DNA of 62,877 bases from an uncultured Candidatus Saccharibacteria bacterium. Its GTDB lineage: Bacteria > Patescibacteriota > Minisyncoccia > Phycocordibacterales > CSBR16-119. Shown in pieces: positions 1 through 62,877 of the stretch. Both the position numbers and the translations under genes were made by a program. Within the stretch, counting starts at the first letter, position 1, and the number at the start of each line of letters is the position of its first letter. A model generated the notes under the pieces. It had not been told where the DNA came from and did no database searches. It saw only the letters and a program-made list of their open reading frames with translations. Where the stretch lies: positions 1-62,877 of the forward strand of contig CAZZCB010000003.1 in the NCBI GenBank assembly GCA_964652835.1, read 5' to 3'.

Positions 1-2
1 GT

Positions 3-1334
3 ATGACAGGTACAGCGAAAACTTCAAGCGAAGAATTTTTCAGCGTGTATGGACTCGATGTTATAACTATCCCAACACATAAAGATATCGCCCGAAAAGA
101 CTTAAATGATCAAATCTATCAAACAGAAATCGGTAAGTTTAAGGCTATTGCGAAAAAGATAAAAGAAGTCCACTCTACTGGTCAGCCGATACTTATCGGT
201 ACTATTTCTATTGAAAGAAACGAAATGCTTTCTAACTTCTTAAATCAAGAAGGTGTTCCACACACTATCCTTAACGCGAAAAAACACGAAAGTGAAGGAG
301 AGGTTATCGCTGGCGCTGGACGATTTGGTGCGGTGACTATCGCTACAAACATGGCTGGACGAGGTATCGATATCAAACTCGGGGGTGAACTTGCTACAAA
401 AGAAGAAGGCGACAAAGTGCGCGAGCTCGGTGGTCTATTTGTTTTAGGTACGGAAAGACATGAATCGCGAAGAATAGACAACCAGCTTCGTGGGCGTGCC
501 GGACGACAAGGTGACCCAGGAACTACTCAGTTTTTCGTATCACTGGACGACGACCTCATGCGAGTTTTCGGAGGAGATCGGATAAAGACGATGATGGGAC
601 GTTTTGGTATTGCCGAAGACCAACCAATAGAAAATAAAATGATAACGTCTGCTCTTGAAAGCGCTCAAACAAAAATCGAAGGATTTAACTTCGACGCACG
701 TAAGAAAACTCTGGAATACGATAACGTTTTAAGTACTCAAAGAAAGGCTGTTTATGGAAGAAGACGAAAAATGCTTTTTGCAGAAGACGCTGAGATAAAA
801 GAATACGTTCTTTCTATTTCTCCTGATACACAAAAGACGGAAGCTTTAATGTCTGAAAAGATATCTCAGGTTGGGGAAGAGGCTTTCTGGAAAACCGTCA
901 GAAGAATTATCCTACACGTAAACGATATTCTTTGGACTGAACATTTGGAAACTATGGACTATGTTCGGTCTTCTGTGAACCTACGGGCTTATGGCCAAAG
1001 AGAGCCTTTGATTGAATATACAAAAGAAGGTCTAACTCTTTATCGAAATATGGAAGCGATGCTTAATGAGCAAGTTCTGGCGCTTATAGAAACTATCCGC
1101 CCGACAGAGGCGCAAGCGGAAGTTCGCGAGGCTCCAAAACAATACATTGAAAACTCCGTGAAAGACGAAGATACAAAAGGTCAGACAATAATAAAAAATG
1201 AATCAGATAAGATTGGCCGAAATGATATTGTGATTTTAGAAAAAGACGGAAAGGTAGAAGAAATGAAATTCAAAAAAGCTGAATCTCTTTTGGCGGAAGG
1301 TTGGGTATTGAAAGGGAAGAAGGGAGATAGTTAA
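3..1334 (+). CDS. secA: Preprotein translocase ATPase SecA, C-terminal ~440 aa (5' end cut by window edge)
   Basis: ORF open from window edge; motifs TIATNMAGRGIDIKLGG, LGTERHESRRIDNQLRGRAGRQGDPG, LEYDNVL typical of SecA. Confidence 0.95.
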   Translation: MTGTAKTSSEEFFSVYGLDVITIPTHKDIARKDLNDQIYQTEIGKFKAIAKKIKEVHSTGQPILIGTISIERNEMLSNFLNQEGVPHTILNAKKHESEGEVIAGAGRFGAVTIATNMAGRGIDIKLGGELATKEEGDKVRELGGLFVLGTERHESRRIDNQLRGRAGRQGDPGTTQFFVSLDDDLMRVFGGDRIKTMMGRFGIAEDQPIENKMITSALESAQTKIEGFNFDARKKTLEYDNVLSTQRKAVYGRRRKMLFAEDAEIKEYVLSISPDTQKTEALMSEKISQVGEEAFWKTVRRIILHVNDILWTEHLETMDYVRSSVNLRAYGQREPLIEYTKEGLTLYRNMEAMLNEQVLALIETIRPTEAQAEVREAPKQYIENSVKDEDTKGQTIIKNESDKIGRNDIVILEKDGKVEEMKFKKAESLLAEGWVLKGKKGDS

Positions 1335-1360
1335 AAGTTTTTAAAGTTATAAAGCTAAAA

Positions 1361-1395
1361 GTATAAGCCCGCGCACGAAGTGCGCGGGCTTATAC
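1361..1395 (+). terminator. Rho-independent terminator-like GC hairpin after secA
   Basis: gtataagcccgcgca-cgaag-tgcgcgggcttatac, perfect 15-bp stem, followed by T-rich run. Confidence 0.6.
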
Positions 1396-1410
1396 TCTTT
1401 TATAAAAAAG

Positions 1411-1442
1411 AGAAGCCCCGGCGCACTGCGCTCGGGGCTTCT
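1411..1442 (-). terminator. Terminator-like GC hairpin for the minus-strand gene 1466..1858
   Basis: agaagccccg..cggggcttct stem; on the minus strand it is followed by cttttttat. Confidence 0.55.
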
Positions 1443-1465
1443 TTGCTTGATTGCTCGCCAGGTTT

Positions 1466-1858
1466 TTAATAGCCAAGCGAAACAGCAAAAGCATCAACCG
1501 AACCACCTCTTGGCGGCAGGTTAATTTTTCCATACGACTTCAATTCTTCAATTCTTTTGAAATGTTTTCCTATTGAGCATAGATAGCGTGCCTCAAAAAG
1601 AAGCCATCCTGCTTCTTTGCCCCACCAACTTTTGTTGCTCTTATTGTGATGGCGAGTATTTTCGTAATCACGACCATAAATGAAGGAGGATTGATATAGA
1701 AATACCTTTTCTTGATTAGTATCTATCGCATATACCAAACTAATTTTTGCTTGGTATCGATAAACTAAACCAATTCCATTGAATTGCATTTCTTCTATTA
1801 TGTATTCTTTAGGGGCGGTGGCACCCGACTCAGCTTGATGAAGAGTGTATGGGTTCAT
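1466..1858 (-). CDS. Hypothetical protein (130 aa)
   Basis: Only long ORF here; balanced composition; terminator downstream; no recognisable motif. Confidence 0.5.
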   Translation of the reverse strand: MNPYTLHQAESGATAPKEYIIEEMQFNGIGLVYRYQAKISLVYAIDTNQEKVFLYQSSFIYGRDYENTRHHNKSNKSWWGKEAGWLLFEARYLCSIGKHFKRIEELKSYGKINLPPRGGSVDAFAVSLGY

Positions 1859-1940
1859 TTTTCAGGGTTTTTTTTGTTCAGGTTTAATATCACATTAAAT
1901 ATTTTTTTCATTTTGTCAAGCACACTCGAGTTATCGCTTC

Positions 1941-2079
1941 AGACCCTACACGAGAACACCGTAAAGAAAATAGTAGAGTTTGCCTTAAAAACAACAACTG
2001 TTTGAGGAAAGCCTAAGCTTTCCGAGTTTTGTTGTTTTTTGGCTTAAACTCTACTATTTTTAGGTGTGAAGTGTGGGTC
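1941..2079. repeat. Long imperfect inverted repeat / ~139-nt extended hairpin in a ~600-bp non-coding region
   Basis: Left arm agaccctacac..gaaaatagtagagtttgcc..aaaaacaacaac pairs with gttgttttt..ggc..aaactctactatttt..ggtg..gtgtgggtct; apical stem ggaaagc-ctaa-gctttcc. Confidence 0.5.
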
Positions 2080-2281
2080 TAGCCTTTTGCCTACTTTTTG
2101 GTAATGAAAAAGTAGGGAACATATGTCATTTTTGTCAAATTAAAAACCCCTAAAAACAACACTTTTTACCCAAAAACCACCCAAAAACAATAAAAAAACT
2201 TTTACGCTCAGCAAGGAAAATTGCCCAAAAACCACGATTTAAAGCCATTTTTAACTCTTGACAGACTAAATTTTTAGGGTA

Positions 2282-2310
2282 TTGACAAAAAAAATACCCC
2301 ATGCTAAGAT
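2282..2310 (+). promoter_or_regulatory. Sigma70-like promoter (TTGACA-N17-TAAGAT)
   Basis: TTGACA at 2282-2287, 17-nt spacer, TAAGAT at 2305-2310; a second TTGACA lies at 2258-2263. Confidence 0.45.
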
Positions 2311-2319
2311 ATGGACGTA

Positions 2320-2340
2320 AGTCCCGTCGGGGGCTTTTTT
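2320..2340 (+). terminator. Short hairpin plus T6 tract directly downstream of the promoter
   Basis: agtccc-gtcg-ggggct followed by tttttt. Confidence 0.35.
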
Positions 2341-2474
2341 GTTTGCCCTATATAAAAATAGGGAAAACAGGGACCGTTTAAAATAGAATAACAAAAATCT
2401 AAAAACAAGGTAACTTTGTTTTTTCTTTTTAACGGACATACTACCACGGTGTTGTCGGAGCGAAACCGTCACAT

Positions 2475-3119
2475 ATGAATAATATATATAAGAGTTTCAG
2501 CAAATCATTGCATTCTTTTATCCTCTTACCTTTATTGGTAACTAACATTTCTGGAGGCGTTGATAGTAAGATCAACATTTCAGCTTTAGAGGATAAGATA
2601 AGGTCAGGTTTCGGTGTTACCGAAATGATAGACGAACAAACAGCTCTTTTAGACGAACAAAAAATAAAGGCAGCTAAAATCGACGCATACTTCGGTAAAT
2701 ATGATTTACCAGCCGAAGGGTATGGTATGGCGATGGTTACAGCGGCTGACAAATATGGCCTCGACTGGAGATTAATACCAGCTCTAGCAAAACTAGAGAC
2801 AACAGGAGGTAAACATACTTGTAAAAATCCACAAGGTAAAAATAACTGGTTTGGATGGGGTTCATGTAAAATCGGATTTGATTCTGTTGAAGAATCATTT
2901 GACGTTATTGCAAAGAACTTAACAGGGAATAATCCTAGAACTGCAAGTTACTATAAAGGTAAGACTGTAGAAAAAATTCTAGAAGTTTATAACCCTCCAG
3001 CAACTCCAGGTATCACACCTAACTATCATAAACTTGCGTTTAAGATTATGGATGAGATCGAGAGTATGGAAGTAAATCAAGAAGCAATGAATCAAAACGT
3101 TTTAGTTTTGAATAAGTAA
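2475..3119 (+). CDS. Secreted glucosaminidase-like putative peptidoglycan hydrolase
   Basis: N-terminal hydrophobic segment; LAKLETTGGKH...NNWFGWG resembles the ..ESgwG...nN.FG. core of mannosyl-glycoprotein endo-beta-N-acetylglucosaminidase domains. Confidence 0.55.
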   Translation: MNNIYKSFSKSLHSFILLPLLVTNISGGVDSKINISALEDKIRSGFGVTEMIDEQTALLDEQKIKAAKIDAYFGKYDLPAEGYGMAMVTAADKYGLDWRLIPALAKLETTGGKHTCKNPQGKNNWFGWGSCKIGFDSVEESFDVIAKNLTGNNPRTASYYKGKTVEKILEVYNPPATPGITPNYHKLAFKIMDEIESMEVNQEAMNQNVLVLNK

Positions 3120-3130
3120 TAATATTTAAC

Positions 3131-3158
3131 AAAAGCCGGCGCGAAAGCGCCGGCTTTT
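3131..3158 (+). terminator. Rho-independent terminator
   Basis: aaaagccggcgc-gaaa-gcgccggctttt. Confidence 0.7.
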
Positions 3159-3183
3159 GTTTTATCTAAATTAAAATGACAAA

Positions 3184-3203
3184 GGCCGCGACGTTGCGCG
3201 GCC
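3184..3203 (-). terminator. Terminator-like hairpin for 3224..3448
   Basis: ggccgcg-acgt-tgcgcggcc stem just downstream of the minus-strand ORF. Confidence 0.45.
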
Positions 3204-3223
3204 ATGTTGCCCTTGGTTGTTAG

Positions 3224-3448
3224 TTAATACTGTGCGCCAAGGATTCTCCTTTGTTCTTTGTCGTGAGCAAGTGCTCCGATCCAGATATCATAGAAGAAAT
3301 CCAAAACAGTCTGGCGAGTTGGAGTCGGTGTGTTCCTGATATGCGCTATAACCGCTCGCAAGAACTCATCCTGATGGGTGCTCGGTACTTTTTCAAAAAG
3401 AAGTTTCTGAACTTCTTCATTGACTGAGTTGTTTCCTGTTTCTTCCAT
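3224..3448 (-). CDS. Hypothetical small protein (74 aa), somewhat higher GC than neighbours
   Basis: ORF bracketed by a terminator hairpin and the dnaE 3' end; no motif recognised. Confidence 0.45.
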   Translation of the reverse strand: MEETGNNSVNEEVQKLLFEKVPSTHQDEFLRAVIAHIRNTPTPTRQTVLDFFYDIWIGALAHDKEQRRILGAQY

Positions 3449-3506
3449 TGATGAAAGGGCGTTCGTTGGTTTTTAGTATTATACCACCAACAAAACCAAT
3501 GTCAAA

Positions 3507-6500
3507 CTAAATCTCCTTCAAAGATTCAATCATTATGCTTTTTTCTCCGTCACGAATACTGAGTTTACCCTTTATAGCTACGCATTTATTTTCCACCAAG
3601 TTTAGTGCGTGTTCACGGAAAGTCTCTGGGAAAGCCACAGCCTCCATACTTCCTTCTAAATCAGACATTTTGATAAACGCCATTTGTCCGCCTTTTTTTG
3701 TTATTACTTTTCGGATACTTTCGATTATAACCGCGCAAACAACATTCATATTTTGAAAACCTGTTTCCTGAAGTTTCTTTAGATTCATTCCTGTTTTATC
3801 TATTTTCTCTTTTACTCTGTCGAGAGGGTGACCAGAAATATAAAGTCCTAAAAGTTCTTTTTCCCAAACCAGTTTATCTTCTTTGCTGGCAAGTCCTCCT
3901 TCTTTTATAGAGAGGCGAGATTTTGGCGCCATGTCACCACCAAAAAGAGATCCTTGGTTTTTATCTACTTTTGAAAAAGATTTTGTAAAAGCTAGTAGCT
4001 CTTCCATACTTTGAAGAAATGTTCCTCTGTCGCCAAAGTCGTCTAGGGCTCCAGCCTTGATCAATGCTTCTAAAGATTTTTTAGTTAAGTTTTTATGTTG
4101 AACACGTTCTAGGAAATTTTCCATCGAAGTAAAATTCCCACCCTTTTTTCTTTCTTCAATGATTGCGTCAGAAATATCACCACCGAGGTTTTTTATTGTA
4201 TAGAAACCAAACCTGATTTTATCGAGCTTGCCTTCTTCTTCGTTTTTGATAACAGTAAATCCGCCGAAACATTCGTTTATGTGTGGTGAAAGCACTTCAA
4301 TATCCATTTTTTTACATTCAAGAATAATCTCAGAAACTCTTTCTACGTCACCTGACTCAGCTGTTAAAATCGCGCTCATATATGGAACAGGGAAGTTCGC
4401 TTTCATATACGCTGTTTTGTACGCTAGGTTTCCGTAACTGGCTGCGTGAGCTTTGTTGAATCCGTACGCGGCGAAAGGTTCGATCAGCGCCCAGAGTTCA
4501 TCTGCTTTCTTTTGAGTCATTCCATTTTTAAGAAGACCTTCCATAAGTTTTCCTTTTTCGGCCATCATAACTTCAGGAATCTTCTTTCCCATAGCTTTTC
4601 GAAGTTTGTCGGCTTCAAGCCAAGAATATCCAGCAAGTTTTATAGCGATCATCATGACGTCGTCTTGGTAAGTGATAACCCCATAAGAAAGGTCTAGAAT
4701 ATCTTTCATTCTAGGATCCAAAAATCGAATCAAAATTGGGTTGTGTTTTCTTTTAATATATTCAGGAATCATTTCCATCGGTCCTGGTCGGTAAAGAGCC
4801 ACCATCGCGTTGATGTCGTCTATTTGTGACGGTACAAGTTCTTTTAGATAACGAGTCATACCTGAAGAAGAAAGCTGGAAAACTCCCATAGTTTTTCCTT
4901 CTGCAAGCATTTTAAAAGTCTTTGGATCGTCTATCGGGATGGAGTCGATATCTATTTTTATGCCTTCGATTTTTTCCACCAGTTTGATAGAGTCGGCAAG
5001 AATAGCCAGGTTTCTGATTCCTAGAAAGTCAAATTTAATAAGCCCGGCGTCTTCGACGGCGTGCATGTCGTATTGAGTGATAATCTTTCCGCCTTTTGGA
5101 TCAAGCTGAACTGGTGCGTAGTCAGAAACTTCTGTAGGTGAGATTACCACTCCGGCCGCGTGAACAGAGATGTGTCTAGCACATCCTTCTATCTTTTTCG
5201 CCATGTCGATTATCTCTTTTACGACTTTGTCTGTCTCGTACATTTTTTTAAGTTCTGGTTCGACATCGAGAGCAATATCGATAGTCATCGGGAAACCTTG
5301 TTTTCCTAAAGGGATAAGTTTTGAGATTTTATCTCCGATATCATATGCAAATCCTAGTGCACGCGCTACGTCTCTCACAGCTCCACGAGCCTGCATCGTA
5401 CCAAAAGTACCGATCTGCGCTACTGCGCGTTCACCGTATTTTTGTTTAGCGTATTCAATAACCTCATCGCGTCTGTTGTCGGCGAAGTCCATGTCGATAT
5501 CTGGCGCTGAGGGACGCTCTGGGTTTAGGAATCTTTCAAACGGAAGTTTAAAACGAAACGGATCAACGTTTGTGATTCCTAAAAGATAAGTCGTAATAGA
5601 TCCAGCGACCGAACCTCGGATGTTTGTTAAAATTCCGTTTTCGTTTGCAAAACGAATAAGGTCACCCACGATAAGTAGGTAGATAGAAAATCCTTTGTTT
5701 TTAATAATCTCAAGTTCGTATTCTATTCGGGCTATTATCTCTGCAGATTCCTGTCCATATCTTTTTGGTATCCCTTGATAAACATATTTTTTAAGTTGCG
5801 ACTCTGGAGTGTGTCCGTCTTCGAGTCCGAATTTTGGAAAAACCCAAGTCCCAAGCTCAAGATTTATATCTACCATCTCTGCGACTTTCAAAGTGTTTTC
5901 TACTGCCTCTGGAATATCTTTAAAATATTCCATCGCACCAGCTGGGTCGATAAAGTGATAGTCTCCGTTAAAACGAAAACTTGTACTGTTTGTGTTTATG
6001 GCGAGCAAAGTGTTGTGAGCTTCGCTGTCGTCTTTGTGTAAGTAGTGAGAGTCCCAAGTGGCAACTATCGGTATGTCGTATTTTTTAGAAAGTCCGATAA
6101 GACCTTGTTTTACTGTCTCAGTACCTTCAACTTCAGCGTGGTTCATAAATTCTAAAAAGAAATTTTCTTTTCCGAAAATGCTTATATATTTTTCTACTAT
6201 TTGCTCTGCGTGTTCTGCATTTTTTGCTCTTAGTGATTGCGCGAGTTCTCCAGCCGGACAGCCAGAAAGACAGATTATTCCTTCGGAATATTTTCGTAAA
6301 ATCTCCTCGTCCATTCTTGGTTTGTAATAGTATCCTTCAAGAAAAGAAAGAGAGACAAGTTTCATCAAGTTTTTATAACCTTGATTGTTTTTTGCTAGAA
6401 GTGTCAGGTGATATCTTTTGTTGTCTATTCCTGCGTCTTTATCGTGGCGAGTTCTTTCTGCGATATATGCCTCGACACCGATGATAGGTTTTATACCAGC

Positions 6501-6674
6501 ATCTTTACACTTTTTGTAGAATTCTATCGCTCCATACATCGATCCGTGGTCGGTAAGCGCCAGTGCCGGCATATCGAACTCTTTGGCTTTTTTTACCAAG
6601 GCTCCTATTTTAGAAAGCCCGTCCAAAAGCGAGTAGTGAGAATGCGTATGAAGATGGACAAATTTGCCTGACAT
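3507..6674 (-). CDS. dnaE: DNA polymerase III alpha subunit
   Basis: 1055 aa; PHP-domain start VHLHTHSHYSLLDG; LTDHGSMYGA; ERPSAPDIDMDF; GLIKFDFLG; FNKAHAASY. Confidence 0.97.
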   Translation of the reverse strand: MSGKFVHLHTHSHYSLLDGLSKIGALVKKAKEFDMPALALTDHGSMYGAIEFYKKCKDAGIKPIIGVEAYIAERTRHDKDAGIDNKRYHLTLLAKNNQGYKNLMKLVSLSFLEGYYYKPRMDEEILRKYSEGIICLSGCPAGELAQSLRAKNAEHAEQIVEKYISIFGKENFFLEFMNHAEVEGTETVKQGLIGLSKKYDIPIVATWDSHYLHKDDSEAHNTLLAINTNSTSFRFNGDYHFIDPAGAMEYFKDIPEAVENTLKVAEMVDINLELGTWVFPKFGLEDGHTPESQLKKYVYQGIPKRYGQESAEIIARIEYELEIIKNKGFSIYLLIVGDLIRFANENGILTNIRGSVAGSITTYLLGITNVDPFRFKLPFERFLNPERPSAPDIDMDFADNRRDEVIEYAKQKYGERAVAQIGTFGTMQARGAVRDVARALGFAYDIGDKISKLIPLGKQGFPMTIDIALDVEPELKKMYETDKVVKEIIDMAKKIEGCARHISVHAAGVVISPTEVSDYAPVQLDPKGGKIITQYDMHAVEDAGLIKFDFLGIRNLAILADSIKLVEKIEGIKIDIDSIPIDDPKTFKMLAEGKTMGVFQLSSSGMTRYLKELVPSQIDDINAMVALYRPGPMEMIPEYIKRKHNPILIRFLDPRMKDILDLSYGVITYQDDVMMIAIKLAGYSWLEADKLRKAMGKKIPEVMMAEKGKLMEGLLKNGMTQKKADELWALIEPFAAYGFNKAHAASYGNLAYKTAYMKANFPVPYMSAILTAESGDVERVSEIILECKKMDIEVLSPHINECFGGFTVIKNEEEGKLDKIRFGFYTIKNLGGDISDAIIEERKKGGNFTSMENFLERVQHKNLTKKSLEALIKAGALDDFGDRGTFLQSMEELLAFTKSFSKVDKNQGSLFGGDMAPKSRLSIKEGGLASKEDKLVWEKELLGLYISGHPLDRVKEKIDKTGMNLKKLQETGFQNMNVVCAVIIESIRKVITKKGGQMAFIKMSDLEGSMEAVAFPETFREHALNLVENKCVAIKGKLSIRDGEKSIMIESLKEI

Positions 6675-6717
6675 AAGTGGGTATATTTTAACACAAAGAC
6701 CGTGGTATTATATCCTT

Positions 6718-7329
6718 GTGGAAAGTCAAAATTTTACTTATTTTATCGGTGTGGATGAGGTCGGGCGAGGGCCTGTTGCTGGGCCTGTTTACGTTTGTGG
6801 TCTTTTTATATCCGCCGAAAATCTAGAGAAAATAATAAAAGAAGTGGGAAACTTGCCTCTTCGGGACTCTAAAAAGCTAACAGAAAAAATGCGAGATAAA
6901 TGGTTTTTAAAAATTAAAGAATTTGCCGACGCTGGGTATTTAAAATATGTTGTTTCGAAAGCGAGTGCGGGCGAGATAGACGAGAAGGGAATAGCTGTGT
7001 GTATAAAAGCCTGCGTCAAAAACTCCGTGATAAAAATCGACGCTGATAAAGAAAAGACAAAGGTGCTGCTCGACGGTGGACTTTCCGTTGGCTGGGATTT
7101 TACTGAAGAGTCTTTTATAAAAGGTGATGAAAATATTCCCGTGATATCACTCGCGTCGATAGTGGCGAAAGTTTTAAGAGATAAAGAGATGGCTGAACTT
7201 TCAAAAGAGTATCCTGAATACGGCTTTGAAAAACATAAGGGATATGGTACAAAAGCGCACATGGACGCCATCTTAAAACATGGAGCAACGGATCTACACA
7301 GAAAATCTTTCTTAAAAAATTATATATAA
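6718..7329 (+). CDS. rnhB: Ribonuclease HII
   Basis: IGVDEVGRGPVAGPVYVCG and DSKKL motifs. The ORF is open from 6664, but ATG 6664 would overlap the dnaE start, so GTG 6718 is preferred. Confidence 0.9.
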   Translation: MESQNFTYFIGVDEVGRGPVAGPVYVCGLFISAENLEKIIKEVGNLPLRDSKKLTEKMRDKWFLKIKEFADAGYLKYVVSKASAGEIDEKGIAVCIKACVKNSVIKIDADKEKTKVLLDGGLSVGWDFTEESFIKGDENIPVISLASIVAKVLRDKEMAELSKEYPEYGFEKHKGYGTKAHMDAILKHGATDLHRKSFLKNYI

Positions 7330-7334
7330 AGATA

Positions 7335-7362
7335 AAATTATATCGATATATCGATATAATTT
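7335..7362. repeat. Perfect 28-bp AT-rich palindrome between rnhB and truB
   Basis: aaattatatcgatatatcgatataattt equals its own reverse complement. Confidence 0.9.
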
Positions 7363-7384
7363 AGTTTTTAAAATAGTAAAAAAA

Positions 7385-8041
7385 ATGAACAATAGCTTAA
7401 AAAAACCAGAAGATATATTGCTAGTAAATAAACCAAAGGGAATAAGTTCTTTTGATGTTATTCGAATTCTCCGGAAGAAATTAGGAATTCGAAAAATGGG
7501 TCACGCTGGAACACTCGATCCACTGGCTTCGGGTCTTATGATTATCGGAGTTGAGACGGGAACTAAAAAATTAACTGACTACATAAAAAAAGACAAAACA
7601 TATGTCGCGGAAATTTTATTTGGTAGAAAAACAGATACAGGCGATATGGAGGGCGCCGTGCTGGAGCAAACAGAAATTTATTTTGTTGAAGATGATTACA
7701 TGAAAGAGCTGATGAATGCTTTCAGTGGTGATTTTGAACTCATGCCTCCAAAATATTCTGCTATTAAAAAAGATGGAAAGCCTTTGTATAAATACGCGCG
7801 AAGTGGGGAAGAGGTGGAGATATTGCCTCGAATTATGAAAGTTTATAAAAGTGAGTTTTTAGGAAGCGAAAAAGTACCTGAGGGTTTTATCGCTAGGGTT
7901 TCTTTCGACGTGGCTTCTGGAGTGTATATACGGTCTTTGGTTGAAAAGGTGGGTGATCTGCTAGGCGTGCCGGCAACGCTTTATAACCTAAAAAGGACTA
8001 AAATAGGGGAGTTTGAGCTGAAAAATGCTATTGATATTTAA
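7385..8041 (+). CDS. truB: tRNA pseudouridine(55) synthase
   Basis: GHAGTLDPLASGLMIIG catalytic Asp motif; YSAIKKDGKPLY. Confidence 0.95.
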   Translation: MNNSLKKPEDILLVNKPKGISSFDVIRILRKKLGIRKMGHAGTLDPLASGLMIIGVETGTKKLTDYIKKDKTYVAEILFGRKTDTGDMEGAVLEQTEIYFVEDDYMKELMNAFSGDFELMPPKYSAIKKDGKPLYKYARSGEEVEILPRIMKVYKSEFLGSEKVPEGFIARVSFDVASGVYIRSLVEKVGDLLGVPATLYNLKRTKIGEFELKNAIDI

Positions 8042-8152
8042 GGGTTTTTGGTCTGTGAGCAAGCTTGACTTTAATGCTCATTTGTGCTATATTATAGAAG
8101 GAAACTAAACCTTGAACCTTGCCAAGCTCGGTCAAATCCGAGCACAAAAATC

Positions 8153-9091
8153 ATGAAGAACATCACACAACTCTCGTTTTTCGTGGCGCTTGTTTTCTCG
8201 CTCTTCGGAGCAGAAGCTGGTGCTCAGGTTTACACACCTGACTGGCAGGACCGTATTGGTCCTAACAACATCACCGCGGTCTACAACTACGATTTCGATC
8301 AATCGTTCCGTCGGAGGGTTTATCGCAACATCGGTCCTTACTACTTGCCAAACTGGCAAGGGGTGACTGAGGACGTGATCGACGCCGGTCTTGGCACTGA
8401 CACTGTTATTCTGGATTACGGCGGTCAGATACTCGTTCAGATCTTGAACATGGATAACACCCCTACGGGAGTGCAGCACATCTTCAATCTGAGTACTTTT
8501 CCTCCGCCTACGATCTCGGTGTATGACATCATCTATGGCCAGCCACCGCTAATTCGGTTTCGGGCGGACATTAACTCTGCTTACGGCCTAGGGCGTCCAT
8601 CGTACTATGTTTCAAAGCTTAAATGTCGTCTCCAGCGCACATTTCCAAGCTTCTGGGAACAAACCGTTGAATGGACTTTTCCAATCGGAATTGTTCCGTT
8701 CGCAGAATTCAGTTTGCCGTTCGACTTCTTCGGAGACTACTGCGTTCAGTGGTCTGTCACCGATGAAGATACGAGCCTTGATTCTCACTTCGGTGAGATC
8801 ACAGTTTGGGAATCTGAGGTAATGTGTTTCTCGTACGGAAGTACAGGAATTCAGAGCGACAGGATGAAGGTGCAGTTCGGATCATTTCCGAATCCGTTTA
8901 CTGATGTTGTGACCATTGAGTCGCCGTCCGTTACGGATTACATCGTGCTCAGCACCTCCGGACAGCGGGTGGCCTCCGGGCAACTGTTTGTCGGACACAA
9001 CCGACTGTACGAACTCTCAGGCCTTAGCCTTACCCCTGGTGTATATATCTTGCAAACCGACTTGGGTCAGACCAAGATCGTAAAGCAGTGA
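8153..9091 (+). CDS. Secreted protein with a T9SS (Por) C-terminal sorting domain-like tail
   Basis: Signal peptide MKNITQLSFFVALVFSLFGAEAGAQ from ATG 8153. C-terminus FPNPFTDVVTIE...YIVLSTSGQRV...LSGLSLTPGVYILQTDLGQTKIVKQ matches the Por_Secre_tail pattern. G+C about 52% in line 8161-8220. Confidence 0.75.
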   Translation: MKNITQLSFFVALVFSLFGAEAGAQVYTPDWQDRIGPNNITAVYNYDFDQSFRRRVYRNIGPYYLPNWQGVTEDVIDAGLGTDTVILDYGGQILVQILNMDNTPTGVQHIFNLSTFPPPTISVYDIIYGQPPLIRFRADINSAYGLGRPSYYVSKLKCRLQRTFPSFWEQTVEWTFPIGIVPFAEFSLPFDFFGDYCVQWSVTDEDTSLDSHFGEITVWESEVMCFSYGSTGIQSDRMKVQFGSFPNPFTDVVTIESPSVTDYIVLSTSGQRVASGQLFVGHNRLYELSGLSLTPGVYILQTDLGQTKIVKQ

Positions 9092-9103
9092 ACCTTCTTC
9101 ATG

Positions 9104-9142
9104 AAAAAAACCCGCGGCGCGCATAGCGTTCGCGGGTTTTTT
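9104..9142 (+). terminator. Rho-independent terminator
   Basis: aaaaaaacccgcg...cgcgggtttttt. Confidence 0.7.
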
Positions 9143-9193
9143 CGTTGTATAATAAAAATAGGTCGCTCTTTATATTCACATAAACCCAAAGCC

Positions 9194-9985
9194 ATGAAAA
9201 AGCTCGCATGCATGCTTTTACTTGCGTTTACCTCTGCCTGCGCTTTTTCACAACAGCGCACGGATGTTATCCCAAATGAAGCCGACAGCAACATCTTCTA
9301 TTGTTACTTTTCTGCGTCTTATATTTTCCCGACCGGGAAACAGGACACTTTCCAGAAATCGCGTTTAAGGAGTGATGCGATAAAGGGTAACAGGCTTTCA
9401 AAAGCTGAGATGGAAATGGTTGGTTTTCCTTTCATGAAATACGACAGGAAATTTCATCCGCACTTACTCTTTGGGGCTAAGATGATTACCCCTGGGTATC
9501 TGTCGTCACAATTTGGTTTTGGAATTTCAACCCAGAACTCGTTCTCCAGCTGGAGCGTTGGGGTGCTCTATGGAACCTACTACCGCAGGGTTACCTACGA
9601 GTCAAACTTCATCTCAAGAAGGAAGCGCTCTTTTGAGAATTATAACCTTGCCGGTTTTTACCTTCAGTCGCGAAGTGACCAAGGAAGCGTTTCTTTCTCG
9701 ATGGCTTTTGAGAAAACTCACATTTTTGTTTTCACTCGTGTGGGATTATCTGTGGGTGAGACGCTCAGTATCGGCAAAAGTCACTCAGTGTATCGAAGTC
9801 TTGAGCTTGTGCTCGGCTTTGAATCTTTGATTGGCGCAAGTGCCGGACTTTCTGTGACGGTAGGCAGGACGCGTATAGAAGTCTTTAGGTTCATACCAGA
9901 CCCAAAAGACGTGTCTGAGCAGGCAAGATTGCAAACCGAACTTGTTCGGGGGTATGGAATTTCTTGGTCTTACTACGTGGACTGA
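9194..9985 (+). CDS. Secreted beta-strand-rich protein, possibly outer-membrane beta-barrel-like
   Basis: Start taken at MKKLACMLLLAFTSACAFSQQ (Bacteroidota-style signal peptide); alternating hydrophobic pattern and aromatic C-terminus; higher GC. Confidence 0.55.
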   Translation: MKKLACMLLLAFTSACAFSQQRTDVIPNEADSNIFYCYFSASYIFPTGKQDTFQKSRLRSDAIKGNRLSKAEMEMVGFPFMKYDRKFHPHLLFGAKMITPGYLSSQFGFGISTQNSFSSWSVGVLYGTYYRRVTYESNFISRRKRSFENYNLAGFYLQSRSDQGSVSFSMAFEKTHIFVFTRVGLSVGETLSIGKSHSVYRSLELVLGFESLIGASAGLSVTVGRTRIEVFRFIPDPKDVSEQARLQTELVRGYGISWSYYVD

Positions 9986-10001
9986 CCAATACGACAAGTC
10001 C

Positions 10002-10033
10002 AAATGCCGAAGGCGCAAGCCTTCGGCATTTTT
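10002..10033. terminator. Bidirectional terminator hairpin
   Basis: aaatgccgaagg-cgca-agccttcggcatttttt; closes both the + strand islet and the - strand surface operon. Confidence 0.7.
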
Positions 10034-11595
10034 TACAAACCAAGTTCTCTTTTAATCCTTCGGATAGTTAGCGCTCTTGTTGCGACTATCACTATTATTA
10101 CAATCAAAAATCCTAAGGCGATAGTTATCTCAGTTCCTAAAGAAGAAACTATAGAGTCAAAAGGTAAGAAAGAATTTCCTTTAATCTTTATTTCTACTGG
10201 ACGTGACCACTGACTTTGTGCACCTTTCGCATCGCTTACTCTAAACGAAATAAATACAATTCCTTTCTTTAAATCATCTTCTTCAAAAGTAAATCTTCCG
10301 CTAGCGCTTTGGAACTCTTGTCTTAATAAGAAGTTGTTTTTCTTGCTTGTTATTTTTGCTTCAATATTTCCGTTCGGAATAGTTTCTCCTTTTATCGTTA
10401 GAGTATCTCCAGCATTTATTCCAGCAGGGAAAGAAGTTACCTCTGGTGCCTCTAAAGCCTCTACTTCAATCTCTAAGAAAGATTCGTTTTTGTTTCCAGC
10501 TCTGTCATATGCTGTTATCACAAGCTCGTGCTGACCTGGGTCAATTCTCTCTAGCTTAATATTTCCATCTGCGAGGATTTCGTATTCCAAAGATTCTCCG
10601 TTTATGGAAAGTTCGAAGTTTTTAACACAAGAAGTTTTATCTTCTATTTTTAGAGCTATAACGGGTTTTGGATCTGTTAAGTCTCTCCTTTTAACTTCGT
10701 AAGCATCTATACTTGGCGGAGTGTGATCTATTTTTATTTTGAAATGTTCAGTTTCTTTCCATCCGTTGTTGTCTTGTAGACTCAGGTGAAAATACCAAAT
10801 TCCGTCTTCTAAGTTTTCATATCTTTTTTCGACTATTGCCGGACTGTTTATTGTAGATGGTTCGGACGTCGGGTTTCTGTCGAAAGATATTTTACTCGCC
10901 AGTGTACCTGTCGGTATATCCCAAGAGAACGACGCAGTGTTTTCTCTTCTCCAGACGACACCTGGATGCGTGCTTGAAGTTATGATAGAGTCTGGCTCAC
11001 AAACTTCACCCTCCTTTATTTCAGGAACTAGTGCCTCATCTATCGGCTTTAAATCATCAACCTTTATAACCTCTGGCTCTTTGACTGGAACTTCGGCAAT
11101 AGTAAAGCTGGCTGTTCCAACGGAGGCTAAAATGTTTGTTCCTACTCCATCGTTCGCCAAAACTGAAGAAGAAAAAATAGAAATACCCGCCGTTCCGGTA
11201 TTTTTACCTTTAAAGTTTATTGTTAAAAGTCTCCCAGAATTTCCTTGGTATCCTGGAGTTAGAACGACTCCTTCTAGTTTGATTTCACCAATTGCGTTTG
11301 AGAATGTTGGTTCTTGTGCCCAGAAATCTACGATAGAATTGTTTTTCGAAACAGATACAACCTGAAGTTTGTCAGAAGGGAATCTGATTGTTGCCGAAGC
11401 GGCGTTTATGGCTTTGTCAGGACTAGATACAAAGATTCCAACAGAGAAGTTTGCGTCTTTGTTGTATGTTCCAGATGCTGGAGAAAAGTTTAAGTTTGCC
11501 GCAAATAGATTTTGAGGAAAAGAAAAGACTAAAACAAACAATACTAAGAAAGCCTTTCCGATATTTTTTTGAATTCTTTTGACTGCCTTCTCCAT
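10033..11595 (-). CDS. Cohesin-domain surface protein with C-terminal TM anchor
   Basis: Signal peptide, then LNFSPASGTY..FSVGIFVSS..INAASATIRFPSDKLQVVSVS...GEIKLEGVV...LLTINFKGKNTG (cohesin-like); Ig-like middle region; C-terminal TM IALGFLIVIIVIVA + RRIKR. ORF open to 11622. Confidence 0.8.
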   Translation of the reverse strand: MEKAVKRIQKNIGKAFLVLFVLVFSFPQNLFAANLNFSPASGTYNKDANFSVGIFVSSPDKAINAASATIRFPSDKLQVVSVSKNNSIVDFWAQEPTFSNAIGEIKLEGVVLTPGYQGNSGRLLTINFKGKNTGTAGISIFSSSVLANDGVGTNILASVGTASFTIAEVPVKEPEVIKVDDLKPIDEALVPEIKEGEVCEPDSIITSSTHPGVVWRRENTASFSWDIPTGTLASKISFDRNPTSEPSTINSPAIVEKRYENLEDGIWYFHLSLQDNNGWKETEHFKIKIDHTPPSIDAYEVKRRDLTDPKPVIALKIEDKTSCVKNFELSINGESLEYEILADGNIKLERIDPGQHELVITAYDRAGNKNESFLEIEVEALEAPEVTSFPAGINAGDTLTIKGETIPNGNIEAKITSKKNNFLLRQEFQSASGRFTFEEDDLKKGIVFISFRVSDAKGAQSQWSRPVEIKIKGNSFLPFDSIVSSLGTEITIALGFLIVIIVIVATRALTIRRIKRELGL

Positions 11596-12434
11596 AAAAT
11601 GAAAGAGAGTATAAATGTACAAATTAAAATTAATATAGCTATTTTTTGATTAAAGCATTTGTGTCCGACGCAAATCTTTTCTGGTATGTAAACTTTCGAA
11701 ATCTTTTCATTTCCATCATAATCTATTGCCTTTACGTATATTCTCTCATTAATCTTTTGATTCACCAACACATACGGACTCTCTGCTTGTTTAAAAAGTT
11801 TTTTACCTTCTACAACTTCATATGTCTTTACACCAGAACCTTTGTCCATCGCTTCAAAAATCAAAACATATTTTCCTTCAGCGATATTTTTATCTTTAAC
11901 AAGTAATGCTTCGAAATCTTCAGGCGATGTTTTGTCCCGAGATGTGATCACTACATTTTGTTCGCCTTCACGCAAATCTCGGGCATTTATAGAAATATTT
12001 TTATTAGGAAGAGGCTCCTGTGTACCAAGTCCGTCGTTTAAAAGTATAAAAGTATCTTCAAGATTAAGAGGAAGATTGCCCGTGCTTTTAGGTACCACTA
12101 AAACTTGAAAAATTGTTCCATCTCCTTTAAAACCTCCGGCAATAATTCCCGAGAAATTTATTTGGTTATCCTTAGATCTAGAAGGGTTTTCTATCCAAGC
12201 CGAGATTATAGAGTTACCAGTTTTGATTTGTTTAATTTCTAAACCATTATCTACATTTAGTTTTCCGCTAACCGTGTTGTAAGAATTTCCTTCTGTTTTT
12301 AAGGCTATAGTTATCAAGATCTCATCACCAACTTTTATATCTTCAGAATTTAACATGTCAAAATCTATCAGACCGGCGGAAGCAGGCGAAGGAAAAAAGG
12401 TAAATAATATTAAAATGTAAATTAAATATTTCAT
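11544..12434 (-). CDS. Cohesin-domain surface protein with C-terminal TM anchor
   Basis: Signal peptide MKYLIYILILFTFFPSPASA; VGDEILITIALKTEG..YNTVSGKLNVDNGLEIKQIKTGNSII...INFSGIIAGGFKG..TIFQVLVVPKSTG; C-terminal TM. ORF open to 12449. Confidence 0.8.
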   Translation of the reverse strand: MKYLIYILILFTFFPSPASAGLIDFDMLNSEDIKVGDEILITIALKTEGNSYNTVSGKLNVDNGLEIKQIKTGNSIISAWIENPSRSKDNQINFSGIIAGGFKGDGTIFQVLVVPKSTGNLPLNLEDTFILLNDGLGTQEPLPNKNISINARDLREGEQNVVITSRDKTSPEDFEALLVKDKNIAEGKYVLIFEAMDKGSGVKTYEVVEGKKLFKQAESPYVLVNQKINERIYVKAIDYDGNEKISKVYIPEKICVGHKCFNQKIAILILICTFILSFILWRRQSKEFKKISERLS

Positions 12435-12436
12435 AA

Positions 12437-13477
12437 CTATCCGGTCCAATTAAATGCCAAAATACTAAAGTCTACCAGGTTAATCCTGCTATCTCCATTT
12501 AAACAGTTTGATTCAACTATTATAATGTCTCCAGTTAAAATTTTGTTATACCAAAAAGCAGCGATAGAAAAGTCTATTAAACTTACTTTTCCGTCCTGGT
12601 TTAAGTCAGCCCTGCAAGAAGTTTCTCCTGGGACTTTTGGAATGTTTTGGTCTCCAACTTGAAAGGCTACTCTAGTACCAAAACCACTAGATTCTCCAGT
12701 TTCAAGATTCGTTTTTGAGCGACTACTGTGTGATCCGTACTCTAAGGGGGCTGAGTTAAAGTTATAAAGATAAACCCCGTCTTCATCTGACGCTGCATTT
12801 ACAAAAATCTGCGTCTCCGAGTTTACCTCTATTGTTACGTCACTTTCGGGAACTGTTTGTCCAAAGATTACAATGTCGTCACCCTTTCTTACTTCTGCTT
12901 TATCGACGTCTATTGTTGGTGATAAGAATATCCCACTAACGTCTGTTGTTGATCCTTGGGTTATAAAAACAGGGAAGGAGAATGGATTTCCTGTTACTCC
13001 GTTTTCGTCGGTTGCTCTGACTGTGAAGTTGTAATTTCCTGGACTAAGGTCTCCCAAGCTTACGCGAAATCTTGCGTCAGGTCCAGCTATTGTCTCGACT
13101 GTTATAACTCCGTCTTTCAGTATCGTAACTTTTGAAAGAGGGTAGGCGCGTCCAGAAAAAGTAACTCCGGTTTCTGGTGGTCTTGTTCCTCCACCGCCAC
13201 CTCCGCCTCCACCCCCTCCGCTAGGCGGAGTCACTGTTGCCTCCTCATCATCGTCAGTGTAAGAAGAACAATCTGGGTCATTTGGAAAGTCTATAAAAGT
13301 ATCGCTGTCGTTGTCTTGTCCATCGAAACACTGTGGAGCCGGAACTATTGTGATCGTAAAGTTTGAGTTTTCTGCTGAATTTATTTCTGGGGTTTTTAAA
13401 ATAAAAAAATATACAAATAAGCCTACAAGAAGTATTAAAGAAAGAATTATAAATTTTTTTGTTTTAATTAATATCAT
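12437..13477 (-). CDS. Dockerin-containing secreted protein with an 11-Gly linker
   Basis: N-terminal TM; CFDGQDNDSDTFIDFPNDPDC; G11 tract; Ig-like middle; C-terminal duplicated EF-hand-like segments DLNQDGKVSLIDFSIAAFW and LNGDSRINLVDFSILAFNW (dockerin). Confidence 0.8.
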   Translation of the reverse strand: MILIKTKKFIILSLILLVGLFVYFFILKTPEINSAENSNFTITIVPAPQCFDGQDNDSDTFIDFPNDPDCSSYTDDDEEATVTPPSGGGGGGGGGGGTRPPETGVTFSGRAYPLSKVTILKDGVITVETIAGPDARFRVSLGDLSPGNYNFTVRATDENGVTGNPFSFPVFITQGSTTDVSGIFLSPTIDVDKAEVRKGDDIVIFGQTVPESDVTIEVNSETQIFVNAASDEDGVYLYNFNSAPLEYGSHSSRSKTNLETGESSGFGTRVAFQVGDQNIPKVPGETSCRADLNQDGKVSLIDFSIAAFWYNKILTGDIIIVESNCLNGDSRINLVDFSILAFNWTG

Positions 13478-13478
13478 T

Positions 13479-16400
13479 TTAACTTGCGATGATAGACAGA
13501 GTCATATCGATTGAATAATTACCTGATGCTTGTTCTGGTGGTATGGTCTGAGAAATATCTATGTCTGTTATATCCCAATAACAACCAGTGTCTGCGCCTG
13601 TGGCCGCACTTGCTAGAGTCACAGAGTTTGTCACTCCTTCATTAAAAGACCCCGAAGATCCAGAAGAAATGTTTGTCAGAGTACATCCGCCTTCAGGAGT
13701 TATGGTCGAAGTAGAAGGGTCTATGGTCATTTGTCCACCAAGTGAATCTGTATCTCCTCCGTCTAGAGCGCCTGCTGTTGGGTCGTTGAAGTCATAGTCA
13801 GAGGATACTCCATCCCAAAAAGATGTAGCTCCGGCATCTGCGGCGAGTGAAAGCGTCCAAGTGGCTGTACCGGTGCCGTTGTCTACTCTTATTTTTTGGC
13901 CAGATGTTCCAAAGCTTCCAGTCGAAATTTGATCGTCAAAAGAAAATGAGGCGCTAGTCATTGCTACAGTTGGGGCGCCTACTGGGGTTCCTCCCGCATC
14001 TACAATATCCGCAGAAAGAGCTCCACCGCCACCAGCTATTGTTATTTCCGGATAAGTAGTATATGTACCCAAAAGAGTGTCATCTGATTTAACAATTCTA
14101 AAACAGAAAGTTGTGCTGGCTGTAGCGCCGTTGTCCACTAGGGAGAAATCAAATTTAGCTGTTTGTCCGTTTAATACTGCTGACTCTGAGTTTGTAAAAT
14201 CGTTCAACTCTTCGTATGTTTGGTTTACTATTGTCCTCGCTCCGTCTGTCGGGTCGTTTGCATTACTAACCAGAGCTAGTCCGTCTGTCGGTGTGGCGTT
14301 ATCTTTATACGCAACTAACGTTGCGCCTGTTACATCTGTATATGATGCAGGAGTTCCTCCAGAAGGAGACGCGCAAGTTCCAGCTCCCATATCTACGTAC
14401 TGAAGTTTAAAATCCTGAGAACTAGAGTAGAGGTTTCCGTTGTCGACTCTTGTTAGAAGTCTTAGTCTGAATTCTTGTCCCGCTGTTGAAAGAGTTGCCG
14501 GGGTGTCTTGCGCTGCTAGAGCAGATCCCACATCAGCGCTGTCAGCGTTTCCAAAAAATCTATAAGCTTGCTGTGCGTAATTTTTCCCATCCCAAGCTGC
14601 GTATTGATATGTTGATCCACCTGTTTCGTTTACCTCTACTCCGACACCCAAAGAAAAACCATTTTTAATTAAGTTTGTTATTCTCCCTGTTAGGGTCGCA
14701 AGGTTGGCGAATGGTTGAGTCGCATCTCCTGTTTGAGCGGAAGTTCTTAATACTCCGTTGCGCGCAGTTCCTCCTGTTGTTTTTTTAATCCAAATATGGT
14801 CCGGCTGAAAACCCACCGCGGCTATGTTTTTTATCGTCGCATTACCGGTGTACGTACCTGTCATAAATTTTTCGTTATCTTGAAAAGCAAAGTAGTCGTA
14901 TATTCCGGCACTTGCGTTTGATACCGTACTAGAGCCAACTTGGAATCCATCTGCTGTAAATGATTGAATTACATTTGCTGTAAGAGCGAGATCAGAAAAA
15001 TAAAGGTTTTGGTCACCAGACTGATCAGAGGTTCTCCATACTCCTGCTGAAGTCCCTCCTCTTTTTATGGCAACAAGATCTGGAGACATTGGCAATCTAT
15101 CTATGTTCACACTGTCTCTACTTGTACCAATATATTGCCCAACTAAAAAATCAGGAGACCCGCCAGATTTATCTGGCTTCATGGCATTTCCAAAGGCGGT
15201 CCAATAATATGTGTCACCAAGAGTGTTTGCAAGTGCACTGGTTCCAACAGTAAAACCGTCGGCGGTTATAGAGGTAACACCCCCGGTAAAAACCGAACTA
15301 GTGTTTGACAGGGTCTGAGTCCGGTCTCCAATCATAAGACTCGTTCTAAAAATAGCGTGTTGGTCTGTTGCCTGGTCATCGTGCTTTATGATTATAAGAT
15401 CAGGTGAGAAACCAACGCCTGTTATACCGAGCGCCGCACCTGTTCCTGTATATGAACCACTATTTATCAGAAGCTCGTCAGTTCCCGCCGCTTTTGTGGA
15501 CGCCCCTCCGAAAGCTGCGTAGTGGTGTGTTACACCACTAGAGTTGACTGTTGTGGCGGCCCCGATTTCAAATCCACCACCAGATTTTTTAAGCGACTGT
15601 ATTATGTTCACAGTCGCGCCTCCGTCAGGTATGGCTGAAGATCTGTCTCCATAAAACTCAGAAGTCGTAAATACTCCGTTTTGGGGTGTGCCATGATCTG
15701 AGGCTTTTATCCATACAAAATTAGGAGTGAAGTCGAGATTTGGATCAACCGCTGGTCCAATGTGTCTTGAGTCCACCCCAGTTCCTGTGTAGGTGCCAAC
15801 ATCCATAAAGTCGTCCACTTCTTTGAATGCAACATAATAATAGTTGGTTCCATTTGAGTTTGCGCTCGAGTTAGAGCCCACGCTAAAACCAGTGGTATCC
15901 AGAGATTCTATACCCCCTGATGCCAGCTCATTCGCATTGTGAAAATAGTTCGAGGCTGTACCAGCCATTGACGATGACTTCCATATACCCACTGCTGAAC
16001 CTGATGTTTTTGTTATTACTAAATCAGGTTGAAACCCAACAGACGTGATGCTTTGCGACCCGCCATTTCCTGTATAAGTTCCGACACAAAAAGTACCAGA
16101 CGCAGAGCAGTCTGATCCATCAAATGCAGTGTAGGTAAAAAATACGTTTGCAGCGTTGACGTCTGAATCTGAGCCCACAGTAAATCCGTCCGCGTCCAAT
16201 GACTGAATTAGATTGTTTGCCGCGTTATCTGTTTCAGCAAGAACTACAGTAGTCTCACCAGACATTTCAGAGGTTTTTAAAAGCATTCCTCTAGTACCTC
16301 CAGCAGTGTTGTCTTTTAATAAAACCATATCCGGCGAAAAGCCTAACCCTGTGATGGTTCTGTTATCTGTGTTGTTTCCCACGTAGTATCCAGTCTGAAT

Positions 16401-16643
16401 AGAAAAAGTCGCCGCCTCCGCTTTTTCCACCTTGGGCTTCAGTAGTTCTGTTAACCCTTTGTCTATTACATTCCCATCTTTCTTAGCCCAATAAAGTGCG
16501 TCGATAATATTTTTTTCATCAACTTTTTCATTTATGTATGATATTAAAGAGCTTGAAGGTATTCCGCCAAGCAAAAAAGCCAAAACTAAAAAAAGAGTCC
16601 CAACGGGTTTTAATATTTTTTTAATAATTTGAAACATAATCAT
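13479..16643 (-). CDS. Giant secreted repeat protein (1054 aa) with a C-terminal WxL-like domain
   Basis: N-terminal signal/TM; six ~90-aa tandem modules (GF.PD.V.IK ... GF.VG ... Y.Y.AF); C-terminal ~190 aa paralogous to 19670..20371, including TATWTLSLAA and terminal DMTLSIIAS. Confidence 0.85.
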   Translation of the reverse strand: MIMFQIIKKILKPVGTLFLVLAFLLGGIPSSSLISYINEKVDEKNIIDALYWAKKDGNVIDKGLTELLKPKVEKAEAATFSIQTGYYVGNNTDNRTITGLGFSPDMVLLKDNTAGGTRGMLLKTSEMSGETTVVLAETDNAANNLIQSLDADGFTVGSDSDVNAANVFFTYTAFDGSDCSASGTFCVGTYTGNGGSQSITSVGFQPDLVITKTSGSAVGIWKSSSMAGTASNYFHNANELASGGIESLDTTGFSVGSNSSANSNGTNYYYVAFKEVDDFMDVGTYTGTGVDSRHIGPAVDPNLDFTPNFVWIKASDHGTPQNGVFTTSEFYGDRSSAIPDGGATVNIIQSLKKSGGGFEIGAATTVNSSGVTHHYAAFGGASTKAAGTDELLINSGSYTGTGAALGITGVGFSPDLIIIKHDDQATDQHAIFRTSLMIGDRTQTLSNTSSVFTGGVTSITADGFTVGTSALANTLGDTYYWTAFGNAMKPDKSGGSPDFLVGQYIGTSRDSVNIDRLPMSPDLVAIKRGGTSAGVWRTSDQSGDQNLYFSDLALTANVIQSFTADGFQVGSSTVSNASAGIYDYFAFQDNEKFMTGTYTGNATIKNIAAVGFQPDHIWIKKTTGGTARNGVLRTSAQTGDATQPFANLATLTGRITNLIKNGFSLGVGVEVNETGGSTYQYAAWDGKNYAQQAYRFFGNADSADVGSALAAQDTPATLSTAGQEFRLRLLTRVDNGNLYSSSQDFKLQYVDMGAGTCASPSGGTPASYTDVTGATLVAYKDNATPTDGLALVSNANDPTDGARTIVNQTYEELNDFTNSESAVLNGQTAKFDFSLVDNGATASTTFCFRIVKSDDTLLGTYTTYPEITIAGGGGALSADIVDAGGTPVGAPTVAMTSASFSFDDQISTGSFGTSGQKIRVDNGTGTATWTLSLAADAGATSFWDGVSSDYDFNDPTAGALDGGDTDSLGGQMTIDPSTSTITPEGGCTLTNISSGSSGSFNEGVTNSVTLASAATGADTGCYWDITDIDISQTIPPEQASGNYSIDMTLSIIAS

Positions 16644-17589
16644 AAGATGCTTTTGAAATCTCTGCCATTATTTCTTTCGCCTTCTCTCTACCACCGCTGT
16701 CTTTGGTGTTAACCATGATGGTTAACAGGTATGGTCTGTTTGGAACGTACACAATACCTGAATCAAGATATGTAGATTCAGGATCGTATTCACCTATTTT
16801 GTGAGAAAAAGTAATATTTTCTGGTACTCCGCTACCTAGGAATTCGTTAAATGGAGTTTCTGACAGCCAATTTAAAAGCATTGTAGAGTATTCTCTTTTC
16901 AAGAAGCTTGATGTGTATAGAGTTCTGAATACTCTGGAATATTCTTTTGCTGTTATATTGTAGTCTGCGTCGTAAAGACTCTCCATCCCGAGCGCTGCCA
17001 GCATTTGTTCAAAATCTTCACCCTCCAGGTTTCTTACAAGCATTCTGTGCGCAGTGTCATCTGAATTTATAATAAGCTCTTTTAAAAGTTCTTCTATTGT
17101 AAGACGTGTTCCAACTTGTTTTTTGTATAAATCTCCGAAGGCGTCATTTCTGTCTTCATAATAAAGTATTAGTTCATTATCAAGTTTCCACTCCTCCATT
17201 TCAATTTTTTTCATAACAACAAGCGCTGTTGGCATTTTAGAAAGGGAAGCTGGCCAAAATCTAGAGTCTTGGTTTATCGATACGTTTGCACCAGTGTTTA
17301 AGAATTCAAAATAAACTCCCACCCTACCTCCTTCTTTTTCATGTCTTGTAACGATTTCTTTAAGCTCCGACCGAAGAGGTTCTATTGTGGAGAAAAAGTG
17401 TTCTTGATCTATTAAACTTCTAGATGGATCTATAAGAGGATACGGATTTGAGAAAGAATTTTGTTTTTTGTCTCCTATAAATAAAACTCCTGTAAAAAAA
17501 CTTATAAGTAAGAGAAAAAATATGATACATTTTTGTTTTGTACTTAGATTGCTTTTAGGTATTTTACTTTGTTCTTTATTCTTATTCAT
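16621..17589 (-). CDS. Class-A beta-lactamase-like serine hydrolase, membrane anchored
   Basis: N-terminal TM; S-x-x-K (ASLSKMP), SDDTAHRML (SDN-like), HKIGE (KTG-like) in the canonical order. Confidence 0.7.
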   Translation of the reverse strand: MNKNKEQSKIPKSNLSTKQKCIIFFLLLISFFTGVLFIGDKKQNSFSNPYPLIDPSRSLIDQEHFFSTIEPLRSELKEIVTRHEKEGGRVGVYFEFLNTGANVSINQDSRFWPASLSKMPTALVVMKKIEMEEWKLDNELILYYEDRNDAFGDLYKKQVGTRLTIEELLKELIINSDDTAHRMLVRNLEGEDFEQMLAALGMESLYDADYNITAKEYSRVFRTLYTSSFLKREYSTMLLNWLSETPFNEFLGSGVPENITFSHKIGEYDPESTYLDSGIVYVPNRPYLLTIMVNTKDSGGREKAKEIMAEISKASYDYVSNY

Positions 17590-18376
17590 TTATTAAATTC
17601 ATTTGGCAGATAATAGAACTGTTCTTTGAACCTTTTTCTGTAAAAACAAAAGAAACGTTAAAATTTCCTTTTTGCGCCGTCACCATTTTTTCTATTAAAA
17701 TGTTTGTTGTTTGTTCTGCTGATATTGAAGTTTTGGTCTGGTTATTTTTTTTGAATTTTATTTTAAAACCAGACGGCACCCCAAGAACCTCGATATCTTT
17801 TGCAGTAGAAGCGCTTCCTGTGAGGATTATCTTTTTCTCTAGAGAATTCTGACTTGTCATATTCGCAGTAAAATTTTCCATCCTACAAGAATGGTCCGCT
17901 GACGGGTCTATTTGTATTTTTCTTTCTGGTGGCCGTACGGATATTTTAGGTATATTTGCTGGTGGTATGTAGATTGGAGAGATAATATTTTCTGGTTCCT
18001 CTTTATCTTCTTCTGTGGTCTTGACAACTACGGGCTGTGTCGCCACAGGGGAATTTGGCTCTGACACGGTTACAGGCGGTGGGACTGGTTCTGCTGGCGC
18101 TAACACGACTATTTCTTCCTGAGGGGCTTGATTTTGTGTCTCCGACGGGATCACTTCTGGGGCAGAGGGTTCTTCTACTGTGGTACCAGTCTCTACTCCC
18201 GCAACCTGACCCTCATTTCCCCCCAAGCTCTCTGTGGGTGTACTTTCTTGACCATCTGTTTCCGTGCTTGGAATCTCTGATTCCTGTGCGCTTGTATTTC
18301 TGATATGAAAAAAAGACTGTGTTAAGAGGCCTAATATTAAAAAAGAAAATATAGTTTTAGATGTGTTTTTTGTCAT
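17582..18376 (-). CDS. Secreted Pro/Glu/Thr-rich protein (264 aa)
   Basis: Signal peptide ..IRNTSAQE; low-complexity P/E/T-rich N-half; beta-rich C-half; overlaps neighbour by 8 nt. Confidence 0.7.
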   Translation of the reverse strand: MTKNTSKTIFSFLILGLLTQSFFHIRNTSAQESEIPSTETDGQESTPTESLGGNEGQVAGVETGTTVEEPSAPEVIPSETQNQAPQEEIVVLAPAEPVPPPVTVSEPNSPVATQPVVVKTTEEDKEEPENIISPIYIPPANIPKISVRPPERKIQIDPSADHSCRMENFTANMTSQNSLEKKIILTGSASTAKDIEVLGVPSGFKIKFKKNNQTKTSISAEQTTNILIEKMVTAQKGNFNVSFVFTEKGSKNSSIICQMNLINE

Positions 18377-18450
18377 ATTTTAGGTAGGTAATATAAGGTT
18401 AATATATCGGTTTCATTATACCAAAAATACAAAGCCGTGTATTAACACTT

Positions 18451-19641
18451 TTATCTTTTTGTGGAAGCGGATTTTCGTGGTGGCGGAACTTTTATTTCTT
18501 GACCTTCTTTTACCATAAACGGAGGTTTAATTTTATTTACCTCTACTAGAAGCTCCCAATGAACTTTGTTTTTTCTGGCGATGCCTTCGATTGTGTCTCC
18601 GGACTCGACGGTATAATCTGTCCATTTTTTAATCCACTTTTGTTTCTTTTTGTTTAATCTCCAAATTGCAAAAACAAAGATAGCTATAAACAAAATAGTT
18701 ATCTCTATAATTAACCCAAAAATAGTTGGAGCAGAGAAGAACCAAATAGTGTCTGATTTTACCTTTGTTAGTTTCTCTCCAGAAGATACACCGATGCTCG
18801 CATTTTTATCTGAATCGTATGAGAAAACCGCTTTTGCAAAATAAAGTCCACCCCAGAAAGGTCTCTTGAGCTCAAAGTTAAAATCATAAACTTCGTCACG
18901 AAGAACAGGGAACTCTCCACCGAAAGTTTTATGAGGTAATCCAAAGAAATATTTAACTTTTACTTCTGCTGTTGTGTCCACCGAAACGTTTCCAGTGTTT
19001 TTAACAGAAGGCATAAGGTAAATAGATTTATTTTTATTTTCTACTTTGAAATTTAAGAATTCTATTTTTCTTGAAATTTTACCAGGCACACTTACAGCCA
19101 CACGTATTCCACTTCGAAGACTAAGCGAAACTCCGGTGTCGCTAGCGTTTTGCTTAATCTCTTGGATAAGAACACATCCGTTATGTTCTCCGACAGATGC
19201 ATCTACAGGGACGTTTATATTAAAAGGAATAACAACCTCAGATCCCTCGGGTATTGTTATCTGTATTGTGTTTGCTTTCTCTCCTGGTTTGATGTTTGCA
19301 ATATCTTCTTCAAGATTTGAAATATCAAAAGTAATCCATTGTCCGACGCCAGTAGGTTCCTCTGAGAGTTGTTTACAAGCAAAGCCTCCGCCAGAAGATC
19401 TGACAGAGTCTCTGGCGTAAAGTAATAAGTTTTTAGATTCACCGGTGCTGTTTATAACTTTTACACCTTCACTTTTTAGTTCGCCTGGATTTATCGTTTG
19501 AACAAAGATAGAGTCTGTTCGAGGGTTTTCAGCTCTTGGGTATGCTGGCTTTATACCGAAATTAGCAGCCAAAATAATGCTTGGGAAAAAAAACACACTT
19601 AAAATAAAGAGGGTGAAGATTCCTTGAAAAGATTTTTTCAT
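18451..19641 (-). CDS. DUF916/DUF3324-like (CscA-like) surface protein with TM anchor and C-terminal LysM
   Basis: Signal peptide; FGIKPAYPRAENPRTDSIFVQTINPGE..VKVINSTGESKNLLLYARD; second beta domain; TM IFGLIIEITILFIAIFVFAIW + RLNKKKQK; LysM YTVESGDTIEGIARKNKVHWELLVEVNKI. Confidence 0.7.
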   Translation of the reverse strand: MKKSFQGIFTLFILSVFFFPSIILAANFGIKPAYPRAENPRTDSIFVQTINPGELKSEGVKVINSTGESKNLLLYARDSVRSSGGGFACKQLSEEPTGVGQWITFDISNLEEDIANIKPGEKANTIQITIPEGSEVVIPFNINVPVDASVGEHNGCVLIQEIKQNASDTGVSLSLRSGIRVAVSVPGKISRKIEFLNFKVENKNKSIYLMPSVKNTGNVSVDTTAEVKVKYFFGLPHKTFGGEFPVLRDEVYDFNFELKRPFWGGLYFAKAVFSYDSDKNASIGVSSGEKLTKVKSDTIWFFSAPTIFGLIIEITILFIAIFVFAIWRLNKKKQKWIKKWTDYTVESGDTIEGIARKNKVHWELLVEVNKIKPPFMVKEGQEIKVPPPRKSASTKR

Positions 19642-19669
19642 ATGAGGATTATAGCAAAAAATCTTAATC

Positions 19670-20371
19670 CTAAGAAGCTACGATAGAGAGGGTCATGTTT
19701 ATGTCGTAGTCAGAGGCTGCCGGTTGTTCCGCAGGGATTGTTTGAGAAATATCAATATCTCTAACATACCAGTCTCCAATATCGTCTGCACCTGATGCCG
19801 CAGTAACTAGGGTTATGGAGTCTGTAACACCTTCTTCGAATGAGTCTGATGCTCCAAGTGTTACTCCTGTCGTGTCACAAGTAGCGCAAGCCCCAGCAGA
19901 AAGAGTTGCCCCAGAAGGGTCGACTGTCATTTGTCCGGCAACAGTGTCAGTGTCACCACTGTCCGCACATCCAGCTGTTGTTGGGTCGTTAAAGTCAAAG
20001 TCTGTTCCCGCTGAATCCCAAACAGCAGTAGTTGCTGATCCAGCTAAAGAAACTGTAAATCCGTTGTCTGCCGCGTCAGGGTTTACAATATAGATTTGTT
20101 GAGACGCTGTTCCAAAAGTTCCAGTAGATGTCTGGCAAGAAAAGCTAAAAGCTGTCGATCCTAGAGTCACAGAAGGTGATCCGACCGTTACGTATGATGA
20201 ATCTGTAATATCTACTTCTATTGTTCCGGCTGTGATCGTTTGTTGAAAGTTAGACGTGTCTGCTGCTAGAACTAAACTTGTTCCGGAAGCCACGAAAACA
20301 AAAATAAACCCTAAAGCCAGAGTCTTTTTTAAAGAAAATCTTGAAATAATTAAAGTACTTATTTTATCCAT
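19670..20371 (-). CDS. Small secreted WxL-like protein (233 aa)
   Basis: N-terminal signal/TM; whole mature part paralogous to the C-terminus of 13479..16643; ends DIDISQTIPAEQPAASDYDINMTLSIVAS. Confidence 0.75.
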   Translation of the reverse strand: MDKISTLIISRFSLKKTLALGFIFVFVASGTSLVLAADTSNFQQTITAGTIEVDITDSSYVTVGSPSVTLGSTAFSFSCQTSTGTFGTASQQIYIVNPDAADNGFTVSLAGSATTAVWDSAGTDFDFNDPTTAGCADSGDTDTVAGQMTVDPSGATLSAGACATCDTTGVTLGASDSFEEGVTDSITLVTAASGADDIGDWYVRDIDISQTIPAEQPAASDYDINMTLSIVAS

Positions 20372-20472
20372 ATGTATATAAATTAATGCTTCCTATATAT
20401 TATCACTTTTTTAAATAACACAATAAATGGGCAGCTGTGGAAAGTGTGAATAACTTGGTGTATTATATTAGT

Positions 20473-21582
20473 ATGTTGGAAAAATACACTGCGCCTAAAA
20501 TAGAGAAAATAAAAATATTTTCACAAAAATACAAAATCTATATTATGCCAGTTGTTCTTTTAGTCGGGTTTTTACTTGATTTTATAACGCTTCGTAGAGT
20601 AGATGGAGTTTTCGACAATATAATCATCACCTCTCATTTGTTTTTATCTGGTCTCGCGATAACTCTTTTGTTTTCAAAAGACACTCTTTTGGGTCAAAGG
20701 CTTAAAATCGCCAGGCACGCTCAGAAGATAGAATACGTGATGCTTTTTTCTTTTGGTGCGCTTTTCTCTGGTTCAATAATATTTTTCTCAAAAAGCGCAG
20801 CACTCTCTTCTTCGTGGCCGTTCTTCCTGTTGCTCCTTATCTTAATGCTTGGAACTGAGTTTCAGAAAAAGTATTTCCAGAGACTTATTTTCCAGATTAA
20901 TTTTTACTATATTGCGCTTTTCTCTTATCTGATAGTTTTGATTCCGGTTTTGAAAAGAGATATGGGCCCAGATGTTTTTGTAGCTAGCGGTATTTTGAGT
21001 TTGATTTTGATTTTCGTATTCTTTCTCTTTCTTTCTATTATCGATAGGCAAAAATTACAAATGTATATAAAAAAGATGTCTGTCGGAGTTATTTCTATTT
21101 TTGTATTTTTTAACTTTCTATATTTTACAAATGTGATACCTCCTATTCCACTCTCTTTAAAATTCAGCGGAGTTTACCATTCTGTTTATAGAGTATCTTC
21201 TACTAACTACGTCGGTATGTATGAACCATCACAGTCTTTGTTTTTTTGGAAGAAAAGAAGTAGCACAATTCATCGAGATCAAAATGGTTCAGTCTATGTT
21301 TTCAGTTCGGTTTTTGCTCCGACAAAACTGAATACTAAAATCTATCATCAGTGGCAGTATTTTGATGCAGTAGAAAAAAAGTGGATTGATTCAAGTAAGA
21401 TAGAGCTAAATGTTTCTGGTGGAAGGGAAGAAGGCTTCCGCGGATATTCCCTGAAAAGAAGTTTGCAAAACGGGAAATGGCGAGTGGTGGTTGAAACAGC
21501 GAGAGGCCAAAAGCTAGGTCAGATAAGATTTGAGATTGCTTCAAAAAACGGCGATGTGGTTTTAAAAGAAGAAGTTTTGTAA
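20473..21582 (+). CDS. Polytopic membrane protein with a DUF2914-like C-terminal domain
   Basis: About 7 hydrophobic segments, then a soluble tail ending GKWRVVVETARGQKLGQIRFEI. ORF open from 20437. Confidence 0.6.
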   Translation: MLEKYTAPKIEKIKIFSQKYKIYIMPVVLLVGFLLDFITLRRVDGVFDNIIITSHLFLSGLAITLLFSKDTLLGQRLKIARHAQKIEYVMLFSFGALFSGSIIFFSKSAALSSSWPFFLLLLILMLGTEFQKKYFQRLIFQINFYYIALFSYLIVLIPVLKRDMGPDVFVASGILSLILIFVFFLFLSIIDRQKLQMYIKKMSVGVISIFVFFNFLYFTNVIPPIPLSLKFSGVYHSVYRVSSTNYVGMYEPSQSLFFWKKRSSTIHRDQNGSVYVFSSVFAPTKLNTKIYHQWQYFDAVEKKWIDSSKIELNVSGGREEGFRGYSLKRSLQNGKWRVVVETARGQKLGQIRFEIASKNGDVVLKEEVL

Positions 21583-21591
21583 CAAGAAAAG

Positions 21592-21621
21592 AAAAGGCCC
21601 GCGCAAAGCGCGGGCCTTTTC
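21592..21621. terminator. Bidirectional terminator
   Basis: aaaaggcccgcgc-aaa-gcgcgggcctttt. Confidence 0.75.
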
Positions 21622-21634
21622 TTTTCTAATTGAA

Positions 21635-21838
21635 TTAGATTCGGCTAACGTTAACGGCGTTAGGTCCTTTTGGACCTTGTTCCATTTCGAATTGAACCTT
21701 ATCTCCTTCTCGTAGACTGTTGAATTCTACATCAACCAAGCTTGTAGCGTGGAAGAATAGATCCTTTTCTGATGCTTCATCTGGTTTAATAAAACCAAAT
21801 CCTTTATCAGTAACTCTTGCGATTGTACCTGTTTGCAT
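21635..21838 (-). CDS. cspA: Cold-shock protein
   Basis: 67 aa; KGFGFI (RNP1) and DLFFHA (RNP2-like) motifs. Confidence 0.95.
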   Translation of the reverse strand: MQTGTIARVTDKGFGFIKPDEASEKDLFFHATSLVDVEFNSLREGDKVQFEMEQGPKGPNAVNVSRI

Positions 21839-21932
21839 GTTCTATAAGAGAAACTACTTCTAAAATATCAAAATGATTGCTGTATTTGTAAACCCGACTT
21901 CGTTTCTCTTACAGGTCAAATTTGATACCTAT

Positions 21933-21961
21933 ATTAAAGCACCCCTAGGAAATAAAGTCAA
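21933..21961 (-). promoter_or_regulatory. Sigma70-like promoter of csp, leaving an ~85-nt leader
   Basis: On the minus strand TTGACT-N17-TTTAAT (plus-strand agtcaa 21956-21961, attaaa 21933-21938). Confidence 0.45.
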
Positions 21962-22735
21962 TCAAATCAGTAGCACGATTATCAGCACTCCAGCCAGAAT
22001 ACGGTAAACGCCGAAAACTATAAAAGAATGGTTTTGTATAAAGCGTATAAAGAACTTGATGGCAAAGTAGGCAAAGATAAAAGAAAATACAAATCCCAGC
22101 AAAAGCCTCTCTAAATCCCCAGGATAAAAACTCATTTTTGACTGAAGCAGGTCAAAGCCTGTTGCTGCGACTATTGTCGGCACAGCCAAAAGGAAAGAAA
22201 ACTCTACGATATTTTTCCGTGAAATACCTAGACCCATCCCGCCGATTATTGTAGCTCCAGATCTAGAGACTCCAGGAGCTATCGCCAAAGCTTGGATAAG
22301 TCCGATTAAAAAACTTTTTTTGTAACTTATATCTTCAAGCTTTTGTGTATCTTCCTCTATCTTTTTCTTTTGGAAAAATTCAAAAATTATAATTATGATT
22401 CCGCCGATTATCAAAGCGTAGGCTATAGTCTCCAGGCTTTCAAATAAAAAGTCTTTGATAACTCTATAAAGGAGAAATCCGATAATCGCCGTCGGAACAA
22501 AAGCCGTTAAAATTTTTTTAGTTAGATTTAGATTACCTATTACTCTTTTCCAATATATTAAGACGACTGCGAGTATGGCGCCGAGCTGTATCGCCACCAC
22601 AAAAGTTTTAAAAAATTCTGTATCCGGGATGCTTAAAATCTCTCCAGCCACGAGTAAGTGCCCGGTCGAAGAAACCGGCAAGAATTCGGTAAAACCCTCT
22701 ACCATTCCTAAAATAAGTGTATCTAAAAAATTCAT
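21962..22735 (-). CDS. uppP: Undecaprenyl-diphosphate phosphatase
   Basis: GMVEGFTEFLPVSSTGHL start motif; PGVSRSGATI; polytopic. Confidence 0.95.
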   Translation of the reverse strand: MNFLDTLILGMVEGFTEFLPVSSTGHLLVAGEILSIPDTEFFKTFVVAIQLGAILAVVLIYWKRVIGNLNLTKKILTAFVPTAIIGFLLYRVIKDFLFESLETIAYALIIGGIIIIIFEFFQKKKIEEDTQKLEDISYKKSFLIGLIQALAIAPGVSRSGATIIGGMGLGISRKNIVEFSFLLAVPTIVAATGFDLLQSKMSFYPGDLERLLLGFVFSFIFAYFAIKFFIRFIQNHSFIVFGVYRILAGVLIIVLLI

Positions 22736-22750
22736 TTTTTTATTATAACA

Positions 22751-22777
22751 AAAAACCGGGACAAAGCCCGGATTTTT
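22751..22777 (-). terminator. Terminator-like hairpin
   Basis: ccggg-acaaag-cccgg with a T tract on the minus strand. Confidence 0.5.
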
Positions 22778-22778
22778 G

Positions 22779-23366
22779 TTAACTATTTCTAGCTGTTTTT
22801 AAAGCCCGCGCCCACCAAGAAAGTTGTTCTAACATATTTTGCATTGGCTTTTCGTAGTCATCCAGCGCGCCTGATTTCAGCTGACCTTTTTCATCTGTTA
22901 GGTTCCAAGGAGACATAATGTGAACTCCGTTTCTGATTGGCGCCATTTGAAGTTCCACTGCAACCTCGCGAAGCTGTTCAACTGCGCGTGCTCCTCCAGC
23001 GCTTCCGTAAGATAGGAATCCAACTGGTTTGTTGTTCCATTCTACGTAGATAGAGTCGATAGCGTTTTTAATCGCAGAAGAATATCCGTGGTTGTATTCC
23101 GGGCTTATCATAACAAAAGCATCAGAGCCCCTGATTTTATCTGCGAAAGCATTTATTTTTTCATTTCCGTAATCTTTATTTGTGATATAAGCCGGAGAAA
23201 CAGCTGACTCAAAGTTTGGTAGATTTTCTTCTTTTAAATCTATAAAGCTAACTTCAAAGCCTTCCATTTTTTCCGCTACTTCTTTTATCATTTTGGCTGG
23301 CCACTCTCCGAAACGGCCGATTCGGACGCTTCCTAAAATAATAGACAATTTAATTTTTTCGCTCAT
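22779..23366 (-). CDS. NAD(P)H-dependent FMN reductase family oxidoreductase
   Basis: LSIILGSVRIGR ... ISPEYNHGYSSAIKNAID pattern of the FMN_red family. Confidence 0.85.
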   Translation of the reverse strand: MSEKIKLSIILGSVRIGRFGEWPAKMIKEVAEKMEGFEVSFIDLKEENLPNFESAVSPAYITNKDYGNEKINAFADKIRGSDAFVMISPEYNHGYSSAIKNAIDSIYVEWNNKPVGFLSYGSAGGARAVEQLREVAVELQMAPIRNGVHIMSPWNLTDEKGQLKSGALDDYEKPMQNMLEQLSWWARALKTARNS

Positions 23367-23440
23367 ATAGATTTAAGTTAATTTATAATTGGTCTTGTAT
23401 TATATCATATCGAAAAAATAAAAATAAAGGGTTATTTAGC

Positions 23441-24373
23441 TTAATTATTTGTTAGATTATTTCTTTTTTCCATTTCTTCCATAATCTTTTTCTTGTAAAA
23501 AGAAACGGTGTTGTCTAGTGTTTCAGGAGTTATATCTAGAGACTGTTGGTCGGTTAACAAGTTTTTCCAAGGGGCTATTTTGTCGTATTCGTAATGACCA
23601 AAGATTATCACAGGAGTTCCACTGGCTAGCACTGTTTGTTCATTTTTTGATAGTATCCATTGGTCGGCCCAGTTATAGAGCCACTTTGCGTCATCTTCAA
23701 AAAGTCGTACGCAAGAATGACTTGCAGGTTCGCCAGGCATTTCGTATTGGTGCATTCCCGTGCCTTCTATGTTGTCTAGATTAAAATTCCACTTCATTAT
23801 CCATTCGTCATCAAAAGTGCTGATAGCTTCTTTTGCTTTCCAGTTTGTAAAATACAAATAGCTTTCTGTTGGAGTAAGCTTTTTGCCGGTGCTTACGGGA
23901 CCCCATCTGACTAATTCTCCATTTTCATAAACCGCAAAAGCTTGCACTCTCTGAGATATAAGTAAAAGCTTTGGGATTTCTTTTGAGATTTTTAAATCTT
24001 TTGGAAAAGGGGACAAAGACATAAAATCTTTAATATCATAAGATAAAACAAGACTGCTTCCTGGTTTTAGGAATTCACTGTTTATACGATTTAGCTTTAA
24101 AGTATTTTCTAGATCTGCGCCGTCTACGTACTGGCGGAGTTCTTCGAGAGGTGTTTCGGTCGTAAGCGTTAGGGAATAGTAGTTATTTATTTCGGTAACA
24201 TCTTTTTTATTTGACCCTAATATTTTTTCAAATATGTTTTCAGTGGCGACCGTTTCTTCTGGCGTATTTATGCCTTCGGACATTTCGTTTTTCACAGATT
24301 TATTCATCAGAAAAAAGCCTATACAAATAGCAATAATAAAAGTAATTATTATTTTATTTCTATTGGAAATCAC
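23441..24373 (-). CDS. L,D-transpeptidase (YkuD-domain) protein
   Basis: N-terminal TM; catalytic motif GEPASHSCVRL (His..Cys). Confidence 0.85.
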   Translation of the reverse strand: MISNRNKIIITFIIAICIGFFLMNKSVKNEMSEGINTPEETVATENIFEKILGSNKKDVTEINNYYSLTLTTETPLEELRQYVDGADLENTLKLNRINSEFLKPGSSLVLSYDIKDFMSLSPFPKDLKISKEIPKLLLISQRVQAFAVYENGELVRWGPVSTGKKLTPTESYLYFTNWKAKEAISTFDDEWIMKWNFNLDNIEGTGMHQYEMPGEPASHSCVRLFEDDAKWLYNWADQWILSKNEQTVLASGTPVIIFGHYEYDKIAPWKNLLTDQQSLDITPETLDNTVSFYKKKIMEEMEKRNNLTNN

Positions 24374-24404
24374 TTTAAGGTTTGTTTAGATTCTAAAAAC
24401 AAAT

Positions 24405-24557
24405 TTACTTTAATGGGTTTTGTCCGTTTATAAGTCTGATTAAAATCAGAACAATAGCCACAACCAAAAGGATGTGAATAAATCCTCCTAAAACTCCAAA
24501 ACCAATAAATCCAAGAGCCCATAAAATAAGTAGTATAATCGCGATAGTTGTAATCAT
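24405..24557 (-). CDS. Lmo0937-family small membrane protein (50 aa; below the ORF-track cutoff)
   Basis: Own translation: MITTIAIILLILWALGFIGFGVLGGFIHILLVVAIVLILIRLINGQNPLK, matching the ..LW.LGF......G..IH.LLV.A....I.. pattern. Confidence 0.6.
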   Translation of the reverse strand: MITTIAIILLILWALGFIGFGVLGGFIHILLVVAIVLILIRLINGQNPLK

Positions 24558-24779
24558 AAAAAATTTGTTTACTTAGTAATTAATTAACAAACTTGACGAG
24601 ATAAGTTAACCATATTTAAATCATACACTTTATTACATATAATACATAGCTTTTTGTATAGAGCTTTTTTATATCTTTTTGCTAAATGTAGGTATATAAT
24701 ATATAGGTAACTGCTTTATGGTTTTTATAAGCCTTCAAGGCGGACATATTATCAGATAAAATTTATTTTAAATTTATTT

Positions 24780-25025
24780 ATGAATACTAAAACTGCTCTA
24801 ATTATTTTAGGTGTTGCTGTGGCTATAATTGCTATTATCGCAATCACTCGACCAAAAAATAATGAAATGGAAACAGAGCCTCAGATTGATCCAGTAACAG
24901 GAGAAGTTATTTTGGGAACAGGTGGACCAGACGAAACTCCAGCCGCACCAGGAGAGGCGCCAGCTACTCCAGCAGCTCCGGTAAACCCAGATTTTCCAAA
25001 AACTGGATTTAAACCAGCTAAGTAA
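24780..25025 (+). CDS. Small membrane-anchored Pro-rich protein ending in FPKTGFKPAK
   Basis: N-terminal TM ALIILGVAVAIIAIIAI; PA-rich tail; terminator follows. Confidence 0.55.
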   Translation: MNTKTALIILGVAVAIIAIIAITRPKNNEMETEPQIDPVTGEVILGTGGPDETPAAPGEAPATPAAPVNPDFPKTGFKPAK

Positions 25026-25041
25026 AAAGTGAAGAAAATTT

Positions 25042-25074
25042 AAATGCCCCGCAGACAAAGTCCGCGGGGCATTT
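25042..25074. terminator. Bidirectional terminator between convergent genes
   Basis: aaatgccccgc-agacaaagtc-cgcggggcattt. Confidence 0.75.
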
Positions 25075-25078
25075 AAAT

Positions 25079-25654
25079 TTAATAAATCTTTTCCGTAAAA
25101 ACTACAAGTCTTTCACTATGAGTATCTAGCCAGTCGTTCCAGTCTCCGGTGCAAGTAATAAGGTTTAAGCGAACTATCCCATCATCTGCAGAAAATATCT
25201 CTGTCGTGTCGGAATAAATCGGATAGCTTTGTATTTTTGTTACTTTAAAATGGTCCATATTTCCGTAGTTGTTTGTCACGCTTACAGTGTCTCCAATTTG
25301 TATATTTTTTAAATTCGTGAAGACGGCATCTTCGCCGTTTTTCCAGTTTACGTGTCCCGCAAGTACCGAGCTTCCAACTTCTCCAGGCTTTGTCCCTAGG
25401 CTATACCATCCTACATTGTGGCCAAAAGTTGGCACAGCCATCGCTCCATCCAAAATCCCAACAGCTTCAACGGGTGCATTTACTCCGACACTTTCGATTG
25501 ATATTTTTACAGGATATGTTTGTTTTAATTCCTCCGTGACGGTGATAGTTTCTTTTGGTTGGGCCTCTGGATTAGGTTCTTTAGGTACTAAAAAAGCCAA
25601 AGCACAAAGCACAGTAAAGCCAGTAAAAGCGAGAATATTCGGCAACTTTTTCAT
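25079..25654 (-). CDS. Sortase family transpeptidase
   Basis: N-terminal TM; LAGHVNW (His) and LITCTGDW (TLxTC Cys) motifs. Confidence 0.85.
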   Translation of the reverse strand: MKKLPNILAFTGFTVLCALAFLVPKEPNPEAQPKETITVTEELKQTYPVKISIESVGVNAPVEAVGILDGAMAVPTFGHNVGWYSLGTKPGEVGSSVLAGHVNWKNGEDAVFTNLKNIQIGDTVSVTNNYGNMDHFKVTKIQSYPIYSDTTEIFSADDGIVRLNLITCTGDWNDWLDTHSERLVVFTEKIY

Positions 25655-25794
25655 CTGGGTATTATATCAAAAAAGCCTCTATTAGATAGAGACTTTTTTG
25701 TAATGCTCCGAATGTGGGCGGAGGTTCGTGAGGTGGCGAGAGGGGAATAATAACGAAAAATACCCCATAGGATATCCTTTCTTCGATACTTAAT

Positions 25795-26343
25795 CTACTT
25801 ACTCAAATACTCTTTCCAAAAAGCATAATCACGATAAACATTGAAAGCCGTATTATAAAAACCTATCTCACCTTTGTTTAGTGATTCATATTGTTTGGCA
25901 AATATATCTGATATTTTTTCTTCGGAAAGCCACTCGACTCTGAGGTTGTTCTTTTTCTCTTCGTCTGTTCGAGTATCGTTATTATAGAAACTTTTAGCGT
26001 CAGCAGTAAAACAAACAGTTTCGTATTCTTTAGCATCTCGATTTCTTAACTCCTTAACTCTTATCAATTCCTCTATATTTTTAATATCCCAGTTTATTTC
26101 CTCTATTGATTCTCTGTTAATTTCTTCTTCAAGATTTTCAGAATCAGCACCTCCGCCCGGTAGGGTATACAGTCCATGAACATCGTTTGTTATGGCTGCG
26201 ATGTTGCCGTCGTCGTTCCTAATAATTGCCTTAACTGTGGTCCGAGGCTCATACTTTTCAGGACTTGCAAACTCTGGTTTTTGGAAAATTACTTCATCTG
26301 TAATTGTTTCTAGATATTTTTTCATATAATTTAATATTAACAT
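25795..26343 (-). CDS. NUDIX hydrolase
   Basis: Nudix box LPGGGADSENLEEEINRESIEEINW. Confidence 0.85.
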   Translation of the reverse strand: MLILNYMKKYLETITDEVIFQKPEFASPEKYEPRTTVKAIIRNDDGNIAAITNDVHGLYTLPGGGADSENLEEEINRESIEEINWDIKNIEELIRVKELRNRDAKEYETVCFTADAKSFYNNDTRTDEEKKNNLRVEWLSEEKISDIFAKQYESLNKGEIGFYNTAFNVYRDYAFWKEYLSK

Positions 26344-26389
26344 TAAAAGTGCCAGGGATGAACCCTGGCACTTGAACGTGAGCAGTTAG

Positions 26390-26599
26390 TCGATTCGAAA
26401 GTTTATCCTAGAGAATGGCTCCCTCATGCGGACCTCAACAGTCTCCGAGTTTGATCCCACATCCGAAGCGGATATCAGAAACTACGCAAAGCACGTGCTC
26501 AAAAATGGAACAAGGGATGAGAAGCGAGAGTTACTGAGTTGTTTGAGAGGAAGAATTGAGATAAAGGATAAGGAGATATCACTAAAAATTACAACTTAG
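26390..26599 (+). pseudogene. Possible C-terminal remnant of a recombinase-like gene
   Basis: Frame open only from 26390; ..EADIRNYAKHVLKNGTRDEKRELLSCLRGRIEIKDKEISL resembles the C-terminal tails of large serine recombinases (..EKRELL..L...IE....); higher GC; no N-terminal catalytic part. Confidence 0.25.
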
Positions 26600-26630
26600 G
26601 CTAAGGGCTTTAAAATGCTAAAATGGCATT

Positions 26631-27632
26631 ATGGATCCTGAATTAATTAAAAAATTACCTCATCGTAATGAGGGTGGATCATTTAAAATTGGAGAAGAAG
26701 GAGATGGAAACTTATCCGATATGATTCCACTTGAGGGATATGGGATGGTTATTGTTACCAGAAAGAGTGTCTGGAGAATAATGTTGGCTGACAATATCGA
26801 CCCACAAAGAAATAATGCAAATATTCCTCGTCAGGTGCAGGAACGTCTTTTGTCGTACGGCTCAGACGATCCCATTGTCGGAAGAACACTCCTTCAAGGA
26901 AAGGAACTTCTTCTTGAACATCTTCCAAATACCATAGACAAATATCAGGGTATGCAACTTGTTTTGGCTTTTACTAAAGAGCTTGCCGCGATGAATGATG
27001 AACTAAAGAAGCTTCGTGAGGAATACACAGAAATACAAGATCGCTTCAATGGAAGCATTAGAGATGACGGATCGTTTGTCCTGCCTGTATTAAAGAATCT
27101 TGAACGAAGATCAAAAGAGATTATTCAAAATATAGATCACATGGGAGGGGTTGTTATTGATATTGCAAAACTATTTCCCATTAAAACGCCTCAGAAAAAT
27201 CCGTTAGGAAAACTTATTGAACAAACTGAACAAAAGTTTGGAAATGAGCATGCGGTCACAAAGGCAATTTCTGAACTAAACAAAAAAGCGGGATGGTGGA
27301 GATTTCTTCGTAATGACATGGAACACCCTAGTGATTCTGGTAGGGTTGTTTTTGAAAATTACAAGATGACAGATTCTGCAAAAATAGAAATGCCTCTTAT
27401 AAAACACTCCCGGGAAAGCAGTCCTTTTCAATCAATCGATTTAATAAAATTTATTGTCGAATCTCAAGGAGAAATCATTGATCTTTTTGAAACTACCCTT
27501 GTTCTTCTTTGTGATTCAAATACTGAGAATTTTGCGGGAGACAAGGTCTTTGTGAGAAATGTTTTAGACTCAGAACGAACTGAAACAAACCCCTATATGA
27601 ATTATAAATACGATATTCATTGGACTAAGTAG
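26631..27632 (+). CDS. Hypothetical protein (333 aa), no recognisable domain
   Basis: Long clean ORF with its own terminator. Confidence 0.7.
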   Translation: MDPELIKKLPHRNEGGSFKIGEEGDGNLSDMIPLEGYGMVIVTRKSVWRIMLADNIDPQRNNANIPRQVQERLLSYGSDDPIVGRTLLQGKELLLEHLPNTIDKYQGMQLVLAFTKELAAMNDELKKLREEYTEIQDRFNGSIRDDGSFVLPVLKNLERRSKEIIQNIDHMGGVVIDIAKLFPIKTPQKNPLGKLIEQTEQKFGNEHAVTKAISELNKKAGWWRFLRNDMEHPSDSGRVVFENYKMTDSAKIEMPLIKHSRESSPFQSIDLIKFIVESQGEIIDLFETTLVLLCDSNTENFAGDKVFVRNVLDSERTETNPYMNYKYDIHWTK

Positions 27633-27664
27633 TAAGAATAACTGGTTTATTTATAGACAAAACA

Positions 27665-27691
27665 AAAAATCACCCCGAATGGGTGATTTTT
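27665..27691 (+). terminator. Rho-independent terminator
   Basis: aaaaatcaccc-gaat-gggtgattttt. Confidence 0.7.
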
Positions 27692-27734
27692 GTTTTTGAT
27701 GACGCGGACAGGTCGCTTTCACTAAAATAATCTG

Positions 27735-28044
27735 CTCCCCGAGTAGGGATCGAACCTACGACCAATCGATTACATTTACCCTAAAATTACTTAAAGGAAT
27801 GGACTATATCATCACCGTGTTCCAAATGGAATTTAGGTGCAAGGCGCTTCGGTCTTGAATTTCAAGATCTACTCCATAAAGGATAGTCTCTGAACCTTCC
27901 TCAACCTTTGAGGCTTGGCTGCTGATTACCCGCCATGTTAATGGTTTGGGCTTCCAGGCAATTCACCTTGTTTTTCATCCCTTCGTTTCCGGAGGGAGCT
28001 GCAATATCTTACAGTCGATTGCTCTACCGCTGAGCTATCGGGGA
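27735..28044 (-). tRNA. tRNA-Asn(GUU) interrupted by a group I intron (exons 28044..28011 and 27772..27735)
   Basis: Minus-strand exons UCCCCGA-UA-GCUC-AGCGGUA-GAGC-A-AUCGA-CUGU | UAA-UCGAU-UGGUC-GUAGG-UUCGAUC-CCUAC-UCGGGGA-G form a perfect cloverleaf. Anticodon loop CUGUUAA, U1-A72 and discriminator G as in bacterial tRNA-Asn. No encoded CCA. Confidence 0.8.
27773..28010 (-). ncRNA. Group I intron (IC3-like, 238 nt) in the anticodon loop
   Basis: P1: exon CUGU pairs with intron GCAG 8 nt downstream, giving U.G at the 5' splice site. Intron ends ..AAAUG (omega-G). Core UUCAGAGACUA and AGCCAAGC..GAAGGU, plus CCGGAAACGAAGGGAUG, resemble the Azoarcus/Anabaena tRNA introns as I remember them. 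Confidence 0.7.
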
Positions 28045-28280
28045 ATGTTTAGTTTTTTAATCTGGTTTCGTCCAGACGCCGACTTATAATATTTTTCTCT
28101 TTTTCTTGCCTCGGATAAATTCTGGAACTCTTCAGAATAAATTATTGCCCAAGGTTTAAACTTTGAAGTGAAAGTCGACTTCCCAGAATTATGTTCTGAC
28201 AACCTCTTTTCTAAATTAAGAGTACTACCTACATAGGTTTTATCGTAATTTTTACTTTTGAGGATATATACAAAAGGCAT
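28035..28280 (-). CDS. GIY-YIG nuclease family protein (81 aa)
   Basis: FVYILKSKNYDKTYVGSTLNLEKRLSEHN (GIY..YVG..R..H.N motifs); last 3 codons plus stop overlap the tRNA-Asn 5' end. Confidence 0.85.
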   Translation of the reverse strand: MPFVYILKSKNYDKTYVGSTLNLEKRLSEHNSGKSTFTSKFKPWAIIYSEEFQNLSEARKREKYYKSASGRNQIKKLNIPR

Positions 28281-28281
28281 A

Positions 28282-28338
28282 ACGCTGAGCTACCCGCCTC
28301 GCGTCGACGAGCTTGCGAGTCGAGGCGAGGCGGGGAAT
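28282..28338 (-). repeat. Partial duplicate of the tRNA-Asn 5' end, interrupted by a GC-rich hairpin
   Basis: cgctgagcta (28283-28292) and cggggaat (28331-28338) repeat 28028-28037 and 28039-28046; between them lies cccgcctcgc...gcgaggcggg (10-bp stem). Confidence 0.6.
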
Positions 28339-28398
28339 ATTTGGTTTTCAAAGCGTATCTAAAAGATACAAACAGAATATTACCAAAAAAATGGTAAA

Positions 28399-28632
28399 AT
28401 GCCAATACCTATGTATATCAGAGTAAAAGTCTTAGCTGGGGTCAAAAAAGAGCTTGTAAAAAGCTTGGGTGAAAACAGGCTGGAAATACACGTTAAAGAG
28501 CCTGCGGAAGCTAATATGGCCAATAAGAGGGTAATAGAGCTTGTCTCGGAAAGGCTCGGCATATCGGTTAAAAAGGTAAAAATAATAAACGGACACCATC
28601 ATCCAGTTAAACTTTTGTCTGTTGAAATCTAG
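28399..28632 (+). CDS. DUF167 (YggU-like) family protein
   Basis: 77 aa; ..VKEPAEANMANKRVIELVSERLGISVKKVKIINGHHHPVKLL pattern. Confidence 0.75.
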   Translation: MPIPMYIRVKVLAGVKKELVKSLGENRLEIHVKEPAEANMANKRVIELVSERLGISVKKVKIINGHHHPVKLLSVEI

Positions 28633-28713
28633 ATTTTTGGATGTGGTAAAATAGATATAGAAGCATTATTTTTAGTTTGATGCGTGGCCTAAAAATCCGC
28701 CATCTAAAAAAGT

Positions 28714-29103
28714 ATGAATATAAATATCAAAGCAACAAACATGGACCTAACAGACACTCTAAGAGATTATGTTCATTCGAAAATAGGAGCGCTGGAAAAA
28801 ATCATCGGAAGCTCTGAAGACATAAATGTTTTTGTTGAAATCGGAAAAGAATCAAATCACCACAATAAAGGAGAAGTTTATATGGCTGAAGTCAGAACTC
28901 GTATTTCTGCAAAAGACTATTACATTAAAAAATTTGAATCAAATTTGTATGCCGCTATCGATGCCGTGAAAGATGATTTGATCAGAGATGTAAAAGTAGA
29001 TAAAAAAAGAGGGGAGACACTCTTCAGACGAGGCGCTCGAAGTTTAAAAAAGAGAATAAAAGGAATGAAACCTTGGTGGCCGTTTGGAGGAAAAGAAGAT
29101 TAA
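28714..29103 (+). CDS. hpf: Ribosome hibernation promoting factor / RaiA family
   Basis: MNINIKATNMDLTDTLRDYVHSKIGALEK ... LYAAIDAVKDDL pattern. Confidence 0.9.
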   Translation: MNINIKATNMDLTDTLRDYVHSKIGALEKIIGSSEDINVFVEIGKESNHHNKGEVYMAEVRTRISAKDYYIKKFESNLYAAIDAVKDDLIRDVKVDKKRGETLFRRGARSLKKRIKGMKPWWPFGGKED

Positions 29104-29124
29104 TTATTATTTAAGTTTGAAATT

Positions 29125-29694
29125 ATGAAGAAATTTTGGTTAATCGCAATACTTATTATTATCGTAGCAGTCGCTTATATTTTTTTGAAAACACCTATGG
29201 AAAGAGAAACATTTATCATGAAGACGAATATGGGGGACATTACTATCGAGTTGTTTAATGACGATCGTCCGCTTACTGCTGGAAATTTCTCTAAGCTTTC
29301 AAAAGAAGGTTTTTATGACGGAGTGAAATTTCACAGAGTTATCGAAGGCTTTATGATTCAAGGAGGTGATCCACTTTCAAAAGATGACACACAGAGAGAT
29401 TACTGGGGAACTGGTGGACCGGGGTATAAGATAAAAGATGAGTTAGAAGCTCCAAATGAAAACTTGCGCGGAACACTTTCGATGGCGAACGCAGGTCCGA
29501 ACACTGGAGGAAGTCAGTTTTTTATAAACTTGGTTGATAATAGTCCGTTAGATTCTAGACACTCAGTTTTTGGAAAGGTTGTGGCTGGGATGGACGTGGT
29601 TGATGCTATCGGAGCTGTAGAAGTAGAAGCGATGGAAAATCACAAGCCTTTAAGGAATGTAGTGATAGAGTCGATGGTTTTGGTTACGGAGTAA
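29125..29694 (+). CDS. Peptidyl-prolyl cis-trans isomerase (cyclophilin type), membrane anchored
   Basis: FHRVIEGFMIQGGDP; LSMANAGPNTGGSQFFI. Confidence 0.93.
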   Translation: MKKFWLIAILIIIVAVAYIFLKTPMERETFIMKTNMGDITIELFNDDRPLTAGNFSKLSKEGFYDGVKFHRVIEGFMIQGGDPLSKDDTQRDYWGTGGPGYKIKDELEAPNENLRGTLSMANAGPNTGGSQFFINLVDNSPLDSRHSVFGKVVAGMDVVDAIGAVEVEAMENHKPLRNVVIESMVLVTE

Positions 29695-29730
29695 TCTAAG
29701 TTAAAAGATTTTGAGTTTGAGAAAAAAAGA

Positions 29731-29760
29731 AGCCCTGGGCGCCTTACGGCGCCCAGGGCT
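29731..29760. terminator. Bidirectional terminator
   Basis: agccctgggcgcc-ttac-ggcgcccagggct. Confidence 0.75.
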
Positions 29761-29787
29761 TTGGTGGTTTGTCCACAATACGCTAGT

Positions 29788-30081
29788 TCAATAGCTATGG
29801 TGCAGAGTACTGTTGAGGAATTCAAGTATTGCATCGCGTTCCCCTCTTGGTTTTCCTTGCAGTTCCTTCATCAGTCTCTTTCCACCGTGGATAGATTTTT
29901 CCACACTGGCCTTCATTTGCTTTGTTCTCACATCACACGTTTCAAGGCCTGTAGATGCTTCTTGCTTGCAATAGGTGCATTTCTTGGAGCGAGGTTCTAT
30001 GTTGTGGAGCTCTTGTTTCCTTAAGTATCCACGGAGAATGTCGATGTTTGACTTGATTCGGCCTAGTCTTTTGTCGTTCAT
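29788..30081 (-). CDS. Hypothetical basic protein (97 aa), higher-GC orphan
   Basis: More protein-like than the overlapping + strand ORF 29761..30024; bracketed by two terminators. Confidence 0.4.
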   Translation of the reverse strand: MNDKRLGRIKSNIDILRGYLRKQELHNIEPRSKKCTYCKQEASTGLETCDVRTKQMKASVEKSIHGGKRLMKELQGKPRGERDAILEFLNSTLHHSY

Positions 30082-30136
30082 TTGCGTAAAGAGTTGGTTC
30101 CACGAAACAATAAATCAAAGTGCTTATTATGTCAAG

Positions 30137-30172
30137 AAAAAGAAATCTCGCTTATAGCGAGATTTCTTTTTT
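30137..30172. terminator. Hairpin (11-bp stem) overlapping the fmt stop codon
   Basis: agaaatctcgc-ttata-gcgagatttct flanked by A and T tracts. Confidence 0.5.
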
Positions 30173-30976
30173 ACCTTCAGGGATTATTTTTTTGATTATG
30201 AATTTTCCGTTTTCAAAAGTCGCCCCAGTCACCTTGTTTCTTTTACCGTTTTCATTAAAATAAAATATTCCAGGCCAGCCAAAGTATCCGCGATATTTTA
30301 GCCATTTACTTTCGTCAGAATCAGTTAGTTTTATTTCTCCATCAGCTTTACTTATCTTTTTACAATGAGTTGCCTTAGACTCGTCTTGCTCTGTTAGCAC
30401 GATTTTCCCTTCAAAATAACCCGGAAGTATTTTAGTTAAAAGCTCAGCGCCGATTTCTGTAAGTTTATCTTTTAGCTCTGGTGTGGTTATTTGGTTATCA
30501 AGTAAAAATTTTTCTACCGCCACAATCGGTCCAGCATCTAGCTTGAACACAAGTTTTTGTATTGTTACGCCAGTTTCTTTTTGACCTGAAAGGATGGATT
30601 GCTCTACAGGAGAAGCTCCGCGAAACTCGGGAAGTACCGAATAGTGAATGTTTAAAAATCCTTTTGGAAGAGAATCGATAACTTTTTGCGGGATAATATG
30701 TCCGTATGCGACGACGATACCAAGATCTGCGCCACTTAGTTTTATTTCTTCGAGAGTGTCTTCACCTAGCTTTTCTGGAGTTATAACTTTTAATCCATTT
30801 TCGAGCGCAAAAGATTTCACCGCTGAAGGAGTCAGGATTTGTTTTCTTCCAACCGGTTTGTCGGGAGAAGTTATAACCAAAGGGATTTCATAACCGGCTT
30901 TCAGAAGCGATTTTAAAATTGTCACCGAAAGCTCTGGTGTTCCTAGGAAAATTATTTTTTTGGAATTATCGTCCAT
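30152..30976 (-). CDS. fmt: Methionyl-tRNA formyltransferase (short form)
   Basis: IIFLGTPELSV; LNIHYSVLPEFRGASPVEQSIL. Confidence 0.9.
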   Translation of the reverse strand: MDDNSKKIIFLGTPELSVTILKSLLKAGYEIPLVITSPDKPVGRKQILTPSAVKSFALENGLKVITPEKLGEDTLEEIKLSGADLGIVVAYGHIIPQKVIDSLPKGFLNIHYSVLPEFRGASPVEQSILSGQKETGVTIQKLVFKLDAGPIVAVEKFLLDNQITTPELKDKLTEIGAELLTKILPGYFEGKIVLTEQDESKATHCKKISKADGEIKLTDSDESKWLKYRGYFGWPGIFYFNENGKRNKVTGATFENGKFIIKKIIPEGKKEISL

Positions 30977-31241
30977 GGATGTATTGTTCGATGTTTAGCC
31001 ATCTTAAGATATCTCCGATAAGAGGGACGTTTTCAAAAGTTTTGAAAACCCACACAAGTATGGTGATTATTACCGCTGCGATTATTGTCGCACCCAGAGT
31101 TGTCCCGACGCCAACAAACAGTCCTTTTATAAAGGAATTTTTTCGAGAATTTGTTTCTTCTATTTCTTGAGTTAATATTTCAAGATTCTCGTTTAGCTCT
31201 TCTATCTGATCTTTATTTTGATCTTCCATATTATTTGTCAT
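30966..31241 (-). CDS. Small membrane protein (91 aa)
   Basis: Acidic N-terminus, one or two TM segments (GLFVGVGTTLGATIIAAVIITILVWVF); overlaps def and fmt by 11 nt each. Confidence 0.6.
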   Translation of the reverse strand: MTNNMEDQNKDQIEELNENLEILTQEIEETNSRKNSFIKGLFVGVGTTLGATIIAAVIITILVWVFKTFENVPLIGDILRWLNIEQYIHGR

Positions 31242-31761
31242 TTATTTTTTCTTCAGGTATTTCTTTTATAACAGATGCTTTGTCAATAAAAAGTATACCA
31301 TCTAAATGGTCGATCTCGTGTTGGAAAATCCGAGCCAAAAGTCCTCCAGCGCCACGAACTATTTTTTCACCTTTTTCGTTTAGCGCTTCCAGGCTTACAT
31401 TTTTAGGTCTTTTGACTAATCCATAAACTCCACGGATAGAAAGACATCCTTCTTCCATTTCTTCTGTCTTTACAGAAAACTTAGTTATTTTTGGATTTAT
31501 AAAATATATATGTTCGTAAAACTTTTTTTCTGGTTCTCCAGCCAAATAGTCTTCGTCAAATATTTTTGTAGAAACGGCAAAGACTCTTTTTGTCACGCCT
31601 ATCTGTGGCGCAGAAATAGCTACTCCGTCGTCTTGAGAACGTAGAGCTTCACTTAAATCTTTTAGAATTTGTTTTGTTTCTGGAGAGTCTATTTCTAGTA
31701 CTGAAATAGGTTCGCAAACGGTCCGCAGTCTTTCATCTCCAATTTGTATGATTTTAACCAT
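31231..31761 (-). CDS. def: Peptide deformylase
   Basis: GVAISAPQIG; EGCLSI; QHEIDHLDG. Confidence 0.93.
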   Translation of the reverse strand: MVKIIQIGDERLRTVCEPISVLEIDSPETKQILKDLSEALRSQDDGVAISAPQIGVTKRVFAVSTKIFDEDYLAGEPEKKFYEHIYFINPKITKFSVKTEEMEEGCLSIRGVYGLVKRPKNVSLEALNEKGEKIVRGAGGLLARIFQHEIDHLDGILFIDKASVIKEIPEEKINDK

Positions 31762-31771
31762 GATCTATAAA

Positions 31772-33100
31772 TTATAGACTTTTCAGGTGTTTTGCAAGCT
31801 TTTCAATATCAACAGTTGTTTGAGATCTGTTCGCCATGTCTCGAACAAGAATCGTATTTTCCAAAGCTTCTTTTTGTCCGAAGATAAGAGTGTGAGGGAT
31901 TCCGCTTTTTTCAGCGATAGCGAGCTGAGAACCTAGGCTGTCTTTTGAAAGAGATTGTCTAACTGGGATTTTGTTTTGTCTTAGAATTTCTATAACACGA
32001 AGACTTTTCATTTTCGCTTCTGTTCCAAGTTGGATAAAGTAAACTTTCGCTTTTTTCTTAACTCTCGGTTTCGGAATATTTTTACTTGCTTCTACTATTC
32101 TGTCTACACCAAATCCAAACCCAACACCAGGAATTTCTTTTTTATATCCCATCGCTTTTGAAAGGTAGTCATATCTTCCCCCACCACCAAGAGCCAATCT
32201 TTTTGTGACTAAAGTTTCTCCAGCGTTTTCAGTTTCGCTTACTTCTGCATTTTCTTCTGTGGTAAAGAATTCAAAAACAGTGTGAGTGTAATAGTCGAGC
32301 CCTCGAACCAAAGTGTGGTCAAGTTCGTAGTCAACACCAAGTTCGTTCAAGTGTTCCATAACCTCCTTGAAGTGTTTTTTACTAGCACTGTTTAAGTAGC
32401 TGACAGATTGTGGAGCGTCGGCATTTATTTGAAGCAGGTTCGGATCTTTCGAATCAAGAATACGCAGAGGATTATCTTTAAGTCTCTGTCTGTCTGTTGC
32501 ATTCATTTTACCTAGGTGTTTTTTATAGTAGTTTACAAGCTCTTTTAGATAATCTTTTCTACTCTCTGCGTCTCCGATTGAGTTTATTTTAAGAGAAATA
32601 TTTTCTATTCCAGCTTCTTTAAGCATTAGAATTCCCATGTGAATAACCATCGCATCCATGATGCTTTTCGGACTTCCAATAACCTCTATACCAAAAGTAT
32701 AAAATTCTCGATAACGTCCTTTTTGTGGTTTGTCGTGTCTAAAAAGTGGACCACTGTAGTAAAGTTTTACTGGTTGTGGCTTGTTCTGCATTCCATGTTC
32801 AATATAAGCTCGCATCACAGCGGCTGTTCCTTCTGGGCGCATAACTAGTTTGTCGCCACCTTTTGTTTTTACAGAATACATTTCTTTGTCGACGATATCT
32901 GTGCCGTCGCCAACTCCTTTAGTGAAAATTTCTTCGTGTTCTAAAACCGGAGTTTGTATTGGTTTAAATCCGTAATACTCTGCAATCTCTTGAGCCTTTT
33001 CAAAAAAACCTTGGTAGTTGTAGTAGTCGTCGCCTGTGATGTCTCGCATTCCTTTTGGCGCTTGGAACAATTCTTCTTTACTAGTTTTTTTATCTGACAT
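31772..33100 (-). CDS. hisS: Histidine--tRNA ligase
   Basis: PKGMRD; MRPEGTAAVMRAY; GPLFRHDKPQKGRYREF; GGGRYD. Confidence 0.95.
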   Translation of the reverse strand: MSDKKTSKEELFQAPKGMRDITGDDYYNYQGFFEKAQEIAEYYGFKPIQTPVLEHEEIFTKGVGDGTDIVDKEMYSVKTKGGDKLVMRPEGTAAVMRAYIEHGMQNKPQPVKLYYSGPLFRHDKPQKGRYREFYTFGIEVIGSPKSIMDAMVIHMGILMLKEAGIENISLKINSIGDAESRKDYLKELVNYYKKHLGKMNATDRQRLKDNPLRILDSKDPNLLQINADAPQSVSYLNSASKKHFKEVMEHLNELGVDYELDHTLVRGLDYYTHTVFEFFTTEENAEVSETENAGETLVTKRLALGGGGRYDYLSKAMGYKKEIPGVGFGFGVDRIVEASKNIPKPRVKKKAKVYFIQLGTEAKMKSLRVIEILRQNKIPVRQSLSKDSLGSQLAIAEKSGIPHTLIFGQKEALENTILVRDMANRSQTTVDIEKLAKHLKSL

Positions 33101-33102
33101 AT

Positions 33103-33711
33103 TTATTCTGACTTTTCACTTAAATTATAATCATAATATCCTGGGTTTAGACCGAAAGATTTAAACGGTAACAATCTTACAAAAGCTTTCCCGATAATGT
33201 AATGTTCGTCTAGGTTACCCCAATATCTTGAATCAGAACTCGCAGCTCTGTTGTCTCCCATAACAAAGTACTCTGTTTCTCCAGTTTCTATTTTTAGATT
33301 ATTTTTACTTTCGTTTTCTACATATGGTTCAGAAAGATCGAGAGTTTCGCCTGTTTTTGTTTCAACAGAAACTTTTGATCCGTCGATAGTGATAGTTTCT
33401 CCTGGAAGACCGATTATTCTTTTAATAAAGAATTTTGTTGGGTCGTTTGGGTATCTGAAAACCACCACGTCACCTCTTTTTGGTTCGTGAAATTTATAAG
33501 TTACTTGGTCAACGATTAAATATTGGCTGTTTTGAAATGTCGGAACCATAGATGAACCACTGACGATAAAAGGTTGAGCGACAAAAGCTCGGATAGGCCA
33601 CACGATAACGAAAGCGATAATGGCAAATTTAATAGTTTCCCAAATTCCATTTTTGTTCTTAACCAAAGGAGAGACTTCTTTTTGTTCTTTTTCAAAATTT
33701 TCTAATTGCAT
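33103..33711 (-). CDS. lepB: Signal peptidase I
   Basis: SGSSMVPTF (Ser), KRIIGLPGE (Lys), GDNRAASSDSRYWG. Confidence 0.92.
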   Translation of the reverse strand: MQLENFEKEQKEVSPLVKNKNGIWETIKFAIIAFVIVWPIRAFVAQPFIVSGSSMVPTFQNSQYLIVDQVTYKFHEPKRGDVVVFRYPNDPTKFFIKRIIGLPGETITIDGSKVSVETKTGETLDLSEPYVENESKNNLKIETGETEYFVMGDNRAASSDSRYWGNLDEHYIIGKAFVRLLPFKSFGLNPGYYDYNLSEKSE

Positions 33712-33817
33712 AAGAGAATTGTAATATAAAAAACAGCTTGACGCAAATCTCTTTTATATACTTTAAATAGTAAAAGTAACAGGGGCACAGATTGTTATTT
33801 TATGGTAAAATATTTTT

Positions 33818-34411
33818 ATGTTTTTAATAGCAGGACTTGGAAATCCAGGAGAAAAATATCAAAAAACAAGACACAATGCCGGATTTTTGGTGTTAGATTT
33901 TCTGTATTCTGGTTTTGAAGGCGACAAATACGCCGATGCGAAAGTAAAAAAAGACACAATAGAAAGCAAGGAAGTTATTTTTGTAAAACCAGATACTTTT
34001 ATGAACGATTCTGGTAAGTCAGTTTCATACATTGCGGAAAAGTACGAAATTCCAAACGAAAATATTTTGGTTATTTACGATGATCTCGATTTACCTCTTG
34101 GCGAAGTCAGAGTTTCTTTTGATAGGGGAGATGGCGGACATAACGGTATAAAATCTATCGTATCGCAAATCGGGACGAAAGCTTTTACTCGTGTGCGTAT
34201 TGGTATCGCGCCGAAAGACGATGAGGGTAGAGCGATAAAACCAACAGGTGGATTTTTCACTCCGGCTTCTAAAGCCGTTTCAAACTTTGTTTTAAAAGAT
34301 TTTTCTGCGAGCGATTTAGAAAAGATAAAAGACCTTTCAGGAAAAGTAGAAAAGATAATAAAAACCTTTGTAAAGGAGGGAAGAGAGAAGGTGATGAATG
34401 AGTTTAATTAA
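33818..34411 (+). CDS. pth: Peptidyl-tRNA hydrolase
   Basis: LIAGLGNPGEKYQKTRHNAGF; DDLDLPLG; GGHNG. Confidence 0.95.
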   Translation: MFLIAGLGNPGEKYQKTRHNAGFLVLDFLYSGFEGDKYADAKVKKDTIESKEVIFVKPDTFMNDSGKSVSYIAEKYEIPNENILVIYDDLDLPLGEVRVSFDRGDGGHNGIKSIVSQIGTKAFTRVRIGIAPKDDEGRAIKPTGGFFTPASKAVSNFVLKDFSASDLEKIKDLSGKVEKIIKTFVKEGREKVMNEFN

Positions 34412-34415
34412 AAAT

Positions 34416-34442
34416 CAAAAAATCCCCTTGCGGGGATTTTTT
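34416..34442. terminator. Bidirectional terminator
   Basis: aaaaaatcccc-ttgc-ggggatttttt. Confidence 0.75.
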
Positions 34443-34448
34443 GATTTT

Positions 34449-35528
34449 TTATTTCTCTACGTGAGCTAGAGTCATTTTTTGTTCTTTTGGATCGAAGATG
34501 TTGATTTGGAAGTTATAAGTTTTTCCAAGTTCAAGCTTTTCTTTTAGTTTTTCTTCGCTACCAAATGATGAGTTGTGGACAAGTCCAGCCACTCCTTCTT
34601 TGATAGAAACCAAAGCTCCATGTTTGTTGAATTTGATAACAACTCCAGAAATGATATCTCCTTTCTTAAGTTTGCCTTCAAATTCTTTCCAAGGATTTTC
34701 TTTGAATACTTTAAGTGAAAGAGAGATTTTACCGTCTTTAACTTCGATAATTCTTGCTTTTACTTTTTCTCCAACTTTGAAAATCTTTCGTGGATCATCG
34801 ATAAGTCCCCAGTCGATTTCTGAAATGTGAACAAGTCCTTCTAGGCCTTCTTCGATTTTCAGGAACACTCCGAAGTCTACGATACCAGCGATTTCACATT
34901 CTAGATCATCTCCAACATTGTATTTGTCTACAACTTCTTTTCTTTCTTCTTGGTTTGTAGATTTTTCAGAGAAAACTAGTTTATCTTCTTTTGGATTTGC
35001 AGAGATAATGTTTACTGACATTTTTTCTCCAACAAATTTCTTTAATTCTTTTAGGATTTTATCTTTATCTGAATCTTCAACTCTTGGATAGTTTTCTGGT
35101 CTTAGCTGTGATGCTGGTAGGAATCCTTGAATTCCTTTCCATTCGATAATAAGACCTCCTTTGTTTGCTTCCTTGATAGGAAGTTCTAGGACAGTTTTAT
35201 TTGCGATAAGATCTTCTGCTTCTTTCCAAACAAGAGCTTGTCTTGCTTCTTTAAGTGAAAGTTCTGTATAACCATCTTCGTTTTGAACTTCGATTATTTT
35301 TGCTTTGATTAAGTCTCCTTTTCTGATTTTTCGGATGATATCTCTAGCATTGATAAATTCTTTACCAAAGATGATACCTGTTCCGAAAACTCCAAGGTCA
35401 ACGAAAACTGAAGCTCTTTTTGTTTCTATTATTTGTCCTTCTACTATATCACCAGCTTTCAGAGTAAAAGTTTTCTCTTCAGTTAGTTTCAATAGTTCAG
35501 GGTTTCTTGTATCTAATATTGTATCCAT
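34449..35528 (-). CDS. rpsA: 30S ribosomal protein S1 (four S1 domains)
   Basis: Repeated G.(I/V)..G.V....(F/A)G.FV.. S1-fold motifs. Confidence 0.88.
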   Translation of the reverse strand: MDTILDTRNPELLKLTEEKTFTLKAGDIVEGQIIETKRASVFVDLGVFGTGIIFGKEFINARDIIRKIRKGDLIKAKIIEVQNEDGYTELSLKEARQALVWKEAEDLIANKTVLELPIKEANKGGLIIEWKGIQGFLPASQLRPENYPRVEDSDKDKILKELKKFVGEKMSVNIISANPKEDKLVFSEKSTNQEERKEVVDKYNVGDDLECEIAGIVDFGVFLKIEEGLEGLVHISEIDWGLIDDPRKIFKVGEKVKARIIEVKDGKISLSLKVFKENPWKEFEGKLKKGDIISGVVIKFNKHGALVSIKEGVAGLVHNSSFGSEEKLKEKLELGKTYNFQINIFDPKEQKMTLAHVEK

Positions 35529-35753
35529 AAAAAATGCCCGCTATTAGGCGGACGTACATAGATTTTAGGTTTTATGAGCTTTTTAAGCTGCTCACAAGGT
35601 TAGCCTTAAATCCGTCTAATAATTCCTAGACTATACTATATATAAAGAAAAAAGTAAACCAAGTGTGGGTGCCTTTCGATTTCCACAATCCACCGCTATT
35701 TATTGCCAAGATACTATATAATAGAGTTATTAATAAATTAGTTCTTACTTTTT

Positions 35754-36125
35754 ATGTCAAAAAATGTTCAAGGGGGTTATTACCTAAAAGCTACTCAAAG
35801 TATCTTCCTAGTTGCTGGAATCCTTATGGTGTTTACTTTCCCTTATTTTCTAAAATATTTTAACTTTTCCGGGATGGCTCTGATGTTTATCATGGTGGCT
35901 TTGGCGGTGCTAGCAGGTTTTACAGGTGGTGGAAACAAACTTGTTTTAAAATTTAACGTATTGGTTGCCGTAGCTGGATTTACTCTGGCTGCTTATCGAG
36001 GTGTGGTTATATTTTTCCGAGGGGTTGAAGAACCTCTAGCGATATTTTCTTTCTGGACACATCAAATTTTAGCTTTAGTGTTTTTCTTGGCGATTTACTT
36101 TGCAGTGAGAGCCGTACGTTCTTAA
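35754..36125 (+). CDS. Small polytopic membrane protein (about 4 TM)
   Basis: Hydrophobic segments; ends 10 nt before the ATPase gene. Confidence 0.6.
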   Translation: MSKNVQGGYYLKATQSIFLVAGILMVFTFPYFLKYFNFSGMALMFIMVALAVLAGFTGGGNKLVLKFNVLVAVAGFTLAAYRGVVIFFRGVEEPLAIFSFWTHQILALVFFLAIYFAVRAVRS

Positions 36126-36135
36126 TTTATTTTAA

Positions 36136-38127
36136 ATGTATAATCCAAACCAAATTACATACTTCGGAGAGACAGATTTCCGAGGAAAAAAAGTACGTTT
36201 TGGTATAAAGGCGGAAGACAGATCCCGTCACGTTTATATTATTGGTAAAACAGGTATGGGTAAATCAACCCTGCTTGAAAACATGGCCGCGCAAGATATT
36301 AAGAACGGCGAGGGTATGTGTTTTATCGATCCACACGGAAGCGCGATCGACACACTTCTAGATTATATTCCTGAAGAAAGATTAAACGACGTTATTTACT
36401 TTGCACCGTTCGATTCAGATAATCCTATTTCTTTTAACATTTTGGAAACTGTAGCTGAAGACCAAAAGCACTTGGTGGTCCAAGGTCTGATGTCTACTTT
36501 TGATAAAATCTGGCCAGACACTTTTTCTGAAAGAATGAGATATATTTTGAGTAACACATTGCTTGCTCTTCTAGAGTATCCAGGCTCAACGCTTCTTGGC
36601 GTAAACAGAATGTATGCCGACAAAGGTTATCGCGAAGAAATAGTTGCCAATGTAAAAGATCCAACAGTTAAAACTTTTTGGGTTGATGAGTTCGCCAAAT
36701 GGGATGAGCGTTTTATGCGTGAAGCGACAGCCGCTATTCAAAACAAAATCGGTCAGTTTACTGCGAACCCTATCGTGCGAAATATTATCGGACAGAAAAC
36801 TTCTAGTTTTGATTTCCGAGAAACGATGGACAAAAAGAAAATACTTTTGATAAACCTTTCAAAGGGAAGAATCGGAGAGCAAAACGCCGGACTTTTAGGT
36901 GGTATGCTTATCACAAAAATTTACCTAGCGGCCATGTCACGAGCCGACTCAACAAAAGCAGATATGGCAGAGCTTCCTTCTTTCTTTTTGTTCGTGGACG
37001 AGTTCCAAAACTTTGCTAACGAATCTTTCGCCGATATTTTGTCTGAAGCCAGAAAATATAAACTAAACCTAACGATGGCTCACCAGTATGTTGAGCAGAT
37101 GGAAGAAGAAGTGCGGGATGCGGTTTTTGGAAACGTCGGTACGACTATTTCTTTTCGTGTTGGTCCGCTAGATGCTGAGCTTTTGGAAAAAGTTTTTGTT
37201 CCGACATTTACTCAAGAAGATATCGTAAACCTAGGGCGATTTCAGATTTACCTAACTCTTATGATAGATGGCGTCGGGTCAAAACCTTTTTCTGCTACGA
37301 CGATGAACCCACTTCCTAAAAACCCGATATCTTACCGTGAAGAAGTTATAGATACTTCAAGGAAAAATTTCTCAAAACCTCGAGAAGAAGTTCAAAAATA
37401 TATCGATGAATGGTATAAGATGGAATTTCATACAGAAAAACAGAAAAAAGAAATCGGCAAGAAAGAAGAATATTTAAAAGAAAAATTCGGTAGGGAATAC
37501 AAACCTCGAGGAAATAGATCAGATGATGAATACTCGGGAGCTTTTTCAGATGCAGAGCCTGCAAAAGAAGAAGTTAAAAAAACAGAATATAAAAAACCTG
37601 AGTCACGAAAACTGGACTTTAAAAAGCCAGATTTTAAAAGTGATAAAAAACCAGATTATCCAAAAAAGAAACAGTGGGAACCGAAAGATAATAAACCGCC
37701 AGTAAAAATCCAAATCCCAGACGACATTAAAAAGGCAATACTTGAGCCCGCACCAAAAGAAGTTTCTCTAAAAAATTTGGCCGACAATATCCAAAGACCC
37801 GTTGTCTCGGTAAAAGATCCTACTCCGGGAAATAAATCTCTTTTGAAAGACGCTCTTTCAAAAGCTCTTTTAGCTGGGTCAAATGTAACAAACGTTTCTA
37901 TAAATGATAATTCTGTAAATATAAATTCAAAAAATATTCTAGAAAGAAAAGATAACAAAAAAGATTTTGTTAAAGTAGATAATCGTGCGGAAGAGACGGC
38001 ACCAGCTCCAGAAAAAAAACCTGAAATAAAACATACACCAAATACAGATACATTTTCGCAAAGTCAGGACAACAAAGGTAAAATTAAAGAAGTTCCAGAA
38101 GATATTTTAAAAAGTATTTTAGAATAA
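36136..38127 (+). CDS. VirD4/TraG/TraD-like (type IV coupling protein-like) P-loop ATPase with a Lys-rich disordered tail
   Basis: Walker A IIGKTGMGKSTLL; Walker B FFLFVDEFQNFA; AHQYVEQ; no N-terminal TM; C-terminal ~220 aa K/E/P-rich. Confidence 0.75.
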   Translation: MYNPNQITYFGETDFRGKKVRFGIKAEDRSRHVYIIGKTGMGKSTLLENMAAQDIKNGEGMCFIDPHGSAIDTLLDYIPEERLNDVIYFAPFDSDNPISFNILETVAEDQKHLVVQGLMSTFDKIWPDTFSERMRYILSNTLLALLEYPGSTLLGVNRMYADKGYREEIVANVKDPTVKTFWVDEFAKWDERFMREATAAIQNKIGQFTANPIVRNIIGQKTSSFDFRETMDKKKILLINLSKGRIGEQNAGLLGGMLITKIYLAAMSRADSTKADMAELPSFFLFVDEFQNFANESFADILSEARKYKLNLTMAHQYVEQMEEEVRDAVFGNVGTTISFRVGPLDAELLEKVFVPTFTQEDIVNLGRFQIYLTLMIDGVGSKPFSATTMNPLPKNPISYREEVIDTSRKNFSKPREEVQKYIDEWYKMEFHTEKQKKEIGKKEEYLKEKFGREYKPRGNRSDDEYSGAFSDAEPAKEEVKKTEYKKPESRKLDFKKPDFKSDKKPDYPKKKQWEPKDNKPPVKIQIPDDIKKAILEPAPKEVSLKNLADNIQRPVVSVKDPTPGNKSLLKDALSKALLAGSNVTNVSINDNSVNINSKNILERKDNKKDFVKVDNRAEETAPAPEKKPEIKHTPNTDTFSQSQDNKGKIKEVPEDILKSILE

Positions 38128-38146
38128 TTTTTTAGTCTAATTTAAT

Positions 38147-39583
38147 ATGAGATATATTTTGTTTTTTGCAGTATTTTTCGTACCGATTTTTGCCAGGGCA
38201 GACGTTTTAATCTCAGAAGTTGCTTGGATGGGGACAACAGACAGTCAATTTGAAGAGTGGATCGAACTTCAAAACACTGGAAGCGAATCCGTTTCGCTAA
38301 GTGGCTGGAAAATATATAAAGCCGGAGGAGACACTCTTTTGTTTTCTCTGTCAGGCAGTATTTCGGCTGGTCAGTATCTTTTAGTTTGTCGGACGACAGC
38401 CAGCGTAAGCAATCCTTTGTCTGGAAGTTGTGACCTGAGCGGCGCTTTTGGTGGAAGCGGGTTAAACAATACAAGCGAATATATTATTCTTAAAAATGAT
38501 TCAGGAAACTCAGTGGATGAAGTAAACGCAAACGGTGGATGGCCAGCGGGCGACGCTTCAACCAAACAGACAATGCAAAAAAGCGGTTCGTCCTGGATAA
38601 CAGCAGACGGTACGCCAGGTGAGCCCAATGCTTCTTCTGGTGCAAACGACGAAGACGAGGACGAAGACGACACAAATACAGAAGAAGAGGAGGATGAAGA
38701 AGTGGAGACATCTTCGTCGTCAGCATCAAAAGATACTCGGCCGACATATTCGAAAAAAATTGTTGAGATAAAGGTTGTCGACAGTAGTGTGCCCGCTGGT
38801 TCACCTGTAAAATTTTCTTTAAATACTAGAGATTTAAGAGGTGCCAATATTTTACGTGGAGAATTTTTCTGGAATATGGGAGACGGAACAGAAAGATATT
38901 TTGCTAAAAATGAAAAATTCGAACACATATATGATCACGAGGGAACTTACACAGTTTATTTAAAATACTACAAAACTTATTTTGAAGGGATGGAGCCAGA
39001 TATCGTCGACAAGATAACTGTCACGGTCAGTAACCCAAGCGTCAGTATCTCTGAAATACATCCAGACGGAAGTGTTGAGATTAAAAATAATTCTAGCCAA
39101 GAAGTTGATCTATCTTTATGGACTTTAAAAGATGGCTTCGGAAAAAGTTTTTTGATCCCAGAAGGTACGTATATAGCTGGAAGTAAAACTCTAGTTTTGA
39201 ATTCCAAAAGAATAAATTTAAATCCTGGGAATATTATGCTTTTGGCTCCAAGCGGAAGTTTTGTTGGAAATAAAAGTTTGATTGATGAGACGTCTTCTTT
39301 GAGTCAAAAGGTGAGCGCATCTTCTTCGCGTTCTCGAGGTTATGCTCCGAGAGAGGAGGAAGGGGAAGTCTTAGGTCTTACTGATGAAAAAGAAGAATCT
39401 ACAAATCTAAACGATAGATTGGGTTCTGATAAAAAAGTAGAGACAAAACAAAAACAACAATCTGTTTGGATTGTTGTTTTTGTTCTTATGGTCATAATTT
39501 CTTGCACCTTAGTATTTCTTATATATAGAAAGAAAAAAGAAGAAGAGATTATCGAAGAAGACGAGTTTCAGTTGATTGACTAA
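38147..39583 (+). CDS. Secreted lamin-tail-domain (LTD) x2 + PKD-like protein with C-terminal TM
   Basis: VLISEVAWMG...EWIELQNTGSESVSLSGWKI; acidic DE linker; GDGTERY...HIYDHEGTYTVYLKY (PKD-like); second LTD SISEIHPDGSVEIKNNSSQEVDLSLWTL; TM near the C-terminus. Confidence 0.8.
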   Translation: MRYILFFAVFFVPIFARADVLISEVAWMGTTDSQFEEWIELQNTGSESVSLSGWKIYKAGGDTLLFSLSGSISAGQYLLVCRTTASVSNPLSGSCDLSGAFGGSGLNNTSEYIILKNDSGNSVDEVNANGGWPAGDASTKQTMQKSGSSWITADGTPGEPNASSGANDEDEDEDDTNTEEEEDEEVETSSSSASKDTRPTYSKKIVEIKVVDSSVPAGSPVKFSLNTRDLRGANILRGEFFWNMGDGTERYFAKNEKFEHIYDHEGTYTVYLKYYKTYFEGMEPDIVDKITVTVSNPSVSISEIHPDGSVEIKNNSSQEVDLSLWTLKDGFGKSFLIPEGTYIAGSKTLVLNSKRINLNPGNIMLLAPSGSFVGNKSLIDETSSLSQKVSASSSRSRGYAPREEEGEVLGLTDEKEESTNLNDRLGSDKKVETKQKQQSVWIVVFVLMVIISCTLVFLIYRKKKEEEIIEEDEFQLID

Positions 39584-40913
39584 GATTTATTTTCTTGAAA
39601 GAAGCATTTGTTTCCTCAAGAGATCTTATTGCCTCTGCTTTTATATCTATCGGTAAAACTTCTACTTCATTTTTTATTTCAGTCTTTACATCTGTTTTGA
39701 TTTCAGTTTCTTTTACTGGAGCAGTAGGTTCCTCAGGCGCTTTTTCTGTAGCCTTTTGCTCTGACAACTCTTTGATTTCAAAAACAGCTTCAACGCTTTT
39801 TATTTTTTTATATTCTTCTATTTGTCCGATTATTTTCTTAGCTTCTTGAGAGAGCATTAAGGCCTCTTTAAAGTTTCCGTTTGCTTTAGCTTCCTCTGCT
39901 TTTAGAAGTAGGCTTTCTGCTTCTTTAACTTTTAGCTCTGCATCGGTTTCTGAAACTATCTCGATAGATCTAAGAGCTGGCAACGCCAAAGCGCTATCCA
40001 TTGCTACGTCAGAATTAATTTCTGCTGACATTAGGCTTACATCCTCAGCATTTTCCGCAGTTTTAGCTTCCTCTGTCTTTATTCCAATTTCGATATTTTC
40101 TTTTTTAAGACTTTCGATTTTATTTTTTACTTCTTCTTTGTTTCTTTCTGTTACTTCTTCAGCAGTTTTTTGGTCTTCTTCTACTTTTTCAATAACATTT
40201 TTTTCAGCTTCTTCTACTTTTTTAATAGCAGCGTCCACACCTTCCAGTAAAGAGTCAGTATCATCTTCCATCATTACAGTAGTCTTAAAAGACATAGTTG
40301 TGTTTGTGTCTGTCTGAAGGTCGGCTTCAACTTTTTGTTCTGTTAGAACTTTTTTATGAGCCTCAAGTACTGGAGTTAGTTTAGAAGTTGTATCTAGGGC
40401 TTCTTCTATCTTTCCTTCATCTTTAAGATCTGTGATAGTTTTCGTAACTTCGGCCACATTTTTTTCTAGATTTGTTTTTACGATTTCTTTTTTCTCAGGA
40501 GATAGGTCGTTTTTCTCAACAAGCTTTTGAGCTTCTGTTAAACGTCTCTCAACTTTCTGTGTCTGTACAGTAACTTTCGCTTCAGTTGTGAAAGCTAATT
40601 TTTCTTCTATTTTTTCGTTAACGTTTATTTTTACGTTGTATAGTTTATCTCCCGGAAGAGCATCTGTTGAAGCGTAAGAAACTCCACTTCCTCCGACAAC
40701 AATAAGGGCTATTAGCACCAAAGAAACACCTTTTGCTAGGGTTCTAAAAGTAAAGATAGAGAAGTAAAAAGATTTCTTCGGAACATGAATATCGCCCCGG
40801 ATAGGGTTAAATGAGATGAACTCTTCTATTTTATATCGCAAAACATCTTTCTCTTTTTGTGAAAGACGAATGCTTTTTAATATCTTTATAAACTTTTTCA
40901 TTTTTTTATTCAT
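39549..40913 (-). CDS. DUF5667-like membrane protein (putative anti-sigma/partner of the ECF sigma)
   Basis: Overlaps the sigma gene by 8 nt; cytoplasmic N-terminus, one TM, DALPGDKLYNVKINVNEKIEEKL, long coiled-coil E/K-rich ectodomain. Confidence 0.65.
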   Translation of the reverse strand: MNKKMKKFIKILKSIRLSQKEKDVLRYKIEEFISFNPIRGDIHVPKKSFYFSIFTFRTLAKGVSLVLIALIVVGGSGVSYASTDALPGDKLYNVKINVNEKIEEKLAFTTEAKVTVQTQKVERRLTEAQKLVEKNDLSPEKKEIVKTNLEKNVAEVTKTITDLKDEGKIEEALDTTSKLTPVLEAHKKVLTEQKVEADLQTDTNTTMSFKTTVMMEDDTDSLLEGVDAAIKKVEEAEKNVIEKVEEDQKTAEEVTERNKEEVKNKIESLKKENIEIGIKTEEAKTAENAEDVSLMSAEINSDVAMDSALALPALRSIEIVSETDAELKVKEAESLLLKAEEAKANGNFKEALMLSQEAKKIIGQIEEYKKIKSVEAVFEIKELSEQKATEKAPEEPTAPVKETEIKTDVKTEIKNEVEVLPIDIKAEAIRSLEETNASFKKINLSQSTETRLLR

Positions 40914-41436
40914 TTTCTTTTAATAATTTTTTTAACTTCTCGACCCCTCTGTGTATCATAACTGAAACGTGATTTTGTGATTTATCTAAAATATCTCCGA
41001 TTTCTTTAATACTCATTTCTTCAATGTATCTCATCAGCAGTATTTCTTTGTATTTCTCATCTATCTTTTCTACCGCTTTCAGAACTCGTTCTCTGTCTTG
41101 AGCTTTTTCGAAATCTTTCTCTTTTTCTTCTAATACATTTTCCTCTTCAGTGAAATCTACTCCAGCTTCTAATATCTGATCCAAGGAAGAAGATTTCTTT
41201 TTTCTTCTATGGTCTATTATTAGGTTCTTGGCTACTCGGTAAAGAAAGGCTTTTATATTTTCCACTTCGGCGCCTTTTTGTAGGTATTGCCAGGTTTTTA
41301 TAAAAGTGTCTTGGGCAATATCTAGCGCTGTTTCTTTGTTCGAAGTTTGGAAAAGGGCATATCTAAAAATAGCGTCAGAAAACTCCTCGTAGCTTTCCAT
41401 GAAGACTTTTTCAGTTTTATTGTTCGTTTCTTTCAT
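40906..41436 (-). CDS. ECF-type RNA polymerase sigma-70 family factor
   Basis: Region 2 ALDIAQDTFIKTW..FLYRVAKNLIIDHRRK; region 4 LLMRYIEEMSIKEIGDILDKSQNHVSVMIHRG. Confidence 0.9.
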   Translation of the reverse strand: MKETNNKTEKVFMESYEEFSDAIFRYALFQTSNKETALDIAQDTFIKTWQYLQKGAEVENIKAFLYRVAKNLIIDHRRKKKSSSLDQILEAGVDFTEEENVLEEKEKDFEKAQDRERVLKAVEKIDEKYKEILLMRYIEEMSIKEIGDILDKSQNHVSVMIHRGVEKLKKLLKENE

Positions 41437-41534
41437 AAATATAGACGTTTTAGCCCTTTCTTTATTACAGAGCCTATTTTATCACAAAAAGCCAAATCCC
41501 CCTGGTTTTTCAGGGGGAAAGGCAATACGTATTG

Positions 41535-41642
41535 TCATTTTCTTGTTAACTTCCAACCATTCCAGGTGTAATCACTTACGATGTACGCTACGCCGATTAC
41601 TGTCATCAGCCCCAGGATTCCAACGGTTTCAAGGATGTTCAT
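41535..41642 (-). CDS. Possible 35-aa membrane peptide (below the ORF-track cutoff)
   Basis: Own translation MNILETVGILGLMTVIGVAYIVSDYTWNGWKLTRK; no clear RBS. Confidence 0.25.
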   Translation of the reverse strand: MNILETVGILGLMTVIGVAYIVSDYTWNGWKLTRK

Positions 41643-41772
41643 GATTTTGGTTGTTTGTTGTTTGTTCTTGTTTTCCGAATATGAAGACGGGCTCCTTCTC
41701 GAAAGATTACAAAATCTTTGTTAAATCCTTGTTTTATTGTATTCTTTGTAAAAGTTCAAAAACCACAGTCAC

Positions 41773-42348
41773 ATGAGCATCAAACCAGTTCTCACAAAAG
41801 AAGAGCTGGAAACAGTCAGCTCTTTGTATAAAAATTACCGGGAAGATGTTTTTCGTTTTTTACGTAGTAAGGTTTACGACAGTGAATTGGCAGAAGATCT
41901 AACACAAGCGGTCTACTTAAATGTGATAAGGGCGGTTTCTAGTGGTCGTTATAAGCAGGAAAAAGAGAAGGCCTGGCTTACGAAGATCGCCATGAATGAA
42001 TTTATTAACCACTACAGGAAAAAGGTAAAAAGGAAGACGGATCCTCTTTCTGTTTACCCTAATAAAGTTCTAAAAAATTTATCACCTAACCCTGAGGAGA
42101 TTCTCCTTGAGCTCGATATAATTGAGAGACTCAGAGCCCTGGTTGACCTGCTTCCGGCAAAACAAAGAGAGATTATCCAGCTACGTGTTTACCAGGAGAT
42201 GTCTTTTAAGGAGATAGAAGCCGTAACAGAAGACAATCCTAACACCTCTAGGGGGTATTACCGTAAGGCTGTGATTAGGCTAAGGCAGATGATGCAAGAA
42301 GAGAACAAGAAAAAAGAACCCGGGGAAGATCCTGACGCCGAGACGTAA
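41773..42348 (+). CDS. Second sigma-70 family (ECF-like) factor
   Basis: AEDLTQAVYLNVI..WLTKIAMNEFINHYRK; QREIIQLRVYQEMSFKEIEAVT. Confidence 0.85.
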   Translation: MSIKPVLTKEELETVSSLYKNYREDVFRFLRSKVYDSELAEDLTQAVYLNVIRAVSSGRYKQEKEKAWLTKIAMNEFINHYRKKVKRKTDPLSVYPNKVLKNLSPNPEEILLELDIIERLRALVDLLPAKQREIIQLRVYQEMSFKEIEAVTEDNPNTSRGYYRKAVIRLRQMMQEENKKKEPGEDPDAET

Positions 42349-42364
42349 AGTCTTGGCGTTTTTT

Positions 42365-42928
42365 TTACTTAATTTTCTCTAAAACCTTACGGAGTTTTTT
42401 AAAATCTTTGATTAAAGTTTTTCGCATTGATCCGTTATAAAGAGCGACGGCTGGATGATAAAGCGCGAAAAAGTTTTCTATTTTTAAGCCTTCTACTTTT
42501 CTTTTTAAGATTTTGCCGTGAGCCTCACTTATTTTTTCTTCCGGGAAGAATCTGTTTAAAGAATGTCGGCCGAGCGTTACGATTATTTTAGGATTTATGA
42601 AATTCAGTTCTTGGAAAAGCCAAGGAAGACACTCGGCTATTTCTTCGGACTTTGGGTCGCGGTTGTTTGGCGGACGGTATTTAACAGTATTGGTTATGTA
42701 GACATCTTCACGCCGGAGTTTTATAGAAGCGAGCATCTCATCTAAAAATTTTCCAGATCTGCCCACGAAAGGTTTACCTTGTAAATCCTCGTCTTTCCCG
42801 GGTGCCTCTCCGATAAATACGACGTCCGCCTCTGGGTTTCCAAAACCAAAAACAGGCTGGGTTGTAGTCTTTTTTATCTCGCATTTGTTTTTCCTGTGCC
42901 ATTTTTGGTTTATTTTAGCTAAATCCAT
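42365..42928 (-). CDS. Uracil-DNA glycosylase, family 4
   Basis: FGFGNPEADVVFIGEAPGKDEDLQGKPFVGRSGKFLD. Confidence 0.9.
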   Translation of the reverse strand: MDLAKINQKWHRKNKCEIKKTTTQPVFGFGNPEADVVFIGEAPGKDEDLQGKPFVGRSGKFLDEMLASIKLRREDVYITNTVKYRPPNNRDPKSEEIAECLPWLFQELNFINPKIIVTLGRHSLNRFFPEEKISEAHGKILKRKVEGLKIENFFALYHPAVALYNGSMRKTLIKDFKKLRKVLEKIK

Positions 42929-43018
42929 ATCGTGGTAATTTTATTATATTTCTGTTAAAATACTAACATTAAATTTAAACAAAGCTTATGGCTAAAAGCC
43001 AAATGCTAAAAGCTAAAT

Positions 43019-43252
43019 ATGGGAATTAAAGATTTTTTCGTTAAAAAAATGTTAAAGAGTCAGCTTAAAAAAACTGGCTTGCCAGAAGCACAACAAGAAA
43101 AGCTAATAGAAGGGATGTTAAAAAATCCTCAGCTTTTTGAAAAGATTGCAAATGAAATAAAAGCTCTAGAGAAACAAGGCAAGAATCAAATGGTCGCTTC
43201 AATGGAAGTGATGAAAAAATACCAAAACGAACTTCGCGACGTGATGATGTAA
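43019..43252 (+). CDS. Hypothetical small helical protein (77 aa)
   Basis: Clean ORF, K/E-rich; no motif. Confidence 0.5.
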   Translation: MGIKDFFVKKMLKSQLKKTGLPEAQQEKLIEGMLKNPQLFEKIANEIKALEKQGKNQMVASMEVMKKYQNELRDVMM

Positions 43253-43313
43253 ATAAAATTGACATAATTTTCAAAAGGTTTAAGCTTAATTATGAACCTT
43301 TAAAACAACAGCC

Positions 43314-43697
43314 ATGGAAACCCCAAAGTCTGTAAACCACCAAGGCCGACTGATTGTTCCCGAGGATTCCATAGCGAAGCTCGTGATTGTTTTTTCATCT
43401 TTAGTCAAAGAGGCGGAAATCAGTGTTTTGTTTATCAGAGACGGAGGCAAGCAAATTGAGGCCAATGTCTTTATTGATCAGGTCTTAAGAATTGCGGACA
43501 AGGAAGAATATCTGGACATATACGACATATTTCTTCATCGTATTTTGTCTGAGTATGATGGATTTCGTGCTTCTGGCTATGTTGTTTCGCTCGATCAGTC
43601 TAAATGCCCGATTGAAATTTTGTATTTAAGCACGGGTGAGTTTGGTGTCTATAGGATAGATACCGAGTCTAAATATTTAAACCCGCGCTTCAACTGA
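43314..43697 (+). CDS. Hypothetical protein (127 aa)
   Basis: Clean ORF followed by a terminator. Confidence 0.55.
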   Translation: METPKSVNHQGRLIVPEDSIAKLVIVFSSLVKEAEISVLFIRDGGKQIEANVFIDQVLRIADKEEYLDIYDIFLHRILSEYDGFRASGYVVSLDQSKCPIEILYLSTGEFGVYRIDTESKYLNPRFN

Positions 43698-43710
43698 ACT
43701 TCGCTCTTTC

Positions 43711-43738
43711 GCCCTGTGGTTTTTACCACAGGGCTTTT
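43711..43738 (+). terminator. Rho-independent terminator
   Basis: gccctgtgg-ttttta-ccacagggctttt. Confidence 0.7.
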
Positions 43739-43787
43739 ATTTTTTAAACAAATTGCTCTTCCGTGTAAATCCTGCTATATTTCTTTT

Positions 43788-44882
43788 ATGCAAATCGGAA
43801 TCGTTGGTTTACCAAATGTAGGTAAATCTACATTATTTAACGCGTTAACAAAAAAGGGAGTCGATGCTTCGAACTACCCATTTTGTACTATAGACCCGTC
43901 TGTGGGCGTTGTTTCTGTGCCAGACGAACGTCTTTGGCTTCTTTCAGATTTCTCAAAGACTAAGAAAACTGTGCCTGCCATTATCGAGTTTGTGGACATC
44001 GCTGGGCTTGTGGCCGGAGCTTCAAAAGGTGAAGGTTTGGGTAACCAGTTTCTTTCACATATTCGTGAAGTGGACGCAATACTTCAAATGGTTAGAATTT
44101 TCCCGATACAATCAGCTGGAACAGAAATAATCCACGTGTATGGCGACATCGACCCTCTTCGAGATATTAAAGTTATAAGTATGGAACTTATCTTAGCTGA
44201 TCTTGCTAGCGTGGAGAAAAGACTTGCAAATATCGGTCGCGATATAAAAAGAGGGGACAAAGAAGCTGTAAAAGAAGCGGAAGTTTTAGAAAAAGTTCGC
44301 AAGGTTTTAGAAGAAGAAAAAATGGCGAACAGTCTTTCTTTAACAGAAGATGAAAGTAAACTTATAAAAAGTTTAAACCTTCTGACTTCGAAGAAAATGA
44401 TTTTCGGACTTAACAAAAGAAGCGGAGTAAAAAATCTAGATGAAACAGATCCGGCGAAATTCAAAGAACTTACAGATTTTATAGAAAGCTCTGGTTACGA
44501 ATATGTAGTGATAGATGCGAAAACAGAAGATGAATTAAAAGATTTGTCAGCTGAAGAAAAAACAGAAATGCGAGAAGGTGGACAGGATGGTATCGACGAA
44601 CTGATAAAGAAAAGTTACAAGCTTTTAGGCCTTATGACTTATTTCACCACAGGAGTAGAGGAGACGCGAGCTTGGACTGTGCCGGTGGGTGCTACAGGTC
44701 CGCAGGCTGGCTCTGCGATTCACACAGACTTTCAAACAAAATACATCAGAGCGCAGGTTATAAATTGGAAAGACTTGCTTGACTCTGGAGGTTTCGCCGA
44801 CGCTCGTGCGAAGGGGCTTCTTCGAACAGAAGGGAAGGAATATATCGTGAAAGACGGTGACGTAATAGAATTTATGGTCTAA
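43788..44882 (+). CDS. ychF: Redox-regulated ATPase YchF
   Basis: Start at MQIGIVGLPNVGKSTLFNALT (the upstream part of the ORF overlaps the terminator); FVDIAGLV; C-terminal TGS-like RTEGKEYIVKDGDVIEF. Confidence 0.95.
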   Translation: MQIGIVGLPNVGKSTLFNALTKKGVDASNYPFCTIDPSVGVVSVPDERLWLLSDFSKTKKTVPAIIEFVDIAGLVAGASKGEGLGNQFLSHIREVDAILQMVRIFPIQSAGTEIIHVYGDIDPLRDIKVISMELILADLASVEKRLANIGRDIKRGDKEAVKEAEVLEKVRKVLEEEKMANSLSLTEDESKLIKSLNLLTSKKMIFGLNKRSGVKNLDETDPAKFKELTDFIESSGYEYVVIDAKTEDELKDLSAEEKTEMREGGQDGIDELIKKSYKLLGLMTYFTTGVEETRAWTVPVGATGPQAGSAIHTDFQTKYIRAQVINWKDLLDSGGFADARAKGLLRTEGKEYIVKDGDVIEFMV

Positions 44883-44967
44883 GGATGCTTGCCCCGCGTA
44901 ACGCAGTGAAGCGGGGCTTGCCCGCTCGTAGCTTTAGCGGAGACGGGTAATTGAGTTTATGGTTTAA
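44859..44967. repeat. Imperfect direct repeat of the ychF 3' end flanking a 58-nt GC-rich two-hairpin insert
   Basis: gacgtaatagaatttatggtctaa (44859-44882) versus gacgggtaattgagtttatggtttaa (about 44942-44967); insert contains ccccgc..gcgggg and ccgct..agcgg stems. Confidence 0.6.
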
Positions 44968-44972
44968 ATAGG

Positions 44973-45007
44973 AAAGGTCCGGGCGCCATTGGCGCCCGGA
45001 CCTTTTT
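44973..45007. terminator. Bidirectional terminator
   Basis: aaaggtccgggcgcc-att-ggcgcccggaccttttt. Confidence 0.75.
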
Positions 45008-45027
45008 CCTCTCCTTCACCCGAAGGT

Positions 45028-45177
45028 TTAGGATGAGAAGTACCCCAACACTATCGTCAGGGGTTTTGCTATTAGCGAAATGATCTTTCTCGTGTTCCGG
45101 CCCAAGGCGCCCTTGTTTACTTTCCCTTCGGAGCTGACTTGAGGTTCCGGGAATCCGTGCTTGTTTTTCTTTGCCAT
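45028..45177 (-). CDS. Possible 49-aa protein in a higher-GC spacer (below the ORF-track cutoff)
   Basis: Own translation MAKKNKHGFPEPQVSSEGKVNKGALGRNTRKIISLIAKPLTIVLGYFSS; terminator directly downstream; no obvious RBS. Confidence 0.3.
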   Translation of the reverse strand: MAKKNKHGFPEPQVSSEGKVNKGALGRNTRKIISLIAKPLTIVLGYFSS

Positions 45178-45362
45178 GCTGGTTCTTTTGTTTGGTTTGG
45201 ACTTATATTACACATTATTGACAAATTGTCAAGTATTATGTATGGGATTAAAGGAGCGCGAGCGAAGCCCGCGCTCCTTTAAAACTCCTAGTGCCTCTCA
45301 TTAGCCACTCTAAATCCCCAAAAATCATTGTAAAAAAGAGGTGATTTTGGTATAATAGACCC

Positions 45363-45989
45363 ATGATAATTACATATTTTGGTAAGCAATTCTTTAAGAT
45401 TCAGCAAGGAGATACTGTTGTTGCGATAAATCCTATTAGTAAAGATTCAAAAGAATTTAATAAAGCGAAATTCGGATCAAACGTCGTTATAACGACTACA
45501 AATCACCCAGATTATAACGGTATCGAGTCTGCAACTTTCGGTGACACAGAACCTTTTGTTATAAACGGTCCTGGTGAATACGAAGTCGGAAATGTTTTTG
45601 TTCGTGGATTTTTATCTTCTGCAGAAATCGGAAAAAAGAAATACATAAACACGATTTATTTAATAAAAGTAGAAGACATAAATATTTGTTTCTTAGGTCC
45701 ACTAGATAGTAAAGATTCACTTTCAAAAGACCTTGGCGAAGAAATAGACGAACCAGATATTATTTTTGTTCCGATAAACGGCACAGATACGATAGACGCT
45801 ACCACAGCCGTAAAAATAGCTAACTCTTTTAACGCTAAAATGGTTATCCCGATGGACTACGACAAAGAAAGTATAAAAACTTTTATCAAAGAAACAGGTT
45901 CTGAAGATGTAAAACCTGCCGACAAACTAACTCTCAAGAAAAAAGATTTTACCGGAGGAAAGATTACAGTTGCTCTTTTAGATTTTTAA
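45363..45989 (+). CDS. MBL-fold (COG2220-like) metal-dependent hydrolase family protein
   Basis: MIITYFGKQFFKIQ..DTVVAINP...TTTNHPDYNG pattern; canonical HxHxDH is degenerate. Confidence 0.65.
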   Translation: MIITYFGKQFFKIQQGDTVVAINPISKDSKEFNKAKFGSNVVITTTNHPDYNGIESATFGDTEPFVINGPGEYEVGNVFVRGFLSSAEIGKKKYINTIYLIKVEDINICFLGPLDSKDSLSKDLGEEIDEPDIIFVPINGTDTIDATTAVKIANSFNAKMVIPMDYDKESIKTFIKETGSEDVKPADKLTLKKKDFTGGKITVALLDF

Positions 45990-45992
45990 AAT

Positions 45993-46253
45993 ATGTCAGG
46001 TTTTGTTCACAATTTAAAGCAAAAACCCCAAGATGTCAGAAACAGAATTGCGATTTTTTCTGCGATGGCTATTACTTTGATTATAGTTGGGATTTGGTTT
46101 TTGGTTGTAAGGAACGGAAACACTGATGAAGATGTTGTAGAGCGTTCAGCCAGGGAAGATTTAAAACCGCTGATGATGATTTTTGGCGGAGTAAAAGAAA
46201 ACTTTCAAGAAGTAAAAGAAAATATTAACAGCGCGAAAAAAGATAATCAATAA
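45993..46253 (+). CDS. Small single-TM protein (86 aa)
   Basis: [23 protein letters not shown]; tightly packed between neighbours. Confidence 0.55.
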
Positions 46254-46258
46254 TTTAT

Positions 46259-48718
46259 ATGGCAAAGAAAGAAGAAAATATTCCGGAAATAATACAAAGA
46301 GACAGAATAATAAAATCTCCAATAGTTAAGGAGATGAAAGATTCTTATCTTGCTTATGCGATGTCTGTTATCACTTCGCGTGCGCTTCCAGATATCCGTG
46401 ACGGTCTAAAGCCTGTACACCGAAGAATTCTTTTTTCTATGCATAAGCTTGGAGTTACTTCGAGTGCTAAATTCGTAAAGTCTGCGAGAATCGTCGGAGA
46501 CGTGATCGGTAAATATCACCCTCACGGAGACTCTTCTGTATATGATGCGATGGTAAACACTGTGCAAGAATTCTCTTTCCGGTATCCTCTTGTATTGGGT
46601 CAAGGAAACTTCGGTTCTATCGACGGCGACTCAGCTGCGGCGATGCGTTATACCGAAGCAAAAATGTCTAAATTCTCTGGTGAACTTTTAAAAGATATTG
46701 AAAAAGATACAGTAGATTTTCGTCCAAACTTCGACGACACATTAAAAGAGCCGACAGTCATGCCGGCTTCTGTCCCGAACCTTCTTTTAAATGGAACACT
46801 TGGTATCGCTGTGGGTATGGCGACAAATATTCCTCCTCACAACCTAGGAGAAGTTGTAGATGCGACTCTACACCTCATAGACAACCCGAAAGCCACAACA
46901 GAAGATTTGGTTGAATTTGTTAAGGCACCAGACTTCCCAACAGGAGGACTTGTTTACAATAAAAAAGATATTTTAGCTGCATACTCAACAGGGCGTGGAG
47001 GTGTTGTCTGTCGCGGTGAAGCAGAAATAACAGAAACAAAAGTTGGTCAATCACAAATCATTATCACTTCTATTCCATACCGCGTGAACAAATCAAACCT
47101 AATCACTCAAATAGCAGATTTGTTCAGAGATAAAAAACTTCAAGGTCTAAAAGATTTGCGAGATGAGTCTACAACAGACATTAGAATTGCTATCGATTTA
47201 AAATCTACAGCTCATCCACAAAAAGTTTTAAATACTTTATACAAAAATACACAGCTAGAACAAAACTTCAACTTCAACATGGTTGCACTGGTTGATGGTG
47301 TACCTCAAACTCTTTCTCTAAAAGATTTCTTATCTGAATTTATTTCACATAGACAAGTTGTTGTTGTTAGAAGAACAAAGTTTGACCTTGCGAAAGCAGA
47401 AGCCAGAGCTCATATATTAGAAGGTCTTAAAATCGCGCTTGATCATATCGATGAAGTTATTAAAACTATCCGTGCATCAAAAGACAAAGATGAAGCGAAA
47501 GTAAACTTGATGAAGAAATTTAAGTTCTCTGATCTTCAAGCTATCGCAATCCTCGATATGCGACTTCAAAAGCTTGCTGGTCTTGAAAGAAAGGAAATCG
47601 AAGACGAACTTAAAGAAAAACTAGCTCTAATAAAATACTTAAAAGATTTACTTGCAAGTCCAAAGAAAATCCTTGCGCTTATCTCAGACGAACTAAAAGA
47701 GATAAGAGAAAAGTATGGTGATGAAAGACGAACTCGTGTTATAAAAGGCGGAGTAAAATCTATCTCAGAAGAAGATTTAATCCCTGAAAAAGATTCTGTC
47801 TTAGTGTATACACTTGGTGGATACGTAAAACGAACAGATCCGACAGAATACAGAAGTCAAAAACGTGGAGGTGTGGGCGTGGTAGACCTTGAAACAAAAG
47901 AAGAAGATGTGGTTACTCATTTGCTTAATACTTCAACTCACTCTGACTTACTATTTTTCACAAATCTTGGAAAAGCATATCAGATAAAAATGTTTGAAAT
48001 ACCAGAAGGTCGTAGGGCAACAAAAGGAAAATCAATCATGAACTTCCTTTCACTTTCAGCAGATGAAAAAGTTACTTCTATCGTACCGATGGACAAAGAA
48101 AAGAAAGACAACAGTGAGTATCTTCTTTTGGTTACTCGCCAAGGGGTTGCGAAAAAAGTTTCTGCGGAAAACTTCAAAGATGTTCGCCGAAGTGGACTGA
48201 TGGCGATTAAGCTAACAGACGGAGATGAGCTTTACTCTGCAAGCTTCCTCGGTAAAACAGACGAAGTTATCGTTGCGACAAAGAAAGGCCAGTCTATCCG
48301 ATTTAAAAGCTCTGACGTGCGTGAAATGGGTCGCTCAGCGGGTGGCGTACGCGGAATGAAGCTTGGAAAAGGCGACATGATCGTCGGTGTTGGAATAATC
48401 ACAAAAGATGTAAAAGATGCGACACTTTTGGTTATGTCTGAAAACGGTTTCGGAAAGAGAACAGAAATTGAAGAATATAAAACTCAAAAAAGAGGAGGAA
48501 GTGGTATAAAGACAGCTAAAGTAACAGCTAAGACAGGGGACATAGTCGTTGCGAGTCTTATCACTCCAGAAGTTTCTGAGATTATTGCAATTTCTAAGAA
48601 AGGGCAAGTTATAAAAACAGATTTAGATTCTATATCAATCCTCGGAAGACAAACTCAAGGAGTAAAAATCATGAAGCCAAGAGTAGGGGATTCACTGGCA
48701 TCACTTACTTGTTTGTAA
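46259..48718 (+). CDS. gyrA: DNA gyrase subunit A
   Basis: [26 protein letters not shown]; [15 protein letters not shown]; AAMRYTE; C-terminal beta-pinwheel repeats. Confidence 0.97.
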
Positions 48719-48731
48719 AAGATATCTTGAT

Positions 48732-48765
48732 AAAAAGCCGGCGCCGAAAGACGCCGGCTTTTTAT
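48732..48765 (+). terminator. Rho-independent terminator
   Basis: aaaagccggcg-ccgaaaga-cgccggcttttt. Confidence 0.75.
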
Positions 48766-48822
48766 TTTAACTTCTTCACAGCTATTATTACCCTCTTTGG
48801 TTTTCTGTTATATAATATAGTC

Positions 48823-49359
48823 ATGATTTTAAACTTTTCAAACCCAGAAAAAAATATAGAGCACCTAAATTTAAAAGAAGGAGCGGTGGTTGCAGACTTT
48901 GGATCAGGTTCTGGTCACTATGTTCTTCCGATTTCAAATATCGTTGGTGACTCGGGTAAAGTATACGCTGTTGATATTCAAAAAAGCTTACTTATGAAGC
49001 TTCAAAAAGATATAACTCAAAAAAGTATTAAAAACATTGAAACAGTTTGGGGAGATGTCGAAAATGTTGGCGGATCAAAGCTTCGGGCTTCGTCACTAGA
49101 CGCAGTCGTGGCTTCAAATATTCTCTTCCAAGTAGATAGTAAGTCTGGTTTCGTGCACGAATGCAATAGAGTTTTAAAGCCAGGAGGAAAAGTTCTTTTA
49201 GTTGATTGGTCAGAATCTTTCGGGGGGATTGGCCCACAGCCTCAAAGTGTTGTGGATGAGGAAACCGCTAAAAAACTTTTTGAGCAAGGAGGTTTTGCTT
49301 TGAAAGAAAGTATGTCAGCAGGAAATCATCACTACGGGATGATCTTTATAAAGGCGTAA
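48823..49359 (+). CDS. Class I SAM-dependent methyltransferase
   Basis: VADFGSGSGHY (motif I), VYAVDIQ, VLKPGGKVLLVDW. ATG 48823 preferred because the upstream ORF part spans the gyrA terminator; tataat at 48811-48816. Confidence 0.85.
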   Translation: MILNFSNPEKNIEHLNLKEGAVVADFGSGSGHYVLPISNIVGDSGKVYAVDIQKSLLMKLQKDITQKSIKNIETVWGDVENVGGSKLRASSLDAVVASNILFQVDSKSGFVHECNRVLKPGGKVLLVDWSESFGGIGPQPQSVVDEETAKKLFEQGGFALKESMSAGNHHYGMIFIKA

Positions 49360-49408
49360 TACCCACATTTACTTCTCGTTTTTGTGTTTTTAACTTAAAA
49401 TATAAGAG

Positions 49409-50728
49409 ATGAAAAACTTTCAAATAATTCTACTTGTTGTTTTTGGCTTACTCGCAGGTTTGGCAGCTGCCTTTTTTTCTGGGGCTATTAAACTTCCAAA
49501 TAAAGCCTCTGACAGCGTGACTGGCGGAGCTGCTGGAAAAGTTATTATGTGGGGGACAGTCTCCAGTCGTGACCTCAGAGAAACTATCGATTTTTTTAAC
49601 AAGCAACTAGGTGGACAGATCACTCTAAGTTATGTTGAAAAAAATCCCCTAACTTTCGAAAAAGATTTACTAGATTCTTTCGCTTTTGGTGGAACACCAG
49701 ACGTTTTTCTTCTTTCAAATGATTTAATAACCCTATATTCTGACAAAGTTATAGAAATACCTTACGAAGGATTTACACAAAGAATGTTTTCCGACACATA
49801 CATTCAAGCAGCTGATGTCTTTAAAACTGAAACAGGTATTTTAGGGTATCCTTTTTTGGGTGATCCGATGGTTATGTTCTACAACAAAGACCATTTTGAT
49901 TCTAAGGGAATAGTAGCTCCGCCGAAGTATTGGAAAGATTTCTCTACTTTGGTTCCAGAGCTGACAGAAAAAAACGAGCTTTTGGAGATCAAAAAAAGCG
50001 GTGTTGCCTTCGGTGAATCTAAAAACATAAAACACTTTAAAGAAATACTTCTAGCTATGAACATACAGCTGGGCAACAACGTAGTTGTTAGAGATTTTAA
50101 CAAAGGTTTATACGCATCAGTTTTTTCTGGAAAGTCTCTTATTTCCGCAAAACCAGCAGAAGAAACTCTAAAATTCTTTTTAGAATTTTCAAACCCTCTA
50201 AAATCTGTTTACTCTTGGAATAAATCAAGACCAGATTCGTTAACTGCTTTTGTTGGTGGGGATTTATCAATATATTTTGGTTTTGCTAGCGAAATACCTT
50301 TAGTTGCCAGAATCAATCCAAATTTAAATTTTGATATTGCAAATATTCCTCAAGTAGAAGGTTCTTCAAACACCTTAACTTATTCAAAGATTTATGCCGT
50401 TTCGGTGTCTAAGGCAAGTAAAAATCCGCAAGCCGCATTTTATGTAGCTAGTCAGCTTGCAAACGGGCAGATAGCGGCACCTTTTTCTCTTGTTTCCGGA
50501 CTTTCTCCTGTTAGAAGAGATTTACTTTTACCTACGGCTTCCGTTACTAAATTTACTGATGTTTACTATAAATCTGTAATAGCGTCCAGATCTTGGGTCG
50601 ACCCAAGTTACGAGCAAACAAATATTGTATTTAGCGATATGATAGAAAATGTTCTATCTGGACTTAAAGATTATTCAAAATCTGTAACTGATACAAATGC
50701 AGAATTAAAAGCCTTACTTGCACGATAA
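49409..50728 (+). CDS. Membrane-anchored extracellular solute-binding protein (ABC family-1 SBP-like) with no transporter partners nearby
   Basis: N-terminal TM; VIMWGT...LSYVEK...TPDVFLLSNDLI...YPFLGDPMVMFYNKD typical SBP_bac_1 features; stop overlaps the next start (taATGa). Confidence 0.75.
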   Translation: MKNFQIILLVVFGLLAGLAAAFFSGAIKLPNKASDSVTGGAAGKVIMWGTVSSRDLRETIDFFNKQLGGQITLSYVEKNPLTFEKDLLDSFAFGGTPDVFLLSNDLITLYSDKVIEIPYEGFTQRMFSDTYIQAADVFKTETGILGYPFLGDPMVMFYNKDHFDSKGIVAPPKYWKDFSTLVPELTEKNELLEIKKSGVAFGESKNIKHFKEILLAMNIQLGNNVVVRDFNKGLYASVFSGKSLISAKPAEETLKFFLEFSNPLKSVYSWNKSRPDSLTAFVGGDLSIYFGFASEIPLVARINPNLNFDIANIPQVEGSSNTLTYSKIYAVSVSKASKNPQAAFYVASQLANGQIAAPFSLVSGLSPVRRDLLLPTASVTKFTDVYYKSVIASRSWVDPSYEQTNIVFSDMIENVLSGLKDYSKSVTDTNAELKALLAR

Positions 50729-51963
50729 TGAAAAAAATAATTTATAGAAAAATATTTTCAGTTTTAATCGGTATTATAGCTGCGCTTCCACTTACGTCAT
50801 TTGCTCAATCAAACATAGCTGATGTTGCATGGGAGGTAACCCCTTCGACATATTCCGCCTACGGTGGTGGTTTTATGTCTATACCTTCAAACAGTTTGTC
50901 TTTCCAATGGCAGTTAGAAATCGGTTTTCCTGGTGAATGGACCACTAACCCAAACGGCAGTCTCGAGGTAAATGGCAACGGAGAAGTTTTTAAATATCTT
51001 CCAGCTTACTTACCTTTTTACTCATCAACGCCTCCAAATCTAACCTATAATATATCATCAGGGCTTTATAGATTTGATTTACCTCAAAATCTAATCGGCA
51101 CACTTTGGCCAGCCTCAAACTACTATCTTGATATTGTAGAGTGGGAATTAGGGATGGTGGGTCAACAAATAGTAGGTGAGCCACTAAGAGATTATTTTAT
51201 ATTTACAACTGATCCTATATCTAATCTAAGTCTAAACGTAAACACTCAATCAAGCGGGTCTGTTTCTCTGGGTCTCCAAGTTCCAGCCGGTGTAAACGTA
51301 TACAGTCCTCAGGGGGCAACATCAAACTTTGGTATGCCTGTAGATTTTTATCTTTTATCTCAAGATAGAAGTGGTGAGCAGATTGAAGATGTAGATCCCG
51401 CTTTGATACTTTGGTCATCTGTGGACGAAGAGGTTTTTAACTCGACTGGATTCATATCTGTAACAGTTGATTCCGGAATAATAAACCCTGGAACGGCTTA
51501 TTATTTAAAGATGATAAATAGTAGAGATAGGGCAGGTGCGCTTCCTATTACTGCGTCAGATATTTTAATACAAATACCAACACCTACAGAAGAAGAAACA
51601 GGGGGTGGTGGATCTAATCCAGGGTTTCCAGCTTCGGGAGAAGAATTTGAAAACGGACTTATTACTTGCGACGAAAGTCCGGGTAACGAATGTAATTTCG
51701 AAAAACTCCTTCTTGCCGTAAATAAAATAATTCGATTTATTGTATTTGTTATCGGAATTCCAATAGTTACACTTATTTTTGCTTACGCTGGATTTTTAAT
51801 GGTTACAAGTGGTGGAAATCCAAGTAAAAAAGATGAAGCCAAAAGTCTAATAGGTAACGCCGTCGTAGGGCTTATCGTCTTGCTCGGAGCTTGGATTATT
51901 GTTCGTACTGTTTTGGTAGTCTTTGGATATACTGGTCCATTATTAGGAATCTTAGGTGCATAA
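50728..51963 (+). CDS. T4SS-pilin-like (TrbC/VirB2-like two-TM) domain fused to a ~300-aa unique ectodomain
   Basis: Signal peptide ..LTSFAQ; Gly linker TGGGGSNPG; C-terminus IGIPIVTLIFAYAGFLMVTSGGNPSKKDEAKSLIGNAVVGLIVLLGAWIIV. Confidence 0.7.
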   Translation: MKKIIYRKIFSVLIGIIAALPLTSFAQSNIADVAWEVTPSTYSAYGGGFMSIPSNSLSFQWQLEIGFPGEWTTNPNGSLEVNGNGEVFKYLPAYLPFYSSTPPNLTYNISSGLYRFDLPQNLIGTLWPASNYYLDIVEWELGMVGQQIVGEPLRDYFIFTTDPISNLSLNVNTQSSGSVSLGLQVPAGVNVYSPQGATSNFGMPVDFYLLSQDRSGEQIEDVDPALILWSSVDEEVFNSTGFISVTVDSGIINPGTAYYLKMINSRDRAGALPITASDILIQIPTPTEEETGGGGSNPGFPASGEEFENGLITCDESPGNECNFEKLLLAVNKIIRFIVFVIGIPIVTLIFAYAGFLMVTSGGNPSKKDEAKSLIGNAVVGLIVLLGAWIIVRTVLVVFGYTGPLLGILGA

Positions 51964-51964
51964 T

Positions 51965-52903
51965 ATGAATAATCAATTTTTAAAAATATTTTTTTCGGTA
52001 ACATTTTTATTAACAGGATTTTTGTTTTTAAATGTTGAAAAAGTTCACGCAGAATGTGTTGTTTTATCTGCTAATTTTAGAGTTGTAAATGCTCAAGGCC
52101 AACCAACACAAATAACTCCATCATCTTGGTATACTGAAACAGCCCCTCCTTTTGCGTACATAGATATCCAGACCTCTGGTTGTTCCGGACCAAATAGTTT
52201 TAATCTCAGTGTTACAGAGCTAGACGATCAGGCTGGGTTAGATAATGTGAATGATGATGATCTCGAGGGTTTTGATAACAGGCCTATTTCCGTCAGTGTT
52301 CCAAACTTTACTTTAGTGGTGAGAGTGGGTGAGAATGAATGCGAGTCTGTAACAACCAACTCTTTTGACTGCCAGAATTATATAAGGATAAACGATGACG
52401 TTTTAGGAGGTGTAAATGATTTCTCTCAGACATCAACTCTTGTTTATGATTGCGATGGAACCTGCCAAGATGATAATTATTGGGTTTATATAACAGAAAT
52501 AGCTTATCAATCTGTTTACAGCGGAGATACTTTACTTCAGCAAAACAATCAAAATAACCAAGGCGGAAACTCTTCAACCAGTGGTCCAGGTATTGCCGGC
52601 CAAGACATAGACATAAATATTCAAAACCCAATAGGTCCAAGCGATATGACTCTTGTTGATTTTATCCAAAAAGTTATCGACTTTGCCTTAACCATCGGTA
52701 TACCTATTATAGCTATTGCCATAATCTACGCCGGACTTTTATTTGTTACTGCTCGTGGTAATGACAAACAACTCGAAACAGCTAAAAATGCTTTCACATA
52801 TGCAGTCATCGGCGGGGCAATACTTTTAGGATCTTTTATTTTTGCAAAATTAATAAAAGATACGATAGAAACCATTGCTATGATTAATATTTATTTTGGA
52901 TAA
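51965..52903 (+). CDS. T4SS-pilin-like domain fused to a ~210-aa Cys-containing ectodomain
   Basis: ATG 51965 (aggtg 7 nt upstream) preferred to GTG 51956; Q/N/G linker; C-terminus IGIPIIAIAIIYAGLLFVTARGNDKQLETAKNAFTYAVIGGAILLGSFIF. Confidence 0.7.
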   Translation: MNNQFLKIFFSVTFLLTGFLFLNVEKVHAECVVLSANFRVVNAQGQPTQITPSSWYTETAPPFAYIDIQTSGCSGPNSFNLSVTELDDQAGLDNVNDDDLEGFDNRPISVSVPNFTLVVRVGENECESVTTNSFDCQNYIRINDDVLGGVNDFSQTSTLVYDCDGTCQDDNYWVYITEIAYQSVYSGDTLLQQNNQNNQGGNSSTSGPGIAGQDIDINIQNPIGPSDMTLVDFIQKVIDFALTIGIPIIAIAIIYAGLLFVTARGNDKQLETAKNAFTYAVIGGAILLGSFIFAKLIKDTIETIAMINIYFG

Positions 52904-52904
52904 T

Positions 52905-53705
52905 ATGAATTTTTTTAAAAAATTATTTTTTCTAAGTTTGTTGCTGGTTTCGATCCCTGAATTTTCGCTTGCCGCTGGTTCAGCTACCTTTACTTATCCA
53001 CCAGCAGTAACTTTTCAAACCAGCGGAAGCTTGGTACAGGTTATCGCTGAAGGGTCTATAACCCTGCAATCCGCGACCGAAGACGACTTTTTTTTAGGTG
53101 TAAAAACTTTTACCGGCAATACGCCACCCACCCAGGAACAAATAGATAACCCAGAAAGTTTAAATTTTATTAGTACTTCTCTCGGGGGTACAGCATTTAA
53201 CTCTTCCGCAAATCTTTCCCCAGGAACTTCTTATTACTTTATATTTAAGATAATTCCAAATGGCGAAAATATAACAGGAGATATTGAAGTTGTTCCTGTA
53301 AATACCCCGGGTTCTTCTGCTGGTGGGGTAACACAAGATCCTCCGTGCGAAGGTTGTGCAGTCGATACTAGCGACTCATCTGGAAGTTATGTGGGCTGGC
53401 CACAGGAAGTTATCGACAACCCTTTGGCGGTTAGTGACCTAAATAGTTTTATCGTCGGTCTTCTAAACGCTCTTCTTAAAATCGGTATTCCAGTTCTTAC
53501 AATATTTTTGGTTTACTCAGGTCTAAGGCTTGTTATGGCAAGAGGAAATGAAAAAGAGCTTGAAGATGCAAAGAAAAATTTACTATGGGTTATAATAGGA
53601 GGAGTAATACTGCTAGGTTCGTGGACCATAGTAAGAATTTTAAAAGGCACGTTCGATGAAATAGATTTAGCATTGATTAATAGTTTAATAAGTCACATAG
53701 TTTAA
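52905..53705 (+). CDS. T4SS-pilin-like domain fused to a ~170-aa ectodomain
   Basis: ATG 52905 preferred to TTG 52896; signal peptide ..FSLAAG; C-terminus IGIPVLTIFLVYSGLRLVMARGNEKELEDAKKNLLWVIIGGVILLGSWTIV. Confidence 0.7.
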   Translation: MNFFKKLFFLSLLLVSIPEFSLAAGSATFTYPPAVTFQTSGSLVQVIAEGSITLQSATEDDFFLGVKTFTGNTPPTQEQIDNPESLNFISTSLGGTAFNSSANLSPGTSYYFIFKIIPNGENITGDIEVVPVNTPGSSAGGVTQDPPCEGCAVDTSDSSGSYVGWPQEVIDNPLAVSDLNSFIVGLLNALLKIGIPVLTIFLVYSGLRLVMARGNEKELEDAKKNLLWVIIGGVILLGSWTIVRILKGTFDEIDLALINSLISHIV

Positions 53706-53706
53706 T

Positions 53707-54117
53707 ATGAAAAAATATTTAGCAAGTTTTTTTACGGTAATAATACTCCTTTCACCTTTAGTTTCTTTGGCACAAGGAAATGTCACAGTTAGCTATGTTA
53801 ATGGAAACCAGTCTGGAGTTTCTTGTACAAACCTAGAAGTTGAAAGTCTTCAATCTCTGCTTGGTTTAGCTACTTGTATATTAATAAAATCTCTTTGGCC
53901 TCTACTTCTTACTATCGCTGTAATCGTATTTATTATCGGCGTTATTAAATATATTGCAAACGGAGATGATAGCGCCAAAAGAGAAGAGGGAAGAAACTTT
54001 ATTCTTTATGGACTTGTTGGTCTTTTCGTTCTAGTTTCTGTTTGGGGACTCGTCGGTGTCCTACAAGGAACATTTGGACTAGAAAGCACTCCTGTTATTC
54101 CACAGTTACAAGACTAG
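53707..54117 (+). CDS. T4SS-pilin-like small protein (136 aa)
   Basis: Signal peptide ..VSLAQG; two-TM hairpin LLLTIAVIVFIIGVIKYIANGDDSAKREEGRNFILYGLVGLFVLVSVWGLV. Confidence 0.7.
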   Translation: MKKYLASFFTVIILLSPLVSLAQGNVTVSYVNGNQSGVSCTNLEVESLQSLLGLATCILIKSLWPLLLTIAVIVFIIGVIKYIANGDDSAKREEGRNFILYGLVGLFVLVSVWGLVGVLQGTFGLESTPVIPQLQD

Positions 54118-54246
54118 TCTTGCTCTACTTGGTGTTATAATTAAATAGAATATAAATTCCGCACTCATGGCGTGGTCATAAATTATGGTCGCTCCTTGGT
54201 TCGGAGTTTATGTAGATTATTATTAGTTTTTATAAATATTTATTCT

Positions 54247-54678
54247 ATGAGTAAATTAATGAAAGGTTTAGGTGTTTTGAGTTTAATGGTGGCGCCATTT
54301 ATGGCTTCTGCTGCAGATCCATTGGGTACAGAAGTTGGTGGTAATACAATATTTAATTTATTGGGGATAATTGCCGCAATAATGAACGTGGTAATACCAA
54401 TCCTTATTACTCTTGCTGTTCTTTACACAATCTGGGGTGTTATCAAATACGCAACAGCAAAAGAATCAGAAGATCAAGCAGAAGGAAGAAGAGTTATTAT
54501 TTCAGGTATTATTGGTTTGTTTATAATAGTTTCTATCTGGGGACTAGTAGCTGTTCTTAACTCTACATTTGGTATTAACCAAGGAGGTCAGAACCTAGAC
54601 ACAACAGGATGTACTGCAGGTACAATTATTGGATATACTGGAACAGGTCCGACAGCTACTCCAATATTCTGTCAATAA
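54247..54678 (+). CDS. T4SS-pilin-like small protein (143 aa)
   Basis: Start at MSKLMKGLGVLSLMVAPFMASAADP; ILITLAVLYTIWGVIKYATAKESEDQAEGRRVIISGIIGLFIIVSIWGLV. Confidence 0.7.
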   Translation: MSKLMKGLGVLSLMVAPFMASAADPLGTEVGGNTIFNLLGIIAAIMNVVIPILITLAVLYTIWGVIKYATAKESEDQAEGRRVIISGIIGLFIIVSIWGLVAVLNSTFGINQGGQNLDTTGCTAGTIIGYTGTGPTATPIFCQ

Positions 54679-54681
54679 TCT

Positions 54682-55002
54682 ATGTATCCATTTATCCTTA
54701 CAGCTTACGCCTCTGTTGATGAGACTATAAGAAAAGTTAATAAGGCAATTATTAATCCTCTGATAGTGCTGATGTTTGCTATCGCCGCTGTCTATTTCGC
54801 TTATGGAATATTCGAGTTTATAAAAGACGGAGATTCTTCTGACGCGAGAGAGAAAGGGAAACAGCACATTGTTTGGGGTCTTGTAGGTATGGCTATTATG
54901 GGTTCTGTGTTTTTCATAATGCAGCTCATTTTGGGGACACTTGGAATAGAAGACCAGATTAACGTTCAAGATATCGAGGTAAATTTACCTCCTATCGAAT
55001 AA
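54682..55002 (+). CDS. T4SS-pilin-like small protein (106 aa)
   Basis: LIVLMFAIAAVYFAYGIFEFIKDGDSSDAREKGKQHIVWGLVGMAIMGSVFFIM. Confidence 0.65.
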   Translation: MYPFILTAYASVDETIRKVNKAIINPLIVLMFAIAAVYFAYGIFEFIKDGDSSDAREKGKQHIVWGLVGMAIMGSVFFIMQLILGTLGIEDQINVQDIEVNLPPIE

Positions 55003-55005
55003 ATC

Positions 55006-55039
55006 AAAACAAAATCCGCCGAAAGGCGGATTTTGTTTT
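55006..55039 (+). terminator. Rho-independent terminator ending the pilin operon
   Basis: aaaacaaaatccgcc-gaaa-ggcggattttgtttt. Confidence 0.8.
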
Positions 55040-55050
55040 AGAAGACTTTG

Positions 55051-55072
55051 GGGCGCGCCTCACGGCGCGCCC
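55051..55072. terminator. Second GC hairpin
   Basis: gggcgcgcc-tcac-ggcgcgccc. Confidence 0.5.
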
Positions 55073-55109
55073 TTTAGTATTAAAAACAATTATTTAATTA
55101 AATCAAATG

Positions 55110-55140
55110 AAAAAGCCCCCGACCTAGGTCGGGGGCTTCT
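55110..55140 (-). terminator. Terminator of the minus-strand SPFH operon
   Basis: aaaaagcccccgacc-t-aggtcgggggcttct; T tract on the minus strand. Confidence 0.7.
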
Positions 55141-55161
55141 CGTTTACGTGCTGGCGCATTA

Positions 55162-55848
55162 TTAGTTGCGCACAGTGTTGTCACTAAGATGGCTGCATGT
55201 TTTTGTAGCATCCACGTTTGCGACAATAGTTACTTTGCTTACCTTGGAGTTGGGTCCAAGGTATAAGCCGTATTCTCCGACCTTGCACTTATTCAGCGCT
55301 TGGCCTTCGTAAAGAACTGGCTCGTGTCCAACGGCCGGAGTTACATCTCCGTGGTCGTTTTTCTCGAGCACTACAACATACAGCTCAATATCCTTCGCTG
55401 GGACTCCTTTAGGGGCGAAGAACGTGAGTTCCTCGCCTTCACCAGGAGTAGAGTAGCGTGTGAGCTCAGCGAGGTCCATATCCTCACCCAGCTTACTGAC
55501 TTTGATCTGTGTGCCGTTGTAGGTCATCATCCCGGATCCTTCGTTGGCGTGAGTGAGGTCGTGGCCGACTTCGTCCCACATCCATATACCGAAGAAAATC
55601 GCGACTCCGAGCCCTAGGCCCAAACCCACGACGGGTCCGAGGGGTCTATTCCACCACCCCTTCACTTTGTCCTTGATGGACGTCTTTGTTGGGGCGGGGG
55701 ACTCATCTGTTGCTGCCGGTTCTTTTTCATCCGACTTTGATTGTACGGATGCTCGGCTCATTCGCTTTTCCTTGTTTCCATACAAGTAAGCGATGATTCC
55801 GATAGTTAAACCAGCAACACCTATTGCGATTAGTGCGCTGTTGATCAT
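55162..55848 (-). CDS. Two-TM membrane protein (228 aa), partner of the SPFH protein
   Basis: TM1 ALIAIGVAGLTIGIIAYLY, TM2 VVGLGLGLGVAIFFGIWMW, soluble beta-rich C-domain; 4-nt overlap with the upstream gene; higher GC. Confidence 0.7.
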   Translation of the reverse strand: MINSALIAIGVAGLTIGIIAYLYGNKEKRMSRASVQSKSDEKEPAATDESPAPTKTSIKDKVKGWWNRPLGPVVGLGLGLGVAIFFGIWMWDEVGHDLTHANEGSGMMTYNGTQIKVSKLGEDMDLAELTRYSTPGEGEELTFFAPKGVPAKDIELYVVVLEKNDHGDVTPAVGHEPVLYEGQALNKCKVGEYGLYLGPNSKVSKVTIVANVDATKTCSHLSDNTVRN

Positions 55849-56918
55849 TTCTTTTCCTCTTTTTTGGGCTGTTGGTTGATATCGAAAGTTGGCATTACAC
55901 CTCCACCGATAACAACACTTGCGCCAGGTTTAACACCTTTCATACCATCCGCCAAGAAGGCGAGAGGGTTGTTTCCATTTGCGTCAACGAAAGCCTTGTG
56001 GGCATCCGCGACAACCTTTCCTTTATCACGGATTTCCTTGACCTGGAAAGCCAATTCCACCTCCTTCGCCTCAACAGCAGCTTGTGCGAGCTGTTTGGCT
56101 CTTACCGCCTTGCCATACTCTTGGTCGGCAGCCTCAATTATTGGCATATCAAGATCGTAAATCATGACGCCGTATTCGTACCCACCATTTTCCTCTGGTC
56201 CCATATTGGTGTTCGTACGATCAATGATCTTTTTGGCGACACCATCTTCGTTCTTGACTTCAGTCTTGATCTTAAGTACATCATCAAAACTGAGCTTTTC
56301 TACTTCAGGCCGAAGAGCGGATTCGAAAGAGTGCTTTATCGGCCTGTTTCCATCACGAAGTTTGGTATCGTACCTTTCCGCGTGCTCAACCTGAAGAGTC
56401 ATTGAGACCGCAAAGTTTACCAGGTTTTTCCCTTCGATCGGGATGCCACCTAAGACTATTGCGTGATTCATGAATACAGGTGGGGCAGTGTAATATGTCG
56501 GCCCCTCTTCTACAACCTTGCACTCAATCGAACCATCAGGGTTTTGAGAGAACTTCAGTCTCGATTCGGCGACCTTCTTTCCTTCTACTCCTCCAATCCA
56601 AGGTATCCCCGTCCAGACCATGCCAAGAATTGAAAAGAACGGATTCTTTTTCAGGTTTTCTCGGTATGTATCATTAGGGGATTTTGTAACCTGACCTTTT
56701 GAGTTTATTGCAAGGTTCTCACTGTTGATGTAGTAATCAGCAATGCGATTTCCTCTCTTGACTCGCAGGTACCGGTTGTTAGGTAGTTGGGTGAATGGCC
56801 CAAACTCAGTGAAAGATAGTCCGTACAAAAGGACAACTATCCCCACTACTGCAAAGAGAAAATATCCAATGATTTCCATGGTCCTATGTTGTGTTTGTTG
56901 GTTGCTTTCAAAGTACAT
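55845..56918 (-). CDS. SPFH/band-7 (prohibitin/flotillin-like) membrane protein
   Basis: N-terminal TM IIGYFLFAVVGIVVLLY; SPFH-like core; Ala/Glu/Lys coiled-coil AVRAKQLAQAAVEAKEVELAFQVKEIRDKG; alternative start at 56879; about 55% G+C in line 56041-56100. Confidence 0.65.
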   Translation of the reverse strand: MYFESNQQTQHRTMEIIGYFLFAVVGIVVLLYGLSFTEFGPFTQLPNNRYLRVKRGNRIADYYINSENLAINSKGQVTKSPNDTYRENLKKNPFFSILGMVWTGIPWIGGVEGKKVAESRLKFSQNPDGSIECKVVEEGPTYYTAPPVFMNHAIVLGGIPIEGKNLVNFAVSMTLQVEHAERYDTKLRDGNRPIKHSFESALRPEVEKLSFDDVLKIKTEVKNEDGVAKKIIDRTNTNMGPEENGGYEYGVMIYDLDMPIIEAADQEYGKAVRAKQLAQAAVEAKEVELAFQVKEIRDKGKVVADAHKAFVDANGNNPLAFLADGMKGVKPGASVVIGGGVMPTFDINQQPKKEEKK

Positions 56919-57065
56919 CTTTCTTCGCTTTCGCGAATACTCCTAGTCTTCGGTGTGTATTATATCACATATTATATGCTTTTGTCAAGCTAAAATACGG
57001 CTTAAATAAAGGGTTTTTGGTGTTAAATCCAACAAAAAACACCCTAAAAGGGTGCTTTTTATTTG

Positions 57066-57147
57066 TGCCCAGGAGAGGACTCGAACCTCCACGGATTGCT
57101 CCATTGGTTCCTAAGACCAACGCGGCTACCAATTACGCCACCTGGGC
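57066..57147 (-). tRNA. tRNA-Leu(UAG)
   Basis: GCCCAGG-UG-GCG..UAAUUGGUAG..; anticodon stem UUGGU/ACCAA, loop CUUAGGA; long variable arm; T-arm GGAGG-UUCGAGU-CCUCU; no encoded CCA. Confidence 0.9.
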
Positions 57148-57215
57148 ATTATTATCTATTCAATTTTGTTCTACAATCTTACTTCAAAAATATTTCCTAC
57201 GCCAGGCTAGAGCTG

Positions 57216-57240
57216 TATTCAAACTTGCGCCACCTGGGCA
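57216..57240 (-). repeat. Fragmentary tRNA-Leu 5' copy, 92 nt upstream of tRNA-Leu(UAG)
   Basis: Minus strand GCCCAGGUGGCG + CAAGTTTGAATACAG, then ..AGCCTGGCGTAGGAA echoes the D-arm and anticodon loop of the real gene. Confidence 0.6.
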
Positions 57241-57295
57241 TGTAAATTTAATCAATAAATTTATGATTGAATACTATCATAAATAAATCAATTTG

Positions 57296-57368
57296 TCCTC
57301 TCGGTAGGGATCGAACCTACGACCGTCTCCTTAAGAGGGAGCTGCTCTACCAACTGAGCTACGAGAGG
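57296..57368 (-). tRNA. tRNA-Lys(CUU)
   Basis: CCUCUCG-UA-GCUC-AGUUGGUA-GAGC; anticodon loop CUCUUAA; T-arm GUAGG-UUCGAUC-CCUAC. Confidence 0.88.
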
Positions 57369-57392
57369 TGACAGATGAAAATATTCATCTTG

Positions 57393-57474
57393 TGCCCGGA
57401 GTGGGGGTCGAACCCACATCCCTTGCGAGACACGATTTTAAGTCGTGCGCGTATACCAATTCCGCCATCCGGGC
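57393..57474 (-). tRNA. tRNA-Leu(UAA)
   Basis: GCCCGGA-UG-GCGGAAUUGGUAUACGC; anticodon stem CACGA/UCGUG, loop CUUAAAA; long variable arm; T-arm GUGGG-UUCGACC-CCCAC. Confidence 0.9.
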
Positions 57475-57541
57475 AATATTTATTTTATTTTGAAAAGACT
57501 TTAATTCTTATACCACAAATGCCCTAGCACGTATACCCCTA

Positions 57542-57566
57542 TATTCAAACTTGCGCCATCCGAGCA
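57542..57566 (-). repeat. Fragmentary tRNA-Leu 5' copy, 91 nt upstream of tRNA-Leu(UAA)
   Basis: Minus strand GCTCGGATGGCG + CAAGTTTGAATATAG + GGGTATACGTGC (real gene: GGTATACGCGC). Confidence 0.6.
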
Positions 57567-57634
57567 ATATTTATTTTATTAAAAAAGATATTATCACATC
57601 TTTTTTAATTTCGCACTTTAACACTATCGTGTTG

Positions 57635-57706
57635 AGGCTGGGACGGGGATCGAACCCGTGCATGGCGGTTTTGCAAACCGCAGCGTTACCGCTTCGCCAC
57701 CCAGCC
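57635..57706 (-). tRNA. tRNA-Cys(GCA)
   Basis: GGCUGGG-UG-GCG-AAGCGGUAA-CGC; anticodon loop UUGCAAA; discriminator U as expected for Cys. Confidence 0.9.
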
Positions 57707-57830
57707 TTAATATTAATTTTACATAAAGCTTCCAAATTTCCTACCGCAAGCGGGACGGTGTCCGCCAAAGCCTTGCGTCGGCGGAGATTTAGCGCCCAGC
57801 CATTTTGTTTACCGTCAAACAAAATATATT

Positions 57831-58163
57831 TTACCCTAAACCTTGCTCTAAAAGTAGGTCATGAATCTTTTGTCGATTTTTTTCACCTTTGTCAATTTCT
57901 ATATCAACAAAAGGAATTGTTCGAAGATTCATTTTCTTTTTTATCTCATGTTTAATCTCGCTTCTTTTTCTTTTACAGAAATCGAGCGCAGCTTTTTCCT
58001 TGCCTTCAGGAAGGACGCTGATTAAGATTTTAGCATTTTTTAGGTCAGGAGAAACGTCTACAGACATAACAGTAATAAGCGACAGATTATTACTTTCTGC
58101 TTCAAGGAAGTTTGCGACAACCGCTTTTATTTCATTATTTACTTTTTCTTGTCGTATAGACAT
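57831..58163 (-). CDS. rbfA: Ribosome-binding factor A
   Basis: 110 aa; RQEKVNNEIKAVVANFL...ITVMSVDVSPDLKNAKI..., directly downstream of infB. Confidence 0.9.
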   Translation of the reverse strand: MSIRQEKVNNEIKAVVANFLEAESNNLSLITVMSVDVSPDLKNAKILISVLPEGKEKAALDFCKRKRSEIKHEIKKKMNLRTIPFVDIEIDKGEKNRQKIHDLLLEQGLG

Positions 58164-58164
58164 A

Positions 58165-59703
58165 TTATTTTACCGTTATTTCAAATGATTCGATGATATC
58201 TCCTGGAGCTAGATCAATCTTTGATTCTATTATACATCCAAACTCTAGACCTTCTTTAACTTCTTTTACCTCACTTCTGTTTTGTTGTAAGCCTTCGATT
58301 TTAGCTCGGCCCACCTCTTCTTCATTTCTGATTATTCGAACCATGTTTCCGATTTGGACTGCGCCTTCTAGAACTCTTCCACCGACAAGCTGACTGTTTT
58401 TATTTTTTGAGAAAAACTTCAGAACTTTTACCCGGCCTTTTATTTCGTATACATCTTTTTTGGGTTTTCTTTTTTCGAACTCTTTATTTAGCCATTCTGT
58501 TAGTTCGTAGATTATGTTGAAAGTTTTGATTGTTGCGCCGATTTGTTCGTTTGCGTCGAGAGCCGTTCTTTCTACTTTTACGTTAAATCCGACGATTATC
58601 ACACCCTTGTCTGCATTTGCAAAGTTCAAATCTGATTCAGTAATATCTCCCACACCCTTTCGAACTATTTTAAAACAAGTATCGTCGCAAACAATTTTTT
58701 GAATCTCTTTTTCGATAGCTTCGCCAGTTCCAGCTACATCTGTTTTTAAAATAAGCGGAATCATATTTTCTCGAACGTGAGCCACGTCTTCATTTTCCTC
58801 TGCGCTTTCCTTTTTTAAATCCTGCATTTCTTCGATGAATTTCTCTGCCTCTTTTTTAGTTTCAAAAGAATAAAAAGTTTCTCCGATTCTCGGAACTTTT
58901 GTAAGTCCTAAAACTTTTAAAGCAGAAGAAAAACCAGTGATTCGTATTGGGGAAGAGAACTGCGCCTCGTTTATACTTTTACCAAAAGAGTCTTCGAAGA
59001 TTTTTGTCGCTGCGATAGAATCCTCTGCCACAACATACATTCCTCTTTTAAGAACACCGTCTTTGATAACGAGTGATGCAGATATTCCTCTTTTTTCGTC
59101 CATGTCAGATTCGATAACAAGCCCAGTTGCAGGTTTGTTTAAATCTCCTTTTAGTTCTTCGAGCTCTACTGTTAGAAGTATCGTCTCCAAAAGGTCGTCG
59201 ATTCCTGTTCCGTTTTTTGCAGAAATCTCAACACAAGAAATATCTCCTCCGTAACCTTCAATATAAATCCCAGCTTCAACTAGACTGTTTTTAGTTCTCT
59301 GAACATCTGCGCCGTTTTTATCTATTTTGTTTATGGCTACTAAAAAAGGAGTTTTGCTTTCTACGATACTTTGATACGCTTCGAGAGTTTGTTTGTTGAC
59401 CCCGTCGTCGGCTGCGACGATAAGTATTGCGATGTCGGCAGCTTTCGCTCCTCGCTCCCTCATGTTTGAAAAAGCCGCGTGTCCTGGAGTGTCTAGGAAA
59501 GTGATTTTCTTCATTTCGCCACTGGCATTTTTATGAGCGACTTCGTAAGCTGAGATGTGTTGAGTGATACCTCCAGCTTCGCCGGCTACTACGTTTGATT
59601 TTCGGATATAGTCTAAAAGCGTCGATTTTCCATGATCGACGTGCCCCATAACTGCCACCACTGGTGGGCGTTCTATTAGGTTTTTAGAGGTGTCTTTTGA
59701 CAT
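58165..59703 (-). CDS. infB: Translation initiation factor IF-2 (short form lacking the N-terminal extension)
   Basis: RPPVVAVMGHVDHGKSTLLD; FLDTPGHAAF; NKID. Confidence 0.95.
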   Translation of the reverse strand: MSKDTSKNLIERPPVVAVMGHVDHGKSTLLDYIRKSNVVAGEAGGITQHISAYEVAHKNASGEMKKITFLDTPGHAAFSNMRERGAKAADIAILIVAADDGVNKQTLEAYQSIVESKTPFLVAINKIDKNGADVQRTKNSLVEAGIYIEGYGGDISCVEISAKNGTGIDDLLETILLTVELEELKGDLNKPATGLVIESDMDEKRGISASLVIKDGVLKRGMYVVAEDSIAATKIFEDSFGKSINEAQFSSPIRITGFSSALKVLGLTKVPRIGETFYSFETKKEAEKFIEEMQDLKKESAEENEDVAHVRENMIPLILKTDVAGTGEAIEKEIQKIVCDDTCFKIVRKGVGDITESDLNFANADKGVIIVGFNVKVERTALDANEQIGATIKTFNIIYELTEWLNKEFEKRKPKKDVYEIKGRVKVLKFFSKNKNSQLVGGRVLEGAVQIGNMVRIIRNEEEVGRAKIEGLQQNRSEVKEVKEGLEFGCIIESKIDLAPGDIIESFEITVK

Positions 59704-59768
59704 AAGACCATTTATACCGTAAAAAGTGAGAAAAAGCTAGTAAATATAAGGCGTGCACGCCATCCACA

Positions 59769-60242
59769 CTAACTCGCTTTTTCGAGAGCCTGTGCTTCTT
59801 CGTTTGTTAACTCAAACTCAGATTTATATTTTGAAATTGGTTTTGCGAAGATACTCGTCTTTTCTCTTCCGTAAAGTGTTGAGATGATAACTCCGTTACC
59901 GTGTTCGTCTAGCATAGCTACTGCGAAGCTTTGGTTTCCTCCAGAGTTTGTAAAAGGGTTGAACCGGACAACTCCGACGCCAGTGATACTTGTTTTAAGT
60001 CTCTTGTTCATATCTTTTATTATTTCGTCTGTGTCTTCTTGCACAGCGTTCATTCGCTTGATTTCGTTTATAATATGAACTAGAGTGTCTTCTAGAGTTT
60101 TGGCATTTTTGCCTTCGAGTAGTTTTGTCACTCTTTGGTTTAGTTTAAAAATCATCGCGATAAGTCCGATGACTAAGATGATGAAGAATCCGACGACATA
60201 AAAAAGGTTTTGTTCCATCTGGATAGTGAGAAATGATATCAC
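59769..60242 (-). CDS. DUF4446-like membrane protein
   Basis: N-terminal TM; VGVVRFNPFTNSGGNQSFAVAMLDEHGNGVIISTLYGRE. Confidence 0.7.
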   Translation of the reverse strand: MISFLTIQMEQNLFYVVGFFIILVIGLIAMIFKLNQRVTKLLEGKNAKTLEDTLVHIINEIKRMNAVQEDTDEIIKDMNKRLKTSITGVGVVRFNPFTNSGGNQSFAVAMLDEHGNGVIISTLYGREKTSIFAKPISKYKSEFELTNEEAQALEKAS

Positions 60243-60391
60243 TCTAAAAGAGTAAAATTGTTTCTAAAAAATTAGATAATAAATTTCGACCAAACTAGAT
60301 TTCTGATAAACTGTTTCTGGTAGCTTTAATATCATTTTCTACTACCGGATCCATATTGGGAAATTATATAATAGAAAAAAGACTTTGCAAC

Positions 60392-61624
60392 ATGTTTAAC
60401 TTTTTTAAAAAACAAAATAGAAATATTTACCTTGATTACGCGGCCGCTACGCCTGTCCGGGAAGAGGTAATAAAAGAAATGCAAAAAGCCTTTGCCTTTT
60501 TTGCCAACCCTGGTTCTATCCATAAAGATGGACTTTTAGCTAAGAAAAAACTGGCAGAGATGAGAGAGGAAGTTGCGCGCTCGCTCCGCTCGCGCGCCGA
60601 CGAAATCGTTTTCACCGCCACTGGAACAGAAAGCGACAACTTAGCTATCCGCGGAGCCGTGATGGCTTTCATAGAAAAAAATGGGCATCAAAAACCACAC
60701 ATTATAACTTCGAAAGTCGAACACGCGGGAGTTTTAGAAGTTTGCAAAGCTCTCGAAAAAGAAGGCTTGGCGCAGGTTTCGTATATCGGCGTTTCTTCGT
60801 CTGGCGCGCTCGATATGAAATCTTTTAAAGAAGCTTTAAAAGAAAATACAGCTCTCGTTTCTTTTATACACGCAAACAACGAAATAGGTACACTGCTAGA
60901 TATAAAAGAAATATCAAAAGCAATAAGACATTTTAAAAAATATACAAAAGGTGACCACAAATCAGTCTATCCGCTTCTTCATACAGACGCTTCACAGTCT
61001 TTCGCATATTCTGATATAGAGATGAATACTTTTCCCGTAGATCTGATGACTTTCAACTCTTCAAAAATCTACGGACCAAAAGGCGTTGCTCTTTTGTATG
61101 TCCGAAAAGGTACGTCACTTTCACCAATTATTTTCGGGGGATCACAAGAGCTCGGCCTCCGCGGTGGGACAGAAGATTTGGTCTCTATCTCTGGATTTAC
61201 AAAAGCGGTAACTCTAGCAGTATCAGAGAGAGAAAGAGAAACTGCTCGGCTTGCAGATCTTCAAAAATACTTTTTTGGAAAAATAGAAAAAGAGTTTAGT
61301 GAGCGGGTGCGGATAAATGGGGAAGTGTTAAACAGAACTGTAAACAATATAAATATCACGATTAAAAACTTCGAAAGCGAGCTGATGGTTTTAGAGCTCG
61401 ACGGAAAAGGCATCTCTGTGTCTTCTAAAAGCGCTTGTAACGAATCTGCCGATGAAGACGAGAGCTCTGTTATAAGCGAGCTTCATCCACACGAGGACGC
61501 GCGTATAGGCGGAGTTCGTATATCTCTAGGGAAATACACAACAAAGTCTGATCTAGACTATCTTCTAAAATCAATAAAAGAAATCCTCGAAAAATATAAA
61601 AATTTCCCAAAGCAGACGGTGTAG
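60392..61624 (+). CDS. Cysteine desulfurase (NifS/IscS-like class V aminotransferase)
   Basis: Start at MFNFFKK..IYLDYAAATP; FTATGTESDNLAIRG; NSSKIYGPKG (PLP Lys); SSKSAC (catalytic Cys loop). Confidence 0.88.
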   Translation: MFNFFKKQNRNIYLDYAAATPVREEVIKEMQKAFAFFANPGSIHKDGLLAKKKLAEMREEVARSLRSRADEIVFTATGTESDNLAIRGAVMAFIEKNGHQKPHIITSKVEHAGVLEVCKALEKEGLAQVSYIGVSSSGALDMKSFKEALKENTALVSFIHANNEIGTLLDIKEISKAIRHFKKYTKGDHKSVYPLLHTDASQSFAYSDIEMNTFPVDLMTFNSSKIYGPKGVALLYVRKGTSLSPIIFGGSQELGLRGGTEDLVSISGFTKAVTLAVSERERETARLADLQKYFFGKIEKEFSERVRINGEVLNRTVNNINITIKNFESELMVLELDGKGISVSSKSACNESADEDESSVISELHPHEDARIGGVRISLGKYTTKSDLDYLLKSIKEILEKYKNFPKQTV

Positions 61625-61670
61625 TTAGATTTAAGATTTAGGAATTAGGATTTAAGAAATATTGAAAATG

Positions 61671-61703
61671 AAAAAGCCCCGAACGCATTGCGCCGGGGCT
61701 TTT
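61671..61703. terminator. Bidirectional terminator
   Basis: aaaaagccccg-aacgcattgcg-ccggggctttt. Confidence 0.7.
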
Positions 61704-61724
61704 AGGAGTCTTCAAACCATCTCC

Positions 61725-62195
61725 TTAGGTTTTCTGTTTCTTGAGATCACTCAGAGGCACATCATCAGGGATCTGTGCCATCATCTGCATCTCCAACTCG
61801 AAGAGCTTACGAGCAACTTGCTCCCAAGTTCCCGACATCTTCACTCTTTTGCCGAGAAACCTTCCCTGGAGATCGGCCTTGTTTCCGATGTTGAAAGTCG
61901 CACACACCTCTTCCATCAGGTAGCGCTGACCACTCAAACTCTTGACGTACGTATCTACGTCTCCTCCGACGAAAACCTGAAAGATGAGCTCTGGTTGATA
62001 CTCATTACATTCTTCTGGGTTTTCATGGAAGTTGGACCCAACGTGTTTCTCGAGCGATGGGTATAGTTCTGTCTTGACATACCCAACACCCAAATTGGTA
62101 AGGCTGTTGAGGATCCTCGCCCACGAACCCAAGATACCAAGTATCTCGGGTGTTTCAAGGGAGAGTTGCTCAAGTTTCTTGCTAGGCTTTTTCAT
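61725..62195 (-). CDS. Hypothetical protein (156 aa), higher-GC orphan
   Basis: Balanced composition, versus the Leu/Ser/Arg/Cys-rich overlapping + strand ORFs; terminator just downstream. Confidence 0.55.
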   Translation of the reverse strand: MKKPSKKLEQLSLETPEILGILGSWARILNSLTNLGVGYVKTELYPSLEKHVGSNFHENPEECNEYQPELIFQVFVGGDVDTYVKSLSGQRYLMEEVCATFNIGNKADLQGRFLGKRVKMSGTWEQVARKLFELEMQMMAQIPDDVPLSDLKKQKT

Positions 62196-62332
62196 GATCG
62201 AATGTTTTGTGTCTGGTGCTACCCAAACTAGTTTTTGTGAATGTACTTTCCCAAAAGATTCACGAACTGAATTCGCAAACCTTAGAAGGAGGGGAAGATC
62301 TGTTGCGCGATCTTCCCCTTCGTGTGCGGTTC

Positions 62333-62755
62333 CTATTCCTGATCAGAAGCCCAAGCGACGAATGTCTCTTGGTAATCAGGATATACGATGAGTTCCGGTC
62401 CAGGAGAACCATTTTCATCACGCTCAAAATCGATGTAGAAAGGTCGACCAGAGTCAATTTCTACAATCTGTGCTCCACACTTTCCGTGATCTCCATCACA
62501 GAAATAGTCTTTGCGTTTCGGATTCTCTTGAACAAGGGCAACGAAGCCTTTGTCCCAACGCATTCTTCGTGGAGCAGAAAGAGAAGCACCGGGCACTGTG
62601 TGTAGTCTCTTCATTAGCTCTTTACGAACCCATGAAGAAATGATATTCATCTCTGCATCTTCCGACAAAACAACCTTGACCTTGTTCATGTTGTCATTGT
62701 TTTTTGTCCGCTTTCGCGAACGGTTTTTTAAAGTTGTCTGGCTGGAGATTAGCAT
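62333..62755 (-). CDS. Hypothetical protein (about 118-140 aa), higher-GC orphan
   Basis: Balanced composition; probable start MNKVKVV at 62689; ...YFCDGDHGKCGAQIVEID... Confidence 0.5.
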   Translation of the reverse strand: MLISSQTTLKNRSRKRTKNNDNMNKVKVVLSEDAEMNIISSWVRKELMKRLHTVPGASLSAPRRMRWDKGFVALVQENPKRKDYFCDGDHGKCGAQIVEIDSGRPFYIDFERDENGSPGPELIVYPDYQETFVAWASDQE

Positions 62756-62877
62756 ATTTTTATATATTTGTCAAGCATAAAAACCCTTATTTCACAACGT
62801 TTTTGGCACTAAAACTAAGATCTTTTGACCGTTTTAAATATTGCGACTCAAAAATAATAGTATTTTGCCTTAGAAAA

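Follow-up and report, generated by a model that had tools for sequence, protein, structure and literature searches.

Members of the CPR/Patescibacteria are generally regarded as monoderm episymbionts; to our knowledge, little is understood of how they attach to hosts and take up resources from them. In a stretch of 62,877 nucleotides from one such bacterium (GCA_964652835.1, CAZZCB010000003.1:1-62877; hereafter referred to as the window), a first-pass annotation identified a two-gene islet with a high GC content and Bacteroidota hallmarks: a T9SS-type C-terminal sorting domain (CTD) in the product of the first gene and a beta-barrel-like pattern in that of the second (hereafter referred to as gene 1 and gene 2, and their families as g1 and g2). 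Three explanations were put forward: a recent horizontal transfer, possibly from a host organism; re-use of the CTD fold; or a chimeric contig. The locus raises the question of how signals expected only in diderm envelopes came to be encoded in a CPR chromosome, and what they might do there.

The site is anchored on the left by truB (7385-8041, plus strand; Pfam TruB_N, 8.5e-43). The promoter of gene 1, found by consensus scan (TTGACT-17-TATATT with a TG before the -10 element; 8065-8093, plus strand), has a -35 element, CTTGACTTT, and a TGnTATA -10 element that are kept in an alignment of eight related loci. It is followed by a stem-loop in the 5' leader (GCTCGG-tcaaat-CCGAGC; 8126-8143, plus strand) that was read from the alignment and is present in six of the eight; three positions of its stem show compensatory substitutions in L006, L011 and L008. 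Gene 1 itself (8153-9091, plus strand; 312 amino acids) is supported by its ORF, an AF2 model and a family alignment (A1), and ends before an intrinsic terminator (9101-9145, plus strand; -25.6 kcal/mol, z = -5.4, then a U run), the stem of which is preserved through compensatory changes in the eight loci. A putative promoter -10 element for gene 2, TGTATAAT (9146-9153, plus strand), lies within a TTTTTCGTTGTATA core that is invariant in 8/8 aligned loci (the next AT is CT in L001 and L007), and its style is that of the other TGnTATAAT promoters in the window. Gene 2 (9194-9985, plus strand; 263 amino acids; ORF, alignment A2 and AF2 model) shares a terminator hairpin (10002-10031; -23 kcal/mol, z = -7.2), consisting of a perfect 13-bp stem with a GCAA loop and then a U run, with the convergent gene on the minus strand; relatives have a hairpin of different sequence at this place. 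The convergent gene, which forms the right anchor, encodes a Big_13/cohesin-like surface protein (10033-11622, minus strand; Pfam Big_13, 1.3e-8; Cohesin, 1e-3) and is the first of a monoderm-type surface cluster, with the cassette site at the cluster edge.

These data show that gene 1 and gene 2 are adjacent and apparently monocistronic units, and that each has an intrinsic terminator and a conserved promoter of its own, the latter putative for gene 2. The GC-hairpin terminators reported in the first-pass annotation for both genes are therefore real, but the gene starts it proposed, at 8084 and 9101, are wrong. Translation does not start at the GTG at 8084, because the conserved promoter overlaps this codon, or at 9101 for gene 2, because the gene 1 terminator sits within the corresponding ORF extension; the true starts are the ATG codons at 8153 and 9194. 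The missing Shine-Dalgarno sequence was considered as a possible Bacteroidota-like signature and rejected, as nearly all the genes of the window are without one.

The gene 1 protein begins with a signal peptide (residues 1-24, cleavage between A and Q; signal helix at residues 5-17 in the AF2 model), followed by two beta-sandwiches (residues 25-115 and 116-229), a linker (residues 230-244) and the CTD (residues 245-312). The AF2 model has a pLDDT of 76 and its structure matches are generic tandem Ig/FnIII domains; a profile search for remote homologues of the N-terminal domains returned family members only. The CTD (8885-9088, plus strand) is a homologue of the T9SS type A sorting domain: it matches TIGR04183 (NCBIfam) with 26.4 bits, above the cutoff of 23, over the last 68 residues and up to the final residue, and is modelled as six strands (residues 253-311). 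Its score against PF18962 (Pfam), 22.8 bits, is below the gathering cutoff of 27; precomputed matches to PF18962 are on record for most of the homologues. TIGR04183 matches were obtained for 16/16 members of g1 (best E-value 2.4e-9), in which PNP, G..Y.L.T and the terminal K are invariant despite an overall identity of ~30%, and the CTD is the best-conserved part of the protein (mean pairwise identity of 0.54, versus 0.42-0.46 for the N-terminal domains). The proposed T9SS-type CTD was thus confirmed. HMMs built from the families identified no other CTD and no paralogue of either gene in the window.

The gene 2 protein has a signal peptide (residues 1-19) cleaved between S and Q, and its most conserved segment spans residues 121-150 (YYRRVxYExNFxxRRKRSFENY). 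This signal peptide had been described as Bacteroidota-style, and a Q at position +1 is indeed found in g1 without exception and in at least 90% of g2. When the N-termini of the window's other secreted proteins were read by eye, cleavage between A and Q was also recognized in about 3 out of 10, so this residue is a weak hallmark of Bacteroidota. The AF2 model of gene 2 (pLDDT 69, pTM 0.66) comprises 12 long strands and takes the form of a closed antiparallel barrel with an even strand number behind the signal peptide. Outer-membrane barrels (Hbp, EspP, NalP, OmpG, OMPLA and porins) account for nearly all of the top 50 Foldseek matches in the PDB, the closest of which have TM-scores of 0.35-0.45, and for nearly all of the named top matches in a viral structure library. 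The beta-barrel-like pattern seen at first reading is therefore borne out at the level of the predicted fold. At the level of sequence, there was no Pfam/NCBIfam match for gene 2 at E ≤ 1, and both a Pfam search with the 13 members of g2 at E ≤ 10 and a PDB sequence-profile search were empty. BAM substrates carry a C-terminal beta-signal that typically ends in an aromatic residue; all 13 members of g2 end in [Y/F/C]-V-[D/N/E], without an aromatic last residue. The product of gene 2 is thus predicted, from a model of moderate confidence, to be a 12-stranded barrel of the outer-membrane type belonging to an orphan family.

The window itself has monoderm hallmarks: a sortase, LysM and WxLIP_PGBD peptidoglycan-binding domains, and cohesin/dockerin-like surface proteins. 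No T9SS component, whether SprA/Sov, PorV, PorU or PorK/L/M/N, was found among the scanned ORFs of the 63-kb window, and the paradox of diderm signals in such a setting is consequently real. Together with the monoderm organization of the CPR cells described to date (PMC8871954), the window genes provide indirect evidence for a producer envelope of the monoderm rather than the diderm type. It is not obvious which membrane of a monoderm could accommodate a barrel of the gene 2 type, or which machinery could assemble it. The T9SS has been described as Bacteroidetes-specific (PMC7463736), and our literature search retrieved nothing on T9SS CTDs or beta-barrels in CPR.

The distribution of homologues indicates where the pair belongs. 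Every g1 homologue and every close g2 homologue with a readable context lies in the same slot, in the order dnaE-rnhB-truB, g1, g2, Big_13, and the syntenic CPR contigs are L001 (380 kb), L011 (381 kb), L005-L008, L010, L015-L019 and L022-L024. The truB product, 73-95% identical in amino-acid sequence in relatives, is invariably encoded directly upstream of g1, and the Big_13 protein (63-76% identical) directly downstream of g2; the two junctions, truB to g1 and g2 to Big_13, are seen again in 10 or more contigs from independent assemblies (NCBI, JGI, Logan and ENA). Both families are restricted (15 and 12 matches in 5.8 billion proteins), g1 amounting to ~20 clusters in 5.8 billion proteins and g2 to 35 representatives in 1.84 billion. 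A profile of the g1 N-terminal domains gave 19 matches, all 304-347 amino acids long and nearly all with a recorded CTD match. The search of species genomes matched 4 of 185,579 genomes, all labelled as CPR; the named homologues come from Patescibacteria or Paceibacterota MAGs, and the contexts read were all CPR. Protein and species-genome searches revealed no homologue of either gene in a non-CPR context, and neither the 5.8 billion nor the 1.84 billion proteins included a donor-like full-length homologue. All g1-bearing loci have g2 adjacent, and distant g2-like genes also occur without g1. A phage origin of g2 is disfavoured, as a search of 2.9 million viral contigs revealed no relative of this family.

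No mobility gene, integrase, transposase, tRNA or att-like repeat was detected at the borders of the pair. A mobile element, an invertible switch and a DGR-like arrangement were also considered and rejected, as the pair has no integrase at its borders and, apart from the two terminators, is not flanked by repeats in either direct or inverted orientation. Atypical composition is the only property of a recent genomic island that the pair displays, and the pair is present in all relatives examined. Both its promoters and its terminators resemble those native to the chromosome, and they are conserved across these relatives. Together, these results show that the pair is a native, long-resident part of the chromosome of a tiny-genome bacterium of the Paceibacterota (CPR/Patescibacteria).

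The slot is stable, but its contents are not. Between relatives, DnaE is 85-98% identical, whereas identity ranges from 30 to 95% for g1 alleles and from 45 to 94% for g2 alleles. The window shares its g1 allele with L005 (95%) and differs from it in g2 (50%); conversely, it shares its g2 allele with L019 (94%) and differs in g1 (38%), and L008 and L011 have DnaE sequences that are 95% identical but g1 proteins that are only 34% identical. The nucleotide identity profile drops sharply at ~8150-8180 and ~9100-9180, and remains at ~80% in the g1-g2 spacer. Within alleles, dN/dS is 0.13 for gene 1 (versus L005) and 0.12 for gene 2 (versus L019), whereas between alleles dN reaches 0.41, against 0.015 for dnaE in the same genome pair; the backbone dS between carriers is saturated (~2.6, window versus L001). 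These sequence comparisons show that both genes are under purifying selection within alleles. In closely related genomes each gene exists as many deeply diverged alleles, the exchange of which is linked neither to the backbone nor to the other gene and has its breakpoints in the conserved promoter/terminator and signal-peptide anchors. A common slot, allele divergence, incongruence and breakpoints were all found, showing the locus to be a replacement-type hypervariable cassette site beside a cell-surface gene cluster.

The composition of the islet, the feature that first drew attention to it, was borne out by GC content, GC3 and codon usage. The GC content is 0.50 for 8153-9091 and 0.46 for 9194-9985, versus 0.387 for the entire window; GC3 is 0.58 for gene 1 and 0.50 for gene 2 (z-scores of 5.1 and 3.5), whereas the 52 other window genes average 0.312 (sd 0.053, maximum 0.45). 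This shift extends along the whole of both genes and results from the avoidance of A-ending codons, the fractions of AGA, ATA and ACA falling from 0.49, 0.40 and 0.44, respectively, in the other genes to 0.06, 0.11 and 0.13 in the pair. The islet is not unique, as 55162-56918 and 61725-62195, both on the minus strand, are similar GC3 outliers. GC3 is raised in all seven of the loci fully compared, and also in L015, L017, L018 and L019; distant stand-alone g2-like genes in other CPR contexts have GC3 values of 0.66-0.72, versus 0.31-0.55 for their neighbours. The raised GC3 is therefore a family trait that is not bound to location. The Big_13 gene (GC3 of 0.30) and a variable surface gene at 11544-12449 are variable and low in GC3, so variability or recombination alone does not explain the composition. 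We infer that the GC3 excess belongs to the two gene families and is not a trace of recent import; selection acting on codon or mRNA content might maintain it, as might biased gene conversion.

The explanation that accounts best for these observations, and that we regard as probable, is that of a native hypervariable pair forming a Sec-exported contact module, with a CTD re-used for docking and a GC3 excess bound to the families. The function we infer for the pair would run as follows. Both products would be exported by Sec and would function on the cell surface or extracellularly, where they would meet a partner, either a host cell or a phage, and this partner would impose diversifying, frequency-dependent selection on the alleles. 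The CTD cannot act as a T9SS signal in the producer, because the envelope is of the monoderm type and no T9SS is visible; it may have been retained as a docking module. Re-use of the CTD fold is, of the three readings in the first-pass annotation, the most compatible with the evidence, with a putative role in docking. By analogy with PorV and PorP/SprF, the docking target would most likely be the conserved loop of the neighbouring barrel. Free reassortment of g1 and g2 fits docking through conserved parts only, and equally fits the absence of any physical interaction.

An ancient horizontal acquisition, in which the CTD module, and perhaps the barrel, passed from an FCB-group diderm into a Paceibacterota ancestor, was then domesticated under native promoters and diversified, concerns the origin of the pair and is compatible with the contact-module explanation. 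We consider such an event possible but on balance doubtful, and it would provide no clue to the host. The CTD significantly matches a family otherwise tied to the Bacteroidota T9SS (PMC7463736), the Q at +1 in both signal peptides resembles the Bacteroidetes Q-rule (PMC5837995), barrels of this fold are characteristic of the outer membranes of diderms, and the composition of the pair is atypical. However, the searches yielded no donor-like full-length protein, a Q at +1 is shared by other secreted proteins of the window, and stand-alone g2-like genes exceed even their own GC-richer backgrounds; moreover, with the backbone dS saturated, the GC3 signal of an old import would be expected to have disappeared by now if nothing maintained it.

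It is also conceivable, but unlikely, that both products are ordinary wall or secreted beta-rich proteins, the CTD being a generic Ig-like sandwich unrelated in meaning to the T9SS and gene 2 encoding a soluble or wall protein mis-modelled by AlphaFold2. The PF18962 score below threshold, the modest pLDDT and TM-scores (no higher than 0.45) for gene 2, alignments of only 13-16 sequences and a surrounding cluster rich in Ig-like surface proteins are all consistent with this view. It accommodates less readily the TIGR04183 matches of all g1 alleles with motif residues invariant at such low identity, the predominance of outer-membrane barrels among both the PDB and the named viral-library matches of g2, and a number and length of strands that fit such barrels.

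Two further scenarios involve a diderm host. In one, which we consider very improbable, a monoderm CPR lineage would employ these proteins with diderm sorting information on or in the envelope of its host: the barrel would act in the outer membrane of the host, as a conduit or an anchor, the CTD protein would dock to this barrel or be processed by the host T9SS, and the alleles would set host-strain specificity. In the other, which we judge similarly improbable, the proteins would be effectors that hijack the machinery of a Bacteroidota-like host, with the host BAM inserting the barrel into the host outer membrane and the host T9SS recognizing the CTD and displaying the Ig-like protein on the host surface. 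Hijacking would explain both the retention of diderm-specific signals under purifying selection in a monoderm and the arms-race-like evolution of the locus, but there is no delivery route into the host periplasm, the signal peptides are of the ordinary Sec type, both genes have native CPR promoters, and the C-terminal residue of gene 2 is not that of a canonical beta-signal.

A recent transfer from the current host organism, which would have provided a clue to host identity, is not supported and appears highly improbable. Atypical composition and codon usage would be expected from such an event, but the pair occupies the same slot in all relatives examined, including carriers with a saturated backbone dS, no homologue was found outside CPR, and the regulatory anchors are native and conserved, with no sign of mobility. 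Homologue searches and the GC content of the alleles also identified the best homologues as CPR sequences of similar GC, a result that the first-pass annotation had itself considered incompatible with its interpretation. Finally, a chimeric or mis-assembled contig, suggested by the GC step and nothing else, is refuted beyond reasonable doubt, because gene order and junction sequences are the same in at least 10 independent assemblies from several projects, in contigs of up to 381 kb.

The interest of the locus lies in the fact that it is conserved and under purifying selection, yet hypervariable, and encodes a T9SS-type domain and a barrel for which such a cell should have no use. The pair is a testable candidate for a partner-contact module and for a strain-level specificity marker, and the locus illustrates clearly, on a small scale, how single-gene cassettes are replaced with promoter and terminator sequences as anchors. 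It also provides a case in which an anomaly in codon composition tracks a gene family across loci and genomes, which calls for caution in equating a GC step with recent transfer. If both products turn out to be ordinary wall proteins, these findings would be of value only as a new pair of orphan families.

Gene 1 resembles the type A CTD cargo of the Bacteroidota T9SS in having a Sec signal peptide, a C-terminal beta-sandwich of ~70 amino acids and the PNPF, G.Y and terminal K motifs. It differs from this cargo in its carrier, a CPR bacterium that shows monoderm hallmarks and, over the 63 kb covered, no component of the T9SS, in its orphan N-terminal domains, in its nature as a hypervariable cassette and in its sub-cutoff Pfam score. 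The adjacency of a CTD-protein gene and a gene for a barrel with a signal peptide recalls SprB-SprF and PG1035-PorP, although binding is putative here. In these systems, as with PorV, the cargo is anchored through the binding of its CTD to the barrel, and CTD-binding barrels are encoded beside the cargo; the known CTD-binding barrels are 14-stranded, FadL-like proteins of a true outer membrane, and the CTDs are of type B where the two genes are neighbours (PMC9143113). In our pair, by contrast, the CTD is of type A and the barrel is predicted to be 12-stranded, with no sequence match to PorP/SprF or PorV and no FadL or PorV structure among the best 50 fold matches.

The best fold matches of gene 2 are instead the 12- to 16-stranded barrels of autotransporters, OMPLA, OmpG and porins, and the type V autotransporter beta-domains (Hbp, EspP, NalP and BrkA) and OMPLA/OmpG are similar to it in strand number and size. 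Unlike these barrels, gene 2 has no sequence similarity to them, no fused passenger and no linker helix (TM-scores ≤ 0.45), its family lacks the terminal aromatic residue, and its organism has no known BAM. At the level of the locus, the appropriate comparison is with replacement-type flexible genomic islands and hypervariable surface-antigen loci, such as O-antigen and capsule loci or variable surface-protein cassettes. The site described here shares with such islands a fixed slot between core genes, alleles far older than the backbone, incongruent phylogenies, flank-anchored recombination and an atypical composition. It differs from them in its small size (only 2 kb), in consisting of two independently swappable single-gene cassettes, and in an upward GC shift that follows distant paralogues at other loci.

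The best description of the pair formed by gene 1 (8153-9091, + strand) and gene 2 (9194-9985, + strand) is a replacement-type hypervariable surface locus, with two cassettes carrying diderm-type features in a monoderm lineage. The last 68 residues of the gene 1 product matched the T9SS type A sorting domain (TIGR04183, 26.4 bits; cutoff 23), as did all 16 of the 16 aligned family members, whereas the score with Pfam PF18962 (22.8 bits) fell below its cutoff of 27. The T9SS-type C-terminal domain (CTD) recognized in the first-pass annotation was thus borne out. The PNP and G..Y.L.T motifs and the terminal K are invariant in the family, despite an overall identity down to about 30%, and the CTD is the best-conserved part of the protein (mean pairwise identity 0.54, versus 0.42-0.46 in the N-terminal domains). 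In the AlphaFold2 model (pLDDT 76), a signal helix leads into two beta-sandwich domains, which a disordered linker connects to the CTD sandwich; Foldseek searches with this model retrieved only generic tandem Ig/FnIII proteins. That an FCB-group diderm was the donor of the CTD module, in a transfer of long ago, would agree with all the data; this reading is compatible with our description of the locus and concerns only the origin of the module.

Gene 2 matched nothing by sequence in Pfam, NCBIfam or the PDB, even when all 13 members were scanned at E ≤ 10. The structural model (pLDDT 69, pTM 0.66) has 12 long strands, and its best 50 PDB fold matches were nearly all outer-membrane barrels (TM-scores up to 0.45), including the autotransporter beta-domains of Hbp, EspP, NalP and BrkA, together with OmpG, OMPLA and porins. 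A viral structure library gave the same picture. The barrel-like character noted previously for this protein therefore holds as a prediction, which needs confirmation. Members of the family end in [Y/F/C]-V-[D/N/E], with no aromatic last residue, and share one strongly conserved segment (residues 121-150, mean pairwise identity 0.83). Given the moderate model confidence and the shallow alignments, it is possible that both products are ordinary wall proteins and that the predicted barrel, with its outer-membrane fold matches, is mis-modelled.

Downstream of the pair lies a monoderm-type surface-protein cluster (10033-20371, − strand) encoding, in addition to a cohesin-like/Big_13 protein, a Big_6 and dockerin-like protein, a 1054-aa DUF7483 protein, a beta-lactamase-like/PBP protein and a peptidoglycan-binding protein with LysM and WxLIP_PGBD domains. 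A class F-like sortase (25079-25654, − strand) scored 107.8 bits, less than its subfamily cutoff, and a run of three small proteins (52896-54678, + strand) gave weak hits to the Mbov_0395/VirB2-like conjugal pilin family; together these indicate an envelope of Gram-positive type and an apparatus resembling a T4SS. No T9SS component was detected among the window ORFs scanned, and there was no further CTD or gene 2 paralogue within the window. The paradox raised by the first-pass annotation is therefore real, given also that the T9SS is described as restricted to Bacteroidetes (PMC7463736) and that all CPR cells with a description to date are monoderm (PMC8871954); it is a stable property of the lineage rather than an accident of one contig. 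The search of the library turned up no paper on CPR proteins with a T9SS-type CTD or an outer-membrane-like barrel. A hijacking of host machinery, in which the BAM and T9SS of a host would act on the two products, is conceivable but improbable, and has no direct support.

The two families are very small, with 15 and 12 homologues of the two proteins in 5.8 billion proteins. A gene 2 profile recovered 35 representatives in 1.84 billion proteins, and the N-terminal-domain profile of gene 1 gave 19 matches, which were all 304-347 aa long and, with few exceptions, had a CTD hit on record. Four of 185,579 species genomes were positive, all labelled as CPR, and three matches were obtained in JGI metagenome contigs; gene 2 was not found in viral contigs. 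The names given to the relatives by their sources are exclusively those of Patescibacteria or Paceibacterota MAGs. Every gene 1 homologue with a context that was read occupied a common slot, dnaE(−) rnhB truB / gene 1 gene 2 / Big_13(−) and downstream surface genes, in a comparison that took in homologues of 30-35% identity and contigs from independent projects, the longest of 380 and 381 kb. Recent transfer and a chimeric contig, both initially considered for this islet, are contradicted, because a slot shared by independent contigs rules out mis-assembly and a recent one-off insertion, and the homologue check proposed for a foreign origin located the relatives in CPR. No repeats, mobility genes or tRNA were found flanking the site. 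Distant gene 2-like genes (about 21-25% identity) occur singly, with no gene 1 beside them, elsewhere in CPR contigs, at a position syntenic with 20-33 kb of the window: downstream of bacA at the contig end in L012 (8001-8804), and between bacA and an S30AE-fmt-def-hisS block in L013 and L014 (8001-8807 in both).

The GC-rich islet was confirmed. Window GC is 0.387, with the sliding profile rising to 0.48 across 8-9 kb, versus 0.50 for gene 1 and 0.46 for gene 2; GC at third codon positions (GC3) is 0.58 (z = 5.1) and 0.50 (z = 3.5), respectively, relative to the 52 other window genes (mean 0.312, sd 0.053, maximum 0.45). The excess extends over the full length of both genes and results from the avoidance of A-ending codons (AGA from 0.49 to 0.06, ATA from 0.40 to 0.11, ACA from 0.44 to 0.13). 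In all seven fully compared loci, GC3 was 0.47-0.65 for gene 1, 0.38-0.53 for gene 2 and 0.21-0.38 for flanking genes, and it was likewise raised in the pairs of L015, L017, L018 and L019. Between the window and L001, dS of the backbone has reached saturation (about 2.6), so a single old import should by now match genomic GC3. Big_13 and the next gene are as variable as the pair, yet have low GC3, indicating that variability by itself is not the cause. As the stand-alone gene 2-like genes, on GC-richer CPR contigs, also exceed their neighbours (0.66-0.72 versus 0.31-0.55), the excess tracks the gene family. It could reflect selection acting on codon or mRNA content, biased gene conversion tied to frequent allele exchange, or ongoing exchange with an unsampled GC-richer pool.

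Two further GC3 outliers, a two-gene pair (55162-56918, − strand; GC3 0.56 and 0.47, z = 4.7 and 3.0) and a 156-aa ORF (61725-62195, − strand; GC3 0.57), had no Pfam or NCBIfam match, and the contig index has no entry for the 357-aa product among them; these outliers may represent further cassettes of deviant composition or an integrated element. Four clustered tRNA genes (57065-57706) directly adjoin the two-gene pair. Another tRNA gene (27735-28056, − strand) is interrupted in its anticodon loop, or close to it, by a group I intron (27780-28021; Rfam RF00028, 65.9 bits); ARAGORN called this tRNA only with the intron removed in silico, and the anticodon varies with the exact splice site. It is abutted by an 81-aa ORF (28035-28280, − strand) with the N-terminus VYILKS...YVGST, which, by eye, we take to be putatively GIY-YIG-like.

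The pair comprises two natively regulated genes, both with products carrying a signal peptide. The starts initially assigned required correction: a promoter-like TTGACT-17-TATATT (8065-8093) overlaps GTG 8084 and a typical signal peptide begins at ATG 8153; the extension of ORF 2 from 9101 includes the gene 1 terminator and its signal peptide begins at ATG 9194. The terminators reported for both genes were substantiated as strong hairpins (−25.6 kcal/mol, z = −5.4; −23 kcal/mol, z = −7.2), each followed by a U-run. In a multiple alignment of the spacers from related loci, the −35 and extended −10 upstream of gene 1 were conserved, the terminator stem co-varied and the TTTTTCGTTGTATA core ahead of gene 2 was invariant. 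A leader stem-loop of gene 1, GCTCGG-tcaaat-CCGAGC (8126-8143, + strand), was kept in six of the eight loci compared; three positions of its stem show compensatory changes, and it could have a role in regulation or in stabilising the mRNA. With promoter, leader, terminator and core conserved, each gene is thus a module of its own, running from promoter to terminator between conserved anchors. Across the whole window, Shine-Dalgarno sequences are nearly absent from gene starts, and many genes have TGnTATAAT a few bases 5' of the ATG, often right behind a terminator U-run, an arrangement suggestive of mRNAs with a short leader or none.

The two cassettes are replaced independently, with extreme divergence between alleles. 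Amino-acid identities to the window proteins (DnaE, gene 1, gene 2) were 98, 95 and 49% for L005, 94, 35 and 54% for L006, 88, 54 and 52% for L001, 91, 53 and 45% for L008, 91, 33 and 50% for L011, and 88, 32 and 45% for L007; L019, with no DnaE on its contig, had 32 and 94%. Over all pairs, in local alignments giving values a few points above these, identities were 85-98% for DnaE, 73-95% for TruB, 30-95% for gene 1 and 45-94% for gene 2. Allele trees conflict with the backbone and with one another. In the same local alignments, the window shares gene 1 with L005 (95%) but not gene 2 (50%), and gene 2 with L019 (94%) but not gene 1 (38%); L008 and L011 have only 34% identity in gene 1 although their DnaE sequences are 95% identical, and L006 has the backbone nearest the window, but its gene 1 clusters with those of L019 and L011. 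Nucleotide profiles have sharp breakpoints: identity to L005 is mostly about 95% across gene 1 (a few windows in the 80s) and 50-65% from about 9170, and identity to L006 is about 88% in truB, 28-44% in the gene 1 body and about 80% in the spacer between the two genes. Within an allele, both genes are under purifying selection (dN/dS 0.13 for gene 1, window versus L005; 0.12 for gene 2, window versus L019); between alleles, dN is 0.41, versus 0.015 for dnaE in the same genome pair. Big_13 and the next gene also vary among relatives (55-76% identity), with normal, low GC3, and Big_13 differs from its L005 counterpart by a large indel near the C-terminus.

Functionally, we infer that the pair would constitute a surface or extracellular contact module, on which a partner, host cell or phage, would impose diversifying selection. 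The locus is testable, and bears on how CPR cells contact their partners. The CTD would be unable to act as a T9SS signal inside the producer; we favour an arrangement in which the variable parts of the two products would face the partner. Gene 2 differs from the Bacteroidota barrels PorV and PorP/SprF in having no sequence match to them and 12 predicted strands, versus their 14. These barrels bind CTDs, and sprF adjoins sprB (PMC9143113); by analogy, and with both the CTD and a gene 2 segment conserved, the favoured reading is that the barrel's conserved part would be the docking site of the CTD.

Follow-up and report, generated by a model that had tools for sequence, protein, structure and literature searches.

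A putative CPR envelope locus linking WxLIP-type genes to a cohesin-dockerin trio

Gene layout and transcription signals

Eight open reading frames (ORFs) lie on the minus strand at positions 10033-20371 of the window, i.e., the whole 62.9-kb stretch of DNA analysed, which comes from an ultra-small CPR/Patescibacteria bacterium. All eight genes of the original prediction are present. They are named g1 to g8 here and are listed together with the noncoding features of the locus.

20372-20436, minus strand: divergent intergenic region upstream of g1, with TGaTAATAT at 20405-20397, as read from the sequence
19670-20371, minus strand: g1, small secreted protein, 233 aa
19642-19669, minus strand: g1/g2 spacer, with an extended -10-like TGcTATAAT at 19656-19648, 6 nt before the g2 ATG
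18451-19641, minus strand: g2, LysM-bearing WxLIP (DUF916) homologue
18377-18450, minus strand: g2/g3 spacer, with a promoter-like TGgTATAAT at 18423-18415
17582-18376, minus strand: g3, secreted protein that has a Pro/Glu/Thr-rich linker and, at its C-terminus, a conserved domain of about 120 aa
16621-17589, minus strand: g4, membrane-anchored serine hydrolase of the class-A beta-lactamase fold
13479-16643, minus strand: g5, large secreted protein, 1054 aa, with a g1-type domain at its C-terminus
12437-13477, minus strand: g6, secreted dockerin protein
11544-12434 (to 12449 with a TTG start), minus strand: g7, cohesin-like and Ig-like domains and a C-terminal transmembrane (TM) anchor
10033-11595 (or 11622), minus strand: g8, cohesin-like and Big_13 Ig-like domains and a C-terminal TM anchor
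10002-10031: GC hairpin with a 13-bp stem and A-tract/T-tract flanks, the longer T-run being on the plus strand

The genes had been described as all abutting or overlapping, which holds for five of the seven junctions. The overlaps measure 8 nt (g3/g4), 23 nt (g4/g5) and 52 nt (g7/g8, with an identical 52-nt overlap in the relative L004), while g5/g6 and g6/g7 are spaced by 1 and 2 nt. The g1/g2 and g2/g3 junctions, in contrast, are real gaps of 28 and 74 nt. An N-terminal signal or anchor is carried by all eight products, that of g3 being the weakest. The envelope-related neighbourhood was recovered as well: Pfam recognises DUF2914, BacA/UppP, a YkuD L,D-transpeptidase and a sortase.

Hairpins were sought across the window as perfect stems, 8 bp or longer, that contain five or more GC pairs. 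The scan yielded 16 sites, none of them between 10032 and 21584, in agreement with the claim that the locus lacks an internal GC hairpin. The hairpin reported at the distal end is real (-23.1 kcal/mol, z = -4.5), and none of 200 shuffled sequences folded equally well. On the minus strand its stem is followed by UUU alone. The long T-run lies on the plus-strand side, so the hairpin seems to fit the convergent gene at 9101-9985 better. That hairpins mark almost every other gene boundary was an overstatement; one is met roughly every 3-4 kb, at transcription-unit ends. A generic terminator scan gave a few weak sites within the coding sequence of the locus, its total of 16 being no more than chance would give (13.8 +/- 3.7).

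The main promoter of the locus is likely to lie in the divergent region upstream of g1, judging from its sequence. As for the g1/g2 spacer, it has no stable hairpin (folding z = -0.35), and the TGnTATAAT element upstream of the g2 start is kept in four to five relatives. It may act as an internal promoter that yields a leaderless g2 mRNA and, with a conserved element so close to the g2 ATG, transcription of the locus may begin at more than one site. The corresponding element of the g2/g3 spacer is loosely conserved, and the folding of that spacer is undistinctive (z = -1.1). The genes g1-g8 may be co-transcribed, but that they form one transcription unit is not established.

Domains encoded by the locus

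The DUF916-like assignment of g2 proved sound. Compared with nine Firmicute WxLIPs, the g2 family reached an hhalign Prob of 98.2 (E 3.7e-14) over 194 columns, and its profile matches EfmWxLIP1 in the PDB (9i25_C, 9i1y_A) at E 3e-7. Pfam WxLIP_PGBD is matched by 43 of 52 g2 relatives; for the protein in the window, Pfam gives LysM at 6.9e-12 and WxLIP_PGBD at 5e-4. By these profile comparisons, g2 is a true WxLIP/DUF916 homologue. Its signal peptide is followed by a PGBD-like domain, a second beta domain, one TM helix and the LysM domain, which is found in 51 of the 52 relatives. LysM is placed on the predicted cytoplasmic side of the sole TM helix, a topology seen in 46/52 members, and the family mean of Lys plus Arg rises from 1.0 in the 15 residues before the helix to 5.2 after it. 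A simple peptidoglycan-binding anchor does not account for a LysM domain with this predicted location.

The g1 protein consists of a signal peptide and a single conserved beta-sandwich domain, in which four Cys are invariant and Asp-rich loops occur. The mature protein begins with the motif TSNFxQTIxAGTL, and T39, F42, I46 and G49 are invariant in the N-terminal region of the family alignment. No Pfam match and no PDB sequence match were found for g1. Its domain recurs in g5, the C-terminal 184 aa of which are 49% identical to g1 (E 9e-47), behind four DUF7483 repeats (Pfam 1.8e-36, 4 stretches) and a conserved middle domain.

The proposal that g1 and the C-terminus of g5 are WxL domains is not established. 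Pfam WxL is matched by none of 24 g1 family members. Against genuine WxL proteins, hhalign returned two co-linear local matches (P ~5e-4 each) at a Prob of 20-30%, and a Prob of only 4% with a shallower alignment. The solved WxL chain 9i25_A is absent among the best 50 Foldseek matches of the g1 model. At the profile level, the likeness of the g1 domain to WxL is marginal.

The calls made for the last three genes were upheld at the level of families. The g6 family profile matches the dockerin structures 2y3n_B (1.7e-6) and 1daq (1.3e-4); in the window protein, Pfam detects Big_6 (2e-8) and Dockerin_1 (2.3e-4, under the gathering threshold). From the mature N-terminus, g6 comprises an SNFxIxI motif, an acidic disulfide motif, a poly-Gly linker, two Ig-like domains and the dockerin, with its two F-hand repeats DLNQDGKVSLID and LNGDSRINLVD. 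The cohesin-like nature of g8 is indicated by Pfam Cohesin matches in 8 of 14 relatives (best 1.8e-7); the window protein itself matches Cohesin at 1e-3, under the gathering threshold, and Big_13 at 1.3e-8. Window g7 has no Pfam match, but its N-terminus resembles g8 (E 1e-6), and its family profile matches the R. flavefaciens cohesins 5aoz and 5m2o at 1e-4. PF00963 is present in distant relatives of g7, which NCBI records list as 'cohesin domain-containing protein'. A C-terminal TM helix is predicted in both g7 and g8. Among 80 metagenome loci seeded with g8, g6-g7-g8 occur in that order in 63; the remaining 17 are truncated upstream or, in L094, rearranged. The three genes are an invariant trio.

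The remaining genes are less constant. The beta-lactamase-like identification of g4 is well founded: the protein matches Pfam Beta-lactamase2 (7.1e-41) and has the SxxK motif, and it scores 101.6 bits against NCBIfam bla_class_A, whose cut-off is 200. It recurs in about 12 related loci. The C-terminal part of g3, for which Pfam gives no match, recurs adjoining g4 in L004, L021, L023, L027, L052 and others. Most related loci lack both of them, in contrast to the constant g1, g2 and large protein. They appear to be lineage-specific accessories, perhaps with a role in wall remodelling.

Linkage of the two modules and its explanation

Gene order was compared across related loci; the combined order is kept in relatives but is not universal. 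The full eight-gene order was also found in L004 and L005 (g1 identity 76%), and g1 and g2 are adjacent in essentially all of 79 species-level loci. Directly after the large protein, g6 and g7 follow in 16 of 36 informative CPR species loci, and g8 too in 14; loci with the trio in this position include Falkowbacteria, Colwellbacteria, Paceibacterota and Parcubacteria. The trio is absent nearby in 14 of the 36 informative g1-seeded loci, among them Kerfeldbacteria, Levybacteria and UGA-recoding lineages, and about half of the trio-seeded loci have no recognisable g1 or g2 within reach. With one module alone in so many loci, the two modules can exist apart. Their linkage is frequent, not universal. 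Moreover, a canonical short WxLIP paralogue with a TM helix and a Lys-rich tail, devoid of LysM, directly abuts g6 in many metagenome loci (14 of the 27 in which 3 kb or more precede g6 have one). The two modules also have a motif in common: S[NQ]F.[ILMVQ].I occurs within the first 70 residues of 21/24 g1 and 10/21 g6 relatives, in 0/86 relatives of g2, g7 and g8, and in 3% of the ORFs of these loci overall.

We consider it somewhat probable that the locus encodes a conserved CPR envelope-protein system made of two linked modules which act as one surface assembly. The module of g2, g1 and g5 would be a divergent WxL-type cluster. By analogy with the Firmicute WxL clusters, g2 would capture and hold g1-type domains at the cell surface, so that the variable adhesin-like repeats of g5 would be displayed outwards. 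In the trio, the g6 dockerin would plug into the cohesin of g7 and/or g8, both tethered by their C-terminal TM helices. The SNF-x-I-x-I motif common to g6 and g1 suggests that g6 may bind the same partner as g1, possibly a WxLIP-type protein or a g1-type domain; through its dockerin it would link the complex to the cohesins tethered at the membrane. The system probably serves these host-dependent bacteria for surface scaffolding and attachment. The pairing of the WxL-like genes with the trio is found again in many lineages of CPR, which makes it a good candidate for the way in which their outer surface is built.

Alternatively, two independent surface modules may merely lie side by side in an envelope-gene neighbourhood. 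This is rather unlikely. It would fit the g1 loci devoid of the trio, the trio loci with no g1 or g2 upstream, the promoter-like elements inside the locus and the functionally unrelated envelope genes nearby. However, the large protein and g6 meet at a tight junction, not only in the window (1 nt) but also in distant lineages, the adjacency recurs in several CPR classes, the WxLIP paralogue abuts g6 in many loci that lack g1, and g1 and g6 have their N-terminal motif in common. A peptidoglycan maintenance or remodelling island, with g4 and the LysM protein as its core and the rest as passengers, is improbable. The Beta-lactamase2 fold of g4, the near-constant LysM of the g2 family and the UppP, L,D-transpeptidase and sortase neighbours would suit it, yet g3 and g4 are the genes that most related loci lack, the LysM domain is predicted to be cytoplasmic, and the conserved core contains no enzyme. 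Least credible of all is a cellulosome-like polysaccharide-degrading complex, as the cohesin and dockerin modules might suggest. Domain searches found no glycoside hydrolase or carbohydrate-binding module in the eight proteins; a single dockerin faces two single-cohesin proteins with no multi-cohesin scaffoldin, and the sole enzyme, the beta-lactamase-fold hydrolase, bears no dockerin.

A pilus-like or fibre-like polymer built by donor-strand complementation is a further, rather doubtful reading. Here, g1 would be the major subunit, polymerising via its conserved N-terminal extension, and g2 a membrane-bound two-Ig-domain chaperone or assembly platform. The tip adhesin would be g5, with a C-terminal pilin-type domain as in FimH, and g6 the basal subunit, whose N-terminal strand enters the fibre and whose dockerin anchors it to the g7/g8 cohesins. 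The best PDB matches of the confident g1 AF2 model (pLDDT 95.5) are almost all chaperone-usher pilins (Csu 7zl4, FimA, FimG, CS17), together with the Pyrodictium cannulae subunit 9h8b. Although modelled as coil in the monomer, the first 16 residues of mature g1 rank with the best conserved of the family. In addition, the best 120 of 771 g1 relatives, spread over CPR lineages, are 57-95% identical, against 26-48% for the rest of the system, as expected of a polymer subunit. The motif common to g6 and g1, the Asp-rich loops, which look like calcium sites, and weak matches of 2/24 g1 members to the camelysin/TasA family (E 0.039) point the same way, as does an AF2 prediction on WxL proteins in which a DUF916 strand inserts beside the WxL N-terminus (PMC10599100). 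Nevertheless, the Foldseek matches are weak (best E 6.8e-3, none at E <= 1e-3, TM-score 0.40-0.49, rmsd ~13 Å), and any Ig-like sandwich could yield such scores. Furthermore, the g1 profile has no sequence likeness to any pilin or TasA in the PDB. In the model, the g1 fold weakly resembles donor-strand pilins most.

Comparison with known systems

No description of a WxL-like plus cohesin-dockerin system was found in the literature searched. Donor-strand fibres (Fim, Csu, archaeal cannulae, TasA-type) resemble the locus in the best structural matches of g1, its conserved N-terminal extension, unstructured in the monomer model, the tip-adhesin-like order of g5 (adhesin domains, then a pilin-type domain) and the two Ig-like domains of the partner g2. 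They differ in that g1 has weak structural matches to the pilins (TM-score 0.4-0.5) and no sequence likeness to them. Unlike chaperone-usher pili, the locus has no usher; the CPR organism is expected to be monoderm.

A dockerin-like domain also occurs on another Patescibacteria envelope protein implicated in epibiotic growth. SEML1_0315 of the Saccharibacterium Southlakia epibionticum is an essential dockerin-domain surface protein according to Tn-seq (PMC10633639). In contrast to g6, this 927-aa protein is encoded by a stand-alone gene whose neighbours are unrelated, and it was rejected as an instance of the same cluster. The Pfam table of that study holds no DUF916, cohesin or dockerin accession (PMC10633639).

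WxL clusters are defined by a small protein, a WxLIP and a large protein with the C-terminal domain (PMC9772566; PMC10599100), and 91% of known WxL proteins come from Firmicutes (PMC9772566). In the WxL (Csc) clusters of Bacilli (Enterococcus, Listeria, Lactiplantibacillus), the WxLIP consists of DUF916, DUF3324 and a TM helix. The CPR locus likewise has a homologous WxLIP-type protein, a small protein of about 230 aa made of just a signal peptide and the domain, and a large protein ending in that domain behind variable repeats, with all products predicted to be secreted. The order small protein, WxLIP, large protein is that of WxL clusters on Enterococcus and Bacillus plasmids. However, the host lineage is CPR and not Bacilli, and the shared domain is unrecognised by Pfam WxL. 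Of the dual W-x-L signature, the second Trp has given way to another residue (INMxLS), as has the first in the window protein (GFTVSL); the four invariant Cys and the Asp-rich loops of the domain are further differences. After its TM helix, the CPR WxLIP has an additional LysM, the locus lacks an LPXTG protein, and the cluster is joined to a cohesin-dockerin trio.

This trio resembles non-cellulosomal cohesin-dockerin pairs: g6 is a secreted protein that ends in a type-I-like dockerin with two F-hand repeats, and the cohesin-like beta-sandwiches of g7 and g8 sit on cell-anchored proteins. Unlike in those pairs, the anchors are C-terminal TM helices and not SLH domains or sortase, the dockerin protein carries no enzyme, and one dockerin protein and two single-cohesin proteins form a fixed trio that is genetically tied to WxLIP-type genes.

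Gene layout and transcription

The locus consists of eight consecutive minus-strand genes, and the positions originally predicted for all of them were confirmed by ORF calls.

Genes of the locus
g1: 19670-20371, minus strand, 233 aa, small secreted protein
g2: 18451-19641, minus strand, 396 aa, WxLIP/DUF916 homologue with LysM
g3: 17582-18376, minus strand, 264 aa, secreted accessory protein
g4: 16621-17589, minus strand, 322 aa, beta-lactamase-fold hydrolase
g5: 13479-16643, minus strand, 1054 aa, large repeat protein
g6: 12437-13477, minus strand, 346 aa, dockerin protein
g7: 11544-12434, minus strand, 296 aa, cohesin-like, TM-anchored
g8: 10033-11595, minus strand, 520 aa, cohesin-like, TM-anchored

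Five junctions are tight or overlapping. The original prediction that all eight genes abut or overlap held for these and failed at the g1/g2 and g2/g3 junctions, where gaps of 28 nt and 74 nt were found. An extended -10-like element is present in both gaps. The sequence TTTG(A/C)TATAAT (window 19648-19656) stands 6-7 nt before the ATG of g2 and is kept in four related loci (L004, L006, L007, L008), while the spacer around it diverges among the window and these relatives. A conserved element in a variable spacer is the pattern expected for the promoter of a leaderless mRNA, and TTTG(A/C)TATAAT looks like a candidate promoter of such a transcript.

The scan for strong hairpins, which returned 16 in the 62.9-kb window, placed none between 10032 and 21584, in agreement with the predicted lack of internal GC hairpins. 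A generic terminator scan of the region stayed at chance level (16 sites, 13.8 +/- 3.7 expected). The hairpin anticipated at the distal end (10002-10031) proved very stable (-23.1 kcal/mol, z = -4.5), and its long T-tract faces the convergent plus-strand gene. Transcription of g1-g8 as one unit is plausible because no hairpin interrupts the genes and several starts and stops overlap. The G+C content of the window (0.35-0.45) is low, as in CPR genomes; the named relatives of its proteins all belong to Patescibacteria, the closest being Paceibacterota.

Directly beside the locus, the segment 8001-10000 has a G+C content of 0.47, against 0.36-0.40 in its flanks, and holds the plus-strand ORFs 8084-9091 and 9101-9985. 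The first of these shows a weak match to a T9SS C-terminal sorting domain (Por_Secre_tail, E 1.1e-4); such a domain would not be expected in CPR. The segment could be a horizontal transfer or an assembly chimera. Elsewhere in the window, a full-length group I intron (Rfam RF00028, 65.9 bits) lies on the minus strand at 27780-28021, in the gap between the ORFs 26631-27632 and 28714-29103; no tRNA was found at this intron by ARAGORN. A cluster of four tRNAs, Leu(tag), Lys(ctt), Leu(taa) and Cys(gca), is located on the minus strand at 57065-57706.

The WxLIP homologue and its linkage to the cohesin-dockerin trio

Family-level sequence comparison solidly identifies g2 as a homologue of WxLIP. Against nine WxLIPs from Firmicute plasmids, the g2 family reached an hhalign Prob of 98.2% (E 3.7e-14), in an alignment that runs from the signal peptide through the PGBD into the beginning of the second domain. 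The family profile also matches the solved WxLIP1 of E. faecium (PDB EfmWxLIP1; 9i25_C, 9i1y_A) at E 3e-7, and PF06030 (WxLIP_PGBD, DUF916) is matched by 43 of 52 g2 relatives, with a best value of 5e-9. The window g2 alone scores 20.5 bits against WxLIP_PGBD (E 5e-4), below the gathering threshold of 27.3. The earlier description of g2 as DUF916-like is thus borne out at the level of the family by hhalign, PDB and Pfam. Of the HBD, the hhalign alignment covers no more than the first 40 or so columns, and PF11797 (DUF3324/HBD) was matched by none of the 52 relatives. The second region of g2 is beta-rich, its size fits DUF3324/HBD, and one TM helix follows it. Behind this helix, g2 carries a clear Pfam LysM domain (window 18451-18660), which is no part of WxLIP and was found in 51 of the 52 relatives in the g2-family alignment. 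As it comes after the sole TM helix and a strongly basic Lys/Arg-rich stretch, the LysM domain is predicted to be cytoplasmic. Such an arrangement differs from Firmicute WxLIP and from the extracellular role that LysM usually has.

The distal genes form the trio. The protein g6 combines Big_6 Ig-like domains with a C-terminal dockerin of two F-hand repeats (DLNQDGKVSLID...LNGDSRINLVD). Its family profile matches dockerin structures, e.g., 2y3n_B (1.7e-6) and 1daq (1.3e-4). The window g6 reaches 21.7 bits with Pfam Dockerin_1 (gathering threshold 22.9), and a Cys replaces the first Asp of its second dockerin loop. The two F-hand segments and the profile matches bear out the dockerin originally predicted here. 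Both g7 and g8 appear to be cohesin-like, and each has a C-terminal TM helix. The window g8 scores 19.8 bits with Pfam Cohesin (threshold 24.1), which 8 of 14 g8 relatives match (best 1.8e-7). The single g7 protein had no significant Pfam or NCBIfam match; about 55 residues of its family profile match cohesins of R. flavefaciens at 1e-4, and its N-terminal domain resembles that of g8. Moreover, distant g7 relatives carry PF00963, one of them being named 'cohesin domain-containing protein [Patescibacteria group bacterium]'. As for the remaining genes, g4 is a serine hydrolase of the Beta-lactamase2 fold (7e-41, Pfam), g5 contains four DUF7483 repeats (Pfam), and the single g3 protein gave no recognisable domain and no significant Pfam or NCBIfam match.

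A search seeded with g1, using one genome per GTDB species, yielded 79 loci, all from CPR save obviously mislabelled bins. The adjacency of g1 and g2 is essentially universal among them, and a large protein ending in a g1 domain comes next in most. When gene-order conservation was checked, the full eight-gene order was recovered in two loci (L004 and L005, 76% g1 identity), together with the DUF2914 and BacA neighbours. Thirty-six loci were informative in that they include g2 and a large g1-domain protein and extend at least 3.5 kb past the latter. In 16 of these, g6 and g7 lie directly downstream of the large protein (with g8 too in 14), and 14 of the 36 have no trio genes downstream. Trio-bearing loci include Falkowbacteria, Colwellbacteria, Parcubacteria and Paceibacterota; those without the trio include Kerfeldbacteria, Levybacteria and UGA-recoding lineages.

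A metagenome search seeded with g8 returned at least 600 g8-encoding stretches, from which 80 loci were kept. The order g6-g7-g8 is present in 63 of them; in the other 17, the sequence upstream of g8 is no longer than about 1.1 kb or, in L094, the genes are rearranged. Of the loci with this order, 27 extend at least 3 kb upstream of g6, and in 14 of these a g2-type gene precedes g6, usually abutting it. These short g2 paralogues show the canonical WxLIP build: a TM helix and a Lys-rich tail follow two domains, and LysM is absent. WxLIP-type genes therefore occur with the trio in two distinct layouts, which argues for a functional connection rather than an accidental adjacency.

Variants of these clusters were also observed. 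Some metagenome loci have a four-gene unit in which g6-g7-g8 come directly after a short WxLIP paralogue of 300-350 aa that has the tail KKYNQWI and no LysM (L097, L100, L104, L107, L112, L113, L123, L125, L140, L143, L147, L148, L153, L158), and no g1-type gene was detected near the unit in those 14 loci. Upstream of the trio in loci without a recognisable g1 or g2 (L133, 4055-8862; L097, 2000-5042), large and small ORFs of 1189, 175, 200, 690 and 307 aa had no Pfam match; they may encode further divergent partners of the trio. In eight loci (L014, L021, L023, L027, L031, L036, L038, L052), the g2 homologues contain 2-8 in-frame stops under table 11, nearly all UGA; these are genetic code 25-like lineages. 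The gene order in these eight clusters is g1-g2-g3-g4-large protein-g1-g1; g1 is thus present in additional copies, and g7 and g8 are missing.

The g1 domain and the proposed assembly

The g1 protein consists of a signal peptide and one modelled domain, and nothing else. At 90% clustering, its family comprises 771 relatives; the best 120, drawn from Kerfeld-, Dojka-, Peregrini- and further lineages of CPR, are nevertheless 57-95% identical. Four cysteines are invariant across the family, which also has the Asp-rich loops NPDAAD, DFDFND and DxxDxD, and its mature N-terminus, TSNFxQTIxAGTLxVDI, hardly varies. The C-terminal 184 residues of g5 (871-1054) share 49% identity with g1, and this pattern of a small and a large protein sharing the g1 domain is kept in the majority of the 79 loci. 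As a query, the C-terminal domain of g5 retrieved mostly small g1-type proteins and fragments, which served to deepen the alignment, and missed the large proteins.

The family is without a Pfam model, and the single g1 protein had no significant Pfam or NCBIfam match. At the first WxL-motif site, the family mostly has GW(T)xSL (GFTVSL in the window), and at the second INM(T/V)LS. For an hhalign comparison with g1, an alignment of authentic WxL domains, small and large, was assembled from plasmids of Enterococcus, Bacillus, Listeria, Lactococcus and Lactiplantibacillus. A Prob of 4% was obtained with a shallow g1 alignment and 20-30% with a deeper one; P-values ranged from 5e-4 to 1e-2 (about 5e-4 with the deeper alignment). 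One local match pairs qIYVxNPdaAdxGWTvSlA with vqVxDxRGtxxGWtLtV at the first motif, the other IPAEQpAaSDYxInMvLS with VPxxxxxAxxYxstLTWxL at the C-terminal motif. Which of them appears depends on the WxL alignment used, and the two are co-linear. These matches are suggestive of a remote homology between the g1 and WxL domains, and they fall short of proof.

An AlphaFold2 model of full-length g1 built with 24 close relatives (pLDDT 53.6) was discarded. The model of the mature domain, from 134 sequences, reached a pLDDT of 95.5 and a pTM of 0.89. It shows an all-beta sandwich in which the 16 N-terminal residues are coil yet highly conserved. In Foldseek searches of the PDB, its best matches were almost all donor-strand pilins (Csu, FimA, FimG, CS17), with a Pyrodictium cannulae subunit also among them. 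These matches are weak (best E 6.8e-3, TM-scores of 0.40-0.49, none at E <= 1e-3). Searches of PDB sequences with the g1 profile gave chance matches only (TbpB, Rae1; E >= 0.3). Peptidase_M73 was matched weakly by 2 of 24 g1 members (E 0.039, Pfam) and is a lead only. The reading of g1 as a recognised Pfam WxL member was rejected: PF13731 (WxL) was matched by none of the 24 members, even at E <= 10, and the solved WxL chain 9i25_A was absent from the top 50 Foldseek matches. Given the marginal hhalign results, the missing Pfam match and the weak structural matches, g1 is filed as WxL-like by position and architecture, not as a demonstrated WxL member.

The start of mature g1 recurs in g6, where (A/G)(S/T)SNFx(I/L)xI directly follows the signal peptide in the family. 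Within the first 70 residues, S[NQ]F.[ILMVQ].I occurs in 21 of 24 g1 and 10 of 21 g6 relatives; it was found in none of 86 relatives of g2, g7 and g8, and in 3% of all ORFs of the loci, g1 and g6 families included. The N-terminal strand of authentic small WxL proteins follows the pattern xGxIxFxxG..L, and a DUF916 hairpin has been predicted to insert beside this strand (PMC10599100).

We infer that the products of g1-g8 form a single assembly for surface scaffolding or attachment. In such an assembly, g2 would hold g1-type domains on the cell surface and g5 would show its variable repeats outward. The g6 N-terminus would engage the same partner as g1, its dockerin would engage g7 and g8, and the two modules would thereby be physically coupled. 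Support for the predicted dockerin-cohesin binding comes solely from the invariant co-occurrence of g6, g7 and g8. A more far-reaching version takes g1 as the subunit of a hitherto unrecognised, CPR-wide surface fibre built by donor-strand complementation, with the membrane-anchored g2 as chaperone or platform, g5 as tip adhesin and g6 as the base docked on the g7 and g8 cohesins. We consider this version unlikely. If true, the fibre would represent the monoderm counterpart to chaperone-usher pili, and the same logic would by extension be suggested for Firmicute WxL clusters.

Significance and relation to known systems

A large part of bacterial diversity belongs to CPR/Patescibacteria, which live attached to host cells. 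To our knowledge, the proteins of their attachment surface are almost unknown, type IV pili excepted. The locus defines a conserved set of CPR envelope proteins, and its 771 g1 relatives and at least 600 metagenome g8 stretches indicate that the set is very widespread. The core of this set shares homology with a surface-anchoring system of Gram-positive bacteria that has been regarded as almost exclusive to Bacilli. Furthermore, the locus provides the first genetic link between WxLIP-type proteins and cohesin-dockerin pairs, and the proposed assembly offers a testable model of how the cell retains a variable adhesin and a dockerin protein. As g1 is unusually conserved for a surface protein, it is a priority for structural and localisation work.

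Several known systems were compared with the locus. Cohesin- and dockerin-like modules outside cellulosomes are already known, and some of these CPR proteins have been auto-annotated as cohesin proteins. A cellulosome was rejected: neither glycoside hydrolases nor carbohydrate-binding modules occur in the eight proteins, and the cohesin-like proteins have one cohesin apiece. The reading as a peptidoglycan island was also considered and rejected. SEML1_0315 of Southlakia, an essential dockerin protein of a cultured Saccharibacterium, was dismissed as a counterpart, being an unrelated stand-alone gene. A literature search, with subscription journals outside its coverage, found no description of the cluster or of a WxL-cohesin-dockerin combination, and none of WxLIP/DUF916 homologues in CPR.

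The order small WxL, WxLIP, large WxL is common in WxL clusters, though not obligatory. It was found in the Firmicute plasmid loci L088, L091, L092 and L176, and the CPR loci have the corresponding order of small protein, WxLIP homologue and large protein. The WxL/Csc cluster of Bacilli is the closest system to the locus (PMC9772566, PMC10599100, PMC1534035). Both have a WxLIP homologue, small and large partners, and the same gene order. Unlike the WxL/Csc cluster, the locus has a shared domain outside Pfam WxL, a LysM extension on g2 and no LPXTG protein. It also differs in its CPR host range and in the cohesin-dockerin trio attached to it.

Follow-up and report, generated by a model that had tools for sequence, protein, structure and literature searches.

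A conserved operon in a CPR bacterium combines a WxLIP-like anchor with small and large secreted proteins that share a C-terminal domain

CPR bacteria (Patescibacteria) are thought to live attached to hosts, and their surface machinery is largely unannotated beyond type IV pili and a few adhesins. Does a gene cluster on the minus strand of the stretch analysed here (62,877 nucleotides; the window) belong to such machinery, and is it the WxL cluster that an earlier note took it for? In Lactobacillales and Bacillales, WxL (Csc) clusters combine a small WxL protein, a WxLIP (DUF916-DUF3324-TM) and a large WxL protein. On balance, we favour the view that the locus is a cell-surface display operon, nearly exclusive to CPR-labelled genomes, that works like the Firmicute WxL cluster and has at least one component in common with it by descent. 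Since a WxLIP-related anchor is encoded with small and giant secreted proteins sharing a C-terminal domain, the operon probably displays adhesin-like proteins on the cell surface. The genome setting is CPR according to the labels of relatives, in agreement with the earlier note.

Based on the ORF list of the window, the operon comprises eight genes and extends past the region originally singled out (13479-20371). The ORFs of that region were all confirmed at their coordinates on the minus strand, and three more conserved genes lie downstream of the large gene (10033-13477). In order, the genes encode the small protein, the WxLIP-LysM protein, two accessory products, the large protein, a dockerin protein and two cohesin proteins anchored in the membrane; their features are:

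19670..20371, minus strand: small secreted protein, 233 aa; N-terminal signal/anchor helix, conserved TSNFxQTIxAGT segment, CPR C-terminal domain (residues ~48-233)
18451..19641, minus strand: WxLIP-like anchor protein, 396 aa; a signal peptide followed by two Ig-like domains, a TM helix, a basic cluster and LysM
19162..19560, minus strand: DUF916/WxLIP_PGBD-like domain of the anchor protein, residues 28-160; PF06030 and 9i25_C profile match
18733..19116, minus strand: second Ig-like domain of the anchor protein, residues ~176-303, in the position of DUF3324/WxLIP_HBD; Foldseek alignment
18655..18723, minus strand: TM helix of the anchor protein, residues ~307-329, followed by the basic cluster RLNKKKQKWIKKW
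18484..18615, minus strand: LysM domain of the anchor protein, residues 343-386; PF01476, E 6.9e-12
17582..18376, minus strand: 264-aa secreted protein; acidic, Pro-rich linker and C-terminal beta domain; accessory gene
16621..17589, minus strand: class-A beta-lactamase-like serine hydrolase, 322 aa; N-terminal anchor; PF13354, E 7e-41; accessory gene
13479..16643, minus strand: large secreted protein, 1054 aa; signal/anchor helix, five Pfam-matched DUF7483-type repeats, CPR C-terminal domain at its end
13479..14027, minus strand: CPR C-terminal domain of the large protein, residues 873-1054 plus stop codon; local domain HMM, E 2.8e-82
12437..13477, minus strand: 346-aa protein carrying an anchor helix, a Cys/Asp-rich repeat, a Gly run and Big_6 Ig domains, with a type-I dockerin at its C-terminus (residues ~290-340)
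11544..12449, minus strand: 301-aa protein; cohesin-like N-terminal domain, Ig domain, C-terminal TM anchor
10033..11622, minus strand: 529-aa paralogue of the 301-aa protein; cohesin-like domain, Big_13 domains, C-terminal TM anchor

We consider it solid that the 396-aa protein is genuinely homologous to the Firmicute WxLIP, with DUF916, a second Ig domain and a TM helix. Its N-terminus (FGIKPAYP...), correctly recognised as DUF916-like in the earlier note, aligns with PF06030 over model positions 1-120 of 121; with 20.5 bits, the window protein stays under the cutoff of 27.3 bits, and 50 of 51 relatives match (best E 9.3e-11). The profile of the anchor family also matches the solved EfmWxLIP1 (9i25_C; E 1.4e-7). 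In the AlphaFold model (pLDDT 87.8), the two tandem Ig-like domains form one unit, as in solved WxLIP, and the best Foldseek match is 9i1y_A (E 2.3e-14; 282 columns, 267-residue chain, both Ig domains). 9i25_C follows at E 5.3e-14, with top matches spanning ~285 columns and target-normalised TM-scores of 0.55-0.58 to these two chains. For the second domain, PF11797 (DUF3324/WxLIP_HBD) matched none of the 51 family members at E<=0.1, and fn3_5 was weakly matched by 15 of them.

The anchor begins with a signal peptide, a hydrophobic leader ending ILA-AN, and has a single C-terminal TM helix (helix at 307-338, with a hydropathy of 2.8 over 19 residues). FGIKPxxP is common to the anchor and Firmicute WxLIP (FGIKPAYP versus FGIKPVFP), whereas the Firmicute NQIDKxxxYFDLK gives way to another conserved motif, (D/E)NPRT(E/D)SIFV (DNPRTESIFVHTL in the CPR anchor). 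A C-terminal LysM (PF01476), missed in the earlier note, is present in 51 of 51 relatives. Because this domain follows the TM helix and a cluster of +6 charge, it is predicted by the positive-inside rule to be cytoplasmic, which is hard to square with a role in wall binding.

The 233-aa protein and the end of the 1054-aa protein are paralogous, as had been claimed. BLASTP aligned residues 48-233 of the former with 873-1054 of the latter, reaching the last residue of both, with 94/192 identities (49%) and E 9e-47, a sequence resemblance far above chance. The small protein ends in ...DYDINMTLSIVAS and the large one in ...NYSIDMTLSIIAS, with motif 1 of the latter reading VDNGTGTATWTLSL. The motifs quoted for the pair are real, with corrections of detail: the large protein has YDFNDPT and not FDFNDPT, the spacer between EQ and Y in the terminal motif is 4-5 residues and not 3, and TATWTLSLAA stands ~125 aa, not ~150, from the C-terminus.

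A search of a 1.84-billion-protein library (E<=1e-3) placed the terminal domain in a large family of 683 clusters at 50% identity, which is covered by no Pfam or NCBIfam model and is almost confined to CPR-labelled genomes. Among diverse representatives, 137 of 143 complete copies of the domain run right to the final residue of the protein, and the carriers comprise 56 proteins of <=300 aa and 94 larger ones. The N-termini of the large proteins vary (DUF7483, Laminin_G_3, H_lectin, SdiA-regulated, or none recognisable); a jelly-roll-like region in the large protein was suggested by eye only. The small and large proteins themselves lack both a membrane anchor and a sorting signal. Small proteins are 52-70% identical between loci labelled as different CPR lineages, versus about 40-48% for the anchor among the more distant relatives listed, and by this comparison of sequences the conservation of the small protein is unusually high for a protein of the surface. 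Several loci carry 2-3 small paralogues in tandem.

Membership of this domain in the WxL family, as proposed in the earlier note, was not supported by sequence methods. PF13731 matched 0 of 49 family members (the window protein and 48 relatives) even at E<=10, local HMMs compared by hmmsearch with genuine WxL domains (124 small, 3 large) gave best E-values of 0.025-0.07, which are not significant in such tiny databases, and hhalign returned equally non-significant probabilities of 0.9-2.6%. The profile searches recommended for the three proteins bore out DUF916, but neither WxL nor DUF3324. To our knowledge, no structure of a small-type WxL has been solved. The solved long WxL (9i25_A), whose partner chain 9i25_C is present in the Foldseek library, fell outside the top 50 matches (E<=0.79) of the small-protein model; matches of this model to solved structures were weak, the best being chaperone-usher pilins (E 0.022). 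The structural comparison proposed earlier upheld the anchor as a WxLIP homologue.

Motif 1 is W-T-L in the large protein of the window, F-T-V in the small one and W-x-L in most relatives (W in 135/142, L at +2 in 104/142). Using the motif-flank features that define WxL (PMC9772566), we liken it to WxL motif 1 because of the W, the L at +2, the hydrophobic residues at +4 and -10 and the N at -8. The motif 2 position is L, I or V and never Trp, with Y at -6 and a hydrophobic residue at -2 retained, so that of the two Trp-x-Leu motifs only the first is kept. The domain also has four conserved cysteines. Its placement is of the WxL type, at the extreme C-terminus of both small and large proteins. 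The terminal domain mimics WxL architecture in its C-terminal position, small/large pairing and conserved first W-x-L; it is a strongly diverged WxL or else an analogue.

The synteny survey that the earlier note called for, conducted on 79 related loci labelled as many CPR lineages, bore out the association. The small gene is directly followed by the WxLIP-like gene in 70 loci, usually within a few bases to ~100 bp or with an overlap, while the large paralogue is present in 51 and the dockerin gene in 41. The layout of the window recurs in most of these loci and preserves the proposed order of small, anchor and giant, except that in the window two genes, for the 264-aa protein and the class-A beta-lactamase-like protein, intervene between the 396-aa protein and the 1054-aa paralogue. 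This layout fits the published definition of a WxL cluster as small protein, WxLIP and large protein (PMC10599100), yet the two 'WxL' proteins fail the WxL domain test.

The two intervening genes are present in 6/79 (264-aa protein) and 15/79 loci (beta-lactamase-like protein); the former product had no family match in the profile scan, and every NCBIfam match of the latter was well under cutoff. Dockerin_1 was found in 21 of 24 relatives of the 346-aa protein (best E 2.8e-9), whose family profile matches the solved dockerin 2y3n_B (E 8e-7). Cohesin was matched weakly, by 6 of 29 relatives of the 301/529-aa proteins (best E 1.8e-7), with the family profile matching scaffoldin cohesin 5aoz_A at E 4.8e-5. 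According to these profiles, type-I dockerin and cohesin modules are encoded together in the operon.

Building on the directly observed paralogy, WxLIP homology, conserved synteny and domain architecture, we propose that the WxLIP homologue would sit in the membrane by its one C-terminal helix with both Ig-like domains outside the cell. The small and large proteins would be secreted and both retained through their shared terminal beta-sandwich domain. By analogy, we infer that the WxLIP-like protein binds this domain by strand complementation, probably inserting a beta-strand that completes its fold. For the Firmicute pair, AlphaFold2 predicts a WxLIP strand inserted into WxL (PMC10599100), and PDB entry 9i25 contains WxLIP in complex with a long WxL. 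The large protein would thus turn its variable, lectin-like N-terminal part outward, where this part could bind host or substrate, giving the operon products a presumptive adhesive role. The dockerin protein and the two membrane-anchored cohesin proteins may form a second, non-covalent tether.

The same proteins could alternatively, though we think this unlikely, build an usher-less, chaperone-anchored pilus. The small protein would form a fibre by donor-strand exchange, the large one, with its N-terminal lectin part and C-terminal pilin domain, would be a FimH-like tip adhesin, and the WxLIP-like protein would serve both as membrane-bound chaperone and as base anchor. After WxLIP, the next-best Foldseek matches of the anchor model are the pilus chaperones CfaA, CsuC and FimC (E ~1e-8). 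For the small-protein model, Foldseek ranks donor-strand pilins (CsuA/B, FimA, FimG) and the cannula protein CanA highest, at E 0.02-0.2 and with probabilities of up to 0.96; none of the matches of this model reaches E<=0.001. The high conservation of the small protein relative to the anchor and its tandem copies are consistent with a fibre subunit, as are its first ~15 mature residues, which are (near-)invariant yet have pLDDT <50 in the monomer model. However, this 'N-terminal' segment recurs inside the large protein (EITIAGGGGALSADIV), which indicates that it belongs to the domain and is not a free extension. In addition, the ORF list and domain scan revealed no usher or polymerase candidate in the operon, the chaperone-like and pilin-like folds come from Foldseek only, and the literature portrays Firmicute WxL proteins as a platform attached to the surface, not as fibres (PMC9772566, PMC10599100). 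That CPR bacteria, and by extension Firmicute WxL clusters, hold a single-membrane counterpart of chaperone-usher pili therefore strikes us as improbable; if true, it would add a class of surface fibre that had gone unrecognised and, beside type IV pili, a candidate host-attachment organelle of episymbiotic CPR cells.

We see similarly little likelihood that the terminal domain binds the wall or S-layer independently, as a module unrelated to WxL and unbound by the WxLIP-like protein, the genes being simply envelope neighbours. Homology to WxL is indeed undetectable, and the operon holds other envelope genes (beta-lactamase-like hydrolase, LysM, cohesin, dockerin), but the tight adjacency of the small and WxLIP-like genes across many CPR labels argues for a functional pair, and the same three-part architecture defines Firmicute WxL clusters (PMC10599100).

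The favoured reading as a display operon provides a concrete, testable model of how CPR cells hold variable lectin-like proteins on their surface. It ties one component to the experimentally studied enterococcal WxLIP, for which structures are solved, extends the WxLIP scaffold well past Bacilli, and defines a large domain family new to Pfam and NCBIfam. The modelled fold likeness to pilus chaperones and pilins hints that WxL systems and donor-strand assembly may be linked in mechanism. The newness outside Firmicutes suggested in the earlier note was overstated: ~9% of Pfam WxL sequences come from elsewhere (PMC9772566), a CPR homologue of the anchor is already named 'DUF916 domain-containing protein' at NCBI, and an adjacent DUF916/'WxL-like' pair of a cultured Saccharibacterium is in print, though unremarked, in the supplement of PMC10633639.

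That pair, SEML1_0626/SEML1_0627 of the CPR bacterium Southlakia epibionticum (Table S2, PMC10633639), consists of a DUF916-like two-Ig protein and a small protein whose best AlphaFold-DB match is annotated 'WxL domain-containing protein'. In ECOD the small protein is matched to the Csu pilin CsuE, and a neighbouring gene encodes a giant repeat protein. Unlike in the window, its anchor (316 aa) has no LysM and its small protein is 188 aa. The pair was non-essential in co-culture Tn-seq, is absent from the main-text discussion of that paper and may not be orthologous to the window genes.

Chaperone-usher pili (Csu, CFA/I, type 1) resemble the CPR system in structure only, and weakly for the subunit: the two-Ig partner recalls a periplasmic chaperone, the subunit domain an incomplete-Ig pilin, and the two-part adhesin has its pilin-like domain at the C-terminus, whereas the CPR system lacks an usher and an outer membrane and its chaperone-like protein is membrane-anchored. 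With cellulosomes it shares a type-I dockerin and cohesin-like modules, the cohesin proteins being membrane-anchored like anchoring scaffoldins, but it has no attached glycoside hydrolases and only one dockerin protein with two single-cohesin anchors, whose cohesin matches are weak (6/29).

Compared with WxL clusters, the hosts are CPR bacteria, the terminal domain shows no detectable sequence or profile similarity to PF13731, lacks the second Trp and has four conserved cysteines, and its small and large copies are of one domain type (49% identical), whereas small and large WxL of Firmicutes differ in topology. The CPR anchor carries an extra LysM behind its TM helix, and the operon has no LPXTG protein or sortase and adds a dockerin protein and two cohesin proteins. 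Common to both are a homologous WxLIP-type anchor with signal peptide, two Ig-like domains and a C-terminal TM helix; component genes at most four genes apart; a first W-x-L with matching hydrophobic flanks; and a domain at the extreme C-terminus that stands alone in the small protein and follows variable outward domains in the large one.

Eight ORFs, tightly packed or overlapping, occupy positions 10033-20371 of the minus strand, and include the following features:

10033-13477, minus: dockerin protein and two paralogous cohesin-like membrane-anchored proteins (301 aa and 529 aa) of the same conserved operon, downstream of the region first reported
12437-13477, minus: dockerin-bearing Ig protein, 346 aa (dockerin family profile)
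13479-16643, minus: large protein, 1054 aa, DUF7483 repeats and a C-terminal terminal domain
16621-17589, minus: class-A beta-lactamase-like serine hydrolase (PF13354, E 7e-41)
18484-18723, minus: TM helix, basic cluster and LysM of the anchor, the LysM lying after the helix and the basic cluster; RLNKKKQKWIKKW
19670-20371, minus: small protein, 233 aa, terminal domain

The earlier note had described a three-gene cluster of small protein, anchor and giant protein. This order holds, but two genes intervene between anchor and giant protein (one for a 264-aa protein of no family, the other beta-lactamase-like), and these were overlooked together with a LysM domain in the middle protein and three conserved downstream genes (dockerin, two cohesin). 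With these included, the surface operon comprises eight genes. As proposed, the small protein is paralogous to the C-terminus of the large one, with 192 residues aligned at 49% identity (E 9e-47) to the last residue of both. The motifs quoted for the pair are present in slightly different form: the large protein reads YDFNDPT rather than FDFNDPT, the spacer from EQ to Y in the C-terminal motif is 4-5 residues rather than 3, and TATWTL lies ~125 aa, not ~150 aa, from the end of the large protein. Local HMM mapping located only two terminal-domain copies and one anchor protein in the window. The 1055-aa ORF at 3507-6674 was ruled out as a third carrier since the local domain HMM did not find the terminal domain there; by our reading of its translation by eye, it encodes DNA polymerase III alpha.

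The middle protein (396 aa) is a homologue of the WxL-interacting proteins (WxLIPs) of Firmicutes, as its DUF916-like reading had implied. Alone it matches PF06030 (WxLIP_PGBD/DUF916) end to end at 20.5 bits, below the cutoff of 27.3 bits, whereas this model matches 50 of the 51 relatives in the alignment, which come without exception from CPR-type sources (best E 9.3e-11); a LysM is present in every one of the 51. The family profile matched E. faecium WxLIP1 in the PDB (9i25_C and 9i1y_A, E 1.4e-7), the alignment spanning the first domain in full. The AlphaFold model (pLDDT 87.8) comprises a signal peptide, two beta-sandwich domains, a 32-residue helix and the LysM, and its best Foldseek matches in the PDB were 9i1y_A (E 2.3e-14) and 9i25_C, titled 'WxLIP ... 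bound to long WxL', over ~285 columns covering both domains; the pilus chaperones CfaA, CsuC and FimC ranked next (E ~1e-8). No sequence match to Pfam DUF3324 was obtained for the protein or its family. FGIKPxxP is common to the CPR anchors and the Firmicute WxLIPs, whereas NQIDKxxxYFDLK is replaced by another conserved motif in the CPR family. The order of TM helix, strongly basic cluster and LysM recurs in 51 of 51 relatives, with a median net charge of +4 after the helix versus 0 before it (+6 versus +1 in the window anchor). Since the basic cluster follows the helix, the LysM, a peptidoglycan-binding module, is predicted by the positive-inside rule to be cytoplasmic.

The terminal domain, which the earlier note had assigned to WxL, is not demonstrably WxL. 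Neither WxL nor any other credible family was detected in the small protein and 48 relatives (Pfam and NCBIfam, down to E<=10), and no model in either database covers the domain; three relatives gave weak Peptidase_M73/camelysin matches (E 0.039), which we guess stem from the N-terminal SNF..AGTL segment. When the small protein and its family were searched against the PDB by sequence and by profile, nothing rose above noise (TbpB and an mRNA export factor, for example). Genuine WxL sequences for comparison were enterococcal plasmid proteins, confirmed against PF13731 at E 1e-41 to 1e-72, and 120 more. Alignment of the two families by hhalign gave a probability of 2.6%, and a diverse alignment of 142 domain sequences was non-significant against 124 small WxL (hmmsearch in both directions, hhalign) and against three large-type WxL including 9i25_A, the long WxL chain, the sole recurrent local match being an N..GW.L motif. 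The WxL profile itself had no match in the PDB, where only a large-WxL query retrieved the solved WxL chain, and no genuine WxL domains were found in the 82 fetched CPR loci (L004-L085). E. faecium-like WxL genes were also sought in a 'Klebsiella pneumoniae plasmid pSP4663_1' record (L003, CP069367.1), which frameshifts throughout made unusable; this almost unannotated record, with its heavily frameshifted ORFs, encodes a WxLIP sharing 60% identity with E. faecium WxLIP1 and looks like misassigned or low-quality Enterococcus-type sequence. Structural comparison gave only weak PDB matches for the small-protein model (pLDDT 79, pTM 0.70; best E 0.022), namely the donor-strand pilins CsuA/B, FimA and FimG and an archaeal cannula protein; 9i25_A fell outside the top 50, and no small-type WxL has a solved structure.

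Architecturally, the terminal domain is like WxL in every respect. Its family, gathered from 1.84 billion representatives at E<=1e-3, comprises 683 clusters at 50% identity. Among the best 150 of the 683 representatives, 56 are domain-only proteins and 94 are larger (up to 1961 aa); of the 143 complete domains, 137 extend to the final residue of the protein. The N-termini of the larger carriers vary, from the DUF7483 repeats of the window to Laminin_G_3, H-type lectin, SdiA-regulated or nothing recognisable elsewhere. The first family-wide motif is a true W-x-L (W in 135/142, L at +2 in 104/142) with N invariant at -8 and hydrophobic residues at -10 and +4; WxL domains as published have hydrophobic residues at W-10 and W+4 and D at W-8 (PMC9772566). 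In the second motif, Y at -6 and the hydrophobic position -2 are retained, but L/I/V stands where WxL has Trp.

The genome scan, with one genome per species and features mapped by local HMMs, yielded 79 loci, almost all from MAGs with CPR-lineage labels (Saccharibacteria-labelled, Paceibacterota, Peri-, Peregrini-, Kerfeld-, Gracili-, Dojka-, Levy-, Doudna-, Andersen-, Colwell- and Falkowbacteria, Microgenomates). Fourteen are labelled in their records as Proteobacteria or Firmicutes, and their GC content is uninformative on whether these labels are correct. A WxLIP-like ORF is present in 74 of the 79 loci and directly follows the small gene in 70, with the large paralogue in 51, relatives of the 346-aa protein in 41, of the 301-aa and 529-aa proteins in 22 and 23, and the 264-aa gene in 6. 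Gene order is invariant across the mapped loci, and the same holds for three more loci retrieved by exact protein look-up. Small paralogues occur in tandem, two or three at a time, in several CPR loci (L026, L039, L041, L053, L083 and others), and multiple small genes per cluster are likewise seen in Firmicute WxL clusters; L030, L035, L046 and L058 contain two consecutive small/WxLIP-like pairs. Operon ORFs are fragmented under genetic code 11 in Peribacteria/Gracilibacteria-labelled loci (L016, L021, L023, L025, L029, L033, L037, L040, L045, L053, L061), consistent with UGA recoding in those lineages.

A C-terminal type-I dockerin occurs in 21 of 24 members of the 346-aa family, whose profile matches a solved dockerin (2y3n_B, E 8e-7). 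The mutually paralogous 301-aa and 529-aa proteins have a cohesin-like N-terminal domain (matched in 6/29 members; family profile against scaffoldin cohesin 5aoz_A, E 4.8e-5) and a C-terminal membrane anchor. SEML1_0315, an essential dockerin protein of S. epibionticum, was rejected as an orthologue of the operon dockerin gene, as it stands alone in a different context. An S-N-F motif just past the signal peptide is common to the dockerin (SNFxIxI; 12437-13477, minus) and small (TSNFxQTI; 19670-20371, minus) families and may act in both as a signal for processing or recognition. The beta-lactamase-like protein, encoded at the same operon position in 15/79 loci, has by eye the S-x-x-K motif as SLSK, with SDD and KIG where SDN and KTG are usual; it is probably not a resistance enzyme, because every resistance-family NCBIfam score lies far below cutoff.

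Our analysis suggests, as the best-supported model, that the WxLIP-like anchor retains the small and large proteins via their terminal domains, given its WxLIP homology, the adjacency of small and anchor genes in 70/79 loci, an AlphaFold2 prediction in which a WxLIP loop forms a strand completing the WxL sandwich (PMC10599100) and the structure of a long WxL with bound WxLIP (9i25). In this arrangement the membrane-anchored protein would grip both terminal domains, with the variable region of the large protein facing outward and a second tether supplied by the cohesin-dockerin genes. A candidate for an anchor loop that would add a strand to the terminal domain is residues 161-180, a conserved stretch modelled at low confidence (G-x-S-L-S-x-R-x-G-x-R). 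There is also some support for the operon being a pilus system, in that the anchor resembles a pilus chaperone and the subunit a donor-strand pilin; however, the pilus-type structural matches are weak. At the mature N-terminus of the small protein, the first residues are invariant but have low model confidence, and the protein is 52-70% identical between loci labelled as different CPR lineages, which would suit a pilin, but its N-terminal 'extension' is also found inside the large protein. Of the two readings, retention by the anchor is the more probable.

Outside the operon, two further features were recorded:

27780-28021, minus: group I catalytic intron (Rfam RF00028, 65.9 bits, E 1.7e-14)
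57065-57706, minus: four-tRNA cluster, Leu-TAG, Lys-CTT, Leu-TAA and Cys-GCA

The intron lies in an ORF-poor 1.5-kb gap, in which neither an rRNA nor a tRNA host gene was detected. Immediately upstream on the same strand, an 81-aa ORF (28035-28280) looks, by eye, like a GIY-YIG (homing-endonuclease-type) protein.

Within the literature library searched, no paper connected CPR with WxL or DUF916, in keeping with the earlier note, or WxL with donor-strand complementation, and a 2019 survey of CPR-enriched families reported many unannotated membrane or extracellular families, this operon system not being among those described. The idea is not wholly new. Some 9% of Pfam WxL sequences already come from outside Firmicutes (PMC9772566), one CPR relative of the anchor is already named 'DUF916 domain-containing protein' by NCBI, and Table S2 of PMC10633639 includes, with no comment, two neighbouring genes of S. 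epibionticum, a Saccharibacterium in culture: SEML1_0626 and SEML1_0627. There, SEML1_0626 is DUF916-like and Caf1M-like, SEML1_0627 has 'WxL domain-containing protein' as its best structural match and CsuE as its ECOD match, and both are non-essential in Tn-seq. This pair, which may not be orthologous to the window genes, has no LysM, unlike the window anchor.
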